The translations under genes were made by a program, and so were the position numbers. Under the pieces are notes generated by a model. The model had not been told where the DNA came from. It did not search any database and saw nothing but the letters and a program-made list of their open reading frames with translations. Below are positions 1-64,000 of a stretch of 64,000 bases of DNA, piece after piece. Within the stretch, counting starts at the first letter, position 1, and the number at the start of each line of letters is the position of its first letter. The DNA comes from Eledone cirrhosa (lineage: Eukaryota), in NCBI GenBank assembly GCA_964016885.1, contig OZ024766.1:13702001-13766000 (forward strand). Direction: 5' to 3'.

Positions 1-2725
1 TGTTGTAAACACTAAATCCCTCCCCCATGAAGAATGCACCTCCCAACATAGACTGATAATTAGCGACCTCATAGTCAGGACGAGACGTACTCGACAGCAG
101 AAGAGGACTATCCTCAGGAGAAAAATATGGAAGCTAAAGGACCCCACAGCCAGAAATAAATTTCAAAGCATATTACTTGATGCTTTCGACAGTAAGGAAG
201 AGCATTTAGAGTCGTACAATATAGAGGAACAGTGGGAATTCCTGAAAGCAAACCTGCTGATGGCGGCAGACGAAGTCTGTGGCCGGAGCAGGCCTATAGG
301 CAGGAGAAGAGTAACATGGTGGTGGGACAGTAAGGTGGAGGAGTCGATTAAGGCCAAAAAGCAGGCTTGGAAAGTATGGCGGGATGGGGGAAGTAGAGAA
401 GACTATCAAGTGGCCAGGAGGGAAGCTAGGAGACAAGTGTACTTCGCAAGAAGGGAAGCAGAGGAAAGAAAGTTCAACCATGTTCTACAACGCGAGGACC
501 AAAAACGTGAGGTGTTCAGGATTGCTAGACAATGTGTCAAGGAAAACCGTGATATTGTTGGGGAGAAGTGTGTACTTAATGTTGATGGTGTACTTGCCAT
601 CACTGACGCTGATAAGAAGGTCGCTTGGAAGTGTCACTACGAGAGGCTACTAAATGAGGAGAATAAATGGGAGAAGGATAGTCTCCCCCAGATCGATCCA
701 ATAGAGGGACCAGCAGTGTTAGTTGAAGGTAGTATAATAAGTAAGGCAATCAAAGATATGAAGACACGTAAGGCGGCTGGGCCTTCGGAAATAGTTGCTG
801 AGATGCTGAAGGCCTCTGGAATGGTGGGACACACCATGGTCACCCAGATAGTAAACCAAGTCATACAGAATGGGGTTGTTCCGAAGGACTGGCGTAGCAG
901 CATCATCATTAACTGTTACAAGGGTAAAGGAGACGCCCTAGATAGGAGTAACTATAGAGGCATTAAATTAATCGACCAGGTCATGAAGGTCACGGAAAAA
1001 GTAATAGTGCAACTAATCAGAGAGAGAATCGATCTAGATGAAATGCAATTCGGGTTTGTGTCAGGCAAAAGTACCACAGACGCTTTTTTCATTGTACGAC
1101 AACTACAGGAGAAGTACCTAGCTAAAAGTAAACCCCTATACTTAGCCTTTGTCGACTTGGAGAAAGACTTCGACAGAGTCCCCCGTTCCATTATCTGGTG
1201 GGCTCTTAGAAAACTAGGTGTTGATGAATGGCTTGTGAGAGCTCTACCAGCCATGTATAAAGAAAAAGTCAGCAAGGTTAGAATTAACAACGAATATAGT
1301 AAAGAGTTTAGCATAAAAGTGGGTGTTCATCAGGGCTCCGTTCTTAGTCCCCTACTATTTATTATTGCCCTTCAGGCTATAACAGTGGAGTTCAAGACCG
1401 GCTGCCCATGGGAACTCCTATACGCAGATGATCTAACGCTCATAGCTGAATCAATGGCCGAGCTAGAGAAAAAATTCCAAACATGGAAGCACGGCCTAGA
1501 ATCAAAAGGCCTTAAAATTAACCTAGCTAAGACTAAAGTTCTAGTTTGTAGGAAAGAAAATAAGGCGCCGGTCCCTTCCGGGAAATGGCCATGCTCAGTG
1601 TGTAGGAAAGGCGTAGGTAGAAACTCCCTTTTATGTCCCAAATGCAAAGTATGGGTGCATAAAAGATGTAGTGGGATCACAGGTAAGCTAACTAAGAACA
1701 CAGATTTTACATGTGGCCGGTGCTCTGGTGCAATAAGTAGCAGCAAGTGCCCACAAAATACTAGCTCTTTCAATTGCGCAGAGAGTTCTATAGAAATAGT
1801 GGACAGCTTCCGTTACCTGGGTGACAAAATCAGCAGTGGGGGAGGGTGCTCTGAAAGTACAGTAGCTAGAGTCAGAACTAGAGAGGAACGAAGCTTGCAT
1901 GCTGCACTGGATGTGTAATAGTAATATACGTGAACAGCAAAGCATAAACGAACTAAGGAAAAAATTAGAAATAAGAGGGATCAGATGTTGTTTACTCGAG
2001 AGAAGGCTACGTTGGTATGGTCACGTGATGCGCATGAAAGACGACAGCTGTATAGCAAAGTGCACGGCAATAAAGATAGATGGTAGCCACGGAGTAGGCA
2101 GACCCAGAAAAACCTGGGACGAGCTGATAAGTTCCGACCTCACACACTTACACCTCTCCAAGACAATGTCACTGGACCGAGACCTTTGGCGGTACTCAGT
2201 AATAGAGAAGACCCACCTTACCTAAATACAAAGTAAAACCTGCCACAGTCAGTAGGCATCTCTAACAAAATACACCCCCGTCCCACCACCCCCACTCCAT
2301 CCACACCGCCCCTTTCAATGTAAAGTTATGTTGGTGCCACAACATCCAGGCCGAAACAAATGAGATCGTGTAGGTGTCACGACAAAAAAACACACAGTCC
2401 ACGCTGTAATGTGGCCGTGTAGGCAACACGGTAAAAACCTCCCAGCCCCACACTGTAAATGTGGTTGGTGTTAGGAAGGGCATCCGCTGTAGAAAACCCG
2501 CCAGACAGTCCACGCTGTAATGTGGCCGTGTAGGAAAACACGGTAAAAACTTCACAACCCCACACTGTAAATGTGGTTGGTGTTAGGAAGGGCATCCAAC
2601 TGTAGAAAACCCGCCAGACAGTCCTGTGCGAGCAAGACAACCACTCTTGCCTCAAGTGGGAAAACTCCCGTCCAAACCCATGCAAGCGTGGACCATGGAC
2701 GTTAAACGATGATGATGATGATGAT
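1..2725 (+). mobile_element. RTE-clade non-LTR retrotransposon (family A), runs off the window 5' end; 3' UTR ends in (GAT)n
   Basis: Frame 2 is open from base 2 (end of the AP endonuclease, EECTSQHRLIISDL) through the RT motifs (NYRGIKL, QFGF, AFVDLEK, GVHQGSVLSPLLF, LLYADD) to the C-terminal RRLRWYGHVMR...GRPRKTW. The 3' UTR ends GGACGTTAAACGATGATGATG. Confidence 0.95.
2..2225 (+). pseudogene. RTE ORF (EN end + RT + PHD-like Cys/His finger + C-terminus), frameshifted by an internal deletion at ~1879
   Basis: ORFs 260..1918 and 1899..2225 are in different frames. Comparison with the copy at 47636-48527 shows 152 bp missing. Confidence 0.9.
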
Positions 2726-2739
2726 ATATATATTTGCGC

Positions 2740-3520
2740 GTACCATCCTGACTAGGACGTAGTCCAAAAGATGCCATTCCTTAGATGCAGGATGCATCCA
2801 TGTGGTCTTGAATTTGTTCTTTTGTTGGAACATGGTGTTGGTAACACACAGATCCAGCTCCTCACACATCTGCAGCAGGAGCATACCATTGTTGTTACAC
2901 TTTCCCACCCCATGCCTTCCGATTACATTCCATGTGTTAAAATCCCTACCCACTCTAGCATTAAAGTCACCAAGCACGATGACTTTGTCTGCCTGAGGGA
3001 TATTTCTTAAAACACCTTTCAAGGCATGGTAAAAGGACACTTTTTCTTCATCGACAGAATTCATAGTTGGAGCATACACACTCACCAGGGTCGCATATCT
3101 TCCTTTGTCCAGCGGAACTCTCATGTACATAAGACGCTCACTAATCCCTACTGGGAATTCTACTAATTTATTCACAAGTACAGTCTTAACAGCAAATCCT
3201 ACCCCAGCCTCTCTTCTGGTTCCTTCATCTCTTCCTTTCCAAAAGAATGTATATTCTCCACAAAATTCTGTAAGATGACCATCTCCAGCTAACCTCGTCT
3301 CAGATAAAGCCACGATGTCAAGATCGTAACGTCGAAGCTCCTTTGCAACAAGAGCGGTCCTTCGTTCAGGACGCTCCAAGGAATCCCTGTCAAGCAGCGT
3401 CCGTACGTTCCAGCAGCCAAGACTAAATGCCTTGTTTGGCTCTATTACAATGGCACGATGACGAGCGGGCCCCGGCTGTGATAACCTGGGGCCCCTGCCC
3501 TTATTGCCAATTATCTTTTT
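2740..3520 (-). mobile_element. AP-endonuclease (5') fragment of a different RTE-1/BovB-type LINE
   Basis: Translation GCWNVRTL...ERRTALVAKELRRYDLDIVALSETR...GVGFAV...SVYAPT...VLGDFNARVG...TTWMHP...WHLLDYVL; no RT follows. Confidence 0.9.
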
Positions 3521-3611
3521 TGTTCCAGAACCTAAATTGCCAATTATCTCTTTTATATTGTTCTGGAACATCATTGAATTGGAAGAAGAAAAAAAAAAAA
3601 AAAAAATAATA

Positions 3612-4680
3612 ATAGTAACAATAATAATAATGATTTCATTTATTAGCCACAAGGGCCGACATGTAGGGGACAATACAAAGACAGGGACAGTGGGGGTTTA
3701 CAATAAGGTCGAGTAAAAGTGCACAATGGCAAGTCTAATTTAACAATGAAGATATAAAGATATAAAATAAACTATGCATAAATATAACAAAATAAATTCC
3801 CCGATAGGGGGTGGACGACCCTGAACCACCCTGTGCTTCTAGGGCACCCAGGGAGAGCACCCCTCTCCTCAACTTAGCTAGCCTATAGGCACATGGTCAG
3901 AGTAGGGCCATTCACACGGGCCATTCTCGCCACATTCACCCACCTTTTAGAAAATGTACTGGGGGGCAGCACTTCTCTCTCCACCCTCACCTTCCTTTCC
4001 AGGTGAAACTTGAAGAAGTTGATGAGGGATTGGCCGAAGAGAAAAGTGTCTGTCTTTAGTCCATTCAACCTGGTCCACCATATAATCTCTTTCTCAACTT
4101 CCACCAGACAGAGGAAATGTCCTGCTCTTTCTGACCTAAGGAAGGCGGTGGATCGATCTTCACTATGGACTCGGCCGATAGCCGGATTCGTTCCACACGT
4201 GACAGTAGCTGTTCGACATAACTCCACAAGTCAGTAATGCACGGACATTGGACAAGTGCGTGCAGAACGGTTTCGTCGTTCTGTGCGCATCTTGTGCAGG
4301 TTCATCTGACAGCACTTCCGTGCCTGTAGAGTTAATCCCGAACCGGCAGTGCCCCCCGGTAGCACTGCCAAGCGAGGGATTTCTGGAAATTGTCCATCGT
4401 CCCCGGCTCAAAAGTCCTCCGGTACAGACTGGTCAGTTCGACTTCGTCGAGGCCCAAAGCTTCTCCGAGTGCGTCATTGCACTTGCCCACCACTAATCCT
4501 CTATAGAACTCGAGAGTGGAAGTTCCACTGATCGCATTGCCCGCTTGGTAGAGGGCAGTGAGTGCCTGGCAACATTCCAGGTGCCAGTCACCCAGTCTCG
4601 GTCTCTTCTTGCTAGTACAGCGTTCCTTTGTCAGTGTTGAACAAACGAGCAACGATGGTTGCTGGACACTATGGCTTCAT
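3612..4680 (-). mobile_element. 3' fragment of an L1/Tx1-like LINE (zf-RVT-like region, C-terminus, 3' UTR)
   Basis: Disrupted frames read ...KSLAWQCYRGALPVRD... and ...IIWWTR...FFKFHLERKVRVERE...FSKRWVNVARM. The 3' end is CCCTTGTGGCTAATAAATGAAATC(ATT)n. Confidence 0.7.
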
Positions 4681-4890
4681 GCGGGATGTTTGTTTACAAA
4701 CACACCGAGCATTATAATAAATGTTCGGTGAATCCATACGTACATATATATATGTGTGCATGTATGCATATATATATATACATGCTACTGTACATCTGTA
4801 TACATATATGTATGTACGTGTACATACTTATATTTAAGTAACAGCCGTACTAAGAGTGGGAAATGAAATTTCGTTTCATTTTTTTCCGTT

Positions 4891-4959
<69 letters not shown>

Positions 4960-4963
4960 GTAT

Positions 4964-6441
4964 AAGGTAAAGGGGATGCTCTGGAGAGGAGCAATTATAG
5001 GGGCATAAAGCTGATGGATCAGGTTATGAAAGTGGCAGAGAGAATATTAGCGCAACTGATTAGAGAAAGGGTCAATTTAGATGAGATGCAGTTTGGTTTT
5101 GTGCTCTCGGAAAAGTACAACAGATGCCCGCTTCTTAGTGAGGAAACTACAAGAGAGGTTCTTAGAGAAGAACAAGCAACTATACTTAGCTTTTGTTGAC
5201 CTAGAGAAGGCCTTTGATAGGTACCCCGATCTGTCATCTGGTGGTCCCTAAGGAAACTAGGTGTAGAGGAATGGCTTGTGAGGACAGTGCAAGCTAAGTA
5301 CAGGGGTGCTGTCAGTAAAGTGAGAATAGGAATGGAGTTTAGTGAGGAATTGCAGATGCAAGTAGGTGTAAATCAAGGTTCGGTCCTCAGCCCACTCTTG
5401 TTCATTATAGTCCTCCATACCATAACAGAGGAGTTTAAGACTGGATGCCCATGGCAACTTCTCTATGCTGATGATCTGGTTCTTATAGCATAATCAGTAG
5501 AGGAGCTAGAGAATAAATTCTGCCTATGGAAACAGTAGTTGGAATCAAGAGGCCTGAGAGTGAACATAGCTAATACAAAAGTGTTGATGAGTAGAAAAGA
5601 GGACAATACTCTGATTCCATCAGAGAAATGGCCATGTTCGATATGTAGGAAAGGAACTGGCATAAATTCCATAAAATGCAGATCTTGGGTACACAAGAGA
5701 TGTAGTGGGATGGTAGGCAAACTAAGAGGTAGGGAAAACTACATATGCAGTAGATGTACAGGGACATTTGACAGTAGGAGTCGCAGTGATAGACACATTT
5801 TTCAAATACAGGTGGGTTCTATAGAAGTGGTTGATAGCTTCCGGTACCTAGGTGATCAGATTAGCATGGGAGGGGGATGTTCCAAGGCTATAGTCTCCAT
5901 AATAAAGACGGGTTGGAAGAAGTTTAGGGAGCTGCTTTCTCTGTTGACAAAGAAGGGTTTCTCCCTGCATACGAAAGGGCGGTTATATGATGCCTGTGTG
6001 AGATGCGCGATGCTGCATGATAGTAAGACATGGGCAGCAACTGCAGAAGATATGCACGGCTGGAGAGAAATGAAGCAAGCATGCTCCGTTGGATGTGCAA
6101 TGTCAATGTGTGTGAACGACCAAGCATAGACGAGTTGAGAAAGAAACTGGGTATAAGCGGGATAAGTTGGGTGTGCAAGAGAGAAGACTGAGATGGTATG
6201 GACATGTGATGCGCATGGAGGATGACCCCTGGGTAAAGAAGTGCCAAGAAATCCCAGCAGAAGGAAGATGCAGAAGAGGTAGACCACGTAAAACATGGGC
6301 GGAGGTGGTGAGAGAAAACCTGAGATCACTGAAATTCACAGAGGAGATGACGGAGAACTGTGACAAGTGGAGAGATGCTGTGCTGAATAAGACCTGTCCC
6401 ATCCTTGCAAGCAGGGAAAAACGGACGTATGATGATGATGA
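4964..6441 (+). mobile_element. 5'-truncated, degenerate RTE LINE copy (family B)
   Basis: RT motifs with stops and frameshifts, PHD-like finger, WYGHVMR, tail CGGACGTATGATGATGATG. Both ends abut (TA)n. Confidence 0.9.
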
Positions 6442-6631
6442 TATATATATATATATATATATATATGCTAGTATTCAAGTGTTTAGGGAGAGACCGATAA
6501 CATTGTTAGAACTCATTGCAGCCTTGAAGAGATGGTTTCAACAAGATTGGGTGGTGAAAGTTATAGTTTTCGTAGAAGGATCTCATCACATAAGGTTCCT
6601 TCAAAGATTCCTCTAGAGTTACAGAGTCATT

Positions 6632-6935
6632 TATATATATGTGTGTGTTTTGAACAATGAAAATAAAACTTGAGACAAAGATATGTTCTTAATTAGTTCA
6701 TTGTTTTACGGTCATTTCAGAGGTTTGATTGATCATGGTTGATTGATGTATTGACAAACAGGTAGTTGTTATGTCACTAACTATTTCTAGTCTCAAAATA
6801 CCTGATCAATCACACCATATCAATATATTGATTTACCATGATCAATCAACCCTCTGAAACGATCGTAAACAATGAACCATATCTCAGACTTTTGTTTTAT
6901 TTTCAATGTTCAATACCCACAAACACACATATATA
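6632..6935. repeat. Imperfect inverted repeat (hairpin element) with a decayed hammerhead-like end
   Basis: 6632-6750 is the reverse complement of ~6820-6935. GAAACGATCGTA at 6856-6867. A partial second copy is at ~7553-7620. Confidence 0.7.
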
Positions 6936-6959
6936 ATTGATAATTTCTTTGGAATAATT

Positions 6960-8668
6960 TATGAGACTTGTGGCTGGAACAAAGTACCAGCCAGACAGAT
7001 GGTGACCTAGTGGTGAAACAGCACAGTAGATAGAGCCATTAACCCTGTAGCATTTACATTACTCTATATTTACTATTATATTTTCATGGTAAAGTCTTTA
7101 TTTCACATAATATTGAATCTATGAGACTTTGATATTACTTATTTTGAGGACAATACATTAACATCAATATGAGCTGCGAGTTACAGCCGGTTTGAACAGA
7201 AAGACGTGAGAGAACTTTGGCTGGATACGGGCCAGTTTAAATGCTAAAGGGTTAAAGACAAGTGACAGGCATGGAAAGACTGGAAAAATAAGGGTGTCAG
7301 ACCAGGACCAGGTAGCTAAGAGAGAAGCTAGAAGACAGGTATACATAACACAGAGAGAGGCTGAAAAAAGAAAGTTTGCCAAAGTCTTGAGACGTTAGAA
7401 TCAGAGGTGTGAAGTGTTCCACATTGCAAGACAGGGAAAGGTGTGTTAGAAATGACACTGGTACACTTAGCACCACTGATGCTCAAAAGAAAGAGGCCTG
7501 GAAATGTTACTATGAGAGATTGATGAATGTAGAGAATAAATTAGGAAGCAATCTTAGACTTTTGTTTTATGTTCATTGTTCAACACACATACACATATAA
7601 TTGACATTCTCTTTGGAATTACTGATGAAACTTGTTAGTGACACAACTACAAAAGAGGTTCCTAGCCAAGATTAAGCTGCAATATTTAGCTTTTATAGAT
7701 CTAGAAAAGGCCTTTGGCAGAATACCTTACTCTGTTATCTGGTGGTCCTTCAGAAATTTAGGTGAAGAATGGCTTGTGAGAGCAGTGCAAGCCATATACA
7801 GAGGAGCTGTCAGTAAAGTGAGAGTAGGAAGGGAGTTTAGTGAAGAATTCAATGTACAGGTAGGTGTTCATCATGGTTCAGTTCACAACCCATTGCTGTT
7901 CATCATAGATCTCCAGGCCATAACCAATGGGTTTAAGACTGGCTGTTCACCGGAAACAGTCTATGTGAATGATCTGGTCCTTATAGCTGACTCCATAAAA
8001 GAACTAGAGAATAAGTGACCCTACTGCATATGTAGAAAAGGAGTAGGCATAAAATGTACACAATGATAGCTTCCGCTATCTAGGTAACCTAATTAGTAGT
8101 GGAGGAGGGTGCTTCATAAGAGAGGATAGGATTGAAGTTTAGAAAGCTACTTCCACTGTTGGCAAATAAAGTTTCTCCCTACGTACAAAAATGTTGGCTG
8201 TACAATGCTTGTGTGTAAAGTGCAATACTGCATGGAAGTGAAACATGGGCAGTAACTGCAGAAGACATGCATAAGCTGGAGAGAAATGGAGCAACCATGC
8301 TTCGTTGGATGTGCAACGTAAATGGGAGAGGAAGGCAGAGCTTGGATAAAATGAGGAAGAAATTGGACTTCAGAGGAAACCGAAGTGGTGTGCAAGAGAG
8401 AAGACTGCTTTGGTAGGAATATGTGATATCCATGGATGGTGATCACTGGTTAAAGAAGTGCCACGGAATACCAGAAGAGTGAAGCCATACTAGAGGTAGA
8501 CCAAGGAAGACCAGGGTAGATGTGGTGGGAGCTGATCTCAAATTGCTGAGACTCACAGAGGAGATGACGAAGGAACAAGCGAGTGGGGAGATGTTGTGCT
8601 TAAAAGAACCAATCCAACCCATGCCAGGATTGAAAAACGGACGTAAAACTATGATGATGATGTAGATG
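6960..8668 (+). mobile_element. Highly degenerate RTE LINE copy interrupted by insertions
   Basis: Fragments KKEAWKCYYERLMN, YLAFIDLEKAF, VGVHHGSV, and a (GAT)n tail at ~8651-8668. Confidence 0.85.
7043..7251. mobile_element. piggyBac-type MITE
   Basis: TIRs CCCTGTAGCATTT / AAATGCTAAAGGG with TTAA on both sides. Related copies at 53771-53991 and (partial) ~45110-45200. Confidence 0.8.
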
Positions 8669-8728
8669 AAGTAAATTAACTCTAAACAGATTTCGACTAA
8701 AACGAACAAAACTTCCCTGAAACAACAG

Positions 8729-8930
8729 GGTACAGCTAAATATAAACTATATTTTATAATGTAAAGTAGTGAACCACATAATTAAATAGACGGAGGTAAC
8801 TTAAATAATAAAGATATCTTTAATTTACTTAAAGCAATAACAAGGTACAGCTAAATATAAACTATATTTTATAATGTAAGGTAGTGAACCACATAATTAA
8901 ATAGACGGAGGTATTTTAAATAATAAAGAC
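8729..8930. repeat. Direct tandem duplication, ~114-bp period
   Basis: GGTACAGCTAAATATAAACTATATTTTATAATG...AATAGACGGAGGTA occurs at 8729 and 8843. Confidence 0.85.
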
Positions 8931-9267
8931 AGTCATGATAATATATTTTATATCACATGTAACAGTGGAATCGGTTAATTACTGGATCGTTGAAGAGTTC
9001 ACGTAATTCTATAATTTACACACATTAATATAGACATTAAGTAAATCTTTGTCAACTGTACATGGCTTGCACTGCTCTCACAAGCCATTCTTCTACACCT
9101 AAAAGCGGAAGAGGAGGCGCTCCATTTGTGTCAGATTTGGGCTGGGGCAATATTTCCCAATTCCACTTAATTCCATTAAATATTCAATCTTGGTCGAAAT
9201 AAATATTTTCATCGGTGACGATCTGTACAACCAATAATAGTAGGAGTCACGTTACATGATATATATA

Positions 9268-9343
9268 CAGGGTGTCCCTAAAATATGTATACACATTTAC
9301 ATAGACTGTAGTTGAAGTGTGAATACATTTTGGGGAGACCCTG
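9268..9343. mobile_element. 76-bp Tc1/mariner-type MITE
   Basis: TIRs CAGGGTGTCCCTAAAATATGTATACAC / GTGTGAATACATTTTGGGGAGACCCTG, flanked by TA. Confidence 0.7.
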
Positions 9344-10227
9344 TATATATTTTATATATACATATATATGTTAAAAGATGATTGATATATATATCTACAC
9401 TCAAATGTATATTTATATATATATAAATATATGTATATATATATATATATAAAGATATATATACTCTTACGTGTATACGTCTGAAAATGTATATATGTAT
9501 GTAAACACATACCTAAACATACATGTATACATATAGATGGACAGTTATACATATACAATAACTTATTTCTATACATATACCACAAGGCATGGAGCTGCCA
9601 ACTAACCAGAACTCCCTCATAATGGACCAGCTAGATCCCAAAATACAGGCCTGCTAGCCAACACACAGTCCCAATAAGTGTAAACTACAGCGCAGCTATC
9701 TGGACTGACTTCTCTTAAGACTACACATTATCCCACTACATCTTTTGTATACTATATATATACTGTATATATACTGTTTATATATATATATACACACACA
9801 CATATAATTGTGTATTCACACATTATCTTAGTAATGAAATAATAATTTTAGTAAATTGTTCAAAATTCTTCATTAACCCTTTTGGTAGAAACCCAGCCAA
9901 AATAGGTTCTCCTTCTATGGAAATGGTTCCTATCTAAATTAAAGTCTTCCAACGAAATTCTATATAACAACCATATGTTAAGTTACTATGTTAGTAATTA
10001 ACTAACAATTGTGATAAATAGCCCAAATTATTCATAATTAATTGAAATACAAGGTTCATAATTATAATAAAATCTTCGAATAGGCTACGAAGCCGGTAAA
10101 CCTTAAAGGTACGCAACACACACGTCGCTATAGCGTTTCACCAGGCAATTCCTTCCTCAATCATTACATAGATGTGTGTGTATGTAATAATTATTTTGTA
10201 TTGTGTGTCTATTTATGAATATGTATG

Positions 10228-10996
10228 TGTAGATGTGTGTGTGTGTGTGTGTGTGTAACACAGTAGATGTGTGTGTATGTAACACAGTAGATGTGTGTGT
10301 ATGTAACTCAGCAGATGTATGTGTGTGTAACACAGTGGATGTGTGTGTATGTAACTCAGCAGATGTGTATGTAACACAGTAGATGTGTGTGTGTGTAACA
10401 CACTAGATGTGTGTGTATATATAACACAGTAGATGAGTATATATAACACAGTAGATGTGTGTATATGTAACACAGTAGATGTGTATATATAACACAGTAG
10501 ATGTGTATGTAACACAGTAGATGTGTATATATAACACAGTAGATGTGTATGTATGTAACACAGATGTGTGTGTATGTAACACAGTTCATGTGTGTATGTA
10601 ACACAGTAGATGTGTGTATGTAACACAGTAGAGGTGTATGTAACACAGTAGATGTGTATATATAACACAGTAGATGTGTATGTAACACAGTAGATGTGTA
10701 TATATAACACAGTAGATGTGTGTATATATAACACAGTAGATGTGTGTATGTAACACAGTAGATCTGTGTGTATGTAACACAGTACATGTGTGTATGTAAC
10801 ACAGTACATGTGTGTATGTAACACAGTAGATTTGTGTATGTAACACAGTAGATGTGTGTATGTAACACAGTAGATGTGTGTATGTAACACAGTACATGTG
10901 TGTATGTAACACAGTAGATTTGTGTATGTAACACAGTAGATGTGTGTATATAACACAGTAGATGTGTGTATGTAACACAGTAGATGTGTATGTAAC
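10228..10996. repeat. Minisatellite, ~20-24-bp unit GTAACACAGTAGATGTGTGTAT
   Basis: Directly visible tandem array; it explains the spurious ORFs at 10213-11026. Confidence 0.95.
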
Positions 10997-11524
10997 TAAA
11001 GTGTAACGTACGTTACGAATGGACAACTAAAAGATTTTAACTTGTTTTTTAACAATTGATGGTGGAAAAAAATTTAAATTGTCTCAATTCAGACCATAAA
11101 GGGCCGCAACACATGGTGTTTGACACACTTACCGGCTACATAGCCTCGGAGTCTATTTTACTGAGACCGGCTACATATCTTCTTCCTAAAATCTTCCAAC
11201 ATAATTTTATACAAGAACCACATGTTAAGTTACTAATAAAATAATTAATAATTAAAAACTTCAGTAAATCCTTCAAATGATATCTCAGTAATGAAATAAT
11301 TAATAATTGTTATAAATACCTCAAAATTCCTCATTAATTAAACCCAAGACAGGTAAAAACTCCAGAGTCTTTCAATCGGACATGAAACAAATTAATTTCT
11401 AATGGAAGAAGAAAAGATTTTAAAGTCAGCCAAGGGAGATCACTCTCAGCGACTAATGTAATTCTTGTTCCTGAATTAATCCGGATTAAAATATTCTGGT
11501 GCATTTTGTGTGGAGGAAACCGGA

Positions 11525-11765
11525 TTTAGGCGGTGATAGCACGCAGTACATGAACGTATGGTTCGTGAGTTCGAATCCCAGACCGGGTGGTCTGTACGTT
11601 GGGGCCTTGAACAAGACACTTTATTTCTCATTGTTTTATTTCACCCAGCTGGCAAAAATAATAAGTTGTAATAATTATAGTGGAAACGTTGTTACATAGA
11701 ATTGTCACACTGAATCTCCCTGAGAAGAATGTCAACGGTATACGTGTCAATGAAATGCTCAGACA
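11525..11765 (+). mobile_element. tRNA-derived SINE, family 2 (degenerate)
   Basis: B-box GAGTTCGAATCCC followed by CCTTGAACAAGACACTTTATTTC...CACCCAGCTG. Homologous to 33974, 58345 and 22290-22450. Confidence 0.7.
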
Positions 11766-11855
11766 CATTATAATATAAGATGGGTTCTACATGTATTTCA
11801 AAGGGAAGCCATGCCATACGTCTTGCTGAATCTCCCTGAGAACTACGTATATACT

Positions 11856-12066
11856 AGTGACTATCAGACATAGTGTATCTAGGATTACATTATCTAATGT
11901 ACAGTATAGTGGCTATCAGACATAGTGTATCTCGGAGTACATTATCTAATGTACAGTATAGTGGCTATCAGACATAGTGTACCTAGGACTACATTATCTA
12001 ATGTACAGTATAGTGGCTATCAGACATAGTGTACCTAGGACTACATTGTCTAATGTACAGTATAGC
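11856..12066. repeat. 51-bp tandem repeat, 4 copies
   Basis: TAGTGGCTATCAGACATAGTGTACCTAGGACTACATTATCTAATGTACAGTA repeated. Confidence 0.9.
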
Positions 12067-12102
12067 AGTTAGTATTTGTGGATATCATTATTATAGACTT
12101 CA

Positions 12103-12275
12103 AGTCGGTAGAGGGTCGGACGCCATGCTTTACAGCATAGTTACGTCCCTTTACGATCTGAGTTCAAATCCCGCCGAGGTTGACTTTGCCTTTCATCCTT
12201 ACGGGGTCGATAAAATAAAGTACCAGTAATGCACTGGGTAATTGCTGGCCTTGTGCCTAAAGTAGAAACAATTAT
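12103..12275 (+). mobile_element. tRNA-derived SINE, family 1
   Basis: B-box GAGTTCAAATCCC, body GACTTTGCCTTTCATCCTTACGGGGTCGATAAAATAAAGTACCAG (resembles Deu/Nin-type conserved SINE domains), tail GGCCTTGTGCCTAAAGTAGAAACAATT. At least 6 related copies in the window. Confidence 0.85.
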
Positions 12276-12872
12276 TATAGACTTCAAGTAAATCTTTGTC
12301 AACTTACCTCCTTCACATATAATCAATGTGTTGTGTTGTTAGTTGTTACTAAACAACCAAAGAAATAATCTCTTTGTTATCAAATTAGAAGTTTCAAAGA
12401 TGTTATCAGCTTTATTTCACGACATTAACGTTGGTGTATCTTCTTCATCCTTAGTCATAAATTGATATCTTGTCAGAATGAAGTAGTGAGGCTGACTTTA
12501 TGTCTTTAGCTACAGATTTGATAGGAAATATATATATATTAGGTTGATATGTGGTCTAAAATATATATATTGTCTATAAATGACTGATAGCAGATGTTCT
12601 GGTGAAATAGTAGTTTTACTACTACAGATTGTAATGGAACTCTTAGTAGACACAATTGTAAAGTAAGAATAGATATGACAGTGTATATAATTGTTACACA
12701 AGATATAATTAGATTAATTAAAGTTCTAATGAAGGCAGCAGGTACTCGGTGTCATTGACAATGTTTCACCCCTATTACCGGTGTCATACGTTCTTATATT
12801 TGGACACTTTTACTGTATCTGCTGCGATATTTTGTGCCTGCTTTTACTGCAAGTGCAAGAAGGAGAACAAAA

Positions 12873-14268
12873 AGTACCCAGTCCACACTGTAAAGTTGTC
12901 ATGTTGGTGCCATGATAGTACCCAGTCCACACTGTAAAGTAGTCATGTTGGTGCCATGATAGTACCCAGTCCACACTGTAAAGTAGTCATGTTGGTGCCA
13001 TGATAGTACCCAGTCCACACTGTAAAGTAGTCATTTTGGTGCCATGATAGTGCCCAGTCCACACTGTAAAGCAGTCATGTTGGTGCCATGATAGTACCCA
13101 GTCCACACTGTAAAGTAGTCATGTTGGTGCCATGATAGTACCCAGTCCACACTGTAAAATAGTCATGTTGGTGCCATGATAGTACCCAGTCCACACTGTA
13201 AAGTAGTCATGTTGGTGCCATGATAGTGCCCAGTCCACACTGTAAAGCAGTCATGTTGGTGCCATGATAGTGCCCAGTCCACACTGTAAAGTAGTCATGT
13301 TGGTGCCATGATAGTGCCCAGTCCACACTGTAAAGCAGTCATGTTGGTGCCATGATAGTACCCAGTCCACACTGTAAAGTAGTCATGTTGGTGCCATGAT
13401 AGTGCCCAGTCCACACTGTAAAGCAGTCATGTTGGTGCCATGATAGTACCCAGTCCACACTGTAAAGTAGTCATGTTGGTGCCATGATAGTACCCAGTCC
13501 ACACTGTAAAGTAGTCATGTTGGTGTCATGATAGTGCCCAGTCCACACTGTAAAGCAGTCATGTTGGTGCCATGATAGTACCCAGTCCACACTGTAAAGT
13601 AGTCATGTTGGTGCCATGATAGTGCCCAGTCCACACTGTAAAGCAGTCATGTTGGTGCCATGATAGTACCCAGTCCACACTGTAAAGTAGTCATGTTGGT
13701 GCCATGATAGTACCCAGTCCACACTGTAAAGTTGTCATGTTGGTGCCATGATAGTACCCAGTCCACACTGTAAAGTAGTCATGTTGGTGCCATGATAGTA
13801 CCCAGTCCACACTGTAAAGTAGTCATGTTGGTGCCATGATAGTACCCAGTCCACACTGTAAAGTAGTCATGTTGGTGCCATGATAGTATCCAGTCCACAC
13901 TGTAAAGTTGTCATGTTGGTGCCATGATAGTACCCAGTCCACACTGTAAAGTAGTCATGTTGGTGCCATGATAGTACCCAGTCCACACTGTAAAGTAGTC
14001 ATGTTGGTGCCATGAGAGTACCCAGTCCACACTGTAAAGTTGTCATGTTGGTGCCATGAGAGTACCCAGTCCACACTGTAAAGTTGTCATTTTGGTGCCA
14101 TGATAGTACCCAGTCCACACTGTAAAGTTGTCATTTTGGTGACATGATAGTACCCAGTGCCCACTGTAAAGTAGTCATGTTGGTGCCATGATAGTACCCA
14201 GTCCACACTGTAAAGTAGTCATGTTGGTGCCATGATAGTACCCAGTCCACACTGTAAAGTAGTCATTT
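12873..14268. repeat. 44-bp minisatellite, ~32 copies, derived from the RTE 3'-UTR motif
   Basis: Unit AGTACCCAGTCCACACTGTAAAGTAGTCATGTTGGTGCCATGAT; the array runs directly into a retroposon tail. Confidence 0.95.
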
Positions 14269-14450
14269 TGCTGATACTGCAGAAAGCACCCAGTACACAC
14301 TGCAAATGTAGTTGGCGTTATGAAGGGCATCCACTCATGGAAACCAAGACACGGTCATCTGATCTGAATTGTCTCACAATAGGACAACTCATCTAACCCA
14401 TGCTAGCATGGAAAAATGGACGTTAAACAGTGATGATGATGATTATGATG
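14269..14450 (+). mobile_element. RTE-type 3' tail (solo 3' UTR / SINE tail)
   Basis: GTTGGCGTTATGAAGGGCATCCA...CCCATGCTAGCATGGAAAAATGGACGTTAAAC...(GAT)n. Confidence 0.85.
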
Positions 14451-14574
14451 TTGAAAGTCTACGGTGCTGAGACCACAAATCAAGAGAGTAGTTTATGTGA
14501 AGAAGTAGAGTGGGTATAGAGGAAGGTAAAAACATACCTGAGACATGAGTGTGTAACCTAGTAGTTAGTGACTT

Positions 14575-15040
14575 TATAGTTATGTCTAGAGGAACTCAGA
14601 GACAGAGGGCAACCTGGAGAAGAAGAATATGGAAGATAAAGGAGCCCTCAGCCAGTAACAAATTTAGAGATATTTTGTTTGACACTTTTCACAGTAAAGA
14701 AGAAGATATAGAGACTCAGAAGATAGAGGAGGTGTTGGTGTTATATATATGTATGCTCTGATGGATGAGCAGCATTAGGAAACTGAGGGAATAAGTTGCT
14801 ATAAGAGAAAGTAGATGTAGTGTGCTAGAGAGAAGACTACGTTGGTATGGACATGTGATGTGTATGAAAGATAGCAGCTGCATAAAGAAATGGAGAAAAA
14901 CTGATGTGGTTAGGACCATTGGAAGAGGCAGACCCAGGAAGACATGGGATGAGTGTGTGAAGACCTTAAAAGATCTCACAACAGAAATGACAAAGGACCA
15001 CAAGAGCTGGCACTATGTTATGATAGTGAAGACCTGGTCA
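14575..15040 (+). mobile_element. Deleted RTE remnant (post-EN piece joined to the C-terminal piece)
   Basis: RRIWKIKEP...FRDILFDTF matches 115-190; [12 protein letters not shown]...GRPRKTWDE follows. Confidence 0.75.
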
Positions 15041-16319
15041 ACAGCATACAGTGGCCTGACCTATCCCCTTATCTTCCCTCTCCCTAGCACACCCGAACAG
15101 GTATTTCTCACTACACCACCCCAACTCCTTATCTGCTGCCCCTTCAAAACCTCTAGAATCCCTCACAGTTCACAATCTAGTAGACACTCCCCTCACTGTT
15201 ATGTTCTCCATCCATGCCCCCTCCACTAGTACTCCCTAGCAGCTCCCCTCATCTCCACTAAATACCCTCACTCCATCCATGCCCCCTCCACTAGTACTCC
15301 CTAGCAGCTCTCCTCATCTCCACTAAGTACCCCCACTCCATCCATGCCACCTCCCTCTAGTATTTATCCCTTAGCTTCTGTCTCCCCCACTATAAACCCT
15401 TAGAACCCTTCACTATCACACCTTCGTAGCTACCATGCCCCCTTCCCTATCCCTCTGCTATTCTCTCCATCACTACACCTCCCCGTTTCTGACATCGCTG
15501 TTCTCATCTTCATGGAGAAAGACAGGAGACAGCTGAAGAGGACCCTTCAGTGGTGCCAAAGACAGGACAATGTTCCTAGTGTTGGTGATCTACAAGATAA
15601 ACACACCCACTACATGCTATAAAGTTGGTGCTAGGAAGGGTATCCAGCCATAGAAAGCTTGCCATACAAAGTGCTGGGAGGACCCTTCACTTGTGTTAAA
15701 GATATGAAAACCTCTCCTGTGCACTTGATAGTATGTGAGATCATACATAAGAGAGATAACAGACTCCTAACCATCCTGGAAGGTCAGCAGCCATGCATCA
15801 GTACTGACTTAGTCTATCTATACCCATCTATCCCTTACTAGCAAGGTAAGCAGACATTAAAACTATGATGATGATGATAATATATGTATATGTGTGTGTA
15901 GTGAAAGAAATGTTTTCCCACAGTCTTCTCTTATGGACATGGCCACCAAAAAGTGACTTGTGACCTCGCAGAGAAGACAACAGTTCAATTTTCTGGAGGC
16001 TAGGTTTACAGCACCATTCCTACAAAGGAGAACATATTCTGGGGCCATCTGTTATTTATCAAAAATAACTAGCTGTCATTATAAATAGGCTGTCCTGTGG
16101 TCCTAACTCAGTCATCTGCCTCTTCATATAAACACAGCTCCTTTGCCAGTTCTTACTACTACCTCAACTGGTACATACTGTCTGACTACAACTTGTCAAT
16201 TTTTAATCAAACATAGCATATTAAACAAAGATTCTCCAGTACAACACTATATTCATTTGTAAATATACAACACTATATTCATTTGTAAATACTACAATCA
16301 AACATTATATTTATGATAT

Positions 16320-16510
16320 GAGGGTGGGGAATTGGCAGTATCGGTAGAGGGTTGGACGCCATGCTTTCTAGCATAGTTACGACCCTTTACAGTCTCAGTT
16401 CAAATCCCACCGAGGTTAACTTTGCTTTTCATCCTTACGGGGGTCGATAAAATAAAGTACCAGTAATGTACTGGGAAATTGCTGGCCTTGTGCCTAAAGT
16501 AGAAACAATT
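16320..16510 (+). mobile_element. tRNA-derived SINE, family 1 (near full length)
   Basis: GGGTGGGGAATTGGCAGTATCGGTAGAG A-box, GTTCAAATCCC B-box, and the same body and tail as 12103. Confidence 0.85.
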
Positions 16511-16774
16511 ATATTTATGATTTGAAGTAATCAGATTTTTTTACCTTTTTGCTGAAGTGAAGTAAAATTATATCTAACCAGAATTATTGTTATTTGTCTT
16601 GTTTATCATCCTCTTTCATAACAACCACTAACTTCCCTTCATGTCTACACACAGCCACATGTCTAATTCTCTTAATTTAAAATGTTTAAAAGTGAGTTGG
16701 CTGCTATTTCTAGCACATCGAGTAACAAGTTAAGAGACTGCTTCGTTGATATGTAATAATTATTTTATTGGTGA

Positions 16775-17877
<1,103 letters not shown>

Positions 17878-18169
17878 ATACACATATATATATATTTGTA
17901 TGTATATATATGTGTGTGTGTATACAGAAATAATATATACACTACTTAATTATATATATATATACAACATATCAAAATAAATCAAATAAATTTAACAAAC
18001 GACTGAATTTACCAAAATAGAATATTTTATTTATTTATAATTTGGTGATAAACAAATATTTGGTAAAAGTAATTCTTCTTTTTCACGCTTTCTTTCCATC
18101 CTTTTTCCACACACACACACACACATTATATATGTATATATATACACACACACACAAGGGTATAAAGTG

Positions 18170-18397
18170 GTGGTGTAAAGTGATAGAGTTGCTGCCACAA
18201 TAAAATACACCTTGTTCACTCTGTAAAGTAGTCATGAGGGTTCCACAATAAAATGCACCCTGTCCACTCTGTAAAGTGGTTGTCATTGAAAACATCATCC
18301 AGCAATGTCTGGTCTTGTTCCATGACAACACAACCCATCCAGTTAATGCTAGAATGGAACACAGATATAAGATGATGATGATGATGATGATGATGAT
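18170..18397 (+). mobile_element. RTE-type 3' tail ending in (GAT)n, antisense to and abutting the host stop codon
   Basis: CACCCTGTCCACTCTGTAAAGTGGTTG...AATGCTAGAATGGAACACAGATATAAGATGATGATG. Confidence 0.7.
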
Positions 18398-18402
18398 AGA
18401 GA

Positions 18403-18608
18403 CTAGTTTTTCTCTGAATCTAGACAACCAAGAGCCTCAAAACAATCTGCTGTCTTTAGAGCCTCTTTCAGAGTGGCTATGGTGCATTCTTCTGGCTCAC
18501 ATTTTTCACCCCATCTGCGTAACATATGAAAAGCCTGTTTCACAACACTCTTAGGATTGTCATGCTCTATTTTGTCAAGTTCAATAGATGGAACCTCTAA
18601 TTGAATAC
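18403..18608 (-). CDS. Ankyrin-repeat + death-domain protein, coding exon 6 (death domain C-terminal part, stop TAG)
   Basis: Acceptor ttttacAG, phase 1. Reads GIQLEVPSIELDKIEHDNPKSVVKQAFHMLRRWGEKCEPEECTIATLKEALKTADCFEALGCLDSEKN*, a typical death-domain pattern (I..DNP....QA..ML..W......T...L..AL). Confidence 0.85.
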
Positions 18609-18964
18609 CTGTAAAATATAAAACAATAAGAAACCAATACTACAACAACAATAACAACATTAAACAGATTAGTTATATAAAATATGTATACCACAGGTTG
18701 TTGTAAATAACAAAGTAACTAGCTGTAGAGTAATAGAAATAATTAACATAAAAATTCTAAAATATTGTTCTATGTTTCCAAGGTTACCGACAAAAATAAA
18801 GAAGTTGAAGTGAGGAGAAGAAAGAAGAACAAGATTAAAGAAAATAGACTTGAGAAATTTATGGCAAAGAAATGGCAGAAGTTTTTGTATTGTCAGAACT
18901 GGTGAAATAGTCAGGGTTCTGCCTAAAATCTACCAAGACATAAATGACAAGTGACAAATATTTC

Positions 18965-20303
18965 CTCATCATCATCATCATCATTTTACATCCTCTTTTC
19001 ACTGCTTGCAAGGGTGGGATGGGTCCTATTCATCATCTCTCCATTTGACATGGTCCTTTGTCATCTACTCTGTGAGCTTCAGCGATCTGAGGTCTGCTCT
19101 CACCACCTCTCCCCATATTTTTTGTGGTCTTCATCTACTGCGTCTTCCTTCCACTGGGATTTCTTGGCACTTCATTACTCAGCAGTCACCCGCCATGCAT
19201 ATCACACATCCATACCAACACATTCTTCTCTCCTGCACGCTACATCTTATCCCTCTTATACAGTTTTTCTCTCAACTCGTCTATGCTGGGTCATTCACAC
19301 ACATTGACATTGCACATCCAACGGAGCATGCTTGTTTCATTTCTCTCCGGCCGTCACATTTCCTCTGCAGTTGCTGCCCATTTCTCACTACCATGCAGCA
19401 TCACACATCTCACACAGCCATCATATAACCGGCCTTTCGTCTGTAGGGAGAAACCCTTCATTGTCAGCAGAGGAAGCAGCTCCCTAAACTTCTTCCAACC
19501 CGTCCTTATTCTAGATACTACGGCCTCAGAACACCCTCCTCCCTTACTAATCTGATCACCTAGGTATCAGAAGCTATCAACTACCTCTATAGATCCTACC
19601 TGCATTTGAAAAATGTGTCTATCACTGCAATCTCTGTCAAATTTCCCTGTACATCTACTGCATACGTATTTCTCCCTACCTGTCAGTTTTCCTGCTATCC
19701 CACTACATCCCTTGTGTACCCAAGATCTGCATTGCGTACATTTTATAGAATTTATGCCAACTCCTTTTCTACATATCGAACATGGCCCTTTCCCTGATGG
19801 AATCAGAGTTTTGTTCTCTCTTCTACTTATAAACACATTTGTCTTAGCTAGGTTCCCTCTCAGTCTTCTTGATTCCAACTACTGTTTCCATAGCCAGAAT
19901 TTATTCTCTAGCTCCTCTACTGATTCTGCTATAAGAACCAGATCATCAGCATAGAGAAGTTCCCATGGACAGCAAGTCTTAAACTCCTCTGTTATGGCTT
20001 GGAGGACTATAATGAACAAGAGCGGACTGAGGACCGAACCCTGATGTACACCTACACATATCTGGAATTCCTTACTAAACTCCATTCCTACTCTCACTTT
20101 ACTGACAGCACCCCTGTACATAACTTGGACTGTCCTCACAAGCCATTCCCCTACACCTAGTTTCCTTAAGGACCACCAGATGACAGATCGGGGTTCTCTA
20201 TCAAAGGCCTTCTCTAGGTCAACAAAAGCTAAGTATAGTGGCTTATTCTTCTCTAAGAACCTCTCTTCTAGTTGTCTCACTAAGAAGAGGGCATCCTTGC
20301 TGC
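18965..20303 (-). mobile_element. 5'-truncated RTE LINE (family B) in intron 5
   Basis: DALFLVRQLEERFLEKNKPLYLAFVDLEKAFDR...LLYADD, PHD-like finger, and (GAT)n tail at 18966-18983. Confidence 0.9.
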
Positions 20304-20934
20304 TAAATTTAATGGACATGTTGAGTAGCACGAAGATGACTCTTTTGGAGTACATGATGGCTAGAGGTATGGCTTGAGGGATCAAGACTCCTACAGTTCT
20401 GTGATGTAAATGACTTCAAGATATCAGCCAGTCATTTGATCAGGTAGACATACAAGCTAGATTAACTTTATTCTCATCAGAAAACAAATAGACAGATGGT
20501 TGTGAATATTAAATCTGTTTCCAGAGAAGGAAGCGTTTGGTAGAGAGTGTGGACAAAGGAAGACCATAACCTTAACAATAAGACTACACCATCTCATAAG
20601 ACAAAGATGACTGAAGAACGAAAGAGTAACAATCTCTAGGAATAATGTAGGGTGGTCACACCTGGAACACCCTCCATTATAAATCTGCAGATCATGGCAG
20701 AACCGAGACTAAATAACAATAACAACCTATCTGTAAATTTAATATGTTTCAATAAAAACAAACAAAAACATTCCCATTAACTCACATGTTTACCCCAATA
20801 CACCAACAGATTTTTATTCCCTGTTTTAGAAGACAATATTAGTTATATTGTGTCTTCTAATTTATTCATTTTTACCAATTCAGTTAAAAGTAAACTTTAT
20901 AGAAATCAACAAGATACTGTAATCTTATACTCAC

Positions 20935-21006
20935 CAACTGCATACCAATTTTCCACTAACAGTCCTGCTACCTTCCACAGGACTTTCTCATTCGGCTTTT
21001 GAGACC
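20935..21006 (-). CDS. Ankyrin-repeat + death-domain protein, coding exon 5 (death domain start)
   Basis: Acceptor tttttcAG, donor GTGAGT, phase 1/1. Reads RSQKPNEKVLWKVAGLLVENWYAVG. Confidence 0.85.
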
Positions 21007-21984
21007 CTGAAAAAATATTTCCAAGTTTTTTCATTTTACTGTAAAGATTTTCTATTCCTGTTTATAATCTATATTTTATATTTTCAGACATTCCTATAAT
21101 GAGAAGTCAACTAGTGATCACAATGGCTTTAGTCAATATTTTCTCTTCTTGTTATATTAGGTTATCTGAGTATTTAGACCCACAACAAAATATATTAAAC
21201 TTTATAAATATTTTCTATCTATAAAAACATCTTATATATTCTAACAATGCTGTAATTATCTCATTCCACTATCAGTTGATTATACATTTGTTTTTCTCAT
21301 AGCTTTGTCTTTCACTTATGCCAAATCTACAATATAGCAACACTGTCCTCTCCTCTCTGCATTTTACTAATAAATATTCTGTTTATTTTCTTCTTAATTC
21401 TAATATCAGCCAAGTTGGTTATCAAAGACCTAACAACAAATTCATGATAGCCGACATGAAATAGGAGTAGATACACCTGCTTTCCTTGAGAAAGGTTGAT
21501 GTTGGCCATCTTTAGTTTAAACTGACCACATCTGTGTTCACCAGAATGTCATCTGATTCATGTAATATTTACAAATATTTACATGTCATGTGTCCTCCAT
21601 AATGATACAGGATCTTATCGGTGAGCACTGATTATTCTATACAGGTGAGAAGGAAAGTGATAACAGGTGTCCTAAAACACTGTACACTTACACAAATCCT
21701 CATTAGCTCCCTTTAACAAGTCATCTCTACATTAATGCAGTGAAAATATCTGAAAAGGATCCATGAAATGACCCCAACATTATAAATTATCTCCTACTGA
21801 CCCCTTATATAAATAAATCATAGTTTCTCAAATCTTTGCTGACCTCTCCATCAATACAGTGGACATCAGTAGCGGGAGAAGCCAACTACCTGAAAATTTG
21901 AGGAAGTAGAAGTTACACCTGTCTTTTAGACATCTGTCAGTTCTAACATTGAGTATTCCAATTGTTTGAATAACAGAACAGTTT

Positions 21985-22450
21985 GCTCATGTAATTAAGG
22001 TGCAAATGGCTGAGTATTCCATAGACATGTACACCCATAGCGTAATTCTCAGGGAGAATCAGTATGGCACAGTGTATGACAAAGCTGGTCCTTTTAATTA
22101 CAGGTACAGTCCATCTTGTATTATAGTGAGAGTGGCTGAGTATTCCACAGACATATGTTCTCTTAACGTGATTCTAAGGGAGATTCAGTGATATGTTGTA
22201 TGTGATATAGCTGGCCCATTGAATTACAGTAACAATAACGGTCACTATTATTATAATTCTCAGGGAGATTCAGCATAACAAAGTATGAAACAAAGCTGGT
22301 CTTTTGAATTACAAATACAACTCATTTTCCCATCTAAGTAGACTGAAGTAACATGAAATAAAGTGTCTTGCTCAAAGATACAATATGTTCCTGGGAATTG
22401 AACTCAGAACCTTATGATCATGAGACAAACACACTAACCACTAAGTCATG
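21985..22450 (-). mobile_element. tRNA-derived SINE family 2 with tandemly repeated 3' part
   Basis: Reverse complement has TGACTTAGTGGTTAG A-box, GAGTTCAATTCCC B-box and TTGAGCAAGACACTTTATTTC. AGGGAGATTCAG-like body segments recur about three times. Confidence 0.7.
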
Positions 22451-22489
22451 AATGGAAATATACTGACAGATTATCAAATAATTACTTAC

Positions 22490-22722
22490 TAAATTCATCC
22501 ACCGTACATACATTCATTCCACACTGTGGACAATGTTCAATTGTGGAACAACATTTTTGACATGGAGTGGATGTATTGGTGGCTTTATTAATCTGACATG
22601 GAGTGGATTTATTGGTGGCTTTATTAATCTGACATGGAGTGGATGTATTGGTGGCTTTATTAATCTGACATGGAGTGGATGTATTGGTGGCTTTATTAAC
22701 CTTACATGGGGGACATACAGAT
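22490..22722 (-). CDS. Ankyrin-repeat + death-domain protein, coding exon 4 (Cys/Thr-rich linker with 12-aa repeat)
   Basis: Acceptor ctttattttcttttacAG, donor GTAAGT; phase 2 in and phase 1 out match both neighbouring exons. Reads SVCPPCKV(NKATNTSTPCQI)x~4...CCSTIEHCPQCGMNVCTVDEF. Confidence 0.75.
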
Positions 22723-23129
22723 CTGTAAAAGAAAATAAAGATACAACTCACCAACAACATTAATTTACACCAAATATTACATTGTATACAAGTTTACAGA
22801 GAAGGGTACAACAACCTCTCTAGTATTGGTGACATGATAAAATACAACCAGTACACTCTGTAATGTGGTTGCTAATAGGAAGGGCTTCCTGTCATACAAA
22901 ACTTTCCAAACAAAGGATAGAAAGGATTCTGTAGTGGTTTCAAAGACATGACAACATCCCTAGTGCTGGTGCCATGATTAAATCAGCAGTGCCTTTCATG
23001 ATGATGATGATGATGATGATGATTTATAATAAAAGGTGGGATTTGAACTCAGAACGTTCAGGGCCATAACTCTATGCTGCAAAGCATGGTGTGTGACGCT
23101 CTACTGATACTGCCAATCCATAATCAATA

Positions 23130-23440
23130 ATAATAATGAAAATTATTGTGTACAATGCTCAGGTGCACTACAACTCATCAAAGGTTCATGTATTGTACAT
23201 AGAGTAATGTAGAAATATCAGGAAAGTGAACAGTGATTGAGTCAAGATACACACACACATGCGTGCATGTATGGAGGTGAGGATATCAGGTGTAGTGTTG
23301 GAGAATTTCAGGAAGGATGGAGGTGTTAAAGGATGCAGTGTCCTGACAGCTAACAACTGATGCAGGTAGTTGGTTCCATGCTTCAGTAACTCTGAGCATG
23401 AAAAGATGTTTCTGAAAGTCATGGGGTCTGTACTGTTTTC
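23130..23440 (-). mobile_element. CR1-type LINE 3' fragment
   Basis: Reverse complement matches 38020-38160 (HDFQKHLF..RVTEAWNQLPASVVSC), followed by a 3' UTR ending (ATT)n. Confidence 0.75.
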
Positions 23441-24154
23441 CTGCTATTTCTTGGCTTAAAGCAGAAATCAGTTGTCAAACTTCCACAACTTCTGTATTGA
23501 GGGTCTATTTTTGTTGTTGTTGTTGATGTTCTTCAACAGGAATGGTAGGGGAAGACATGGTAGTTGGTTTGTGTTGTTGTTCAACAGCAATGGTATAGGA
23601 AGACACACAGGCCAGGGACTGAAAGGACCAATTTGGTAGCTGCACCTTTTCCTAGAATCCATCCATCATCGAAATAGGGTGTCTCTTTTTTTTACCTGGG
23701 ATCTTTGGAATGTTTATGGCACATTGACGACAGAGAGAAACGTGACATTTACCACATTGAATCTATTTTGGAAATAGTTCTTGGGTTCGGTACATAGATG
23801 ACAGACGTGATTTTCCTGGCAATCTTCTATTTTGGGACAGTGAACAGTTTTATTACACACCCCTCATCTATGGATGTCACCATAGCAATTATGTTCTGTC
23901 TGTCCATCCATACAATACAACAATAGGTAAACAAATAGATATGTCTAAGTATAACACACTTGTTAAGGAGATCAATAAAATATATTTTCTTTCTGTTTTC
24001 CTATTCTACGTGTGTGTGTATATAAAAAGATCTACACATGTATATATAATTAAGAGATGTATATAGGCTAGAAATGAAGTCTATGTCCAGTGTTTATAAT
24101 GTAGGTACGATAGTTACTATAGTTTCTCACACACGAAACAGGATTTCCTTGCAC

Positions 24155-24382
24155 TATGTGTGTATATATATGTGTGTGTGTATGTATATATATATGTGTG
24201 TGTGTATGTATATATATATGTGTGTGTATGTATATAGATATGTGTGTATATATATATAGGTGTGTGTGTGTATATATATATATATATGTGTGTGTATGTA
24301 TATATATATGTGTGTGTGTGTGTGTATATATATATGTGTGTGTGTGTGTGTGTATCTACATATATATGTGTGTGTATCTAGG

Positions 24383-24417
<35 letters not shown>

Positions 24418-27400
24418 ATCTACATATATATGTGTGTATCTAGGTATATATATGTGTGTGTGTGTGTGTGTGTATCTACATATATGTGTGTGTGTGTGTG
24501 TCTACATATATATATATATATGTGTGTATATACATATATATATATATATATGTACAGACACACACACACACATATATATATACCTAGATACACACACACA
24601 CACACACACATATATCTACATATATACATATATGTGTGTGTGTGTGTGTATCTACATATATGTGTGTGTGTGTGTGTATCTACATATATATACATACATA
24701 TGTGTGTGTGTGTGTGTGTATCTACATATGTGTGTGTGTGTGTGTATCTACATATATATACATACATATGTGTGTCTGTGTATCTACATACATATATGTG
24801 TGTGTGTGTGTATCTACATATGTGTGTGTGTGTGTGTATCTACATATGTGTGTGTGTGTATCTACATGTGTGTGTGTATCCACATGTGTGTGTATCTACA
24901 TATGTGTGTGTGTGTATCTACATGTGTGTGTGTGTCTACATATGTGTGTGTGTGTGTATCTACATATGTGTGTGTGTATCTACATATATATATGTGTGTG
25001 TGTGTGTGTGTGTATCTACATATGTGTGTGTGTGTGTGTGTGTATGTGTGTGTATCTACACATATGTGTGTGTGTATATCTACATATATATGTGTGTGTG
25101 TGTGTGTGTGTATATCTACATATATGTGTGTGTGTATCTACATATATATGTGTGAGTGTGTATCTACATATGTGTGTGTGTGTATCTACATATATGTGTG
25201 TGTGTGTATCTACATATATGTGTATGTGTGTATCTACATATATATGTGTGTGTGTGTATCTACATATATGTGTGTGTGTGTATCTACATGTATGTGTGTG
25301 TGTGTGTATCTACATATATGTGTGTGTGTGTATATCTACATATATATGTGTGTGTGCGTGTATCTACATATATGTGTGTGTGTATCTACATATATATGTG
25401 TGTGTGTGTATCTACATATGTGTGTGTGTATCTACATATATGTGTGTGTGTATCTACATATATGTGTGTGTATCTACATATATATGTGTGTGTGTGTATC
25501 TACATATATGTGTGTGTGTGTCTCTTCATGTATGTGTGTGTGTGTGTATCTACATATATGTGTGTGTGTGTATACCTACATATATATGTGTGTGTGTGTG
25601 TATCTACATATGTGTGTGTGTGTATATCTACATATATATGTGTGTGTGTATCTACATATATGTGTGTGTGTGTATATCTACATATATATGTGTGTGTGTG
25701 TATCTACATATGTGTGTGTATCTACATATGTGTGTATGTGTATCTACATATATATGTGTGTGTGTATCTACATATATATGTGTGTGTGTCTACATATATG
25801 TGTGTGTGTGTGTGTTTGTATCTACATATATGTGTGTGTGTGTATCTACATATGTGTGTGTGTGTGTATCTACATATATATGTGTGTGTGTGTATATCTA
25901 CATATATATGTGTGTGTGTGTATCTACATATATATATGTGTGTGTGTGTGTATCTACATATATATATGTGTATATGTGTGTGTATCTACATATATGTGTG
26001 TGTGTGTATCTACATATATGTGTGTATGTGTATCTACATATATGTGTGTGTGTGTGTGTATCTACATATGTGTGTGTGTGTGTGTGTATGTGTGTGTATC
26101 TACATATGTGTGTGTGTATCTACACATGTGTGTGTGTGTATATCTACATATATATGTGTGTGTGTGTGTGTGTGTGTATATCTACATACATATGTGTGTG
26201 TGTATATCTACATATATATATGTGTGTGTGTGTATCTACATGTGTGTGTGTGTGTGTATCTACACACGTGTGTGTGTGTGTATCTACATGTGTGTGTGTG
26301 TGTGTATCTACATATATGTGTGTGTGTATGTATATCTACATATATGTGTGTGTGTGTGTGTGTATCTACATATATATGTGTGTGTGTGTGTATCTACATA
26401 TATATGTGTGTGTGTGTATATCTACATATATGTGTGTATGTGTATCTACATATATGTGTGTGTGTATCTACATATATATATGTGTGTATGTGTGTGTATC
26501 TACATATATATGTGTGTGTGTGTATCTACATATGTGTGTGTGTATATCTACATATATATGTTTGTGTGTGTGTATATCTACATATGTGTGTCTGTGTGTG
26601 TATGTGTGTATATCTATATATATGTGTGTGTGTATCTACATATGTGTGTGTGTGTATCTACATATATGTGTGTATGTGTATCTACATATATGTGTGTGTG
26701 TGTGTGTATCTACATATGTGTGTGTGTATGTGTATCTACATATGTGTGTGTGTGTGTATCTACACATATGTGTGTGTGTGTATATCTACATATATATATG
26801 TGTGTGTGTGTATCTACATATATGTGTGTGTGTGTGTGTATCTACATATATGTATGTGTGTGTATCTACATATGTGTGTGTGTGTGTGTGTATCTACATA
26901 TATGTGTGTGTGTATATCTACATATATGTGTGTGTGTGTGTATCTACATATGTGTGTGTGTGTGTATCTACATATGTGTGTGTGTGTGTATCTACACATA
27001 TGTGTGTGTGTATCTATATATATATGTGTGTATGTGTGTATATCTACATATATGTGTGTGTGTGTGTGTATCTACATATGTGTGTGTGTGTGTGTGTATC
27101 TACATATATGTGTGTGTGTATATCTACATATGTGTGTGTGTGTGTATATCTACATATATGTGTGTGTGTGTGTGTATCTACATATATATGTGTGTGTGTA
27201 TCTACATATGTGTGTGTGTGTGTGTGTGTGTATCTACATATATGTGTGTATGTGTGTGTGTATCTACATATATACATATATGTATGTGTGTGTGTGTGTA
27301 TCTACATATATGTGTGTGTGTGTGTATATCTACATATATGTGTGTGTGTGTGTGTGTGTATCTACATATATGTGTGTGTGTGTGTGTATCTACATATGGG

Positions 27401-28670
27401 TGTGTGTGTGTATCTACATATCTACATACATATGTGTGTGTGTGTACATATGTGTGTGTGTGTATCTACATACATATATGTGTGTGTGTGTGTGTGTATC
27501 TACATGTGTGTGTGTGTCTACATACGTGTGTGTGTGTATCTACGTATATATGTGTGTGTGTGTGTGTATCTACATATATATATATGTGTCTGTGTGTATC
27601 TACATGTGTGTGTGTATCTACATGTGTGTGTGTGTATATCTACATATATGTGTGTGTGTGTATCTACATATGTGTATGTGTGTGTATCTATATATGTGTG
27701 TGTGTGTATCTACATATATATGTGTGTGTGTGTATCTACATATGTGTGTGTGTGTGTGTATCTACATATATGTGTGTGTGTGTATCTACATATGTGTATG
27801 TGTGTGTATCTATATATGTGTGTGTGTGTATCTACATATATATGTGTGTGTGTGTATCTACATATGTGTGTGTGTGTGTGTATCTACATATGTGTGTGTG
27901 TGTGTGTGTATCTACATATATGTGTGTGTGTGTGTGTGTATGTACACATGTGTGTGTGTGTGTGTATCTACATATGTGTGTGTGTGTGTGTGTATCTACA
28001 TATGTGTGTGTGTGTGTGTGTATCTACATATGGGTGTGTGTGTGTGTATCTACATATATGTGTGTGTGTGTGTATCTACATATGTGTGTGTGTGTGTGTG
28101 TGTGTATGTACATATGTGTGTGTGTGTGTGTGTATGTACATATATGTGTGTGTGTGTGTATCTACATATGTGTGTGTGTGTGTGTGTGTGTATGTACACA
28201 TGTGTGTGTGTGTGTGTGTATGTACACATGTGTGTGTGTGTGTGTGTATGTACACATGTGTGTGTGTGTGTGTGTATGTACACACATGTGTGTGTGTGTG
28301 TGTGTATGTACACATGTGTGTGTGTGTATCTACATATGTGTGTGTGTGTGTGTATCTACACATGTGTGTGTGTGTGTATGTACACATGTGTGTGTGTGTA
28401 TCTACATATGTGTGTGTGTGTGTGTATCTACACATGTGTGTGTGTGTGTATGTACACATGTGTGTGTGTGTGTGTGTATGTACACATATGTGTGTGTGTG
28501 TATATCTACATATGTGTGTGTGTGTGTGTATCTACTTATGTGTGTGTGTGTGTGTGTATGTACATATGTGTGTGTGTGTGTGTATGTACACATGTGTGTG
28601 TGTGTGTGTGTATGTACACATGTGTGTGTGTGTGTGTGTATGTACACACATGTGTGTGTGTGTGTGTACA
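24155..28670. repeat. 4.5-kb compound microsatellite (TG)n-TATCTACA-(TA)n in intron 3
   Basis: Directly visible; source of the 1175-1480-aa pseudo-ORFs. Confidence 0.98.
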
Positions 28671-28843
28671 TGTTGTTATTTAGACAATACTTACAGCAGT
28701 AAGTATATGTATTAAGTCCCATCATTAAAGAGACAACATAAGGAGGCCCCATGGTGGCATCTTGACATTAATGGCTGAATAAAAACCAGAGATTATTGAG
28801 TAAAAGAAAGAAATGTTGATATTCCATATCATTGTTAACTTAC

Positions 28844-29196
28844 TGTTCCATTGTTCCTCCTGCAGCTCTGTCACCTGGAACAGGGCTGGCATGAGACCCC
28901 AACATCTCTATTATAGCTGGGTATCCTCCACGTTTGGCCAGTTGTAAAGCTGTCTCACCTTCGTCATTTACAATACTTAAGTCTGTTTCTGGCCTTGACA
29001 GCAACACCGCCACAACCTCTGTATCTCCCCTAATTACAGCCCTATGTAAAGGCGTATTATCATTACAATCCCTCACATTCGGGTCAGCTCCCCCGGCTAT
29101 CAATAGCTCTACCATGGCAACACTCCCCCTACACACCCACCTCCCCCCTGCAGCCACATGTAAAGGTGTGAACCCACTTCTATCTCCTTGATTGAT
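28844..29196 (-). CDS. Ankyrin-repeat + death-domain protein, coding exon 3 (three ankyrin repeats)
   Basis: Acceptor ttttcAG, donor GTAAGT. Reads INQGDRSGFTPLHVAA...ADPNVRDCNDNTPLHRAV...DLSIVNDEGETALQLAKRGG. Confidence 0.92.
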
Positions 29197-29980
29197 CTGA
29201 AAATGTAAAAATATATTAAATATGGTGGGAGTGAGAGTGAAGGGGAGAGTATGTAGTAAGAGAGGGGGCGAGTGGAGGTGTGGGGAGAGAATTAACAATA
29301 GACGAGAGAGAGAGAGAGGGGAAGAGAGAGTGAGAGCGGTAAATAGAGAGTGAGTAAGACAGAGTAAAAGAGTGAGAGAGAGGGAGAAATAGAGAGCGAG
29401 GGGAGAAAAGAGGGAGAGAGAGAGAGGAAGAAAAGTGAGAGAGAAAGAGAGAGTGAGAAATTCGTATCTGTACCCCCCCCCCCGTCCTTCTTAGATTTTT
29501 GTATTAAATAAATAGATTAATTCACACACACACACACACACACACACACGTAGACAGATACACATACACACAGAAATACATAGAAAGATACACATATATA
29601 CTCACACACAGACACATACATACATACATACACAGACACATTCGTAGACCGATACACACGTATATACACACAGACAGTAACACACATACACACACAGACA
29701 GTCACACACGGACACACAGACAGACACACACATACACACACACAGACAGTCACACACACACACAGACAGTCACACAGACACACACACACGGACACACAGA
29801 CACAAACAAATCCATACAGAGTGGTAGTAGCAGTAAGAGTAGACAACAGTGATAGTAGGAGGAAGGTGTGACGTCATAAGATAGACGCTACAGAAAGAAA
29901 TGGTGGAAATATGTAAATGTCTCTAATTTGAGTTAAGTTTGACTTATTTCTCTCATTTAATGACAGAAATATGACAATAA

Positions 29981-32891
29981 TCTATATATATAATTCCCGT
30001 TCTGTGTGTGTGTAAAAGAGTTTCACTTGGAAAATATTCCATCCATCTCTGTCAAATTAAACACATAGCCAAAATAGGCTACGGTCTGTAACATAAAGAA
30101 AAAATTATTTCATAATGATTAATTTCGAAGTCACAAACTTCGATTTTATAATCTTATAGGCTTTTGCACTAACAAATTCCATGACGGCCATTAAAGAGAG
30201 AGAGCGTTCCTTTTACACACTTCTTAACTGTCCCCCTTCCACAACACGACGTTATGGGATGGTATGTGTATGTGCGTGTGTATATGTGTGTGTATGTGTT
30301 TGTGTGTGTATGTGTGCGTGCATGTGTGTGTGTGTGTAATTTCCATAACGGCCAGAGAGAGAAGGATGTGTGAGAAGGAGATAGAAAGAGAGGAGTGAAA
30401 GAGAGAGAGAGAGTAAAATAAAGAAAGAGAGGAGTGTGTGTGACTTAACACTCCCCCTTCCATAACGTCACGTCTTGGGATTATGTGTGTGTGTGTATGT
30501 GTGTGTACGTGTGTGTATGTGTTTGTGTGTGTGTGTTTGTGTGTATGTGTGTGTATGTGTTTGTGTGTATGTGTGTATGTGTGTGTGTGTACGTGCGTAT
30601 GTGTGTGCGTGTGTGCATGTGTGTGTATAAATGTGTTAATTGTAAGAAATAACAGACGATACTTTTTATTCAAAAAATTAAACTCTAAAGCAGTTTTGAT
30701 GTCATAAATCATATTTTCAAAGTGAAAATCGTCATTTCTTTAATACTTATTCAGAGGTTGAAATATATTTACTGTTTGTCTTTTGGTTTTTAATCAAATA
30801 TTTACACATTGCTCAACCGACACTGCTAAACACGATATTAGCAAAATTATTTTGTAAGTATGAAAATCTAATATATAATTCCCGTGTAGAAAAAGCAGAT
30901 GATAAAATATACTTTTTCGTCTTGCTTATTATTACAAAAATTTACACATTGTACACAACTATTTATTTCTTTTAATTGATTTGTATCAGCTTTATTCAAT
31001 TACATATTTTCGGTAGAATGCCTCGAAAAAGAAAGAGTAACATTGGAAAAAAAAACAAAAAATGCTTTTGCTTTGCGTTCTTTGCGCGCAAGCGAAACAG
31101 AAGAACAATGTGTGCTACGGCGTGCTCGCAATGCTGCTTCTACCTCGATCGCCAGAGCATTACAAACAACTGAACAAGCAGAACTCCAGCGTGCTCACAA
31201 TGCTGCTTCTACTTTGAACATCAGAGCATTACAGAAAGCTGAACAAGCAGAACTCCGGCGTGCTCGCAATGCTGCTTCTAATTCCAATAGCCGTGCTTTA
31301 GAGACTGTTGACCAAAGGGCAACAAGGCTTGCGGCTGATTCTCAACGGAAAATGCGTACTTATGTCTTTCCGAGGGATTCTTCCTGTTACTGGTCTAAGA
31401 AAGGTTTTCAATACAACCCCCAAGAGGACTACGCATCCCATCCACATATCATCATTGGTAGTATGTCAACTGTTTGCGTCCATTGTAATGCAATGAGGTG
31501 GCCAGCGGAATCTACCGGTATATGTTGCTCCAAGGGAACGGTTAGATTGCCTTATTTACAAGTCGGTGCCGAACCTTTGAATTCTTTGCTGCTTGGAGAC
31601 CACCCTGATTCTAAACACTTTTTCAGAAATATAAGAGCCTACAATTCGGCTTTCCAAATGACAAGCTTTAGTCATACACCAATAAAAGATGGGAATTATA
31701 TGCCCACATTTAAAGTGCAAGGCCAAATTTACCATCAAATAGAATCACTTATTCCACAAGATGGCAAAGAACACAGTTTTCTCCAGATCTACTTTATGGG
31801 CAACGGACCTGAAGAAATTGCACGAAGGGCTTCAGTTGCTAAAGGAACGACACCTTCTCTTCTGCAGCCCCTTCAATATATGCTTCATTCCATAAACCCG
31901 TACATCACCATTTTCAAAACTGCTTTACAACGTAGAGATGCTAACAACAATCAATACAAGGTTGTCATTCGAAATGACCGCGCTCCACCAGGGCAACATC
32001 AGGGTTGCTTTAATAGACCCCAAACCGATGAAGTTGCGGTGATTATAACACGTCCTAATCAGAGCGCTTCAAACCGTGATATTGTTATTGAATGGCAGGA
32101 CTCGCATCTTCAAAAAATAAATGAACTTCATCCCGCATATGATGCTCTCCAGTATCCATTGCTGTTCCCCTTTGGCGACGATGGCTACCACATTGATTTG
32201 CAAAAGTGTAATCCTGTAAGTTTAATGCATCTTACACCAGGGAAAACCATTTCACAAATGGAATTTTATGCATTTGTGAAAAACGACGTCAACATTCTGC
32301 ATAGAACACGGATGCTCCTCAATCAATACTGTGTAGACATATTTGCTAAGATTGACACTGAACGCCTCCAATGGATAAGACATCATCAAAAGGAACTGCG
32401 TTCAGAAGAATACGGCAATCTATGTGACAAAATAAACCGAAATGATCAGGCTAATGCTTCGGATGTTGGGCTTTCTGTCATTCTCCCATCATCATACACT
32501 GGAGGCCCCGTTACATGCATGAAAAAATGCAGGATGCTCTGACCTATGTCCGCCATTGTGGCCATCCTGATCTTTTTATCATCTTTACATGCAATCCAAA
32601 ATGGTTTGACATCCAGTCTCATTTACTGTTTGTCTTTCGGTTATTAATAAAAAAAATTACACATTGTTCAACCGACACGGCTAACGATACATTTCTCTAT
32701 GTTCACATTTTAATGACACATATCTGTAAATAAAACTTGCTCTTTTTGAATACCGTCTCATTTTGTTTTATTGAAAGAGTTGATCAGGTAAAATTATCCT
32801 CCAAGTTAAACATACAACACGGAAATTGACCATTAACATTGCAGCCCTACCAAGAACTGACACCGTCCAATGGACAGGGGTCATTTGCTAG
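29981..32891 (+). mobile_element. Internally deleted Helitron in intron 2 of the host gene
   Basis: 5' A|TCTATATATATAA; 3' hairpin CCGTCCAATGGACAGG followed by TTTGCTAG|T; RepHel remnant inside. Confidence 0.88.
31018..32620 (+). pseudogene. Helitron RepHel N-terminal half (frameshifted, truncated after Rep motif 1)
   Basis: MPRKRKSNIGK / CVHCNAMRWPAESTGICCSKG / HFFRNIRAYNSAFQMTSF / YDALQYPLLFPFGDDGY / ILPSSYTGGP / PDLFIIFTCNPKW. No HUH motif or PIF1 helicase follows. Confidence 0.9.
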
Positions 32892-33344
32892 TTAAATATA
32901 AATTAACAACATGTTGCCAATGGATTCTCTACATTTTATTTTGTCTCTCTTGGAAAACTATTTCCATGTGAAAAGAAAGGTTTAATTTGTCGTCTGTTTG
33001 ACAGGGTCTTTATTGAGGGGGGTGCAAGACAGATGTGGTGGCAGTGTTAGTAGAAAATTACAGAGAGAGTGAGGGAGGTGTTTATTGATAGTGGCGAAGG
33101 TGGAGAACGAAAGGGAAGGCAGGGAGGGGGAGGGAATGAGAGAGAGACAGGGAGAGGGAGGGAACGAGAGAGAGAGAAAAAGAGAAAGAGGGATGGAAAG
33201 AAAGAGAGAGAGTTAAGAAGTTAGAGAGAATGAGGAAAGTTTATCTGTCTGTGTGGCTGTCTGTCAGTCTAGCATATAGTTGACAAGGGAGATAATCAAT
33301 TGGACAAACTTGGTGATATTTCGTTTTGAAAGAACATTTTTTGA

Positions 33345-33562
<218 letters not shown>

Positions 33563-33779
33563 GATAAATATATAAATAGAGTGAGGGTGAGAGATAGATA
33601 GCTAGGTAGACAGACAGATAGATAGATAAATTGCCAAGGGTAGATAGGTGGATATTATAGATAGATTGATAAATATACAATGATTTGGAAATATTTTCAG
33701 TATTTATCAATAGTGATGGTCATATTGAACAATAATCAATAGAATCAGACAAATCTACAGAGTGTATATGTTGACCCAC

Positions 33780-33927
33780 CTTAATAGCAGGTGTGTTGAT
33801 TAACAACTGTGCAATATCTGTACAGTTGTTAATGACGGCCTTGTGGAGTGGAGTATACCCGTATTCATCCAGACAATTTATATCCTCTCCAGAGGACAGC
33901 AAGGATTTCACCTTTTTATAGTTTCTT
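33780..33927 (-). CDS. Ankyrin-repeat + death-domain protein, coding exon 2
   Basis: Acceptor tactttcAG, donor GTGGGT, phase 2 in and phase 0 out. Reads RNYKKVKSLLSSGEDINCLDEYGYTPLHKAVINNCTDIAQLLINTPAIK. Confidence 0.9.
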
Positions 33928-33973
33928 CTGAAAGTAGTAGAAATAAATACAAATACACATATATAGGAAATGA

Positions 33974-34190
33974 AGGCACATGGCTTAGTGGTTAGTGTGT
34001 TCTACTGAAGATCATAAGGTTGTGAGTTTGAGTCCTGGGGATGGCTTGTGTCCTTGAGCAAGACACTTTATTACATGATGATCCAGTCTACTCAGCTAGC
34101 AAAACTGAGTTGTACCAGTAATACAAAGGGTCAGCCTTGTTAATCTGCTTATCCTTGAGAACTACAATAAAGGTACACATTCATGTCTGT
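33974..34190 (+). mobile_element. tRNA-derived SINE, family 2
   Basis: TGGCTTAGTGGTTAG A-box, GAGTTTGAGTCC B-box, GTCCTTGAGCAAGACACTTTA. Confidence 0.8.
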
Positions 34191-34224
34191 AAAGTGGTTG
34201 GTGATAGGAAGGGCATCCAGACCA

Positions 34225-34970
34225 GGATACTGGAATAGCCTAGCACCCTCATCTAGGAACATCAACTGATACATCAGTAAGGACCAGTGATGGTGAGGCT
34301 GAGATGCTGAAAGAGCCAAGCACCTTCACCGAGGAGCATCAAGTGACACATCAGTAAAGCATGGTGATGGTGAAACTAAGATACTGCAATAGCCAAGTAC
34401 CCTCACCTATGAGTATCAACTGATATATCAATAAAGCATGGTGATGGTGAGGCCGAGATACTGGAATAGCCAAGCACCTTTACATAAGAGCACCATGAGA
34501 TACATCAGTGAAGCCAAGTGATGGTGAGACTGAGATACTGGAATAACCAAGTTCTCTCACCAGGGAATATCAACTGGTATGACCGTAAGGCCTGGTGATG
34601 GTGAGGCTGAGATGCTGGAATAGCCAAGCACCTTTACATAAGAGCACCATGAGATACATCAGTAAAGCCAGGTGATGGTGAGACTGAGATACTGGAATAA
34701 CCAAGCTCTCTCACCAGGGAGTATCAACTGGTATGACCGTAAGGCCTGGTGATGGTGAGGCTGAGATGCTGGAATAGCCAAGCACCTTTACATAAGAGCA
34801 CCATGAGATACATCAGTAAAGCCAGGTGATGGTGAGACTGAGATACTGGAATAACCAAGCTCTCTCACCAGGGAGTATCAACTGGTAAGACCGTAAGGCC
34901 TGGTGATGGTGAGGCTGAGATGCTGGAATAGCCAAGCAGCCTCACCACCAGGAACATCACCTGATACATT
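34225..34970. repeat. 77-bp minisatellite with alternating A/B monomers (154-bp higher-order unit) in intron 1
   Basis: GATGGTGAG recurs at 34597, 34674 and 34751; monomer types alternate. Confidence 0.85.
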
Positions 34971-35081
34971 GGTAAGTGAAGCCACCAACAAGAACAAGAG
35001 CCTAATTGTCAATGGCTACCAACTCCCCCATGAAAGTATGAAATAAATCAAACAGAATAGAAATAATTGTTGTAAACTTAC

Positions 35082-35167
35082 TGTGAAACAGCTTCATGTA
35101 GTGTTATGTTACCAGTTCTGTCATCCTTTAGCTGTAAACTAGCTGCTGCTCCACTTAATTTCTCCAT
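35082..35167 (-). CDS. Ankyrin-repeat + death-domain protein, coding exon 1 (ATG at 35167)
   Basis: aacAG|CTAAAATGG; reads MEKLSGAAASLQLKDDRTGNITLHEAVS; donor GTAAGT, phase 2 matches exon 2. Confidence 0.75.
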
Positions 35168-35382
35168 TTTAGCTGTTAATATATATATATTTATATATAT
35201 ACACACACATGTATGCATATACATATGCGAGTGTGGTTTATTAAACGTAACTTAACGTTAAAAGCTTAAATGTAAGATTTTTGCCTATGAAAATTAATCT
35301 AAAAAAAGTGGACACCATTGCCTATGTGACTTAAACTCACATTTGCCTTATACAGGACATCTGTGCTTACCAGTTGCAATCA

Positions 35383-35423
<41 letters not shown>

Positions 35424-35427
35424 TATA

Positions 35428-35762
35428 CACTCCCGTCCCACTAACCCCACCTCCACCGCCATCTACACCACCCCTTTGATGTAAAGCTATGTTTGTACCA
35501 CAACATCCAGTCCTAAATAAATGAGGTTGTGTAGTTGTCACGACAAAAAAACACAGTCCACACTGTAATGTGGCCGTGTAGGTAACACGGTAAAAACCAC
35601 CCAGTTCCACACTGTAAACGTAGTTGGTGTTAGGAAGGGTACCCAGCCGTAGAAAACCCGCCAGACAGTCCTGAGCAAGACAACCAACCTCGCCTCAAGT
35701 GGGACAATTCCCGTCCAGACCCATGCTAGCATGGAAAATGGACGTTAAACGATGATGATGAT
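35428..35762 (+). mobile_element. Solo RTE family A 3' UTR in (TA)n
   Basis: Co-linear with 2270-2725; ends GGACGTTAAACGATGATGATG. Confidence 0.85.
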
Positions 35763-36779
35763 AATGATATATATATATATGGGTGTGTATGTGTATGTAT
35801 ATATATATGTGTATGTATGTGTATATATATATGTGTATGTATGTATGTGTTGATATCTGTTTGTATGTAGTATATATGGACTGTAGATATATTTACATAT
35901 AGGGAAGTGAATATGTGAGCCAGCATGTCCCCCCCCCCCCCACCCTTCCTGTCCCAAACCAATATCAACAACACATCTTTGACAAATCTTCCCAAACTAT
36001 CCTTCTTTTCTCTTTTTCCTGTCATCCCATTCTTATCAAAAGACATGTATCTTACACCTCATTAAAACCCAGACAACCACCTAAATTCATCTTTGATATA
36101 GAAATTTGTAGAAGATATTCTTTATGGATTTGGAAGAGTTGATTCAGCTATGCCATTATATACTCATCAAAGGTCAGCTAATGAAATAAAACCAGCAGGA
36201 GAGTATGTTTACAACTACCTTCTCAAACACCCTTATCTTACAACCTCACCATTTTCTGAGTGTATATATGTGTGTGTATGAGTGTATGTGTGTGTGTGTA
36301 TGCTTTAATTCCTATGGACCTTCATCATCATCAACACTCATTAACACCACATGCCAACCCCAGACACATCCATATCTCTCTCTTATATATAGTCACACAT
36401 TTCAACACAACCTGATCTCAGTTTGACAATCTCCACAGACAGAAGAATGCGAGAAAGTTCTCCAACCCAAGTTAACCAGGAATCTATAAAATTCTTCCCA
36501 CCAAAGTTAAAGAACTTACTGGATCTATCAACTCATAATATTATAATATTATAAAAATTAAATCAAACATGTTTTAACACTACAAATGACATCATTCTTT
36601 TCCTTTTTTTCAAATATACCTAACTGTACCAAGGATCTCACACATTTTCCAATATATATATACATATATATACACATACAAGGGTGAGTCAAAATATAAT
36701 GCAATTTTTGTCATAGAAAACATACTTCGGCACTGGGCATATCAAAAGATCGAAATAATGGAGGTAAACTTTGTTCCAT

Positions 36780-37135
36780 CATTATCTTTTCCTGCTTATT
36801 TCAAGATTCAGTTCTATTAAAATGTCCAAATGTCAATACTTCCAGCTATGATATAATGGACGCTATATCACATCGCTTATATTTCCATCACTAATTTTCT
36901 CCTTTTTCGTTTTCATAAAATTTCACCATGATGCAGTTTATATATAATATCATCTTTTTTAAATGTATCATGGATTACTTTACTGATTACAGAAGAAAGT
37001 GTAACACACTCTCTTCAATTTCTGTGGATATTGTCAATTACAATTTTATTTGAGGTATCATATCTACATGTATGTATATTTGTGTATAATATCTATATAC
37101 ACACTACACATGCCAGCAGAAAACCAACCGAAGGG
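36780..37135 (+). mobile_element. Partial copy of the non-autonomous Helitron at 40940-41459 (opposite orientation)
   Basis: Reverse-complement similarity, e.g. TATCTACATGTA...ACACTACACATGCCAGCAGAAAAC vs GTTTTCTGCTAGCATGTGTAGTGTG...TACATGTAGATA. Confidence 0.65.
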
Positions 37136-37321
37136 TGTATATAACAGCAACAACAACAAAACAAGATAAAGATTACCAGGTAACTTACTTTTTCGTCTAT
37201 TTTACATTGTTTAGTCTTATATCACTTTCCACATTTTACGTATGTGTGTGTATTTATATATATATATATATATGCTGTGGTTATCCCGATCTCACTCGGG
37301 ATCTCTCACACACACACATGC

Positions 37322-38161
37322 TAACTTAAAGAATGCCACGGTACTAAAGTACGCAGATGACATCAAGCTGTACCTTGAGATAAAAAGGACAGATCCTGAA
37401 CACTATAGATCTTGCTTGCAGTCTGACCAGGACACAATGCAACAATGGATCTCAGACTGGCAACTCAAGCTAGCTGTGGACAAGTGCACCACCATACATT
37501 TTGGGAGTAAAAACCTAGCGTCCACATACTCCCTCCACAGCACTAATATCAAGAAGTCTTCTTGTGAACGTGACCTGGGCATTACGGTCAGCAGCGATTT
37601 GCGTTGGACGAAGCACGTCTGTAAAATTGTCAAGAGCGTCAAGGGTGTCTTAGCATCACTCAGCAAGACCTTTGTCAGCCGTTCTCCAGATATCTATTTA
37701 AGGCTGTACATGGCTATGGTGCGGCCACACTTAGAATTTGCATCACCAGTCTGGAACCCCTATCTTGCTCAGAACATTGACCGCCTGGAAACTGTTCAGA
37801 GATGTGCAACCAAGCGAATACCCTCCATCAGGCATCTACCTTACACTGAGCGCCTTGCTTCCCTGGGCATGGATACATTGAAGCTCCGACGCCTGGCAAC
37901 TGACTTGATACACACCCACAAAATTGTTAACCATCTTGCCAACAACAACCCTGAGTACCTTTTTGATTTCCATGTGTCTAACACACGTGGACATGCCCAC
38001 AAAGTCAGAAAACTGCACAGTTCCCAAGACTTTCGGAAACATTTTTTCACGCTCAGAGTTGCTGAAGCATGGAACAAACTACCTGCATCAGTTGTTAGCT
38101 GTCGAGACACTGCAACCTTTAAGGCCTCCATGCTTCCCGAGATCCGCAAACACTACAGCTA
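37322..38161 (+). mobile_element. CR1-clade LINE 3' fragment with open RT C-terminal frame
   Basis: LKYADDIKL...WQLKLAVDKC...ERDLGI...LYMAMVRPHLEFASPVWNP...LETVQRCATK...TRGH...FFTLRVAEAWNKLP. Confidence 0.9.
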
Positions 38162-38256
38162 ATGTTCCCCCTCCATACACATACACACATGTATATATAT
38201 GTATGTTTGTTTCATCTCTGACACACACACACATATATATATATATGTATGTTTGT

Positions 38257-38450
38257 CTCAGGTTCAATCAGAGGTAACCACAGTAAGTACGGTGCTCAAT
38301 ACATAGCAGAGTATGAATATTTAATATAGAAATGGCTTCTACAGGACTAGAACTGTTTCAGTCAGGAGAAATCATCAGGAAGCTTCCTGGTGATTTCTCC
38401 CGAATCAAACAAGTCTAGTCCTGTAGAAGCCATGTCTATATTAAATATAA
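38257..38450. mobile_element. Short hairpin element (Penelope/retrozyme-like) with hammerhead, family H1
   Basis: Homologous to 60103-60295; palindrome centred on AAGCTT at 38380-38385. Confidence 0.75.
38335..38383 (-). ncRNA. Type I hammerhead ribozyme motif
   Basis: GCUUC CUGAUGA UUUCUCCUGACU GAA ACAG UUCUAGUC CUGU A^GAAGC: intact core and helices I and III; helix II weak. Confidence 0.65.
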
Positions 38451-38460
38451 ATATATATAT

Positions 38461-38826
38461 ATCATCATCATCATTTTACGTCCACTTTTCCCTGCTTGCA
38501 AGGGTGGGATGGGTCCTATTCAGCACAGCATCTCTCCACTTGTCACGGTCCCTCGTCATCTCCTCCGTGAGATTCAGCGATCTGAGGTCTGCTCTCACCA
38601 CCTCCCCTCATGTTTTTTGTGGTCTTCCTCTACTGTGTCTTCCTTCTATTAGGATCTCTTGGCACTTCTTTACTCAGCGGTCATCTACCATGAGCATCAC
38701 ATGTCCATACTATCTCAGTCTCTTCTCCTGCACACCACAACTTATCCCTCTTATACTCAGTTTCTCTCTCAACTCATCTATGCTTGGTCGTTCACGCACA
38801 TTGACATTGCACATCCAACGGAGCAT
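38461..38826 (-). mobile_element. RTE family B 3' fragment
   Basis: Reverse complement of 6085-6441-type sequence, with a (GAT)n tail at 38461-38472. Confidence 0.88.
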
Positions 38827-38987
38827 ACATATATATATATATATATATAATATTAATTTGAGTATTTTGGGGGTAATTAGCGACACTTCAGTATGCAGGT
38901 TAGAGCACTATATGCGACCAGTGCTTTGAGAAAACAACACCATACTTCGAGATGGGGCATATCAAAATATCAGAAGTAAGCTTTACT

Positions 38988-39948
38988 TCATCTAGCTGTC
39001 TGGTGTGGTCATCTAGCTGTCTCCTGTGGTCATCTAGCTGTCTGGTGTGGTCATCTAGCTGTCTGGTGTGGTCATCTAACTGTCTCATGTGGTTATCTAG
39101 TTGTCTCATGTGGTCATCTAGCTGTCTGGTGTGGTCATCTAGCTGTCTGGTGTGGTCATCTAGCTGTCTGGTGTGGTCATCTAGCTGTCTGGTGTGGTCA
39201 TCTAGCTGTCTGATGTGGTCATCTAGCTGTCTGATGTGGTCATCTAGCTGTCTGGTGTGGTCATCTAGCTGTCTGGTGTGGTCATCTAACTGTCTGATGT
39301 GGTCATCTAGCTGTCTGGTGTGGTCATCTAGCTGTCTGGTGTGGTCATCTAGCTGTCTGGTGTGGTCATCTAGCTGTATGATGTGGTCATCTGGCTGTCT
39401 GATGTGGTCATCTAGCTGTCTGGTGTGGTCATCTAGCTGTCTGATGTGGTCATCTAGCTGTCTGGTGTGGTCATCTAGCTGTCTGGTGTGGTCATCTAAC
39501 TGTCTCATGTGGTTATCTAGTTGTCTCATGTGGTCATCTAGCTGTCTGATGTGGTCATCTAGCTGTCTGGTGTGGTCATCTAGCTGTCTGGTGTGGTCAC
39601 CTAGCTGTCTGATGTGGTCATCTAGCTGTCTGGTGTGGTCACCTAGCTGTCTGATGTGCTCACCTAGCCGTCTGATGTGGTCATCTAACTGTCTCATGTG
39701 GTCATCTAGCTGTCTGGTGTGGTCATCTAGCTGTCTGGTGTGGTCATCTAGCTGTCTGGTGTGGTCATCTAGCTGTCTGGTGTGGTCATCTAGCTGTCTG
39801 TTGTGGTCATCTGTCTGATGTGGTCATCTAGCTGTCTGGTGTGGTCATCTAGCTGTCTGATGTCGTCATCTGTCTGATGTGGTCATCTAGCTGTCAGATG
39901 TGGTCATCTAGCTGTCAGGTGTGGTCATCTAGCTGTCAGATGTGGTCA
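38988..39948. repeat. 21-bp minisatellite TCATCTAGCTGTCTGGTGTGG, ~45 copies
   Basis: Directly visible tandem array. Confidence 0.95.
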
Positions 39949-39964
39949 TTGTTGTTATATAATC

Positions 39965-40103
39965 GTTTGCAGTACAGTTACGTCCCTTTACGGACTGAGC
40001 TCAAATCCCGCCGAGGTAAACTTTGCCTTACGCGGTCGATAAAATAAAGTACCAGTAATACACTGGAATTATTGCAGGCCTTGTGCCAAAAGTAGAAACA
40101 ATT
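39965..40103 (+). mobile_element. SINE family 1, 5'-truncated
   Basis: CTCAAATCCCGCCGAGGTAAACTTTGCC...GTCGATAAAATAAAGTACCAG...GTAGAAACAATT. Confidence 0.8.
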
Positions 40104-40261
40104 ATATATATAACAGTGAATATGAATAAACAAAGTTAATTTTAGTCTGTTGACTTACACTTGTTGTTTTATATATATACTAGACCTCCAGTGACCTGTT
40201 GGGTCACGTACACTTAAATATAATTTTTACTTAATTAAAATATACACAGACATGTATATAT

Positions 40262-40448
40262 ATAGGAAAATGTATGACCCCGACGGCAGAGCTGAAGCCG
40301 TTTCGACGGTTATTTCTGGACTAAATTTAGTCCAGAAATAGACGTTGAAACGGCTTGAGCTCTGCCGTCGGGGTCATACATCTTCCTATTACCCACTCTA
40401 CTACCCTAAGTATTGAGTACTCTGGTGCATTATGGTCCATCTGGTTCC
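40262..40448. mobile_element. Short hairpin element family H2 (64-bp-arm palindrome, hammerhead-like)
   Basis: Arms 40262-40325 and 40326-40389; GAAACGGC-loop-GCCGTC in both arms. Related copies at 46651-46759 and 48930-49073. Confidence 0.75.
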
Positions 40449-40555
40449 TTACTACAACTCCTTCGTTATATATATATATATATATATATGTGTGTATATA
40501 TAAGTGTGTGTGTGTGTGTGGGTGTCTGTGACCTCTATACACTGGTTACAGACAG

Positions 40556-40586
<31 letters not shown>

Positions 40587-40939
40587 CACACACTTAGAAA
40601 CTCTTCCTATTCAGCAAGAGACAGTAATGTTGTAATTCAATTCTTTGAAGTCTCTGGTTATAAATTCATTCAACAACACCACCAGCTCTCTCTCTTCCAT
40701 CCTCTGTCTCCTCTCCCTCTCTCTATGTCTCTCGTTCAATCTACTCTTTCACAACCACTATCTCTTTCTATCTTTCTCACTCTCTATTTATGAAGGTACG
40801 CTGAAAAACTCCGTATCTCGGGAACCTGTGCTCCAATTTATGTGAAACTTGTTTTATTACATTTGTATTCCCATTTCAGGGCCAACTTCCTTTCAAACTA
40901 TTTTCCCATTATGTGCCCTTTTGGTTGTATTACATTACA

Positions 40940-41459
40940 CTAGCAGAAAAACCACACTTCAGGTAGTTTTCTGCTAGCATGTGTAGTGTGTATATTGATA
41001 TTATATGCAGGTATATATATACATGTAGATATGATACATCAAATAAAATCATAATTGACAATATATAATACATAGAAATTGAACGAAGACTGCGTTACAC
41101 TGTCTTATGTAATAAGTAACGTAATCCATGATACATTAAAAAAGACGATATTATATATAAACTGCGTTAGGAGAAAATTAGTGACGGAAAATTAGTATGT
41201 TTATTTTAGCGATGGCCAACAGGAAGTGTTGACATTTGAAAATTTTAAAGAAGTGAATCTTTAAATAAACAAAATATATTTAATGAATAGCCACGAAATT
41301 TAGTAGATAAATTATGTAATATTCATTCATTATTTATTCAAGGTAACCCAACTTATTTTACAAACGGGATAAAACTAAAAAAATCGTACGCAATCCCGCA
41401 GGCCTTCCTTATAGTTTAGATTACAGATAAGCAAGCAATAACAGAGTTTTAGTAGTAGA
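40940..41459 (-). mobile_element. Non-autonomous Helitron
   Basis: On the minus strand: 5' A|TCTACTACTAAAA and 3' hairpin CTAGCAGAAAA...TTTTCTGCTAG|T. Confidence 0.7.
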
Positions 41460-41474
41460 TAGATAGATAGATAG

Positions 41475-41797
41475 ATATCTTTATCTGCCACAGGGGTGCA
41501 CAAAAATGGGACATTACAAGACGTGACGGCGGGGATTTTACATAAAAATCATATAACTTTAACATTAATAAATAACAATAAACTATATATAATAAAATAA
41601 CAATTGAAATCCCCAATAGGGGGGAACGTTACTACAGGGTTGTTTTACACCCCATGGATAGAACAACCCTCAACACCAGGAACACGTTTTGTAGGTGTTC
41701 CCGTCTTCCCTCTGTTTATCTTCCTCAACCTACAGGTTTATATCACTCGGGACATTTTCGCCACATTCACTCATCTTTCAGCGAATTTACTGAGGTG
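41475..41797 (-). mobile_element. Second L1/Tx1-like 3' fragment
   Basis: Matches 3612-3960 (VNVAKMSRV; CCCCTGTGGCAGATAAAGATATC tail). Confidence 0.7.
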
Positions 41798-41831
41798 AGA
41801 TAGATAGACAGATAGATATATAGATAGATGT

Positions 41832-42017
41832 ATTGTTTCTACTTTTGGCACAAGGCCAGCAATTACCCTAGTGCATTGCTGGTGCTTTATTCTATCGATT
41901 CCGTAAGGATGAAAGGCAAAATTAACCTTGGCGGGGTTTTAACTCAAACCATAAAGGGTTGTAACTCTATGCCTCACAGCATGGCGTCCGACTCTCTACA
42001 AATACTGCCAATCCACT
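41832..42017 (-). mobile_element. SINE family 1
   Basis: Reverse complement of the 16320-16510 element. Confidence 0.8.
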
Positions 42018-42360
42018 GCCCTTTTCTATCTACAGGAAGTGTTCCATCCCCAAGCCTTAATAGATTCAGGGTGAACAGCTCTGATTGTTCACCTCTACCA
42101 AGGTCTGCCCTCATCTTTGTAGAGAGTTCAAAGTGTTGAATTTTTTCAAACAGGCTCAGATTTCATCACTTATTTCCTTTTGGAATGACAGGGAGGGTTT
42201 GTCTAGAACACAGGTTCTCAACCCATTTAGGCCAAACGCCCCCTTTTGTCCCTCGAAACCACGGAACGCCCCCCCAACACCATATTGTTTCACTTTTTCA
42301 ATATACTACTGATTTTTATATCAGTAGATTACTAAAAAATTGATTAACAATATTCCAAAC

Positions 42361-43008
42361 ATGTGTGTATTATCTGATTATGTGTTGTATGTGGTCCTAG
42401 ATGTATGTATTATCTGATTATGTGTTGTATGTGGTCCTAGATGTATGTATTATCTGATTATGTGTTGTATGTGGTCCTAGATGTGTGTATTATCTGATTA
42501 TGTGTTGTATGTGGTCCTAGATGTGTGTATTATCTGATTATGTGTTGTATGTGGTCCTAGATGTGTGTATTATCTGATTATATGTTGTATGTGGTCCTAG
42601 ATGTGTATATTATCTGATTATGTGTTGTTTGTGGTCCTAGATGTGTGTATTATCTGATTATGTGTTGTATGTGGTCCTAGATGTGTGTATTATCTGATTA
42701 TGTGTTGTATGTGGTCCTAGATGTGTGTATTATCTGATTATGTGTTGTATGTGGTCCTACATGTGTGTATTATCTGATTATGTGTTGTATGTGGTCCTAG
42801 ATGTGTGTATTATCTGATTATGTGTTGTATGTAGTCCTAGATGTGTGTATTATCTGATTATGTGTTGTATGTGGTCCTAGATGTGTGTATTATCTGATTA
42901 TGTGTTGTATGTGGTCCTAGATGTGTGTATTATCTGATTATGTGTTGTATGTGGTCCTAGATGTGTGTATTATCTGATTATGTGTTGTAAGTGGTCCTAG
43001 ATGTGTGT
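42361..43008. repeat. 40-bp minisatellite, 16 copies, inside the hAT element
   Basis: ATGTGTGTATTATCTGATTATGTGTTGTATGTGGTCCTAG. Confidence 0.95.
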
Positions 43009-43190
43009 TCTACTCGCTTCTGTTTTTTTCTTTTCTTTTTTTTTATTTGTAATATTATTTATACAATAGGGAATAAAATGGATCTACATAGTGTTAACTC
43101 GTTACGGTTGAGTCAATAATTTCAGACAAGATTCTAACTGTCTGCGCTCAAAGTGTCTTTGACCCAGTTGACTGTGGGTTTTTCCATTTT

Positions 43191-43315
43191 TAGGATCTCA
43201 ATTACCGGACATGCCTGCACACCTGCTCACAGCTGCAGACAGCATACCTATAGTCTGACCGCAGGTGTGCAGGCATGTCCGGTAATTGAGACGTTAACCG
43301 GTAATTGAGATCCTA
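43191..43315. mobile_element. Nested palindromic MITE-like element
   Basis: TAGGATCTCAATTACCGGACATGCCTGCACACCTGC ... GCAGGTGTGCAGGCATGTCCGGTAATTGAG ... CCGGTAATTGAGATCCTA. Confidence 0.65.
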
Positions 43316-43335
43316 AAATTTGGAAAAAACCAACG

Positions 43336-43366
<31 letters not shown>

Positions 43367-43457
43367 TAACGCGACCTTGCTCCAAAACGCCCCCCGGGGG
43401 TGCATATGCCCCCCGTTGAGAAGCTTTGGTCTAGAATGTCCTCCACTTCCTCTTCCC

Positions 43458-43929
43458 ACTACTGCTGCTACTACCATTACTACTACCACTACCATTACTA
43501 CTACTACTACAACTACTACTACTACTACTGCTACCACTACTACTACCACTACTACTACTACCACTACTGCTGCTACTACCATTACTATTACCACTACCAT
43601 TACTACTACAACTACTACTACTGCTACCACTACTACTACCACTACTACCACTACTGCTGCTACCACCATTACTACTACTACCACCACCACTACTGCTGCT
43701 ACTACCACCATTACTACTACAAGTGCTACCACTACCACTACTACTGCTACTACCACCATCATTACTACTACTACTACAACTACTACTACTACTACTGCTA
43801 CCACTACTACCACTACTGCTGCTACCACCACCATTACTACTACTACCACTACTACTACTACTACTAACACCACTACCACCATCGCTACCACTATCACCAC
43901 TACAACTACTACTACTACCAACACAACTA

Positions 43930-43965
<36 letters not shown>

Positions 43966-45042
43966 ACACCACTACCAGCTAAACTACCCCCACCACCACT
44001 ACTACTACTAACACCACAACCACCATCGCTACCACTATCACCACTACAACTACTACTACTACCAACACAACTACTACCACTACCACCACTACTACTACTA
44101 ACACCACTACCAGCTAAACTACCCCCACCACCACTACTACTACTAACACCACAACCACCATCGCTACCACTATCACCACTACAACTACTACTACTACCAA
44201 CACAACTACTACCACTACTACCACTATCACCACCACTACCAGCTAAACTACCCCCACCACCACTACTACTACCACTTCTACCAATACTATTACTACTATA
44301 AATACTACTACCACCACTACCAACACCATGCCCACTGCCACCACCATCACCACCACCAGCTAAACTACCACACCCACCACCACTGCCACCACCACTACCA
44401 CCACCACTGCCACCACCACTACCATTATCACCACCACCACACCCACTACCATCACCACCTTCTACCATTATCACCACCACCACCTCCACTGCCACCACCA
44501 TCACCACCACCACCACTACCATCACCACCACCACCACTGCCACCACCACTACCACCACCACCACACACAACCATCACCACTGCCACCACCACTACCATTA
44601 TCACCACCACCACACCCACTACCATCACCACCTTCTACCATTATCACCACCACCACCTCCACTGCCACCACCATCACCACCACCACCACTACCATCACCA
44701 CCACCACCACTGCCACCACCACTATCACCACCACCTTCTACAATTATCACCACACCACCACTGCCACCACCACTACCATTATCACCACCACCACACCCAC
44801 AACCATCACCACTATCACCACCACCATCACCACCTTTTACCATTATCACCACCACCACACCCACAACCACCACCTCCACTGCCACCAACACTACTATTAT
44901 CACCACCATCACCACCACCACCACCTCCACCACCACTATCACCACCACCACACCCACCACTATCACCACCACCTTCTACCATTACCACCACCACCACCAC
45001 CACTGCCACCACCACTACCATTATCACCACCACCACCTCCAC
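43458..45042. repeat. 1.6-kb degenerate (ACT)n/(ACC)n trinucleotide tract
   Basis: Directly visible; produces poly-T/V/G/S pseudo-ORFs. Confidence 0.95.
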
Positions 45043-46129
45043 CAGAATTCTGTGTTTGGGTGTGTACTTCCCCACCATCTGTTTATGGAGGGAGAATATA
45101 CTGACCAATCAAAATCTTGTAAATTCCATATTATGTGAGATAATTATGTGAGAAAAAGCCTTCACCATGAAAATATAATAGTAATGTAAATGCTAAAGGG
45201 TTAATGCTATCGTTAATATTAATTATCATTAGAAAATAAAATTACAGATCAAAATTTATAAATTTAAAACTTCAAAAATCTAAAAATTTAAACATTTCAA
45301 ATTTCAAAAATTAAAAGTCAGAAAACCATAGCTTTAAATTGTATTCTCCCTTTGCGGTTATTGGTCGGTATATTATCCCGCCATAAATGGGAGGTGGACA
45401 CACACACACCCAAACACAGAATTCTGCCGAACACCGAAGCTAGCAGTAAACAACAAATCTGTGGCTGATTTGAACTCTCTGTGACCGTATCATATTGCCA
45501 GCTAAGATGGTGGGGGACTGGTGGCTGAGAGGTTGTCCTACTGGACTCAGGGGCCCTATCCACCCCAGCATTTTACATCATGGACTGGGTGGTTTTATTG
45601 TACCACCAGCACTAGAGAGGTTGTCTTACTGGACTCAGGGGCCCTATCCACCCCACCATTTTACATCATGGACTGGGTGGTTTTATTGTGCCACCAGCAC
45701 TTGAGAGGTTGTCTTACTGGACTCAGAGCTCTTCTTCAATCCATAGTTTAGCATGCTTTTTAATAACTGAATGCTACTACAACACACCGAAACACAGAAT
45801 TCTGCCGAACACCGAAGCTAGCAGTAAACAACAAATCTGTGGCTGAATTGAACTCTCTGTGACCGTATCATATTGGCAGCTAAGATGGTGTGGGGCTGGT
45901 GGCTGGGGTGAATCACCTATGGTAGTAGTAATCTGGGTGGTGGTTAAGTGGTCAACTTCCCGCACCTCTGTGTCTATGCTGAGCTGCGGGAAGTCCTGAA
46001 CTTCACAAGGGAGCTGACAACCCCAGCAAAAACAATAATTTTTTTTTAGTCCACTCCCTAGCACCCAGGACTGCCTCTGAAACGTAACATTTTACTCAAT
46101 TTTGCTTCGTTTGGAACTGGTAAAATCTT

Positions 46130-46186
<57 letters not shown>

Positions 46187-46194
46187 TACATAGT

Positions 46195-46584
46195 AAAACC
46201 TACTCCAGCCAGTAGGCATCTCTAACAAAATACACCCCGTCCCACCACCCCCACCCCCACCCCATCCACACCACCCCGTTTTATGTAAAGTTATGTTGGT
46301 GCCGCGCCATCCAGGCCGAAATAAATGAGATCGTGTAGGTGTCACGACAAAAAAAACACACAGTCCACGCTGTAATGTGGCCGTGTAGGCAACACGGTAA
46401 AAACCTCCCAGACCCACACTGTAAATGTGGTTGGTTTTAGGAAGGGCATCGAACTGTAGAAAACCTGCCAGACAGTCCTATGCGAGCAAGACAATCACTC
46501 TTGCCTCAAGTGGGACTACCCCCGTCCAAACCCATGCAAGCGTGGAACACGGACGTTAAACGTTGATGATGATGATGATGATGA
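46195..46584 (+). mobile_element. Solo RTE family A 3' UTR
   Basis: Near-identical to 48510-48882. Confidence 0.88.
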
Positions 46585-46650
<66 letters not shown>

Positions 46651-46652
<2 letters not shown>

Positions 46653-46758
46653 GGAACCAGTAAGACCCCGACAGCTGAGCTCAAGCCGTTTCGACGGCTA
46701 ATTCTGGAGTACTTTGGTGCGTTATGGTCCACCTGGTTCCTTACCACATTTCCTTCGT

Positions 46759-46759
<1 letters not shown>
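46651..46759. mobile_element. Family H2 hairpin element with central deletion
   Basis: 46651-46708 matches 49009-49066; 46709-46759 is the reverse complement of ~48929-48980. Confidence 0.7.
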
Positions 46760-46814
<55 letters not shown>

Positions 46815-46815
<1 letters not shown>

Positions 46816-47293
46816 TAGATGAATTACCCGAGCCTTGCTGCATTTCACACATTTTTTTTGTAAGAAAATGATGATTGATTGATTAGTGATATAATTTATG
46901 GGGAAAAACTCTGCATTTCAATATTACTCAATGTAAAATGTAATGCATGAAAAATTGGAAAACATTATTTTTTGTAATATAACAAATCAAAATTACATTA
47001 TTAAATCTTATTCTTATTTTGTTTCTTGTAAATAGTTTTTTTCAAAATATCAATTCAAAGCTTTTGTGAATAGGCATCATATGTTGTCATTTAACTTTGG
47101 TTTAAATTTCATATAATTCGAACAGAAACATTTTTCAGCAGGGGTTTTGTGCCTCTGGGGAACCCTTTGATTAAAATGAAATATACTTATCCAAGTACCC
47201 TGGTGAATGTAGTTTCAGAATATATAAGGTTATGGGGGTCTATCTCTAAGACCATAGGAGGAGTTCATGAACAAACAAACAAACAGGAATACA

Positions 47294-47300
<7 letters not shown>
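46815..47300 (-). mobile_element. Non-autonomous Helitron/Helentron-like element
   Basis: A|CTAG..TACCCGAGCCTTGC terminus and ACAAACAAAC...CTTTATATATA opposite end. Confidence 0.5.
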
Positions 47301-47374
<74 letters not shown>

Positions 47375-47391
47375 CAATATATATATATATT

Positions 47392-47425
<34 letters not shown>

Positions 47426-47635
47426 TATATATATATATGAATATATATATATATTTATATATATATAAATATATACTATGAAATATGAGTTGAAAACTCA
47501 GGCAGTCCTTTATCAAATATATTAATTTATATTAACTTGTATAAATATATATATATATTTTATATATATAAATATATTTATATATATATGTATATATATA
47601 TATATTTATATATATAAATATATATATATATAAAT

Positions 47636-48882
47636 AGAGTCAAAAGGACTTAAAATTAACCTGGCTAAGACCAAAGTTCTAGTTTGTAGGAAAGAAAACA
47701 AGGCGGCGGTCCCTTCTGGGAAATGGTCGTGCTCGGTATGTAGGAAAGGCGTAGGTAGAAACTCCATCTTATGTCCTAAATGCAAAGTATGGGTGCATAA
47801 AAGATGTAGTGGGATCACAGGTAAGCTAACTAAGAACATAGACTTTACATGTGGCCGGTGTTCTGGTGCAATAAGTAGCAGCAAGTGCCCACAAAATACT
47901 AGCTCTTTCAATTGCGCAGAGGGTTTTATAGAAATAGTGGACAGCTTCCGTTACCTGGGCGATAAAATCAGCAGTGGGGGAGGGTGCTCTGAAAGTACTG
48001 TAGCTAGAGTCAGAACTGGTTGGAAAAAGTTCAGAGAGCTTATACCACTATTAGCTGCTAAAGGGTTCTCCCTAAAAATGAAAGGCAGGTTGTACGATGC
48101 CTGCATACGAACAGCAATGTTGCATGGTAGTGAGACCTGGGCATTGTGTGCAGAGGATATACGCAGACTAGAGAGGAACGAAGCTTGCATGCTCCGCTGG
48201 ATGTGTAACAGTAATATACGTGAACGGCAAAGCATAAACGAACTAAGGAAAATATTAGAGATAAGAGGGATCAGATGTTGTTTACTCGAGAGAAGGCTGC
48301 GTTGGTATGGACACGTGATGCGCATGAAAGTCGATAGCTGTATTACAAAGTGCAGGGCAATAAAGATAGACGGTAGCCACGGAATAGGCAGACCTAGAAA
48401 AACATGGGACGAGCTGATAAACTCCGACCTCACACACTTACACCTCTCCAAGACAATGTCACTGGACCGTGACCTTTGGCGGTACTCAGTAACAGAGAAG
48501 ACCCGCCTTGCCAGTAGGCATCTCTAACAAAATACACCCCTCCCGCCGCCACCCCCACCCCATCCACACCACCCCGTTCTATGTAAAGTTATGTTGGTGC
48601 CGCGCCATCCAGGCCGAAACAAATGAGATCGTGTAGGTGTCACGACAAAAAAACACACAGTCCACGCTGTAATGTGGCCGTGTAGGCAACACGGTAAAAA
48701 CCTCCCAGACCCACACTGTAAATGTGGTTGGTGTTAGGAAGGGCATCCAACTGTAGAAAACCTGCCAGACAGTCCTATGCGAGCAAGACAAATCACTCTT
48801 GCCTCAAGTGGGACTACCCCCGTCCAAACCCATGCAAGCGTGGAACACGGACGTTAAACGTTGATGATGATGATGATGATGA
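47636..48882 (+). mobile_element. 5'-truncated RTE family A copy (PHD-like finger + C-terminus + 3' UTR)
   Basis: Open frame to 48527, near-identical to 1498-2220 and retaining the segment deleted there; flanked by (TA)n. Confidence 0.93.
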
Positions 48883-48894
48883 TAAATATATATA

Positions 48895-48929
<35 letters not shown>

Positions 48930-48931
<2 letters not shown>

Positions 48932-49073
48932 CGAAGGAAATGTGGTAAGGAACCAGGTGGACCATAACGCACCAAAGTACTCAATACTTGGGGTAGTAGA
49001 GTGGGTAATAGGAACCAGTAAGACCCCGACAGCTGAGCTCAAGCCGTTTCGACGGCTAATTCTGGACTAAATG
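48930..49073 (-). mobile_element. Family H2 element (single arm)
   Basis: Homologous to 40326-40448. Confidence 0.72.
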
Positions 49074-50977
49074 AAAATTTATCCTGGTATTTAAATAGCC
49101 GATCTTCTCAAGGGGTAATTCCATATATGGTCAAAGTGATTGTCAAAAATCAGTAGTAATTCTGTGATTGCAAATTAGTAGGGGAGATGGTGGCTAAACC
49201 TGCCAGTAGGATAAAGAGGGGAGGGGGTGGAGTAGACCCAATCAAGCGTTGGTAGTGCCAGCTACAGCTGGGCATGAGGTCAAAGAAGATACTGGGGAGG
49301 GGGGAGTCGGAACGGTAGGTAGAACAATGGGGGGTAAAAATATATATGAAAGAAAAAATACTGAGAGTGAAGAAAAGCGGATAAGTGTAAAGAAAAAAGT
49401 AAAGCAAGTTCTACGACCTAGGTCTCTAGCTATTGTTAGGCTAGAATAAATAAATAAATAAAGAAAGAAAGAAAGAAAGAAAGAAGTAAAGAAAGAAATA
49501 AAGAAATAACGAAATAAGTAAATGAACTATGTGGGACGGAATAGGCAAGAACCCTTTTAAGAGGTATAAGTACGTAAATGATACGGTGACGGGTCAACAA
49601 ATGGGGCCAAAATACTAAAGAGACTACCACGAAATAAATAATAAAGGTTTCCATCCCGGGCACAATTCCAGCAACCACCCAGTGCAGCAAAGTGAACTAG
49701 TACGAGATAATAATTCTGAGTCCCGAAAAAAATATATACTAATGCTAACTCTAAAAGATCTAAAACAAGCTACATGAAAGTTCGTACGAAGTAAAGGTAG
49801 AATACGGAAAAATAAATTCAGAATCCACCCCGCCCAAAAGAAAAGCGAAGAAAGAAATACTGAAACGAGAAAATAAGGCATAAGTGCCACTAAGAAATAT
49901 AGAAGGCACGGAGAATAGTGGGAGAGGTCGGAAAAAGGGGGCAAGTATCCGGGGTCTAAACCAACTGCTATAAAAGGCGGAGTCCGCCAAATCTATCATA
50001 GACTAGGGAAGAGGGTGGGGGTACTAAGGCTACAAGGGGCCAAAGGGCAGCCTCGGGTGGGCGAGAAAAGACGCCGACAAAGGAGAAGAGCTGGGGTAGA
50101 AGGACTAAGGAGGGAAGGGGGGAAGGAAATAAAGGAAGCGATAAAAGAATAAAAAGAAGATCTTACGTCTCCCTTGGCAAGCAGGGGTTACCCATTGCAA
50201 AATCGGCAAGTGGGGTGTTATAGGAGGGGCAGCCAGTTGGCCATGCAAAACCCACATGTTACCACAGTTTTGGGGCCCATCTCTCTCCAGGCAGATTTCT
50301 TCCAGAGAAAGAGAGAAAGTGAGAGAAAGGAAATGAGATGTAGAGGAAGAATCAACTCCAGTATTTGACTGGTACTTTTTTGTCGACCTTGAAAGGATGA
50401 AAGACAAAATTGACCCCAGCAGGATTTGAAACCAGAGACCAGAATGAATACCATAAAGCATACACATATATAAAAATGTATATATACATATATAACCAAC
50501 ATTAAATTAAGGGTGCCATAACATCTCTAAAATATGCTCAAAGATTCTAACGGATAGATCCAAGCATTTATAAGCATTCAATTAAAAATCGATTGACATA
50601 TATATATATAAAATAAACATATCAAACAATGACAGGGGATAATTTGTAAAGAGTGTAAGCACACATAGGTAGGTAGGGAACTAATTAAAATTTAACGAGA
50701 ACATCAAATATAGAAACCTTTCAATAATGATTAATCTCCTATATACATATATATCTACAATTATATAAAATAATATTTTCCTTGCTACCGAGAAATCAAT
50801 ATGACAAATTTTGAAGTGAATAAAATTGACATCTTACCTGAAGGACAACAATTTCTTCTATGACAGATTTCTTTAGACTTTTAATAATCAGGTGCCTGTA
50901 ATTTAATGAAATGATCTTTATATGACCCTTACATATATATTTCAGAACAGGATGTAAATAATATTTTGTATACATAC

Positions 50978-51343
<366 letters not shown>

Positions 51344-51393
51344 ATATATATATACATATATTTATATACACCGTAGACAATAGAAACTTCTAG

Positions 51394-51441
<48 letters not shown>

Positions 51442-51447
51442 CGTGTG

Positions 51448-51485
<38 letters not shown>

Positions 51486-52711
51486 CATACGCACATATAT
51501 ATATGTATATATGTATATAAATATATATATATATATTTATATTATGTATGTATATATATATGTGTGTGTGTGTGTACGTGAGTGTGTATGTGTGCATGTG
51601 TGTGGGCGTGTGTCTGTGTGTATATTTTATCAGTATCAGTAACTAGACATTAGCCATGCTGGAGCAATGCTTCACTTAGTCTATCATATCGACCCAAGTT
51701 CCTATTGTTTTAAAATCTGGTAAATATTTTCTCAGTCATATATTTGTTGAACTATTGATATATATATATATATAGGTGTGTGTGTGTGTGAGAGTGTGTG
51801 TGTGTGTGTGTCTGTGTATTATTTGTTGTTTTCGTAATTGTTTTGGCATTAATATATGCTGGTTGGATGCCCTTCCTAACACCAGCCCCACCATTTTACA
51901 GCATGGACTAAGTGGTTTTATTGTGCCACCAGCACTAGAGAGGTTATCTTACTGGACTCAGGGGCCCTATCCACCCCACCATTTTAAAGCATGGTCTGGG
52001 TGGTTTTATTGTGCTACCAGCACTTGAGAGGTTGTCTTACTCGACTCAGAGTTCTTCTTCACTCCATAGTTTAGTATGGTTTTTAATAGCTGCATGCTAC
52101 TACCATTACCTCCCTGTTACAGCATGGACTGAGTGCTTTTATTCATGCCACCAGCAGTAGGGAAGTCATCTTATTAGATTTAAGGGACTTCTCTACCCAG
52201 CACCAATTTATTCGGAGTGGTAGCTCTCCTAGGCGGGTTGCCTACACTACATCTTACGGAGTCTTCATCCGACCCATGACTGCCCTGAGTGGAACTGGGT
52301 TCAAGATGCTATAAACACGAGGAAGTTGCTAGCATACAGTGTCAGGCATTTATAGTGGAGGTGATAGAGGTGGGGTGGGCAGGTGGTTTGGGAAATGGTG
52401 ATTTCCTAACACAGGTTTATTGTACAAATACATACACATAAATATTGACATCCTATATAAGAAATTATGTATATATATATATATATATAGACACACATTC
52501 AACACGCATATATACATCTATATATGATCATACACATCAATATATGTGAACATCTAAAGAAATCAGGAAATTGAAAATCAACATTTATCTGAGCTCTATA
52601 TCCATCTACACTAATGACCCTTTTTTTAAGTCTCATCTCAGCATCTCTTAACACAGCTTATGGCACAAATACGCATAAATATTGCCATCCTATCGCAATT
52701 TCCTAACACAG

Positions 52712-52799
<88 letters not shown>

Positions 52800-52966
52800 T
52801 TTATACTTATATATACACTATATATAATTATAAACAGGAAAGGTCAGTAATTCATTACTACCTTATTACCAGTAAGAAAAATAGCTCGATGTAAATACAT
52901 CAGATGTTTTACAGAGCTGGAATATAATATGCAGAATAATCAAAATTATGTTCAAAACAATTTATT

Positions 52967-53011
52967 GCTGACAATCGTTTCTTCCAAACTTTAGTTTGGA
53001 ATCATCGGAGC
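52967..53011 (-). ncRNA. Minimal type I hammerhead ribozyme motif (U4C variant)
   Basis: GCU CCGAUGA UUCCAAAC-UAAA-GUUUGGAA GAA AC-GAUU-GU C^AGC: perfect 8-bp helix II, 2-bp helix III, GUC site. Confidence 0.65.
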
Positions 53012-53024
53012 TCTAGGAAAGTTT

Positions 53025-53350
53025 AGACATATTATTAACCTCCTATTCCACAGAACAATTGTAAAGATACATAGATGTTAGTGTTGTCATTAACAGTGTC
53101 ATAATTAAAGAGTGAAGATGATGTGGTCAGTATCAGTAGATGCGACAAAGATTATAAAGGAATAATACGTATTATTCTTTTATAATCTTTTATAATCTCT
53201 ATAATTGTATTATTCTTTTATAATCTTTGTTGCATCCACTGATACTGACCACATCATCTTCACTCTTTAAATATGACACTGTTAATGACAACACTAACAT
53301 CTACGTATCTTTACAATTGTTCTGTGGAATAGGAGGTTAATAATTTGTCT
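53025..53350. repeat. Near-perfect inverted repeat, ~145-bp arms
   Basis: ATTATTAACCTCCTATTCCACAGAACAATTGTAAAGATAC... vs ...GTATCTTTACAATTGTTCTGTGGAATAGGAGGTTAATAAT. Confidence 0.9.
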
Positions 53351-53537
53351 GATTTACTCGTTTTATTTACAATCCTTTAAAATTTATAATGGTATTAGAA
53401 TGAAATAGTATGGTAGAATATTAAATGTTAAGTGTTAATTGAACAAGTACTTTCATGCTTTCGCAGTCTTCAGGTTCAAATTCTGTGGTGACAGTCAAGT
53501 TTGCAATTTTCAACTGTATATATATATATATATATAT

Positions 53538-54067
53538 GCTACAAGGGTAAAGGTGATACACTAGACAGGAGAAACCACAGGGGGATACAAATAATGGACC
53601 AAGTTACAGAAAGGGTTTTCACAAAAGGAAGTGCACCACAGATGCCCTGGTTTTAGTAAGACAACTACAAGAGACGTTCTTAGCTAAGAATAAGCCTCTA
53701 TATCTAGCTTTTGATGATCTAGAAAAGGCCTTTGACAGAGTACTCTGATTGGTCATCTGGTGGTATTTAACCCTTTAGCATTCAAACCGGCCATATCAGG
53801 CCAGAAATGTCTCACCTCTTTCTGTTCAAATCAGCTGTAACTGGCCACTCATACTGATGTTAAGGTATTATTCTCAAGATAAATAACATCAAAATCTCAT
53901 AGATTCGATATTATGTGAGATAATTATGTAAGATAAAGTGTTTACTACCAAGATAAAATAGTATATATAGAGTAATGTGAATGCTAAAGGGTTAAGGAAA
54001 CTAAGTGTAGAAGTGTGGGAGCTTTTAAGAGTAGTGCAAGCAATGTACAGAGGAGCTGTCAGTAAAG
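53538..54067 (+). mobile_element. RTE RT fragment split by a piggyBac MITE
   Basis: YKGKGDTLDRRNHRG...LVRQLQETFLAKNKPLYLAF.DLEKAFDR; resumes after the TTAA. Confidence 0.8.
53771..53991. mobile_element. piggyBac-type MITE
   Basis: TTAA|CCCTTTAGCATTC ... GAATGCTAAAGGG|TTAA. Confidence 0.85.
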
Positions 54068-55504
54068 CTCAAACATGACTAATATTAGCACTGTGTATGC
54101 AACTAGTGGAAATCTTATTGGTCATGCTTTTAATATTTTGGTTGGTTTCTTTTGGCTGGATGCCTTTCCTATTACCAAACTCTTTACAGTGTGGTCAGGG
54201 TGCATTATTCATGCAATAATCACTAGAGACATCCTCTTCACCCTGTATGAGTGTTTATTTGGATTGTCTACTCTCCTAGATGGGTTGCCATCACTACGGC
54301 TTACAGGGACCACATCTGCCCAGACAGTCATTAAACGGGTCACAGATCAGTGAATTTACATTCATGGTGTAGGAGGATACGTGAGTGTGTGTGAGTAAGC
54401 AAATGGCATAAATGTAAGGTTATATCTGCCAAACAGAAAGGTAGAGGACAGGAGTAGGTGGAAGGGATGTGGTGACAGCTTCTGAGACAGGTAGATAGCT
54501 ATTGTGATAAATAGCAGACAGGTTAGCAATAAATAGATGAAATGTTAAAAAAACTGAGAAATATCGATGGTCTTATCTTTAAGATTTAAATCCTCCATTA
54601 CCGCAGGAAGATTGGATATTTCTATGATTGGGAGAAGGAAAAAGAAACAGAGCACACTGCAGGCTGTGTACTGGTTTAATGGGGATGGAGAGACAACATA
54701 AAGCAGGGTTCGAAAGTTGGATGTCACTTTTTAAAAAAAGCATCATAATGACACAGGTCTATACATAATTGAAAACATATACACAGATATATACATATAT
54801 GTCATACACTATATATATATATACACATGTATGTATATAAAATGAATAAAAGAACCAGGGATTAATTACAATGTTTAATAGATCTGTGAATGTTTCTTTC
54901 AAATACAGAAGGACTTAGGGCCACACAACTAGCAACACCAGCCCCAGTAGCAGCTAAACCCCCACCAATAACAACCAAGACAGAACCAACCCAAGGGGAA
55001 CATGAGGATATCTCCCCCACTCCATCCAAAAACAAATACATATTTAAACCCCCACAGAAATACACAAATACAAACATTTTAGAGTTACACAGGGACCTCG
55101 TCTTCTTGCAGTGAAGACAAGGGACAACCCAAAAGAGCACAAAACACAAATGTGCAAACAAAAGAAAAAAAACTCAAAGATCACATACTAGGGGCTCCCC
55201 ATTTTCCAAACCTAACCCTGTCATTACCATTACCAATGGGCTTTACCTGTTTTTGTGGAGAGGTTTTGCTAACTCTTGTCACTGGCCTGAATTGTTGAAG
55301 TAGCCAACAGTTCACCTCCTGTGTCACACACACTTGGCTTACAAACTTGCCCTGTGGCCTCCCAGATGATATCATATAGGTTGGGGTACTAGGCTGCAAT
55401 GAGCTGCTGGCATGAGTGGTATATCTACCAATACCAACTCACCACCTGCTGGTCAGGCTCTTAGGTAAGTATATTGGGATTTAAGGTGGCCATTTCTTAC
55501 ATTT

Positions 55505-56290
55505 TGTTTCCAAGTTGTGCCTCCATGTCTGAAATTTATTCTCTAATTCTGTCATAGATTTGGCTAAGAGGGTCAGGTCATTGGCGTATAGAAGTTCCCA
55601 AGGGCAACCAGTCTTAAATTCCTCTGTTATAGCCTGTAGGACAATAATGAAGAGGATGGGGTAAAGGACGGAACCTTGGTGAACCCCTACCTGTCAGCTG
55701 CATTCCTCCCTGTATTCATTGTTGATATTAACTTTGCTGGTGGCCACTTTGTAAATGGCCTGTACTGCTCTCACAAGCCACTCATCCATGCCTTGTTTTT
55801 TGAGGGCCCACCATATTATGGGTTGAGGAACTCTGTCAGAAGCTTTCTCCAGGTCAACGAAAGCTAGGTTGAGTGACTTGCTTTTTGCCAACTACTTCTC
55901 CTGCATTTGCTTCGCAAGGAAGAGGGCATCGGTGCTGCTTCTTCCCGGCATAAATCCAAACAGCATTTCATCTAGTTATATACGATCTCTAATCAGTTGT
56001 GTGATGACCCTTTCTGTAACTTTCATGACCTGGTCAGTCAGCTTTATGCCCCTTAGTTACTTCTCTCTAGGGCATGTCTTTTACCCTTGTAACAGTTGAT
56101 GATGATGATGCTATTTCAATCACTGGGAATTATACCATTCTCTATTATTTGTTTTCAATGAGGGTGGTTAGGTTGGGCCTTACTGCCCAAGATGCTTTCA
56201 ACATCTCAGCTACGACTCCCGATGCTTTATGCGTCTTCAGCTTCTTAATTGTCTTACTTACAAGGTTGCTGTTTATGTGTATAGTTGGTC
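55505..56290 (-). mobile_element. Degenerate RTE RT fragment
   Basis: VVAEMLKAS, LAFVDLEKASDRVPQPIIWWALKK, GCPWELLYANDL on the minus strand. Confidence 0.85.
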
Positions 56291-56387
56291 CTTCTGTTGG
56301 CTGTGCTTGGGGCATCATCATCATCGTTTAACGTCCATTTTCATGGCTAGCATGAGTAAATAAAATATCTATATATATTTATATATA

Positions 56388-56497
56388 ATTGTTTCTACTT
56401 TTGGCACAAGGCCAGCAATTAACCCAGTGTATTACTGGTACTTTATTTTATCGACCCTGTAAGGCAAAGTTAACCTCGGAGGGATTTGAACTCAGAC
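56388..56497 (-). mobile_element. SINE family 1 fragment
   Basis: Reverse complement of GAGTTCAAATCCCTCCGAGGTTAACTTTGCC...GTAGAAACAATT. Confidence 0.78.
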
Positions 56498-57064
56498 TGC
56501 ATATATTTATATATAATGAACTTGTGTAGATGTATGTCTGTGAGAGTGTAGATGTGTATGTGTGTGCACTTGTATTTATATGTGTGTGAGTGTTTTTCTG
56601 TCCATGTTTGTCTGCGTTTTTATTGATATGACTCAGTGAAAGGAAATTTCTATACATTTCAATGAATACAAGCTAAACATTTTGTCTAGTATATACAAAT
56701 ATGTAGGCATGTGTATGTATATACATATATATATTTATTATATATATATATATACATACATATGTGTATGTATATATATATATAGACGTATCAACACAGA
56801 CAAAAGATAGAAATGTATGTAGGTGTGTATAATACAGGAGAAAAAAACAAGTTTCTTTGTAATATACGTATGACCTCATATCTTTTCAAATTACTGTAAC
56901 TTATGCAAAATTACAAACTTAATATGGATTTCAACGAAATTTGTGCAATGAAAGAATTAATAAAATTCAGTTTATCAGAGCGTGATGAAATTATATTTGG
57001 AAAATGTAAACAAGATCAGGAAAATGTCTCAAATATAATATATATGCGTGTATATATATATATA

Positions 57065-58104
57065 TCATCATCATCACCGTTTTACGTCCGTTCTTCCACG
57101 CTAGCATGGGTTAGACGGGTTGTCCTGTTGTGGGCAGTGTCTGGTCGGCTGACCATGCCTTGCTCATACAGGAACTGGTCTGGCTTGATTTCTACAGCTG
57201 GATGCCCTTCCTAACACCAATCTCATTTACAGTGAGTGCTGGGTGCTTTTTCGTGGCGCCTACACGTCCACTTTACAGTGTGGGCTGGGTGCTTTTTTGC
57301 CGTGGCACGTCCACGACCACCTTGCGGTGCGGGTGTGGGGGCATATTGTCTATATGCTTCAGCTTGTACCCATGGGAGGTCGGGTACTCTGTATTACTGC
57401 GTGACGCCAGAAGTCACGGTCGTGTGTCATTTCCTTTGAGAGGTGTAATTGGGTAAGGTCGGCTTTTATCACCTCATCCCAGGTCATCTTGGGTCTCCCC
57501 ACTCCGAGGTTTCCATCAACTTCTAGTGCTCTGCACCTTTTTATGCAGCTGTCATCCTTCATACGCATCACATATCCATACCAGCGCAACCGCCTCTCTT
57601 GCACACAGCATTTGATTCCTCTTTTGCTCAGTCTCTCTCTCAGTTCATTTATGCTTTGTCGTTCACGTATATTACTGTTACACATCCATCGGAGCATGCA
57701 GGCTTCGTTTCTCTCTAATCTACGTAAGTCTTCCACCTTCAGCGCCCAGGTCTCACTACCATGCAACATTGCTGTTCGGATACACGCATCATACAGTCTG
57801 CCTTTCATTCTGAGGGAGAAGCCTTTTGCAGCTAACAATGGCAGTAGCTCCCTGAACTTCTTCCATCCCGTTCTTACCCTAGTTATTGCACTTTCTGAAC
57901 ACCCACCTCCGCTGCTAATTTGGTCACCTAGGTAGCAGAAGCTGTCTACTGTTTCTACAGGGCCCTCCCAGAGATTGGTGGTACTTGTTTCCTGTGGCTG
58001 TTTGCTGCTTGCTGTCCCAGCACAGCTGCTGCATGTGAAGCCTACATTCTTAATTAAGCTTCCTGAGATCCCGCTACATCTCTTGTGTACCCATTGTTTG
58101 CATT

Positions 58105-58107
<3 letters not shown>
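57065..58107 (-). mobile_element. 5'-truncated RTE copy (third subfamily) with 3' UTR and (GAT)n
   Basis: [11 protein letters not shown]...FTCSSC...FCYLGDQIS...RRLRWYG; tail at 57065-57076. Confidence 0.9.
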
Positions 58108-58164
<57 letters not shown>

Positions 58165-58218
58165 ATCCTTTAACGTCCATCCTCCATGCTAGCATGGGTG
58201 TATATACGTATATATATG

Positions 58219-58249
<31 letters not shown>

Positions 58250-58344
58250 GGATATATATATGTATATACGTGTATATATATAAATACGTGTATATATATA
58301 TATATATATATACGTGTGTGTGTATATATATATATATATATAGT

Positions 58345-58570
58345 GAAGGCGTGTGGCTGAGTGGTTAGAGAATTGGGAGAATTGGATTCGCAATCGTAAG
58401 GTTGTGAGTTCGATTCCTGGACCAGGCGATGCGTTATGTCCTTGAGCAAGACACTTTATTTCATGTTGCTTCTACCTGGAATTGTGACCGATAGATAGTA
58501 TAAGCAATTGGAAAGACCAACGGAAACATTGTTTCCTCGGTCCGATTTGACGAAAGTCGATCGTTAAAAG
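58345..58570 (+). mobile_element. tRNA-derived SINE, family 2 head with a different 3' part
   Basis: TGGCTGAGTGGTTAG A-box, GAGTTCGATTCC B-box, GTCCTTGAGCAAGACACTTTATTTC. Confidence 0.75.
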
Positions 58571-58603
<33 letters not shown>

Positions 58604-58605
58604 TA

Positions 58606-58664
<59 letters not shown>

Positions 58665-58752
58665 ATATATATATGCATCTATATAAAAATGTATATATAT
58701 ATATATGTATGTATATATATGCATGTCTATATATATATATGTATCATCATAA

Positions 58753-59633
58753 TCTATAAAGCTCAGTGTGTGGTCATGCTCCTTCGTTATAGAAATCTAC
58801 GATATAGAATATCTTCAATTGAAATTTACAACTCAACACTCGAAAAAGCTTCGATTGCGTCTCGACGCAGATAATTTTTTCAATTTCATCCACAATTACG
58901 CAAAAAATAGATAAAACTGAATATTTTACGATTTTTCTCTCTCATTTAAACTGCTGAACTCTTTCTACTACCATTCAAAATCTATACAATTTCATACTTT
59001 CTGCTACTTTCTCTTTCCAAGCTTGATGGTGATACTGTCCGTTCACACCACTCCCAACTGTCTTAAATTTAGAAAACACATATCCTCTATGAGGTTACTA
59101 AACCTGCTAGAAACAGCAGCTAACTCTCCCACATATCACCCCCCCCCCCTACTGTCATAAATTTAGAAAACATATCTTCTATGATGTCACTAAACCTGCT
59201 AGAAACAGCAGCTAACTCTCCCCCATATCACACCACTCCCTACTGTCTTAAATTTAGAGAACACATATCCTCTATGAGGTCACTAAACCTGATAGAAACA
59301 ACAGCTAACTCTCCCTCATATCACAACCCTCCCTTCTGTCTTAAATTTAGAAAACACACAGACAACCATGCAGAACAACTCCATCGCAGCTCTGTTGTTC
59401 GGCTGGCATCGTCTACGCGCGTGTTGCGCAAGTACTGTGAAACAATAAATTTCAACACAGAGATAATATCCATAGGCGAAACTACAATTGTCACTGCTGG
59501 CCCAGCTCATGCTTCCAGGTCTGCAATCCATTCACCCAGTGCCTGGCAGACAAAAAAGTGCTGCCATAAATGGGTGGTGCAACCTAACTTTGGTAACTTA
59601 ATGACCCCAAGCAACGCCGGGCTTTAATGCTAG
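58753..59633 (+). mobile_element. Non-autonomous Helitron containing a ~93-bp tandem repeat
   Basis: A|TCTATAAA 5' end; CCCAAGCAACGCCGGG hairpin followed by TGCTAG|T; repeats at 59040-59360. Confidence 0.72.
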
Positions 59634-59851
59634 TAATTGATAAGACGTTGTGACAACTCTGCTATGTCTACGCTGTATATATATATGTTTATAGCAGTAC
59701 ACGTCCATATTTCTGTTACACATTAATAATAATTACGTACATCTATATGACAAGTAGGGAGTGCTGAGAGATTATGTGTGTGTTTGTGTGAGTGTTTGTA
59801 TGTGTTAATATATGTGTGACGGTGTGTATATATGTGTATGTGAGTTTGTGC

Positions 59852-59896
<45 letters not shown>

Positions 59897-60067
59897 GAAT
59901 AATGATTCCCAGAATTCAACACTGTTATTAATATACTTGATGACTAATTAGACTGGTTAGACAGGATGTGAATGTATGTGTGTGTGTGTGTAGAATAATG
60001 TGTGTGTGTGTGTGATAATGTATGTGTGAAAATGTGTGTGAATGTATATATATATATATTAAGGTGT

Positions 60068-60103
<36 letters not shown>

Positions 60104-60185
60104 GTTATTCCGGGTTGAATCGGAGGTAACCACAGTAAGTAAAGTACTCAATACATAGCAGAGTATAAAAGTTTTAATATAGATG

Positions 60186-60235
60186 AGATTCTACAGGACT
60201 AGAACTGTTTCATTCATTAGAAATCATCAGGAATC
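60186..60235 (-). ncRNA. Type I hammerhead ribozyme motif (mirror copy)
   Basis: Exact reverse complement of the plus-strand motif at 60237-60286. Confidence 0.7.
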
Positions 60236-60286
60236 AGATTCCTGATGATTTCTAATGAATGAAACAGTTCTAGTCCTGTAGAATCT
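60236..60286 (+). ncRNA. Type I hammerhead ribozyme motif
   Basis: AGAUUC CUGAUGA UUUC-UAAU-GAAU GAA ACAG-UUCUAGUC-CUGU A^GAAUCU; predicted cleavage after 60280. Confidence 0.72.
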
Positions 60287-60290
60287 CATC

Positions 60291-60332
<42 letters not shown>

Positions 60333-60426
60333 GAATAATGATTCCCAGAATGCAACACAGTTATTGAAATATTTGATGAAGGGCGTGGTTAGACAGGATG
60401 TGAATGTATGTGTGTGTGTAGGATAA

Positions 60427-60458
<32 letters not shown>

Positions 60459-60514
60459 GGATAACGTATGTGTGAAAATGTGAGTGAATGTATATATATA
60501 TATATTAAGTTGTG

Positions 60515-60558
<44 letters not shown>

Positions 60559-60572
60559 CATTTATACATACC

Positions 60573-60636
<64 letters not shown>

Positions 60637-61052
60637 CTTACATACATATCTAGAAGTCAACAGAACACACCCCAGCAAAATTCTCGGAAAAGATTCCACT
60701 TTCACAGAATAAGTTTATATTTAAATATATATACATATGAATGTGTGTGTGCGTGTGTGTGTAGGATAATGTATGTGTGTGTGTGTGGGATAATGTATGT
60801 GTGAAAATGTGTGTGAATGTATATATATATATTAAGGTGTGTTTATATATATATATATATACACACACACACAGAATGATTCCCAGAATACGACACTGTT
60901 ATTGAAATATTTGAGGAAGGGAGTGGTTAGACAGGATGTGAATGTATGTGTGTGTGTAGGATAATGTATGTGTGTGTGTGTGTGGGATAATGTATGTGTG
61001 AAATTGTGTGTGAATGTATATATATATTAAGGTGTGTTTTTATATATATATA

Positions 61053-61503
61053 TGGTGGCTGCCAACTCGTTTTCGAGTACGGCCACTACTTTATATCCAT
61101 GTAGGAGAACCCCTACCGATGCGCTGAACGAGTGTGACTTTTTAGTCCAGCCAGCGACTTGAAAACTCTGGTACAAACACTACACTTGTGACAATTACTG
61201 ACACATAGTGCTGGGCCCATGGTACCATGTGACGACAAGTGCAGAGAGATCTCCAGATATAAAGCAATGCCTGTGCCGTGAAGCTTTTATAGTGAGCAAA
61301 GGCACTGCACAAAGCCAGTCCCACTCTCTTAACCAAGATGATATTTACCAAAAAGAAGAACAAGTCAACATCATTGGATACCATCAGGGTTGCAGGTGTT
61401 ATATCAGAGTTTTCCTTCTCCTAGAATTCTGCCTTGACAAAGGCTAAGGGGTCATCTCTCCCGGTGATTTTGGATGGCCATTGACTCTTAAGAGCTCCTT
61501 TGC
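61053..61503 (-). mobile_element. Short RTE-1-derived element (5'-UTR-like motif joined to C-terminal C2H2 finger and 3' end)
   Basis: CTAGGAGAAGGAAAACTCTGA motif near the 5' end; CSVCTRVFKSLAGLKSHTRSAHR* near the 3' end; (TA)n on both sides. Confidence 0.55.
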
Positions 61504-61504
61504 C

Positions 61505-61542
<38 letters not shown>

Positions 61543-61561
61543 TTTATACATACCCAGGTGG

Positions 61562-61658
<97 letters not shown>

Positions 61659-61954
61659 GTCAGGTCACTATATATATATATACTTACATACATATCTAGA
61701 ACAGTCAACAGAACACACCCCAGCAAAATTCTCGGAAAAGATTCCACTTTCCCAGAATAAGTTTATATTTAAATATATATACATATGAATGTGTGTGTGT
61801 GTGTGTAGGATAATGTATGTGTGTGTGTGTGGGATAATGTATGTGTGAAAATGTGTGTGAATGTATATATGTATATATTAAGTTGTGTTTTTATATATAT
61901 ATATATATACACACACATACATTTATACATACCCAGGTGGCTCTATATATATAT

Positions 61955-62152
61955 ATCATCATCATCATCATCATCAGGTTTAGCGTCCGTGTTCCACGCT
62001 TGCATGGGTTTGGACGGGGGTTTTCCCACTTGAGGCAAGAGTGGTTGTCTTGCTCGCATAGGACTGTCTGGCGGGTTTTCTACAGTTGGATGCCCTTCCT
62101 AACACCAACCACATTTACAGTGTGGGGCTGGGAGGTTTTTACCGTGTTGCCT
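61955..62152 (-). mobile_element. RTE family A 3' tail
   Basis: Reverse complement of ~2535-2725. Confidence 0.88.
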
Positions 62153-62989
62153 GAACTCTGCATCATTCCTCTGGGAACAACCCCTTGTTCCACCCCCCAC
62201 CCCACCTCCCCGACACTTTTTTTTTTTTTTTTGTACATCCATCCATTCACTCATTCTTTTACTGCCATTCTACCTTCCTCCATGCAGCCCCTTTTCGCTC
62301 TCGTTTTCTGGCACCTCCACAACTTTACAGAGAAACGGTGGTATGGGTGGAAGGATGGTGTAGGGGTAGTGGATTTGGGTGTATATTTGGTTAAGAGGGG
62401 GCCTACTGATAGTAGGCTAACTTTGTACATAGGCAAGGCGTGTCTTCTGTATTACTATGTGGCCCCAAAGATCTCCGTCCAGTGACATTGTCTTAGAGAG
62501 GTGTAAGTGTGTAAGGTCGGAATTTATCAAATCATCCCAGGTTTTTCTGTCTGACTACTCTGTAACTTCCATCAATTTTGATCACCTCTCTTAGTCTGTC
62601 TTTTTAGATAGATACATTATGAGAACATTGACTTCGCTACCTGTGTGTGTATATATATATGTATAAATATATATAGTGTGTATGTATATATATATATATA
62701 TATATATATAGTGTGTATGTATATATATATATAGTGTGTATGTGTGTATATATATATTTATATATATATAGTGTTAGTATCATAAATAAGAGAGTTTAAT
62801 TTCTACATTTTATTACAGCATTCCTTTATACAGACATATATACGTATATATACATACATAAACATGTTATTTACAGTTGTATAAAAAAGAATTATAATTG
62901 TTTCTACTTTTGGCACAAGGCCAGCAATTATGCCAGTATATTACTGGTACTTTATTATATATATTATGACATTCCTCTCTTTAGATAGA

Positions 62990-63326
62990 TACATAGCTAT
63001 AGCGCCGCACCCCGGGTATGACAGAACTCATGGCTTAGCAATTACATAGACAACGGTTCGGAAATCACATGCATCACTGACCAGTTTACTCCTTAATCTA
63101 CCAGTTAGTCTTAGTGTACTTTGTCCTGCATTTAGGTGATGACCTTGAAGGAAGAGATTCTCCATTGACCGAAATACTACGAAAGCGGCAAGAAAAAGAA
63201 CATGGCGGGCAAACGAATCGTCAGTGGAATCTGCAAGGCCGAGGTATTCTGTACTGTTTCAGAAAGGAGGGATAAAGCTGCCAATCTATGTTTAGAATCC
63301 CGAGTAACGCCGGTCCATTCTGCTAG
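62990..63326 (+). mobile_element. Helitron-like 3' end
   Basis: CCCGAGTAACGCCGG hairpin followed by TTCTGCTAG|T; 5' boundary uncertain. Confidence 0.45.
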
Positions 63327-63353
63327 TATATATATATAAATATATATTTATAT

Positions 63354-63391
63354 ATCATCATCATTTAACGTCCATCTTCCACACTAGCATG

Positions 63392-63449
<58 letters not shown>

Positions 63450-63767
63450 TCATTTAACATCCATCTTCCACACTAGCATGGAATATATATATGTATATAT
63501 ATATATATCATCATTTAACGTCCATCTGCCACGCTAGCATGGAATATATATATATATATATATAAATATATATTTATATATCATCATCATTTAACGTCCA
63601 TCTGCCACGCTAGCATGGAATATATATATATATATATATAAATATATATTTATATATCATCATCATTCAACATCCATCTTCCCCGCTAGCATGGAATATA
63701 TAAATATATATATAAATATATATTTATATATCATCATCATTTAACGTCCATCTTCCACGCTAGCATG

Positions 63768-63803
<36 letters not shown>

Positions 63804-63834
63804 TCATTTAACATCCATCTTCCACGCTAGCATG

Positions 63835-63876
<42 letters not shown>

Positions 63877-63910
63877 TCATTTAACGTCCATCTTCCATGC
63901 TAGCATGGAA
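63354..63910 (-). repeat. Tandem array of 8 copies of the terminal ~36 nt of the RTE 3' tail separated by (TA)n
   Basis: ATCATCATTTAACGTCCATCTTCCACGCTAGCATGGAA(TA)n repeated. Confidence 0.92.
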
Positions 63911-63944
63911 TATATATATATATATATAATAAAACTGATCTGTA

Positions 63945-64000
63945 TTTTGTCTGATGAAAGCACACCATAATTTAACGTGGTGTCCTTGAAATATGTATAA
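63945..64000 (+). ncRNA. Hammerhead-like motif, runs to the window edge
   Basis: CUGAUGA, helix II AAGCACACCA/UGGUGUCCUU (9 of 10 pairs), then GAAAUAUGUA; helix I uncertain. Confidence 0.5.

Follow-up and report, generated by a model that had tools for sequence, protein, structure and literature searches.

The 64,000-nt stretch of Eledone cirrhosa DNA analyzed here (the window) contains two copies of an element of about 190 nt, each with a long palindrome and a one-sided tail, and each carrying a type I hammerhead ribozyme motif. We consider it probable, at roughly three chances in four, that both palindromes are dead insertions derived from the 3' end (pseudo-LTR) of a Penelope-like element (PLE) and truncated on their 5' side, with a ribozyme that was selected in the parent and is predicted to be locked shut here by the mirror arm. 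The surrounding DNA is microsatellite-rich animal sequence with LINE and Helitron fragments. The features of the window that are referred to below are the following.

38251..38448, minus strand: element copy 1, consisting of a one-sided tail, a ribozyme arm and an inverted arm, between (TA)n tracts (the boundaries include the loose ends of reads at 38261 and 38317)
38251..38316, minus strand: 3' extension (tail) of about 65 nt, present in the left arm only, its end abutting (TA)n (supported by reads)
38335..38383, minus strand: type I hammerhead motif in the left arm of copy 1 (supported by sequence, fold and reads)
38379..38386, no strand: fold-back junction of copy 1, a 2-nt overlap of the arms that falls precisely on the 5' end of helix I
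38382..38430, plus strand: inverted arm of copy 1, with a decayed core (38390, 38406) and a broken helix III (38412-38413)
60104..60295, minus strand: element copy 2, with the same anatomy as copy 1, in the (TA)n tract of a local repeat-array unit
60187..60235, minus strand: intact hammerhead motif of copy 2, with the helix I variant GAUUC/GAAUC
60237..60285, plus strand: second intact hammerhead motif of copy 2, on the opposite strand
28840..35167, minus strand: ankyrin-repeat gene with three coding exons (35167-35082, ~33928-33780 and ~29196-28840), not part of the element

The two copies are 82% identical over 227 nt, and there is no further relative in the window. On the minus strand, helix I of the copy-1 left arm (GCUUC/GAAGC) is formed by positions 38383-38379 paired with 38339-38335. 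The core CUGAUGA occupies positions 38378-38372 and is accompanied by GAAA and by helix III (ACAG/CUGU), and the GUA site puts the predicted cut between 38340 and 38339. The arms are laid out as a 5-bp helix I, CUGAUGA, an extra U, a 3-bp stem II with a tetraloop, another extra U, GAA, helix III and GUA. Helix III has 4 bp and an 8-nt loop that contains the palindromic CUAG. Both arms of copy 2 have GAUUC/GAAUC as helix I, which in the plus-strand motif is lengthened to 6 bp by 60236/60286. The difference between GCUUC/GAAGC in copy 1 and GAUUC/GAAUC at 60.2 kb had been given in a preliminary description of this DNA, and it can be read directly from the sequence.

The core CUGANGA, together with GAAA and the NUH triplet, is complete in three of the four arms, the exception being the decayed right arm of copy 1. 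The three helices round the core, open at helix I, consist of standard pairs at 12 of 12 positions in copy 2 and at 11 of 12 in each arm of copy 1. When the 49-nt motif of the copy-1 left arm is compared with copy 2, five of the 49 sites differ, two of them in the helix I pair, two in loop II and one at a nucleotide of stem II. This agrees with the earlier statement that the core, helix III and the GUA site are invariant and that the remaining differences fall in stem-loop II. The copy-1 right arm had also been described correctly as decayed; CUGGUGA and CAAAC are present, and a pair of helix III is broken in addition. The copy-1 motif that was called intact is not entirely so, because stem II of the left arm, which has 3 bp, loses one of its U-A pairs to G38361.

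A descriptor of the complete type I motif (helix I of 5 bp, core, helix III and NUH) gave three matches in the window and none in 300 shuffles of the window, so the motif is not due to chance. The Rfam hammerhead families gave no match at the gathering score across the whole window. The best hammerhead row, located on the antisense arm, reached 17.2 bits against the 56.3 required (E 1.4), and Rfam scans by E-value returned generic hairpin families only. Both copies carry a real type I hammerhead motif.

The main feature of the copies is absent from the preliminary description. In each, about 65 nt of unique sequence is followed by a long palindrome, which measures 71 nt at 87% complementarity in copy 1 and 72 nt at 92% in copy 2. 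The inverted arm of copy 1 ends at the position equivalent to 38317, and the ribozyme is placed about 130 nt from the 3' end of the element, which lies in (TA)n. The 5' edge of helix I is the stop point in all four arms of the two copies. The junctions are unlike, with a 2-nt overlap in copy 1 and a 1-nt centre in copy 2. Between the arms of copy 2 there are no differences at 59 sites, which indicates a young copy, whereas 7 of 67 sites differ between the arms of copy 1, which indicates an older one. The copy-1 arms agree at 43 of the 49 motif sites, and four of these differ from copy 2. Because the arms of a copy share these four letters that differ between the copies, and because the junctions differ, the inversions appear to have been made after the subfamilies split. 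Just to the left of copy 1 (38192-38255) there is a short direct duplication of about 19 nt, which looks like a second start of the 3' end of the element.

The element, or part of it, is present in five of the eight listed sequencing runs, from two organisms, none of the five being recorded as RNA. The variation of the family was followed in four runs (contigs of X1 and X4, reads of X6 and X7), compared with copy 1 at 80% likeness. Matches were obtained for 11,944 of 16,517,967 contigs in X1 and 10,146 of 17,641,350 in X4, and for 9,168 of 12,467,656 reads in X6 and 9,579 of 12,785,554 in X7. We infer a family size of at least thousands of loci, and very roughly 10^4-10^5. At position 38361, T accounts for 97-99.7% of the family depth, so the G mismatch of copy 1 is private. 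Among the 40 of 126 rows of the variant table that are listed, the variants in the left-arm motif fall at 38361, at all four positions of loop II and at 38379. Each loop II position has two alternative letters, and among these 40 of 126 rows loop II is the hypervariable part of the family. The same 40 rows contain no variant in the left-arm core or helix III and no row for the helix I pair. The change at 38379 turns C-G into a U-G wobble and makes up 30% of the depth in X4.

The copy-2 type of helix I is seen at the loose ends of reads. In X6, 785 reads break off before 38337 with the copy-2 type 3' strand, and behind 38381 the copy-2 type 5' strand starts 1,373 reads in X6 and 1,356 in X7, each half of the helix being counted separately. 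The loose ends of X1 and X4 at this place suggest a third variant of the helix I 5' strand. In the X6 and X7 loose-end consensus, a U-rich CAG preceding helix I looks like an acceptor and recalls the intron position in D. virilis, but it was rejected as too weak (agreement 0.54-0.56). In the right arm, the intact letter is found in 55-91% of the family depth at 38406, and at 38390 in 68-85% of the depth in three runs and 40% in X4. With most of the family depth intact at 38406 and, in three of the four runs, at 38390, the decay of the copy-1 right arm is largely private.

All four runs contain fold-back joints close to the centre seen in the window copies, in tens of reads and in 3-10 contigs per joint, and among the contigs listed five from X1 and one from X4 span both arms. 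Opposite-strand joints at 38358-38360 and at 38360/38381 are likewise present in all four runs. The depth of the arms relative to the tail suggests that many copies are palindromic, and the loose ends at 38381, where many reads exit into other sequence, suggest that many are not; the palindromic share comes from short-read libraries, in which hairpins may be under-counted. In one X4 record the element, at 3276-3400 of 3401, is not palindromic and is preceded by 3.3 kb of sequence, which equals a full PLE in size. The record has a depth of 17.9, like other single-locus records, and the upstream part may be plain flank. The reads also contain head-to-tail units of about 70 nt that share 38317-38356, which is the GUA half and the 3' flank of the ribozyme. 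Their joints go back by 33-41, and one X1 contig of this kind has a depth of 3,557. The letters listed for these units do not include the core, and the units make up a satellite that descends from the element.

Copy 2 interrupts the (TA)n tract in one of the units that form a local array, and the corresponding site of the sister unit (60824-60890) is empty. The flanks of copy 2 match the empty unit at 127 of 134 and 118 of 127 columns. Because the sister site is empty, insertion of copy 2 into (TA)n can be concluded. In the reads, the loose ends before 38261 have a (TA)n consensus (632 reads in X6, 773 in X7), and 174 and 166 contigs show arms that end at 38317 and continue into (TA)n, like the inverted arms in the window. 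The array extends over 59880-61900 and is built from a number of related units, each about 450 nt long and containing (TA)n and (TG)n tracts; the (TA)n tracts host another insertion at ~61055 as well as copy 2. Copy 1 is flanked on either side by the microsatellite tail of a LINE 3' fragment, the two fragments (37215-38162, plus strand, and 38460-38830, minus strand) being oppositely oriented. The left fragment has a weak match to RVT_1. The listed homologues of a LINE RT fragment include one from Octopus vulgaris (62% over 52%, row 120 of 244), the higher-ranked named rows being from a cnidarian and a lancelet. Minisatellite arrays are found at 34226-34969, 38988-39949, 42361-43008 and 12873-14270, with periods of 77/154, 21, 40 and 44 nt.

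In copy 1 the helix I pair is C-G, and in copy 2 it is A-U, each time in both arms. This had been termed a double compensatory change; the difference holds in both arms of each copy, but it concerns one base pair and is not double. The second copy had further been put forward as covariation evidence for the hammerhead fold. The fold itself is supported, but covariation between two copies is weak, since in the four-arm alignment, which has three distinct rows, the observed covariation score was reached by 176 of 500 shuffles. When 4-9 random substitutions were simulated on the 49-mer, at least one compensatory pair arose in 0.02-0.12 of the trials, and with four changes a compensatory pair with every pair and core base kept had a probability of 0.003. 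The tail is divergent between copy 1 and copy 2 at 12 of 82 aligned columns. The helix I covariation is a single base pair and a single evolutionary event, which is consistent with selection on the fold but not decisive. Support for the hammerhead fold comes chiefly from the complete core, the agreement with published PLE ribozyme layouts and the family-wide variation in the reads, rather than from the covariation of two copies.

The motif of copy 1 lies on the strand of the ankyrin-repeat gene, and the earlier placement about 3.2 kb upstream of the ATG is accurate, the distance from the ATG at 35167 (minus strand) to the cut site being 3.17 kb. The second and third exon pieces of the gene have Pfam Ank matches. 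The second intron contains a 520-aa ORF (30980-32542, plus strand) with a Helitron helicase-like N domain (Pfam PF14214). An acceptor-like AG is situated 5 nt before the ATG (35172-35167, minus strand), and on this sequence an unannotated upstream exon, an intron and transcription across the element are possible. A similarity search with the second exon as query found no further ankyrin exons upstream of the ATG.

The head-to-head palindrome has its centre at the 5' edge of the ribozyme, so that the antisense arm is transcribed first on either strand. The hairpin is predicted at -93 to -108 kcal/mol, compared with -3.7 to -4.7 kcal/mol when the three arms with an intact core are folded as hammerheads. 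The predicted probability of helix I is below 1e-37 in all four strand/copy cases and about 1e-39 for read-through on the gene strand, and in stepwise folding of copy 1 the hairpin is predicted to form while each part emerges. Because the antisense arm emerges first and pairs with the ribozyme, the helix I fold is predicted to be suppressed in read-through RNA. The isolated monomer adopts the hammerhead fold with a predicted probability of 0.001-0.008, and the 5' strand of stem II is able to mispair with the core GAA, also in the predicted homodimer. For the 49-mer homodimer the MFE is -18 to -22 kcal/mol, with an intramolecular helix I and an intermolecular helix III formed via CUAG, which is a double-hammerhead topology.

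According to these models, the mirror arm likely locks the ribozyme shut and the RNA of the neighbouring gene is likely not cut. The preliminary description had proposed that copy 1 could cut a 5'-extended host pre-mRNA. A working cis-ribozyme acting on a 5'-extended or intronic ankyrin transcript would fit the location of the motif on the gene strand and the AG before the ATG, which permits an upstream exon and an intron spanning the element. We nevertheless regard this as very improbable, given the predicted co-transcriptional pairing with the preceding antisense arm and the private stem II mismatch. The differences between the arms are also what neutral decay predicts, and with thousands of copies proximity to a gene is expected. 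In addition, metazoan PLE ribozymes are described in the available parts of two reports as inactive as monomers or dependent on protein (PMC4209133, PMC11167929).

A scan of 2,565 six-frame stretches revealed no GIY-YIG-like motif in the window, and by motif scan no parent RT/GIY-YIG ORF adjoins the element or is located in the window. Because no such ORF is attached, membership of the PLEs rests on anatomy. Pattern scans of viral contigs, metagenome contigs and prokaryote genomes gave no related loci. PLE insertions have been reported to carry an adjacent inverted 5'-truncated copy, junction palindromes and a tail on one end, with a bias to (TA)n (PMC8557442, PMC3846280, as far as available). 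In the accessible text of PMC11167929, a PLE protein cuts and extends both strands of AT-rich DNA. Its RT uses uncleaved RNA and has two start sites, which lie near the ribozyme, 111-118 nt inside the ORF, and mark the limits of the tail; the ribozyme is cleaved only with protein present.

On the PLE reading, the element's GIY-YIG endonuclease would nick a (TA)n tract, and the RT would copy uncleaved RNA from the 3' end, across the GUA site, and stop on reaching the 5' edge of helix I. The segment would be copied again from a start about 65 nt further in, and this second copy would be joined head-to-head via self-priming or second-strand priming, which would leave the one-sided tail. The helix I change would be the mark of two parent subfamilies, the inversion having followed their split. 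In the parent RNA, the motif would most likely be a weak dimeric or protein-assisted ribozyme that pairs by the CUAG loop of helix III.

The origin of the copies can also be explained without separate inversions if the whole 190-nt palindrome is a self-propagating non-autonomous element, a SINE-like PLE passenger that is transcribed and copied as a unit including its hairpin. The same centre in both window copies, the recurrent joints in four runs with the six listed contigs spanning both arms, and the very high copy number would all fit such an element. However, at four of four sites the subfamily-diagnostic letters are common to the arms of each copy and differ between the copies, and the junctions differ as well, both of which argue for separate inversions; the 1,373 and 1,356 reads that exit at 38381 into other sequence also count against it. 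We judge propagation as a unit to be unlikely, at perhaps the odds of one in eight being attached to the strongest of the competing accounts of origin. Slightly less likely still is the view of the repeat as a non-LTR retrozyme monomer or satellite-derived element and not a direct PLE stump. The head-to-tail units of about 70 nt in the reads point in this direction, and retrozymes have been proposed to be non-autonomous PLE derivatives (bioRxiv 10.64898/2026.07.22.740005, available in part). Against this, the window copies are solitary and head-to-head rather than tandem, and the tandem units have no CUGAUGA core in the letters listed, so they are not complete ribozymes.

An accidental hammerhead likeness in a foldback DNA transposon of the MITE type would be in line with the long palindrome and with the lack of an Rfam hammerhead match. 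It is largely refuted, and we give it the least credence of all the readings: the descriptor matches are not reproduced in any shuffle, the palindrome is internal with a one-sided tail and does not form terminal inverted repeats, and among the 40 of 126 variant rows listed the variation is concentrated in loop II.

A more specific proposal within the PLE reading is that the folded hammerhead, and not cleavage, sets the end of the cDNA. The RT would cross the uncut GUA and halt at the edge of helix I, where the strand flips, and in this way would mass-produce thousands of self-silenced 190-bp palindromes with a dimer-type ribozyme variant (3-bp stem II, CUAG kissing loop III). We put this forward tentatively, as it is rather less likely to hold than to fail. 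If it is true, PLE ribozymes would gain a structural role in transposition, and the copies would supply double-stranded RNA of 60-70 bp throughout the genome. That all four arms stop at helix I is relevant to what PLE hammerheads do, cleavage being dispensable for insertion in vitro (PMC11167929, in its available text). On present evidence, the repeat makes up an ordinary, so far undescribed family of Penelope-type stumps, with no sign of ribozyme control over the host gene. Thousands of copies in at least two organisms are material for a real covariation test.

Searches of the literature and of supplements by word found no description of this family, although line breaks may hide matches. Of the element-specific words of 9-15 nt, none occurs in the available supplement of PMC8557442 (Craig et al.) except one 10-mer, which is found in two places, one of them a Hydra-clade ribozyme; the tail has no sequence match there. 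The comparisons that follow refer to the accessible portions of the cited papers.

The insertion units of endonuclease-positive PLEs (PMC3846280, PMC8557442) share with the element a head-to-head inverted 5' copy, a palindromic junction, an extension of one arm, an AT-rich or (TA)n target and strong 5' truncation. One family in PMC8557442 File S2 has a 5' inverted copy with the ribozyme on both strands. In contrast to these units, the element has about 190 nt and no ORF, its tail is about 65 nt long compared with the published 30-40 nt, and four of its four arms end at the 5' edge of helix I.

PMC4209133 reports minimal type I hammerheads in the pLTRs of metazoan PLEs, with inactive monomers. 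Like the element, these have a short helix I, an extra nucleotide after A9 and a palindromic loop III that favours dimers, and they occur in thousands of dispersed copies, with subfamilies that show compensatory changes and with pairs of motifs on opposite strands. The element differs in having a full 4-bp helix III and a 3-bp helix II, where helix III is absent or tiny and helix II has 6-8 bp in the published examples. Its stem II is without the G10.1-C11.1 pair present in those hammerheads, and its opposite motifs are adjacent rather than 100-700 bp apart.

Non-LTR retrozymes (PMC7229834; bioRxiv 10.64898/2026.07.22.740005) are similar to the element in being non-coding, PLE-related and of high copy number and in carrying a type I hammerhead. 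They are, however, head-to-tail tandem repeats that yield circular RNA, whereas the copies of the element are solitary head-to-head palindromes.

The Hydra clade of PLEs (PMC8557442), in which one octopus family is known, has type I hammerheads with flanking U's, a short stem II with a tetraloop, ACAG/CUGU and a (TA)n target, as found here. In the table of File S2, a U after the core together with a U before GAA occurs in 14 of 26 rows, and ACAG/CUGU as helix III in 4 of 26. The distance from the ribozyme to the 3' end, about 130 nt in the element, is within the 104-183 nt of six new Hydra-clade consensi. Loop III of the element has 8 nt with CUAG, in contrast to 1-3 nt in the Hydra rows, and its stem II consists of U-A, U-A and C-G without a G-C pair at the foot. 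In its ribozyme layout, the element is closest to the Hydra clade.

Follow-up and report, generated by a model that had tools for sequence, protein, structure and literature searches.

The 64,000-nt stretch of the Eledone cirrhosa genome analyzed here (the window) carries four copies of a hammerhead-shaped motif, H2, at three loci. Its elements run, in order, variant core, 6-nt linker, GAAA, helix III (ACGGC pairing with GCYGU around a palindromic loop, GAGCUC) and GUC/GGGG, the slash marking the predicted cut; with the core counted as index 0–6, this cut (GUC/G) falls at C35/G36, C35 being hammerhead C17. The original prediction placed the motif at these three loci, and the core, GAAA, helix III and GUC are present there as described; it missed the fourth copy, in the inverted arm of locus 1, and two of the loci are longer than given: locus 1 continues to about 40466, and locus 3 extends as far as 50223.

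40326..40466, forward strand: locus 1 forward arm, a short copy that begins near the inferred transcription start (40329) and reaches the distal 3′ end (tail)
40334..40340, forward strand: locus 1 variant core AGAAAUA (index 0–6), in place of CUGANGA
40340..40355, forward strand: 1-bp helix II and the place of the family's competing hairpin AGCCGU-CGAA-ACGGCU, broken at locus 1 by two private changes
40347..40369, forward strand: locus 1 GAAA, helix III with palindromic loop, and GUC; predicted cut 40369/40370
40370..40387, forward strand: helix I 3′ strand and a small downstream hairpin (index 36–52) reaching to the proximal 3′ end point (index 53)
40410..40421, forward strand: GTATTGAGTACT motif, common to H1; present as GTATTGAGCACT in a 37%-identical relative from another organism
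40264..40325, reverse strand: locus 1 inverted arm with the fourth motif copy (core 40317–40311)
46652..46708, reverse strand: locus 2 inverted arm with the motif (core AGAAUUA, 46705–46699)
46708..46759, forward strand: locus 2 forward remnant, tail only
48930..50223, reverse strand: locus 3, a 5′-truncated copy with the whole 3′ UTR, pLTR and tail, without the ORF
49057..49063, reverse strand: locus 3 variant core AGAAUUA; predicted cut 49028/49027, inferred start 49068
49088..49097, reverse strand: putative TATA-like box, 29 nt 5′ of the locus 3 inferred start

Locus 3 is 96% identical to the intact copy L108. The downstream motif is common to H1, as had been claimed, but at locus 2 it is reduced to GAGTACT. 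Likewise, the linker given as R-NCGU-Y describes locus 1 (GACGUY) but not the family, whose linker is GCCGUC; GACGUY occurs in 185 copies vs 35,521 when the linker is left open (in a slightly longer pattern), so the locus 1 linker is a private change.

Across the 3.0-Gb genome, an exact 27-nt helix III pattern gave 25,960 + 25,921 matches vs 0 for a reversed control, and so is not due to chance. The genome-wide consensus proposed as a check bears out the core as well, AGAAWTA standing in 25,476 of the 27,509 copies (92.6%) found with fixed flanks required. Canonical CUGANGA lies 5′ of the H2 helix III in 13 cases genome-wide, 12 with an H2-type linker region and one a short junction, and thus there is no canonical-core H2 lineage. 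The claim that only N7 varies holds inside the 7-nt core (column tally, 100 copies), but positions −2, +29 and +32 differ among H2 subfamilies; C32U, a change in helix III, retains pairing.

Compared with a type I hammerhead, H2 has the GAAA, A15.1-U16.1, an NUH triplet and helix III, and has AGAAWUA instead of the CUGANGA core. Rfam scans gave no hammerhead match for H2, a negative that is uninformative because the canonical H1 copies in the window were also missed. A hairpin ribozyme (loop A AGAA opposite N/GUC, loop B), judged against its consensus, was rejected: helix 2 was not found by inspection and there was no Rfam match at E<=10.

Host element and sister families

H2 forms the 5′ leader (pLTR) of a Hydra-type Penelope-like retroelement (PLE) that is autonomous and has a unit length of about 3.5 kb. 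The pLTR-ORF-pLTR tandems contain intact 719-codon ORFs, which lie 3′ of the motif on the same strand and carry FDIESYY, YRDD and VIY..YIG, by motif an RT with a C-terminal GIY-YIG-type endonuclease; a Pfam search of the ORF gave no match, so these domain calls rest on motifs. Also present are RLRWR (the RWK-type motif, R for K), SDKTG (DKT), CNCPDRSIC (the CxCx5C linker), CNLCSEE (CxxC-E) and an N-x-E-CxH motif, NKKDELVTACKH. The copies insert at (TA)n, occur as pLTR tandems and as inverted 5′ copies, and have a tail. These protein motifs agree with the definition of the Hydra clade (Craig et al. 2021, PMC8557442), whose members likewise have one ORF with an RT plus a GIY-YIG-type domain at the C terminus, RW, DKT, CxCx5C, CxxC and CxH motifs, (TA)n targets, pLTR tandems, inverted 5′ copies and a hammerhead-shaped pLTR motif, and for which an octopus member, Hydra-1_Obim, is listed. 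Hydra units are, in contrast, “generally <3 kb,” and all 25 Hydra families in File S2 of that paper have CUGANGA and a helix II of at least 3 bp, vs AGAAWUA and 1 bp in H2. The canonical pLTR hammerhead, a Hydra-clade feature that H2 lacks, is universal according to PMC8557442 and stands outside the clade's unique protein features.

Between H2 subfamilies, 62/200 fourfold sites differ vs 3/50 motif positions (P 1.8e-5), and purifying selection acts on the motif region; the conservation extends beyond the motif across the whole leader, and for the core taken alone (0/6 changes, P 0.11) it is not significant. Given the intact ORFs and this selection, H2 is not a dead non-autonomous lineage. The original alternatives, an undescribed hammerhead variant or a ribozyme-dead lineage that still amplifies, are both still candidates. 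A non-LTR retrozyme is ruled out by the autonomous ORF and by copies that are dispersed and mostly head-to-head, not non-coding tandem repeats, and identity with Nematis or Naiad elements was dropped on protein motifs and domain order.

The predicted homology to hammerheads is supported by position. H1, F4, F5 and the relative L121 have canonical hammerheads at the same place in the pLTR as the H2 motif, and the sister H3 has a U4A hammerhead there (core CAGAAGA, 18,959 copies). In trees of this genome's families and L121, H1, H2 and H3 form one clade (support 97/96) with an open fork inside; H2+H3 is the best of three resolutions, none of which is rejected (AU p 0.71, 0.41 and 0.19, with fragments F7 and F8 left out of the topology test). 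Helix I begins at the inferred +1 base in all three alike, and this favors the register first proposed (A3 G4 A5 A6 N7 U8 A9). If the register is instead shifted, so that C3 A4 G5 A6 are retained, as they are in H3, and a 1-nt insertion is combined with G8U, the origin of the core is accounted for about equally well. No family with the H2 core and a different helix III was found among the first 100 of 471 matches listed (control 197), and a loose U4A search gave chance-level results (130 vs 177 in the control). We also rejected a canonical core elsewhere in the unit that acts in cis: of three UUGANAA matches, none was seen on inspection by eye to be complementary to helix I and helix II.

Ends of H2 copies

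H2 copies have two discrete 5′ end points, near index −5 and at index 36, and two 3′ end points, at about index 133 and at index 53. The majority of short copies start some 5 nt 5′ of the core, which is likely the capped transcription start; among tail-selected copies, 5′ ends lie at index −15 to +5 in 34/70 for H2 and 25/50 for H1. An extra C on the cDNA is a mark of a capped RNA end, and it is seen at the inferred +1 in 8/10 arms (H2 5/5, H1 3/5) vs 7/59 at G36 (Fisher p 3e-5), in a sample that is small and biased, since an added A at +1 is scored as templated. We also considered a 3′ splice site, TTTAG/TCC, like that of D. virilis, but a start at the A is favored by where the copies end and by the added C.

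At the other 5′ end point, copy ends pile up at exactly the GUC/G where the cut had been predicted. Six of 70 tail-selected H2 copies end near it, as do 506 head-to-head pairs genome-wide, the first 60 of which were fetched and parsed by script. Forty of these carry filler (80 arms), and in 24 of the 40 both arms end at G36, with no near-identical pair among those 24 loci; by arm, 59/80 end at 36, 3 at 35, 6 at 37 and 7 at 38. The filler at G36 ends is mostly an added A, and because C35 reads T in only 3/100 copies, CpG decay cannot account for the A/T fillers. Blunt junctions occur in 6/60 loci and are readable as 2-bp CG microhomology. By hand tally, 13/56 loci of (TA)n-flanked copies start at 36, with 6 further ambiguous; among 273 cases in which the partner arm extends to +1, the first 100 include only 7 that do so.

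The added A rather than a cap-type C suggests that in about 0.5% of insertions the RNA had an uncapped end, located at the hammerhead scissile bond, and since copies often stop at the predicted cut, the variant RNA is likely still cut there, perhaps through its own activity. As a positive control, canonical H1 failed: a hand tally of 39 loci found both arms at the H1 site in only 2, or 4 at most, and such ends make up about 0.02–0.03% of 12,082 H1 tails vs about 0.5% of 38,147 for H2, about 20-fold fewer in H1.

Folding of the variant core

Helix I of H2 has 3 bp and a terminal pair, with a G.G mismatch, and is disrupted further by C-2A in 6/94 copies; helix II is 1 bp, and no pseudoknot partner for this stem was found by eye. 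Forming the hammerhead junction costs H2 15.5–17.0 kcal/mol vs 3.5–6.5 kcal/mol in four other families when 100-nt segments are folded; from the inferred start the gap is narrower (14.4 for H2 vs 7.8 for H1 and 10.0 for H3), and overall the three-helix junction in H2 is disfavored by 13–17 kcal/mol. The competing hairpin AGCCGU-CGAA-ACGGCU, which buries GAAA, has a probability of 0.60–0.98, and a small hairpin beginning at G36 is present in 4/5 copies folded and is strongest in the young subfamily. Neither the 1-bp helix II nor the competing hairpin figured in the original prediction.

The proposed A3-U8 pair can form as A-U but shows no covariation: 1/8 of the 3-8 double mutants is Watson-Crick and none is C-G or U-A, in a test low in power because copies mutate neutrally. 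U4G, like G5A, normally abolishes hammerhead activity. The change at G5 was expected to be deleterious, and G5A is indeed a standard inactivating change (PMC4027429); in pairwise mutagenesis this region was rescued by a C-G to G-C swap alone (PMC9901934).

Metazoan PLE hammerheads (Cervera and De la Pena 2014, PMC4209133) share with H2 a type I pLTR motif, a short helix I and a palindromic loop III; they include a natural 3-8 swap, U3-A8, and show weak in vitro activity. Unlike H2, the core variant described there retains both U4 and G5, and its helix II is long; A3-U8, G4 and A5 of H2 have no equivalent among the variants compared. The natural variants compared from Perreault et al. (2011, PMC3088659) also have deviating cores, U-U at 10.1-11.1 and a 1-bp stem II, which is backed there by a pseudoknot of the kind not found in H2 by eye; they carry single changes or insertions (U3-A8, A6C, U4C and others), whereas H2 has four core changes. 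The PLE hammerhead variants of Lunse et al. (2017), as described in a review, could bear on the novelty of the H2 core.

Interpretation of the H2 motif

We consider it close to an even chance that the H2 motif is a hammerhead homologue with a rewritten core that would cleave itself slowly at GUC/G, probably only if the element's own protein refolds the RNA. Transcription would start some 5 nt 5′ of the core, at an Inr-like TTA+1GT, giving a capped RNA. RT, primed at the two 3′ points by the nicked strands of the DNA, would copy to the RNA 5′ end, and priming from both strands would yield head-to-head pairs. Most templates would stay uncut because the competing hairpin holds GAAA; some 0.5–1% would switch to the helix III fold and be cut after C17, so that both arms would stop at G36 with an untemplated A. 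Cleavage would be dispensable for most insertions, and G4 might replace U4 in a GNRA-like turn, a speculative analogy. Such protein-assisted cutting has a model in the Poseidon PAc hammerhead (Frangieh et al. 2024, PMC11167929), which cuts only with its own protein, whose mutants still insert in vitro, and which has two internal RT start points that define the tail, as in H2; its core is canonical, unlike that of H2, and no RNA-seq reads were found to end at its cut, whereas H2 genomic copies do end at theirs. Somewhat short of even, in our judgment, is the chance that a rule-breaking core (A3 G4 A5 A6 N7 U8 A9) with a 1-bp helix II is active, is switched by the element's own protein between an off hairpin and the helix III fold, and out-cuts its canonical sister in vivo, the junctions being a fossil record of cleavage.

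We give a respectable but plainly less than even chance to a dead hammerhead kept as promoter or leader and as protein-binding RNA, the G36 ends arising from an exonuclease halt, a host endonuclease or an RT stop; in the exonuclease version, a 5′-3′ exonuclease would halt at the G36-C52 hairpin or at bound protein. The G5A/U4G core, 1-bp helix II, costly junction, competing hairpin, lack of 3-8 covariation and nearly negative H1 control all fit a relic, as does the G36-starting hairpin with its greatest strength in the young subfamily; the weak-hairpin subfamily has 3/24 such pairs vs 13/44 in the background, which is not significant (p 0.14). D. virilis Penelope transcription requires the first ~46 transcribed nt (PMC2377424), the region that the H2 motif occupies, hammerhead mutants retain insertion in vitro (PMC11167929), and Naiads succeed without a hammerhead. 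Against a relic, the end coincides with the single bond that hammerhead geometry had forecast. Stalling at helix III would be expected to give 35, and at helix I or the long hairpin 38 or later. Moreover, both arms end on one base with an untemplated A, as at a physical template end, and the GAAA, GUC and 7-nt core spacing are retained.

A second, minor start of transcription from the internal promoter at G36, with the hammerhead dead, is very unlikely: C/G is a pyrimidine-purine step, as is favored at start sites, and 7/59 arms have an extra C, but this cap-type C compares with 8/10 at +1 and may in some arms reflect slippage along the G run, Inr- and TATA-like sequences are absent at a suitable distance from G36, and the peak is one base wide. 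An origin of the symmetric G36 junctions at the DNA level, by central deletion of longer head-to-head palindromes or by joining bias, would agree with the instability of palindromes and with the blunt junctions (6/60 loci) if these are CG microhomology, but is very unlikely given 24 filled junctions without microhomology, one base on both arms, A/T additions, an upstream sequence just as GC-rich and no such peak in H1 palindromes.

If the H2 RNA is self-cutting, its natural A5/G4 core contradicts long-standing hammerhead mutagenesis and the known ribozyme rules widen, and searches based on CUGANGA miss whole ribozyme families, perhaps in PLE clades reported to be hammerhead-free. If it is dead, a very abundant PLE family prospers without cleavage, a counter-example to “universal in Hydra,” and H2 informs the question of the PLE hammerhead's role. 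The untemplated bases at head-to-head junctions are a cheap read-out that apparently separates capped from uncapped template ends, and if the active switch is real, this fossil record would be readable in any PLE-rich assembly. Either way, one clade holds a graded series, from H1 (canonical) through H3 (U4A) to the rewired core of H2.

The H2 element and its motif

Hammerheads in Penelope-like elements (PLEs) and Hydra elements in octopus are already known. H2 is a PLE family whose 5′ leader (pLTR) carries a hammerhead-shaped motif with the core AGAAWUA; a canonical hammerhead was rejected for H2, and we do not class it as one, because it failed the core test. The motif is present at all three loci where it had been noted, and the inverted arm of locus 1 holds one more, the fourth.

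40264–40466: H2 locus 1, forward and inverted arms
46652–46759: H2 locus 2
48930–50223 (−): H2 locus 3
46387–46561, 48500–48860, 39970–40100: SINE-like dispersed repeats adjoining the loci, with partners at 2537–2707 and 61978–62152

Index 0 is the first core base (40334 in locus 1), and the bond predicted to be cut joins C35 to G36. Loop III (40350–40368) has 9 nt including a 6-nt palindrome, arranged 2+6+1, which is the layout of retroviral dimerisation loops; cofolding of H2 RNA gives a long intermolecular duplex.

In this 3.0-Gb animal genome an exact search with the 27-nt helix III pattern matches 51,881 times vs 0 for the control, and the 30-nt H2 tail pattern matches 38,147 times. The AGAAWTA core is present in 25,476 of 27,509 H2 copies matched by their flanks, and a genome-wide pattern search for CUGANGA upstream of H2 helix III gave 13 matches, none of which is a canonical lineage. 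The locus 1 linker GACGUY, found in 185 copies only, is a private change of that locus. Locus 1 and its flanks form six near-identical copies (L001–L006; G000:C27, 13.0–15.1 Mb) on the same contig as the window, a segmental duplication.

Longer H2 copies are set in (TA)n and run in the order motif, 230-nt leader, ORF, 3′ UTR and second motif; the unit is 3,542 nt long in L108, and ORFs are stop-free in L094, L107 and L108. The window copies are 5′-truncated. In L094 (3179–3379) no stop interrupts the frame over the 67 codons that precede the first ATG, a stretch that begins inside the helix III loop. The H2 protein shows RT motifs and, at its C terminus, a GIY-YIG-like segment, along with the RW, DKT, CxCx5C, CxxC and CxH motifs that define the Hydra clade in the available text of PMC8557442. 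A Pfam search with the protein gave no match and our trees hold no published Hydra protein, so H2 is provisionally placed in the Hydra clade by protein motifs alone.

End points of H2 copies

Among copies selected by their tail (the distal 3′ part), 34/70 of H2 and 25/50 of H1, another PLE family of this genome, start between index −15 and +5, and the centre of these starts is the A of TTAGTC in H2 and of CCAGAT in H1; short copies of a third family, H3, start by eye at the A of TTAGTT. All three start sites can be read as initiator-like, and 29–30 nt upstream of the start H1 and H2 have boxes that we take, from their consensus, to be TATA-like. Helix I begins at the +1 base in H1, H2 and H3 alike, which favours the register originally proposed. 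An extra C is found on 8/10 arms (halves of head-to-head pairs) that end at the inferred +1. Such an added C is the mark expected of a reverse transcriptase copying a cap; no paper supporting a cap-derived C was found in the literature searched. Since copy starts cluster at the inferred +1, most templates were copied straight through the cut site.

A second end point lies at G36. Searching for H2 head-to-head pairs whose ends lie near the site yielded 506 rows; in the first 99 loci, sorted by hand, both arms end at G36 in 45 (15 blunt and 30 with filler), 22 are within 1–2 nt and 32 elsewhere. The first 60 rows were also parsed by script, 20 blunt or overlapping junctions being set aside as ambiguous and the 40 with filler used. 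Here 24/40 junctions, at independent loci, are 36/36, and 59 of the 80 arm ends are at 36 (3 at 35, 6 at 37, 7 at 38). The first added base at G36 arms is A (32), T (20) or C (7), single-base fillers being counted for both arms. (TA)n-flanked copies start at 36 in 13/56 loci, with a further 6 ambiguous. Where the partner arm reaches +1, a start at 36 occurs in only 7 of the first 100 rows listed; the two arms are thus correlated, as if both derived from a single RNA that physically ended, without a cap, at G36. The rate of such ends is ∼200 per 38,147 tails (∼0.5%), or up to ∼1% with the (TA)n-flanked class.

That the H2 motif self-cleaves has, in our judgment, only just short of an even chance. 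Most likely, the pLTR would drive an RNA that starts at index −5 and is presumably capped, and the H2 protein would bind the leader and nick (TA)n. Reverse transcription would then be primed from each of the two strands, at index 53 and ∼133 in an order that we infer, and would run to the RNA 5′ end, giving head-to-head pairs. The upstream hairpin would hold the ribozyme off, and the RNA of a small fraction of complexes would adopt the helix III fold and probably be cut after GUC.

That the motif is instead a dead but conserved leader is a serious possibility too, at rather under half. Canonical H1, the expected positive control, is nearly negative, with cut-site ends in 2/39 loci (2 more ambiguous), and further H1 copy-end searches gave no clear cut-site peak, TA flanks blurring the site. 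A small hairpin also spans G36 to the proximal priming point; the same end could therefore come from a halted exonuclease or mark the boundary of a bound protein. However, the G36 ends fall at the very bond that the original prediction had named from sequence alone. The Poseidon hammerhead, in the available text of PMC11167929, is active only with its protein, is dispensable for insertion and leaves no cut-site reads, whereas some H2 genomic copies do end at the predicted site; the precedent cuts both ways.

Core, folding and constraint

Taken alone, core and folding make the H2 motif look dead, given its junction cost, its competing hairpin and the known core mutants. H2 helix II is a single G–C pair enclosing four bases, and its strand AGCCGUC repeats the helix III 3′ strand, so that ACGGCU can pair with either. 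With a probability of 0.60–0.98 the RNA folds into the upstream hairpin, in which GAA is buried. In 100-nt windows the hammerhead junction costs 15.5–17.0 kcal/mol in H2 vs 3.5–6.5 in H1, H3, F5 and L121 (a relative from another organism); folded from the inferred start, the cost is 14.4 vs 7.8 (H1) and 10.0 (H3). In the available texts, G5A serves as an inactive control (PMC4027429), pairwise mutagenesis finds rescue in this region by C-G to G-C only (PMC9901934), and the natural variants described are milder than H2 (PMC4209133; PMC3088659).

Between two H2 subfamilies 62/200 fourfold sites differ vs 3/50 positions from TTTAG to GGGGTC (P 1.8e-5); the core alone is too short for its conservation to be significant (P 0.11). 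Conservation extends through the whole leader, and the constraint could therefore reflect a role as promoter or in protein binding; D. virilis Penelope requires the first ∼46 transcribed nt (PMC2377424, available text). Subfamily-level changes (100 copies) are at N7, loop-closing base 29 and C32U, which leaves a G–U pair in helix III; C-2A (6/94 copies) weakens helix I. The A3–U8 pair proposed from the sequence finds no covariation support, 1 of only 8 double mutants (little power) being paired; there are 254 single changes at 8.

Hammerheads of related families

In the same genome, the hammerheads of four other families occupy the same place as the H2 motif.

H1: core CUGAUGA, 49% protein identity
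F5: core CUGAGGA
F4: core CUGACGA
H3: core CAGAAGA, 54% protein identity, 18,959 copies
60145–60264 and 38356–38378: H1 copies in the window, canonical CUGAUGA with U-U at 10.1-11.1
63951–63999: a further canonical hammerhead family in (TA)n

Full H1 ORFs are found in L352 and L362. In our tree H1, H2 and H3 form one clade, none of whose three possible inner orders was rejected. L121, a 37%-identical relative on a metagenome contig, has a canonical hammerhead and a downstream motif as in H2, and CUGANGA is the core in 25/25 Hydra families of the published table, as available (PMC8557442). Every Hydra-like family seen (L121, L129, L141, L153) has a GAGYACT-type motif, a candidate protein-binding signal, in its leader, often twice; where doubled, one copy is directly upstream of the start codon.

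The literature searched, mostly without subscription papers, gave no report of an A3/G4/A5/U8 hammerhead core, a U4A PLE hammerhead or cut-site junction signatures; a 2026 retrozyme preprint, in its available text, relied on canonical and minimal descriptors (10.64898/2026.07.22.740005).

CAGAAGA occurs in 93 of the first 100 H3 copies listed of 18,959, and U4 in none of those 100. The H3 hammerhead (L153:1287–1335 (+); also L104, L155 and L197) is Hydra-type, orthodox except for U4A, and found with intact ORFs; H3 is a cleaner candidate than H2 for a new active core variant. Many further canonical families lie in (TA)n (L021, L064, L069, L099, L101, L102, L117), and a protein search of the genome gave 93,202 first-look candidates. 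PLE-type hammerheads are abundant in this genome.

What the first reader, a model, noticed from the sequence alone, without database searches (positions are those of the whole stretch)
60103..60295. Perfect palindrome encoding back-to-back hammerhead ribozymes on both strands
Seen: 59-bp perfect arms around one base. Each strand reads helix I (GAUUC/GAAUC), CUGAUGA, a short stem-loop II, GAAA, a 4-bp helix III (ACAG/CUGU) and a GUA cleavage triplet. The element is only ~190 bp, non-coding, flanked by (TA)n, and mutation-free, so it is recent. Established: type I hammerheads mark Penelope-like elements and non-autonomous retrozymes. Inference: a non-autonomous ribozyme retroelement whose transcript from either direction contains an antisense copy followed by a ribozyme. 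The long hairpin would compete with the catalytic fold, giving a built-in switch or a dsRNA/editing substrate. Position 10.1-11.1 is U-U, which is atypical and may weaken activity.
Basis: partly seen in the sequence, partly recalled or inferred. Interest (0 to 1): 0.85.

Follow-up and report, generated by a model that had tools for sequence, protein, structure and literature searches.

The report
Double-primed Penelope stubs with hammerhead arms
This palindrome is one of thousands of short mirror-image insertions of the hammerhead-bearing front end of a Penelope-type jumping gene, and their junctions suggest that each half was likely copied separately from a likely capped RNA into opposite strands of the cut chromosome.

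Summary
In detail: perfect 59-bp arms around 60236, each a type I hammerhead motif. It is not a lone switch. The 134-nt minus-strand arm matches, at 132 of 134 bases, the start of an intact 713-aa Penelope-like element of the Hydra clade in the same genome. A 21-nt tail motif occurs 9,226 times; the start-codon region occurs 117 times.

In 90 copies, the mirror half is rebuilt at each insertion (41 different junctions among 46 short palindromes). The arms start at one base 30 nt below a TATA box. They end at two fixed sites that flank a small hairpin motif conserved across the clade (32 of 38 relatives). An extra G precedes that base in 76 of 100 non-native starts (control position 3 of 100) and sits on both arms at 192 loci.

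Best reading: both nicked strands of a (TA)n target prime reverse transcription of capped, uncleaved RNA, and the two cDNAs are joined head to head. The U-U pair is typical of the clade. Head-to-head Penelope insertions are known; the cap trace, start site and hairpin were not found in my searches. Cleavage and expression are untested.

The parts
60103..60295 (-). Whole head-to-head stub insertion of a Hydra-clade Penelope-like element (inverted short arm + long arm with tail)
60103..60235 (-). Long, tail-bearing arm: positions +2 to +134 of the parent's 5' leader; ends at the downstream terminus (site B)
   Evidence: 132 of 134 nt identical to the leader of the intact partner L255; 3' ends cluster at +134 to +140
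60236..60295 (+). Short, tail-less arm: positions +1 to about +56-60; ends at the upstream terminus (site A), merging into (TA)n
   Evidence: 53 of 53 detected inverted arms stop at or before +68
60236..60236 (.). Junction base; equals +1 of the parent, the inferred transcription start (TATA at -30, CCAAT at -84 in promoter-bearing copies)
60237..60285 (+). Type I hammerhead motif, predicted cut after 60280
   Evidence: sequence; helix I covariation A-U 185, C-G 5, no crossed combination; activity untested
60187..60235 (-). Type I hammerhead motif, predicted cut after 60192
   Evidence: sequence; activity untested
60145..60165 (-). Tail hairpin (ACUC..GAGU here; GCUC..GAGCA in relatives) between the two termini; candidate protein-binding element
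   Evidence: 32 of 38 relatives, shuffle mean 0.84, maximum 4 of 1000 shuffles; binding inferred
60071..60102 (.). (TA)n target, left part, inside a ~436-bp satellite unit
60291..60312 (.). (TA)n target, right part
38251..38447 (-). Second, older head-to-head stub of the same family in the window, centre near 38383, helix I variant GCUUC/GAAGC in both arms

Best explanation
The palindrome is a short head-to-head insertion of the hammerhead-bearing 5' leader of a Hydra-clade Penelope-like retrotransposon, likely made when both nicked strands of a (TA)n target each primed reverse transcription of a likely capped, uncleaved RNA and the two cDNAs were likely joined at their ends. Steps: (1, shown) the parent has a promoter-like region, then the hammerhead motif, tail, ATG at +181, a 713-aa RT/GIY-YIG ORF and a second copy of the promoter and hammerhead at its 3' end. 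(2, inferred) RNA polymerase II starts at +1, the base before helix I, in full-length elements or in promoter-bearing solo ends. (3, inferred from PMC11167929 by analogy) the protein binds the tail hairpin, nicks both strands of (TA)n and starts cDNA at two internal sites, A (+56-60 or +67) and B (+134-140). (4, inferred) each cDNA runs to the RNA 5' end, often copying the cap as an extra base. (5, inferred) the two cDNA ends are joined through 0-6 nt of microhomology or a few added bases. Because the start sites lie in the leader, any RNA that begins at +1 would give a stub rather than a full copy, which would explain why stubs far outnumber coding copies. The stubs lack the promoter and are probably dead ends.
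For: Partner: tail reads into the ORF in L138, L152, L179, L228; L255 has an unbroken 713-aa frame and both ends with the Hydra motifs. Fixed outer ends: 53 of 53 detected inverted arms stop at or before +68 (30 at +67/68, 20 at +56-60, 3 other); tail arms mostly end at +134 to +140; three coding copies end at +67. Variable inner join: 41 distinct junctions in 46 short palindromes, 28 of 46 reaching -2 to +3. Start site: TATA at -30, CCAAT at -84; TATA at the same distance in 9 of 39 relatives against 1.5 in shuffles, 0 of 2000 shuffles as high. Cap trace: G before +1 in 76 of the first 100 of 2,536 non-native starts against 3 of the first 100 of 1,309 at +7; on tail-less and tail-bearing arms alike; on both arms at 192 loci. 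Separate priming: in 16 of 50 copies the tail-less arm reaches at least 8 nt further 5' than the tail arm, which a fold-back of the tail-arm cDNA cannot give. Same source RNA: arms share the helix II loop variant in 23 of 24 copies, chance 0.43. In vitro, an Anolis PLE cuts and extends both strands, starts at two internal sites and uses uncleaved RNA (PMC11167929).
Against: No RNA, cap or activity data for this family. Of 19 G cases inspected, 1 is a helix I microhomology join and 5 could come from the neighbouring inverted arm; 13 are clear, and 2 of 26 further G cases are helix I joins. The +7 control is dominated by T, which point mutation or microhomology can supply, so it is an imperfect baseline. 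Asymmetric arms could also arise by deletion after insertion, as palindromes are unstable. Shared variants in both arms fit a fold-back equally well. 40 of 90 copies had no adjacent inverted arm by the strict parser (the BLAST parse finds a few more), so dual priming is not obligatory. Samples are the first places along one contig, not random draws. The hammerhead fold is not the predicted best fold of the arm (-4.7 against -8.3). Pfam support for the ORF is weak (GIY-YIG E 0.012, no RT hit).
Confidence: 0.7

Rival explanations
1. Same parent element, but one cDNA is made from site B to the RNA 5' end and then folds back on itself (or self-primes on an antisense template, as proposed for rotifer Penelope elements), and second-strand synthesis stops at site A.
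For: Arms mirror sequence variants in 23 of 24 copies. Many junctions are near symmetric with 1-nt centres. PMC3846280 Discussion reads junction palindromes as self-priming.
Against: 16 of 50 inverted arms contain 5' sequence that the tail arm lacks. 192 loci carry the extra G on both arms, mostly with one base between, which a fold-back with a 3-nt minimum loop gives only after several specific untemplated bases. In L366 and L367 the two arms hold different numbers of tandem units. The G at +1 points to a sense, capped template.
Confidence: 0.2
2. One reading: the palindrome is a self-propagating non-autonomous ribozyme element, transcribed from either side, with the long hairpin acting as a switch.
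For: At least 40 copies are 98-100% identical over the whole 193 nt (40 scored of 2,212 candidates); about 207 loci share the exact junction. True tandem, retrozyme-like arrays of the same hammerhead exist in the genome.
Against: The exact junction is about 2% of tail-bearing places (207 of 9,226) and recurs with different loop variants, centre bases and outer ends. Stubs have no promoter. Arms begin at +1 with an extra G, not in read-through sequence. The hairpin is about 90 kcal/mol more stable than the ribozyme fold.
Confidence: 0.06
3. The palindrome is a fold-back assembly or sequencing artefact, or a MITE-like DNA transposon with a chance hammerhead motif.
For: Perfect palindromes in (TA)n are artefact-prone; no public contig spans the whole stretch; no target duplication can be read inside (TA)n.
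Against: Thousands of copies with fixed outer ends, an empty paralogous site, an older diverged copy with imperfect arms in the same window, an RT-coding parent and covarying helix I.
Confidence: 0.02

Closest known systems
Hydra clade of C-terminal EN+ Penelope-like elements (Craig et al. 2021, PMC8557442), including Hydra-1_Obim and Penelope-13_HM
   Same: RW[K/R], DKT, CxCX5C linker, CxxC and CxH in the endonuclease, no GxKF/Y; (TA)n target; type I hammerhead, often with U10.1-U11.1; inverted 5'-truncated copy at the 5' end (Penelope-13_HM has the hammerhead on both strands); tail at one end only.
   Different: A distinct family from Hydra-1_Obim (different N-terminus and hammerhead, compared by eye; four short query strings of this family gave 0 hits in the supplement). 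Long microsatellite-rich 3' region, 8-nt loop III with a CUAG palindrome, tail of about 70 nt instead of 30-40, and copies dominated by ~190-bp ORF-less stubs.
Poseidon element of Anolis (PAc) in vitro (Frangieh et al. 2024, PMC11167929)
   Same: Two internal reverse-transcription start sites that define the tail; AT-rich target; both strands cut and extended; uncleaved RNA as template.
   Different: Another clade; hammerhead overlaps the ORF start there, but lies in the leader here; the parts read do not describe head-to-head products, the RNA 5' end or cap traces.
Inverted pLTRs and junction palindromes of Adineta vaga Penelope elements (Arkhipova et al. 2013, PMC3846280)
   Same: Head-to-head inverted ends, palindromes at the junction, TATA and initiator-like motifs in the pLTR, optional tail.
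   Different: Low copy number and ORF-bearing there; explained by self-priming on an antisense template, whereas the junctions here point to two sense, capped templates.
Non-LTR retrozymes (Cervera and de la Pena 2020, PMC7229834; bioRxiv 10.64898/2026.07.22.740005)
   Same: Short, non-coding, type I hammerhead, derived from PLE ends.
   Different: Retrozymes are head-to-tail tandem repeats giving circular RNA. Among the first 100 hammerhead-core hits there are 20 head-to-head pairs and no same-strand pair within 500 bp. Tandem arrays of this family exist but are rare.
LINE-1 twin priming and untemplated 5' G (review PMC4859970; PMC9341517)
   Same: Two primings at one target giving an inversion; extra G read as a copied cap.
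   Different: In LINE-1 each RNA part is copied once (recalled); here the first ~60 nt are usually copied twice, giving a palindrome, and there is no poly(A) tail.

Membership tests
Penelope-like element, EN+ | Single ORF with RT and C-terminal GIY-YIG endonuclease in the parent | tested here: met
   713-aa frame in L255 with FDVSMG (311), YRDD (347), IVYK..YIG (585); Pfam GIY-YIG weak, E 0.012; 1,404 homologues among 8,000 scored candidates
Penelope-like element, EN+ | Pseudo-LTR with hammerhead at both ends of coding copies | tested here: met
   L255 and L257 carry the motif before the ORF and again at the 3' end; L258 at the 3' end with a truncated 5' copy; L256 only before the ORF in the stretch fetched
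Penelope-like element, EN+ | Inverted 5'-truncated copy and tail at one end only | tested here: met
   50 of 90 copies with adjacent inverted arm; 53 of 53 detected inverted arms lack the tail hairpin; a few symmetric two-tail copies exist (L035)
Penelope-like element, EN+ | Target-site duplication | tested here: inconclusive
   Cannot be read inside (TA)n; PMC8557442 notes the same limit
Hydra clade | RWK-type motif, no GxKF/Y, DKG changed to DKT | tested here: met
   RWR at 38, DKT at 116, no GxK[FY]; definition
Hydra clade | CxCX5C linker; CxxC and CxH in the endonuclease | tested here: met
   Linker at 566, CxxC at 666 and 691, CxH at 694
Hydra clade | (TA)n insertion and readily detected hammerhead | tested here: met
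Hydra clade | Placement inside the clade on an RT tree | not tested
   No tree built; reference proteins were seen only as supplement text
Type I hammerhead ribozyme | Conserved core, three helices, NUH triplet | tested here: met
   Sequence; helix I covariation in the family (copies are not independent events); no Rfam match
Type I hammerhead ribozyme | Self-cleavage | not testable with these tools
   Only 3 of 90 copies start at +44 to +47 near the predicted cut, also explained by helix I microhomology
Non-LTR retrozyme | Head-to-tail tandem units each with a hammerhead | tested here: not met
   Window copy is a single head-to-head unit; 0 same-strand pairs within 500 bp among 100 listed hits; rare arrays elsewhere
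Non-LTR retrozyme | Monomeric linear and circular RNA | not testable with these tools
   No RNA run listed

The most novel reading that the evidence does not exclude
Penelope-like elements integrate by two-ended first-strand synthesis: a protein dimer positioned by a clade-conserved GCUC/GAGC hairpin primes cDNA from both target strands at sites on either side of the hairpin, both copies run off the capped 5' end that lies right before the hammerhead, and their ends are joined. The thousands of stubs here would be a genome-scale record of that reaction and would replace antisense self-priming as the source of inverted pLTRs.
Probability: 0.5. Interest if true: 0.75.

Novelty: new member of a known kind. 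Interest (0 to 1): 0.52.

Why it matters
How Penelope-like elements make their head-to-head ends and tail is named as an open question in PMC8557442 and is left open by the only in vitro study (PMC11167929). This family gives a minimal natural substrate (about 140 nt), an intact coding partner, a predicted start base, two predicted priming sites and a conserved hairpin, so the question can be tested directly. It also adds an estimated several thousand near-perfect ~60-bp inverted repeats to this genome (20 pairs per 100 of 31,535 core hits, extrapolated from one contig end), which would form dsRNA if transcribed. The structure itself is a known kind, so the value lies in the mechanism, not in a new class of element.

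Tried and rejected
Rfam at gathering score: nothing; E-value mode gave only hairpin-driven miRNA-like and chance hits. A second PLE family found next to one copy (L038; 775-aa frames) shares no sequence with this element's ends and was rejected as partner. L189's apparent read-through has no ORF match shown and was not followed. Sequencing runs: no RNA holder listed; this says nothing on expression. Read laying used contigs only and none spans the stretch; its A>G at 60143 is the family's common variant, not editing. PDB sequence search with the alignment: no meaningful hit. A MAFFT alignment of hammerheads was not structure-aware and had one misplaced row; not used. Starts at the predicted cleavage site: 3 of 90, no clear excess. 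An excess of tail arms stopping at site A (5 of 19 truncated arms) is not above chance. The tail motif of Hydra-2_Amil was the only hit of three short strings in the paper's supplement (line breaks hide matches). Helix I pairing in relatives was required by the parser, so it is not used as covariation evidence. In one search, 4 of 42 chosen relatives were dropped as too short; of the 6 misses, 4 end in (TA)n before the motif, 1 has a longer loop and 1 is another motif; in about 4 hits the pattern matched a neighbouring site. Look-ups of earlier findings by sequence and place were empty.

Full report
Observation. The window has exact 59-bp arms, 60177-60235 and 60237-60295, around an A at 60236, folding at -95.9 kcal/mol with z -19.9. 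A further 74 nt (60103-60176) belong to one arm only. The unit sits in the (TA)n of a ~436-bp satellite; a neighbouring unit near 60832 has the empty site. Rfam does not recognise the motif. The host looks like an octopus from its repeats and 3-Gb size; this is recalled, not from a call.

Copy number. The 193-nt query gave 2,212 candidates; the 40 scored were 98-100% identical over nearly the full length. Exact pattern counts, all with controls of 0 or 1: tail motif 9,226, helix III core 31,535, the window's junction about 207 loci, start-codon region 117, native upstream start 6,933. Among the first 100 listed core hits, 20 pairs lie head to head within 100 bp and no same-strand pair lies within 500 bp. 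Short-read contigs of four public runs hold the family, two of them at great depth with many different joints; none spans the whole stretch.

Parent. In four loci the tail reads on into an ATG. L255 is complete: it begins a few bases before the palindrome's centre base, has the hammerhead, tail and ATG at +181, an unbroken 713-aa frame, a microsatellite-rich 3' region, and a second promoter-like region and hammerhead ending at +67. The window's long arm matches its leader at 132 of 134 nt. The protein has RWR, DKT, CxCX5C, CxxC and CxH motifs and no GxKF, which is the definition of the Hydra clade (PMC8557442 section 11). Pfam gives only a weak GIY-YIG hit; I built no tree. Hydra-1_Obim in that paper's supplement is a different family by eye.

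Census. I parsed 90 copies from the first 91 of the 9,226 tail places, all on one contig. Fifty had an adjacent inverted arm, 46 of them short, with 41 distinct junctions; 28 of the 46 reach -2 to +3. About 28 copies run into the upstream promoter-like region, and 3 read into the ORF. Outer ends are fixed: 53 of 53 detected inverted arms stop at or before +68, and tail arms mostly stop at +134 to +140. Arms share the helix II loop variant in 23 of 24 copies. In 16 of 50 the inverted arm reaches at least 8 nt further 5' than the tail arm, the reverse in 5. The window's exact junction recurs with three loop variants, both centre bases and both outer ends in 15 loci chosen by junction. The palindrome is therefore rebuilt at each insertion.

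Start site and cap trace. Promoter-bearing copies have TATA at -30 and CCAAT at -84 from the centre base. Where an arm starts at +1 without the native upstream C, the preceding base is G in 76 of the first 100 of 2,536 places, against 3 of the first 100 of 1,309 at +7. Of 19 inspected G cases 13 are clear, 5 could come from the other arm and 1 is a helix I join; 5 of the 11 non-G cases are native copies with a point change. Both arms carry the G at 192 loci. An untemplated G at full-length 5' ends is read as a copied cap for LINE-1 and SVA (passages of PMC4859970 and PMC9341517). That reading is an inference here.

Conserved tail hairpin. A scan of metagenome contigs with a 17-protein alignment kept 77 loci of 475 confirmed. 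A script found 49 distinct sense hammerhead motifs, 18 with U at both 10.1 and 11.1. In 32 of 38 usable relatives a GCUC..GAGCA-type motif lies 60-125 nt after the core (shuffle mean 0.84, maximum 4), and TATA lies at the same distance upstream in 9 of 39 (shuffle mean 1.5). This family has ACUC..GAGU, a double change that keeps pairing. The hairpin (+72 to +92) lies between the two termini, and four relatives end in (TA)n just before it. Its role as binding site is inferred.

Mechanism. PMC11167929 (parts 1-2 of 4) shows an Anolis PLE cutting and extending both strands, starting at two internal sites that define the tail, using uncleaved RNA, with a predicted dimer and a protein-assisted ribozyme. 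Applied here: both strands of (TA)n prime, one at site A and one at site B, both run to the capped +1, and the ends are joined. The main rival is a fold-back of one cDNA, close to the self-priming proposed in PMC3846280 (passages and Discussion). It fits the mirrored variants but not the longer inverted arms or the double-G junctions, unless later deletions and specific added bases are invoked.

Ribozyme. The hammerhead fold is weak (-4.7 against -8.3 for the arm's best fold) and loop III holds a CUAG palindrome, as in the dimer-type, low-activity metazoan PLE motifs of PMC4209133 (parts 1-2 of 4), which also mentions pairs on opposite strands 100-700 bp apart in Schistosoma. U-U is in 14 of 25 Hydra families (supplement part 2). 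A read-through RNA would be locked as a hairpin. In the parent, a cut at +45 would remove the cap; passages of PMC13725137 report that self-cleavage can promote cap-independent translation in viruses, which is only a lead.

Novelty. Inverted pLTRs, tails, (TA)n targeting and hammerheads in Hydra-clade PLEs are in print (PMC8557442: passages, section 11, supplement listing, part 2 and searches; PMC8969392: passages). Retrozymes are tandem (bioRxiv 10.64898/2026.07.22.740005, parts 1-2 of 5; PMC7229834, passages). Ten searches showed no listing that describes cap traces on both arms, the start at helix I or the GCUC/GAGC hairpin for PLEs. The library lacks most subscription papers, I saw most hits only as listings, 58 of 59 supplement parts were only searched, and Repbase and Dfam were not available. 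Earlier notes of this scan on a shark-like genome reached similar ideas about starts before the hammerhead and rebuilt arms; they are not independent support. Verdict: a new family of a known kind, with mechanistic traces worth testing.

Noticed in passing
L366, L367, L368, L369 (G000 C4:279.229 Mb, C9:23.836 Mb, C3:36.232 Mb, C3:263.668 Mb): Short head-to-tail arrays of 191-261-nt units made of this family's hammerhead, tail, leader and ATG, apparently from an internal deletion between the ORF start and the downstream end. They look like non-LTR retrozymes being born from the PLE; L366 and L367 are themselves head to head with site A and site B ends.
   Followed up: partly
window 53430-53480 (-): Another minimal hammerhead-like motif (6-bp helix I, CUGAAGA core) next to (TA)n, from a different repeat; similar flanking sequence lies near L036.
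   Followed up: no
L170, L187, L191, L225, L254, L367 flanks: Several unrelated perfect fold-back elements in (TA)n tracts, suggesting other PLE families in this genome leave the same kind of stub.
   Followed up: no
L121-L134 (for example G000 C1:399.39 Mb): A second young PLE family with 775-aa frames, an overlapping upstream frame (one copy, L130, has a 938-aa frame), (TA)n target and inverted ends, but no canonical hammerhead found; 19,331 first-look candidates.
   Followed up: partly
window about 54400-63900 and L371 (G000 C27:14.866-14.876 Mb): The region holding the element is duplicated about 1.1 Mb away at 99.3% identity over at least 9.4 kb; segmental duplication or retained haplotype.
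   Followed up: partly
window 30980-32542 (+): 520-aa open frame resembling a Helitron Rep/helicase N-terminal part (resemblance recalled, not searched).
   Followed up: no
window 28840-29490 (-): Open frame with ankyrin-repeat-like sequence, possibly a host exon (recalled resemblance).
   Followed up: no
window 2702-3697, 37215-38162, 47634-48527, 57359-58471: Fragments of LINE-type endonuclease and reverse transcriptase frames (recalled resemblance).
   Followed up: no
G000, pattern: Double-G junctions usually have one central A or T, and many have symmetric CC/GG, as expected if two cDNA ends with added bases anneal through a 1-bp overhang.
   Followed up: partly
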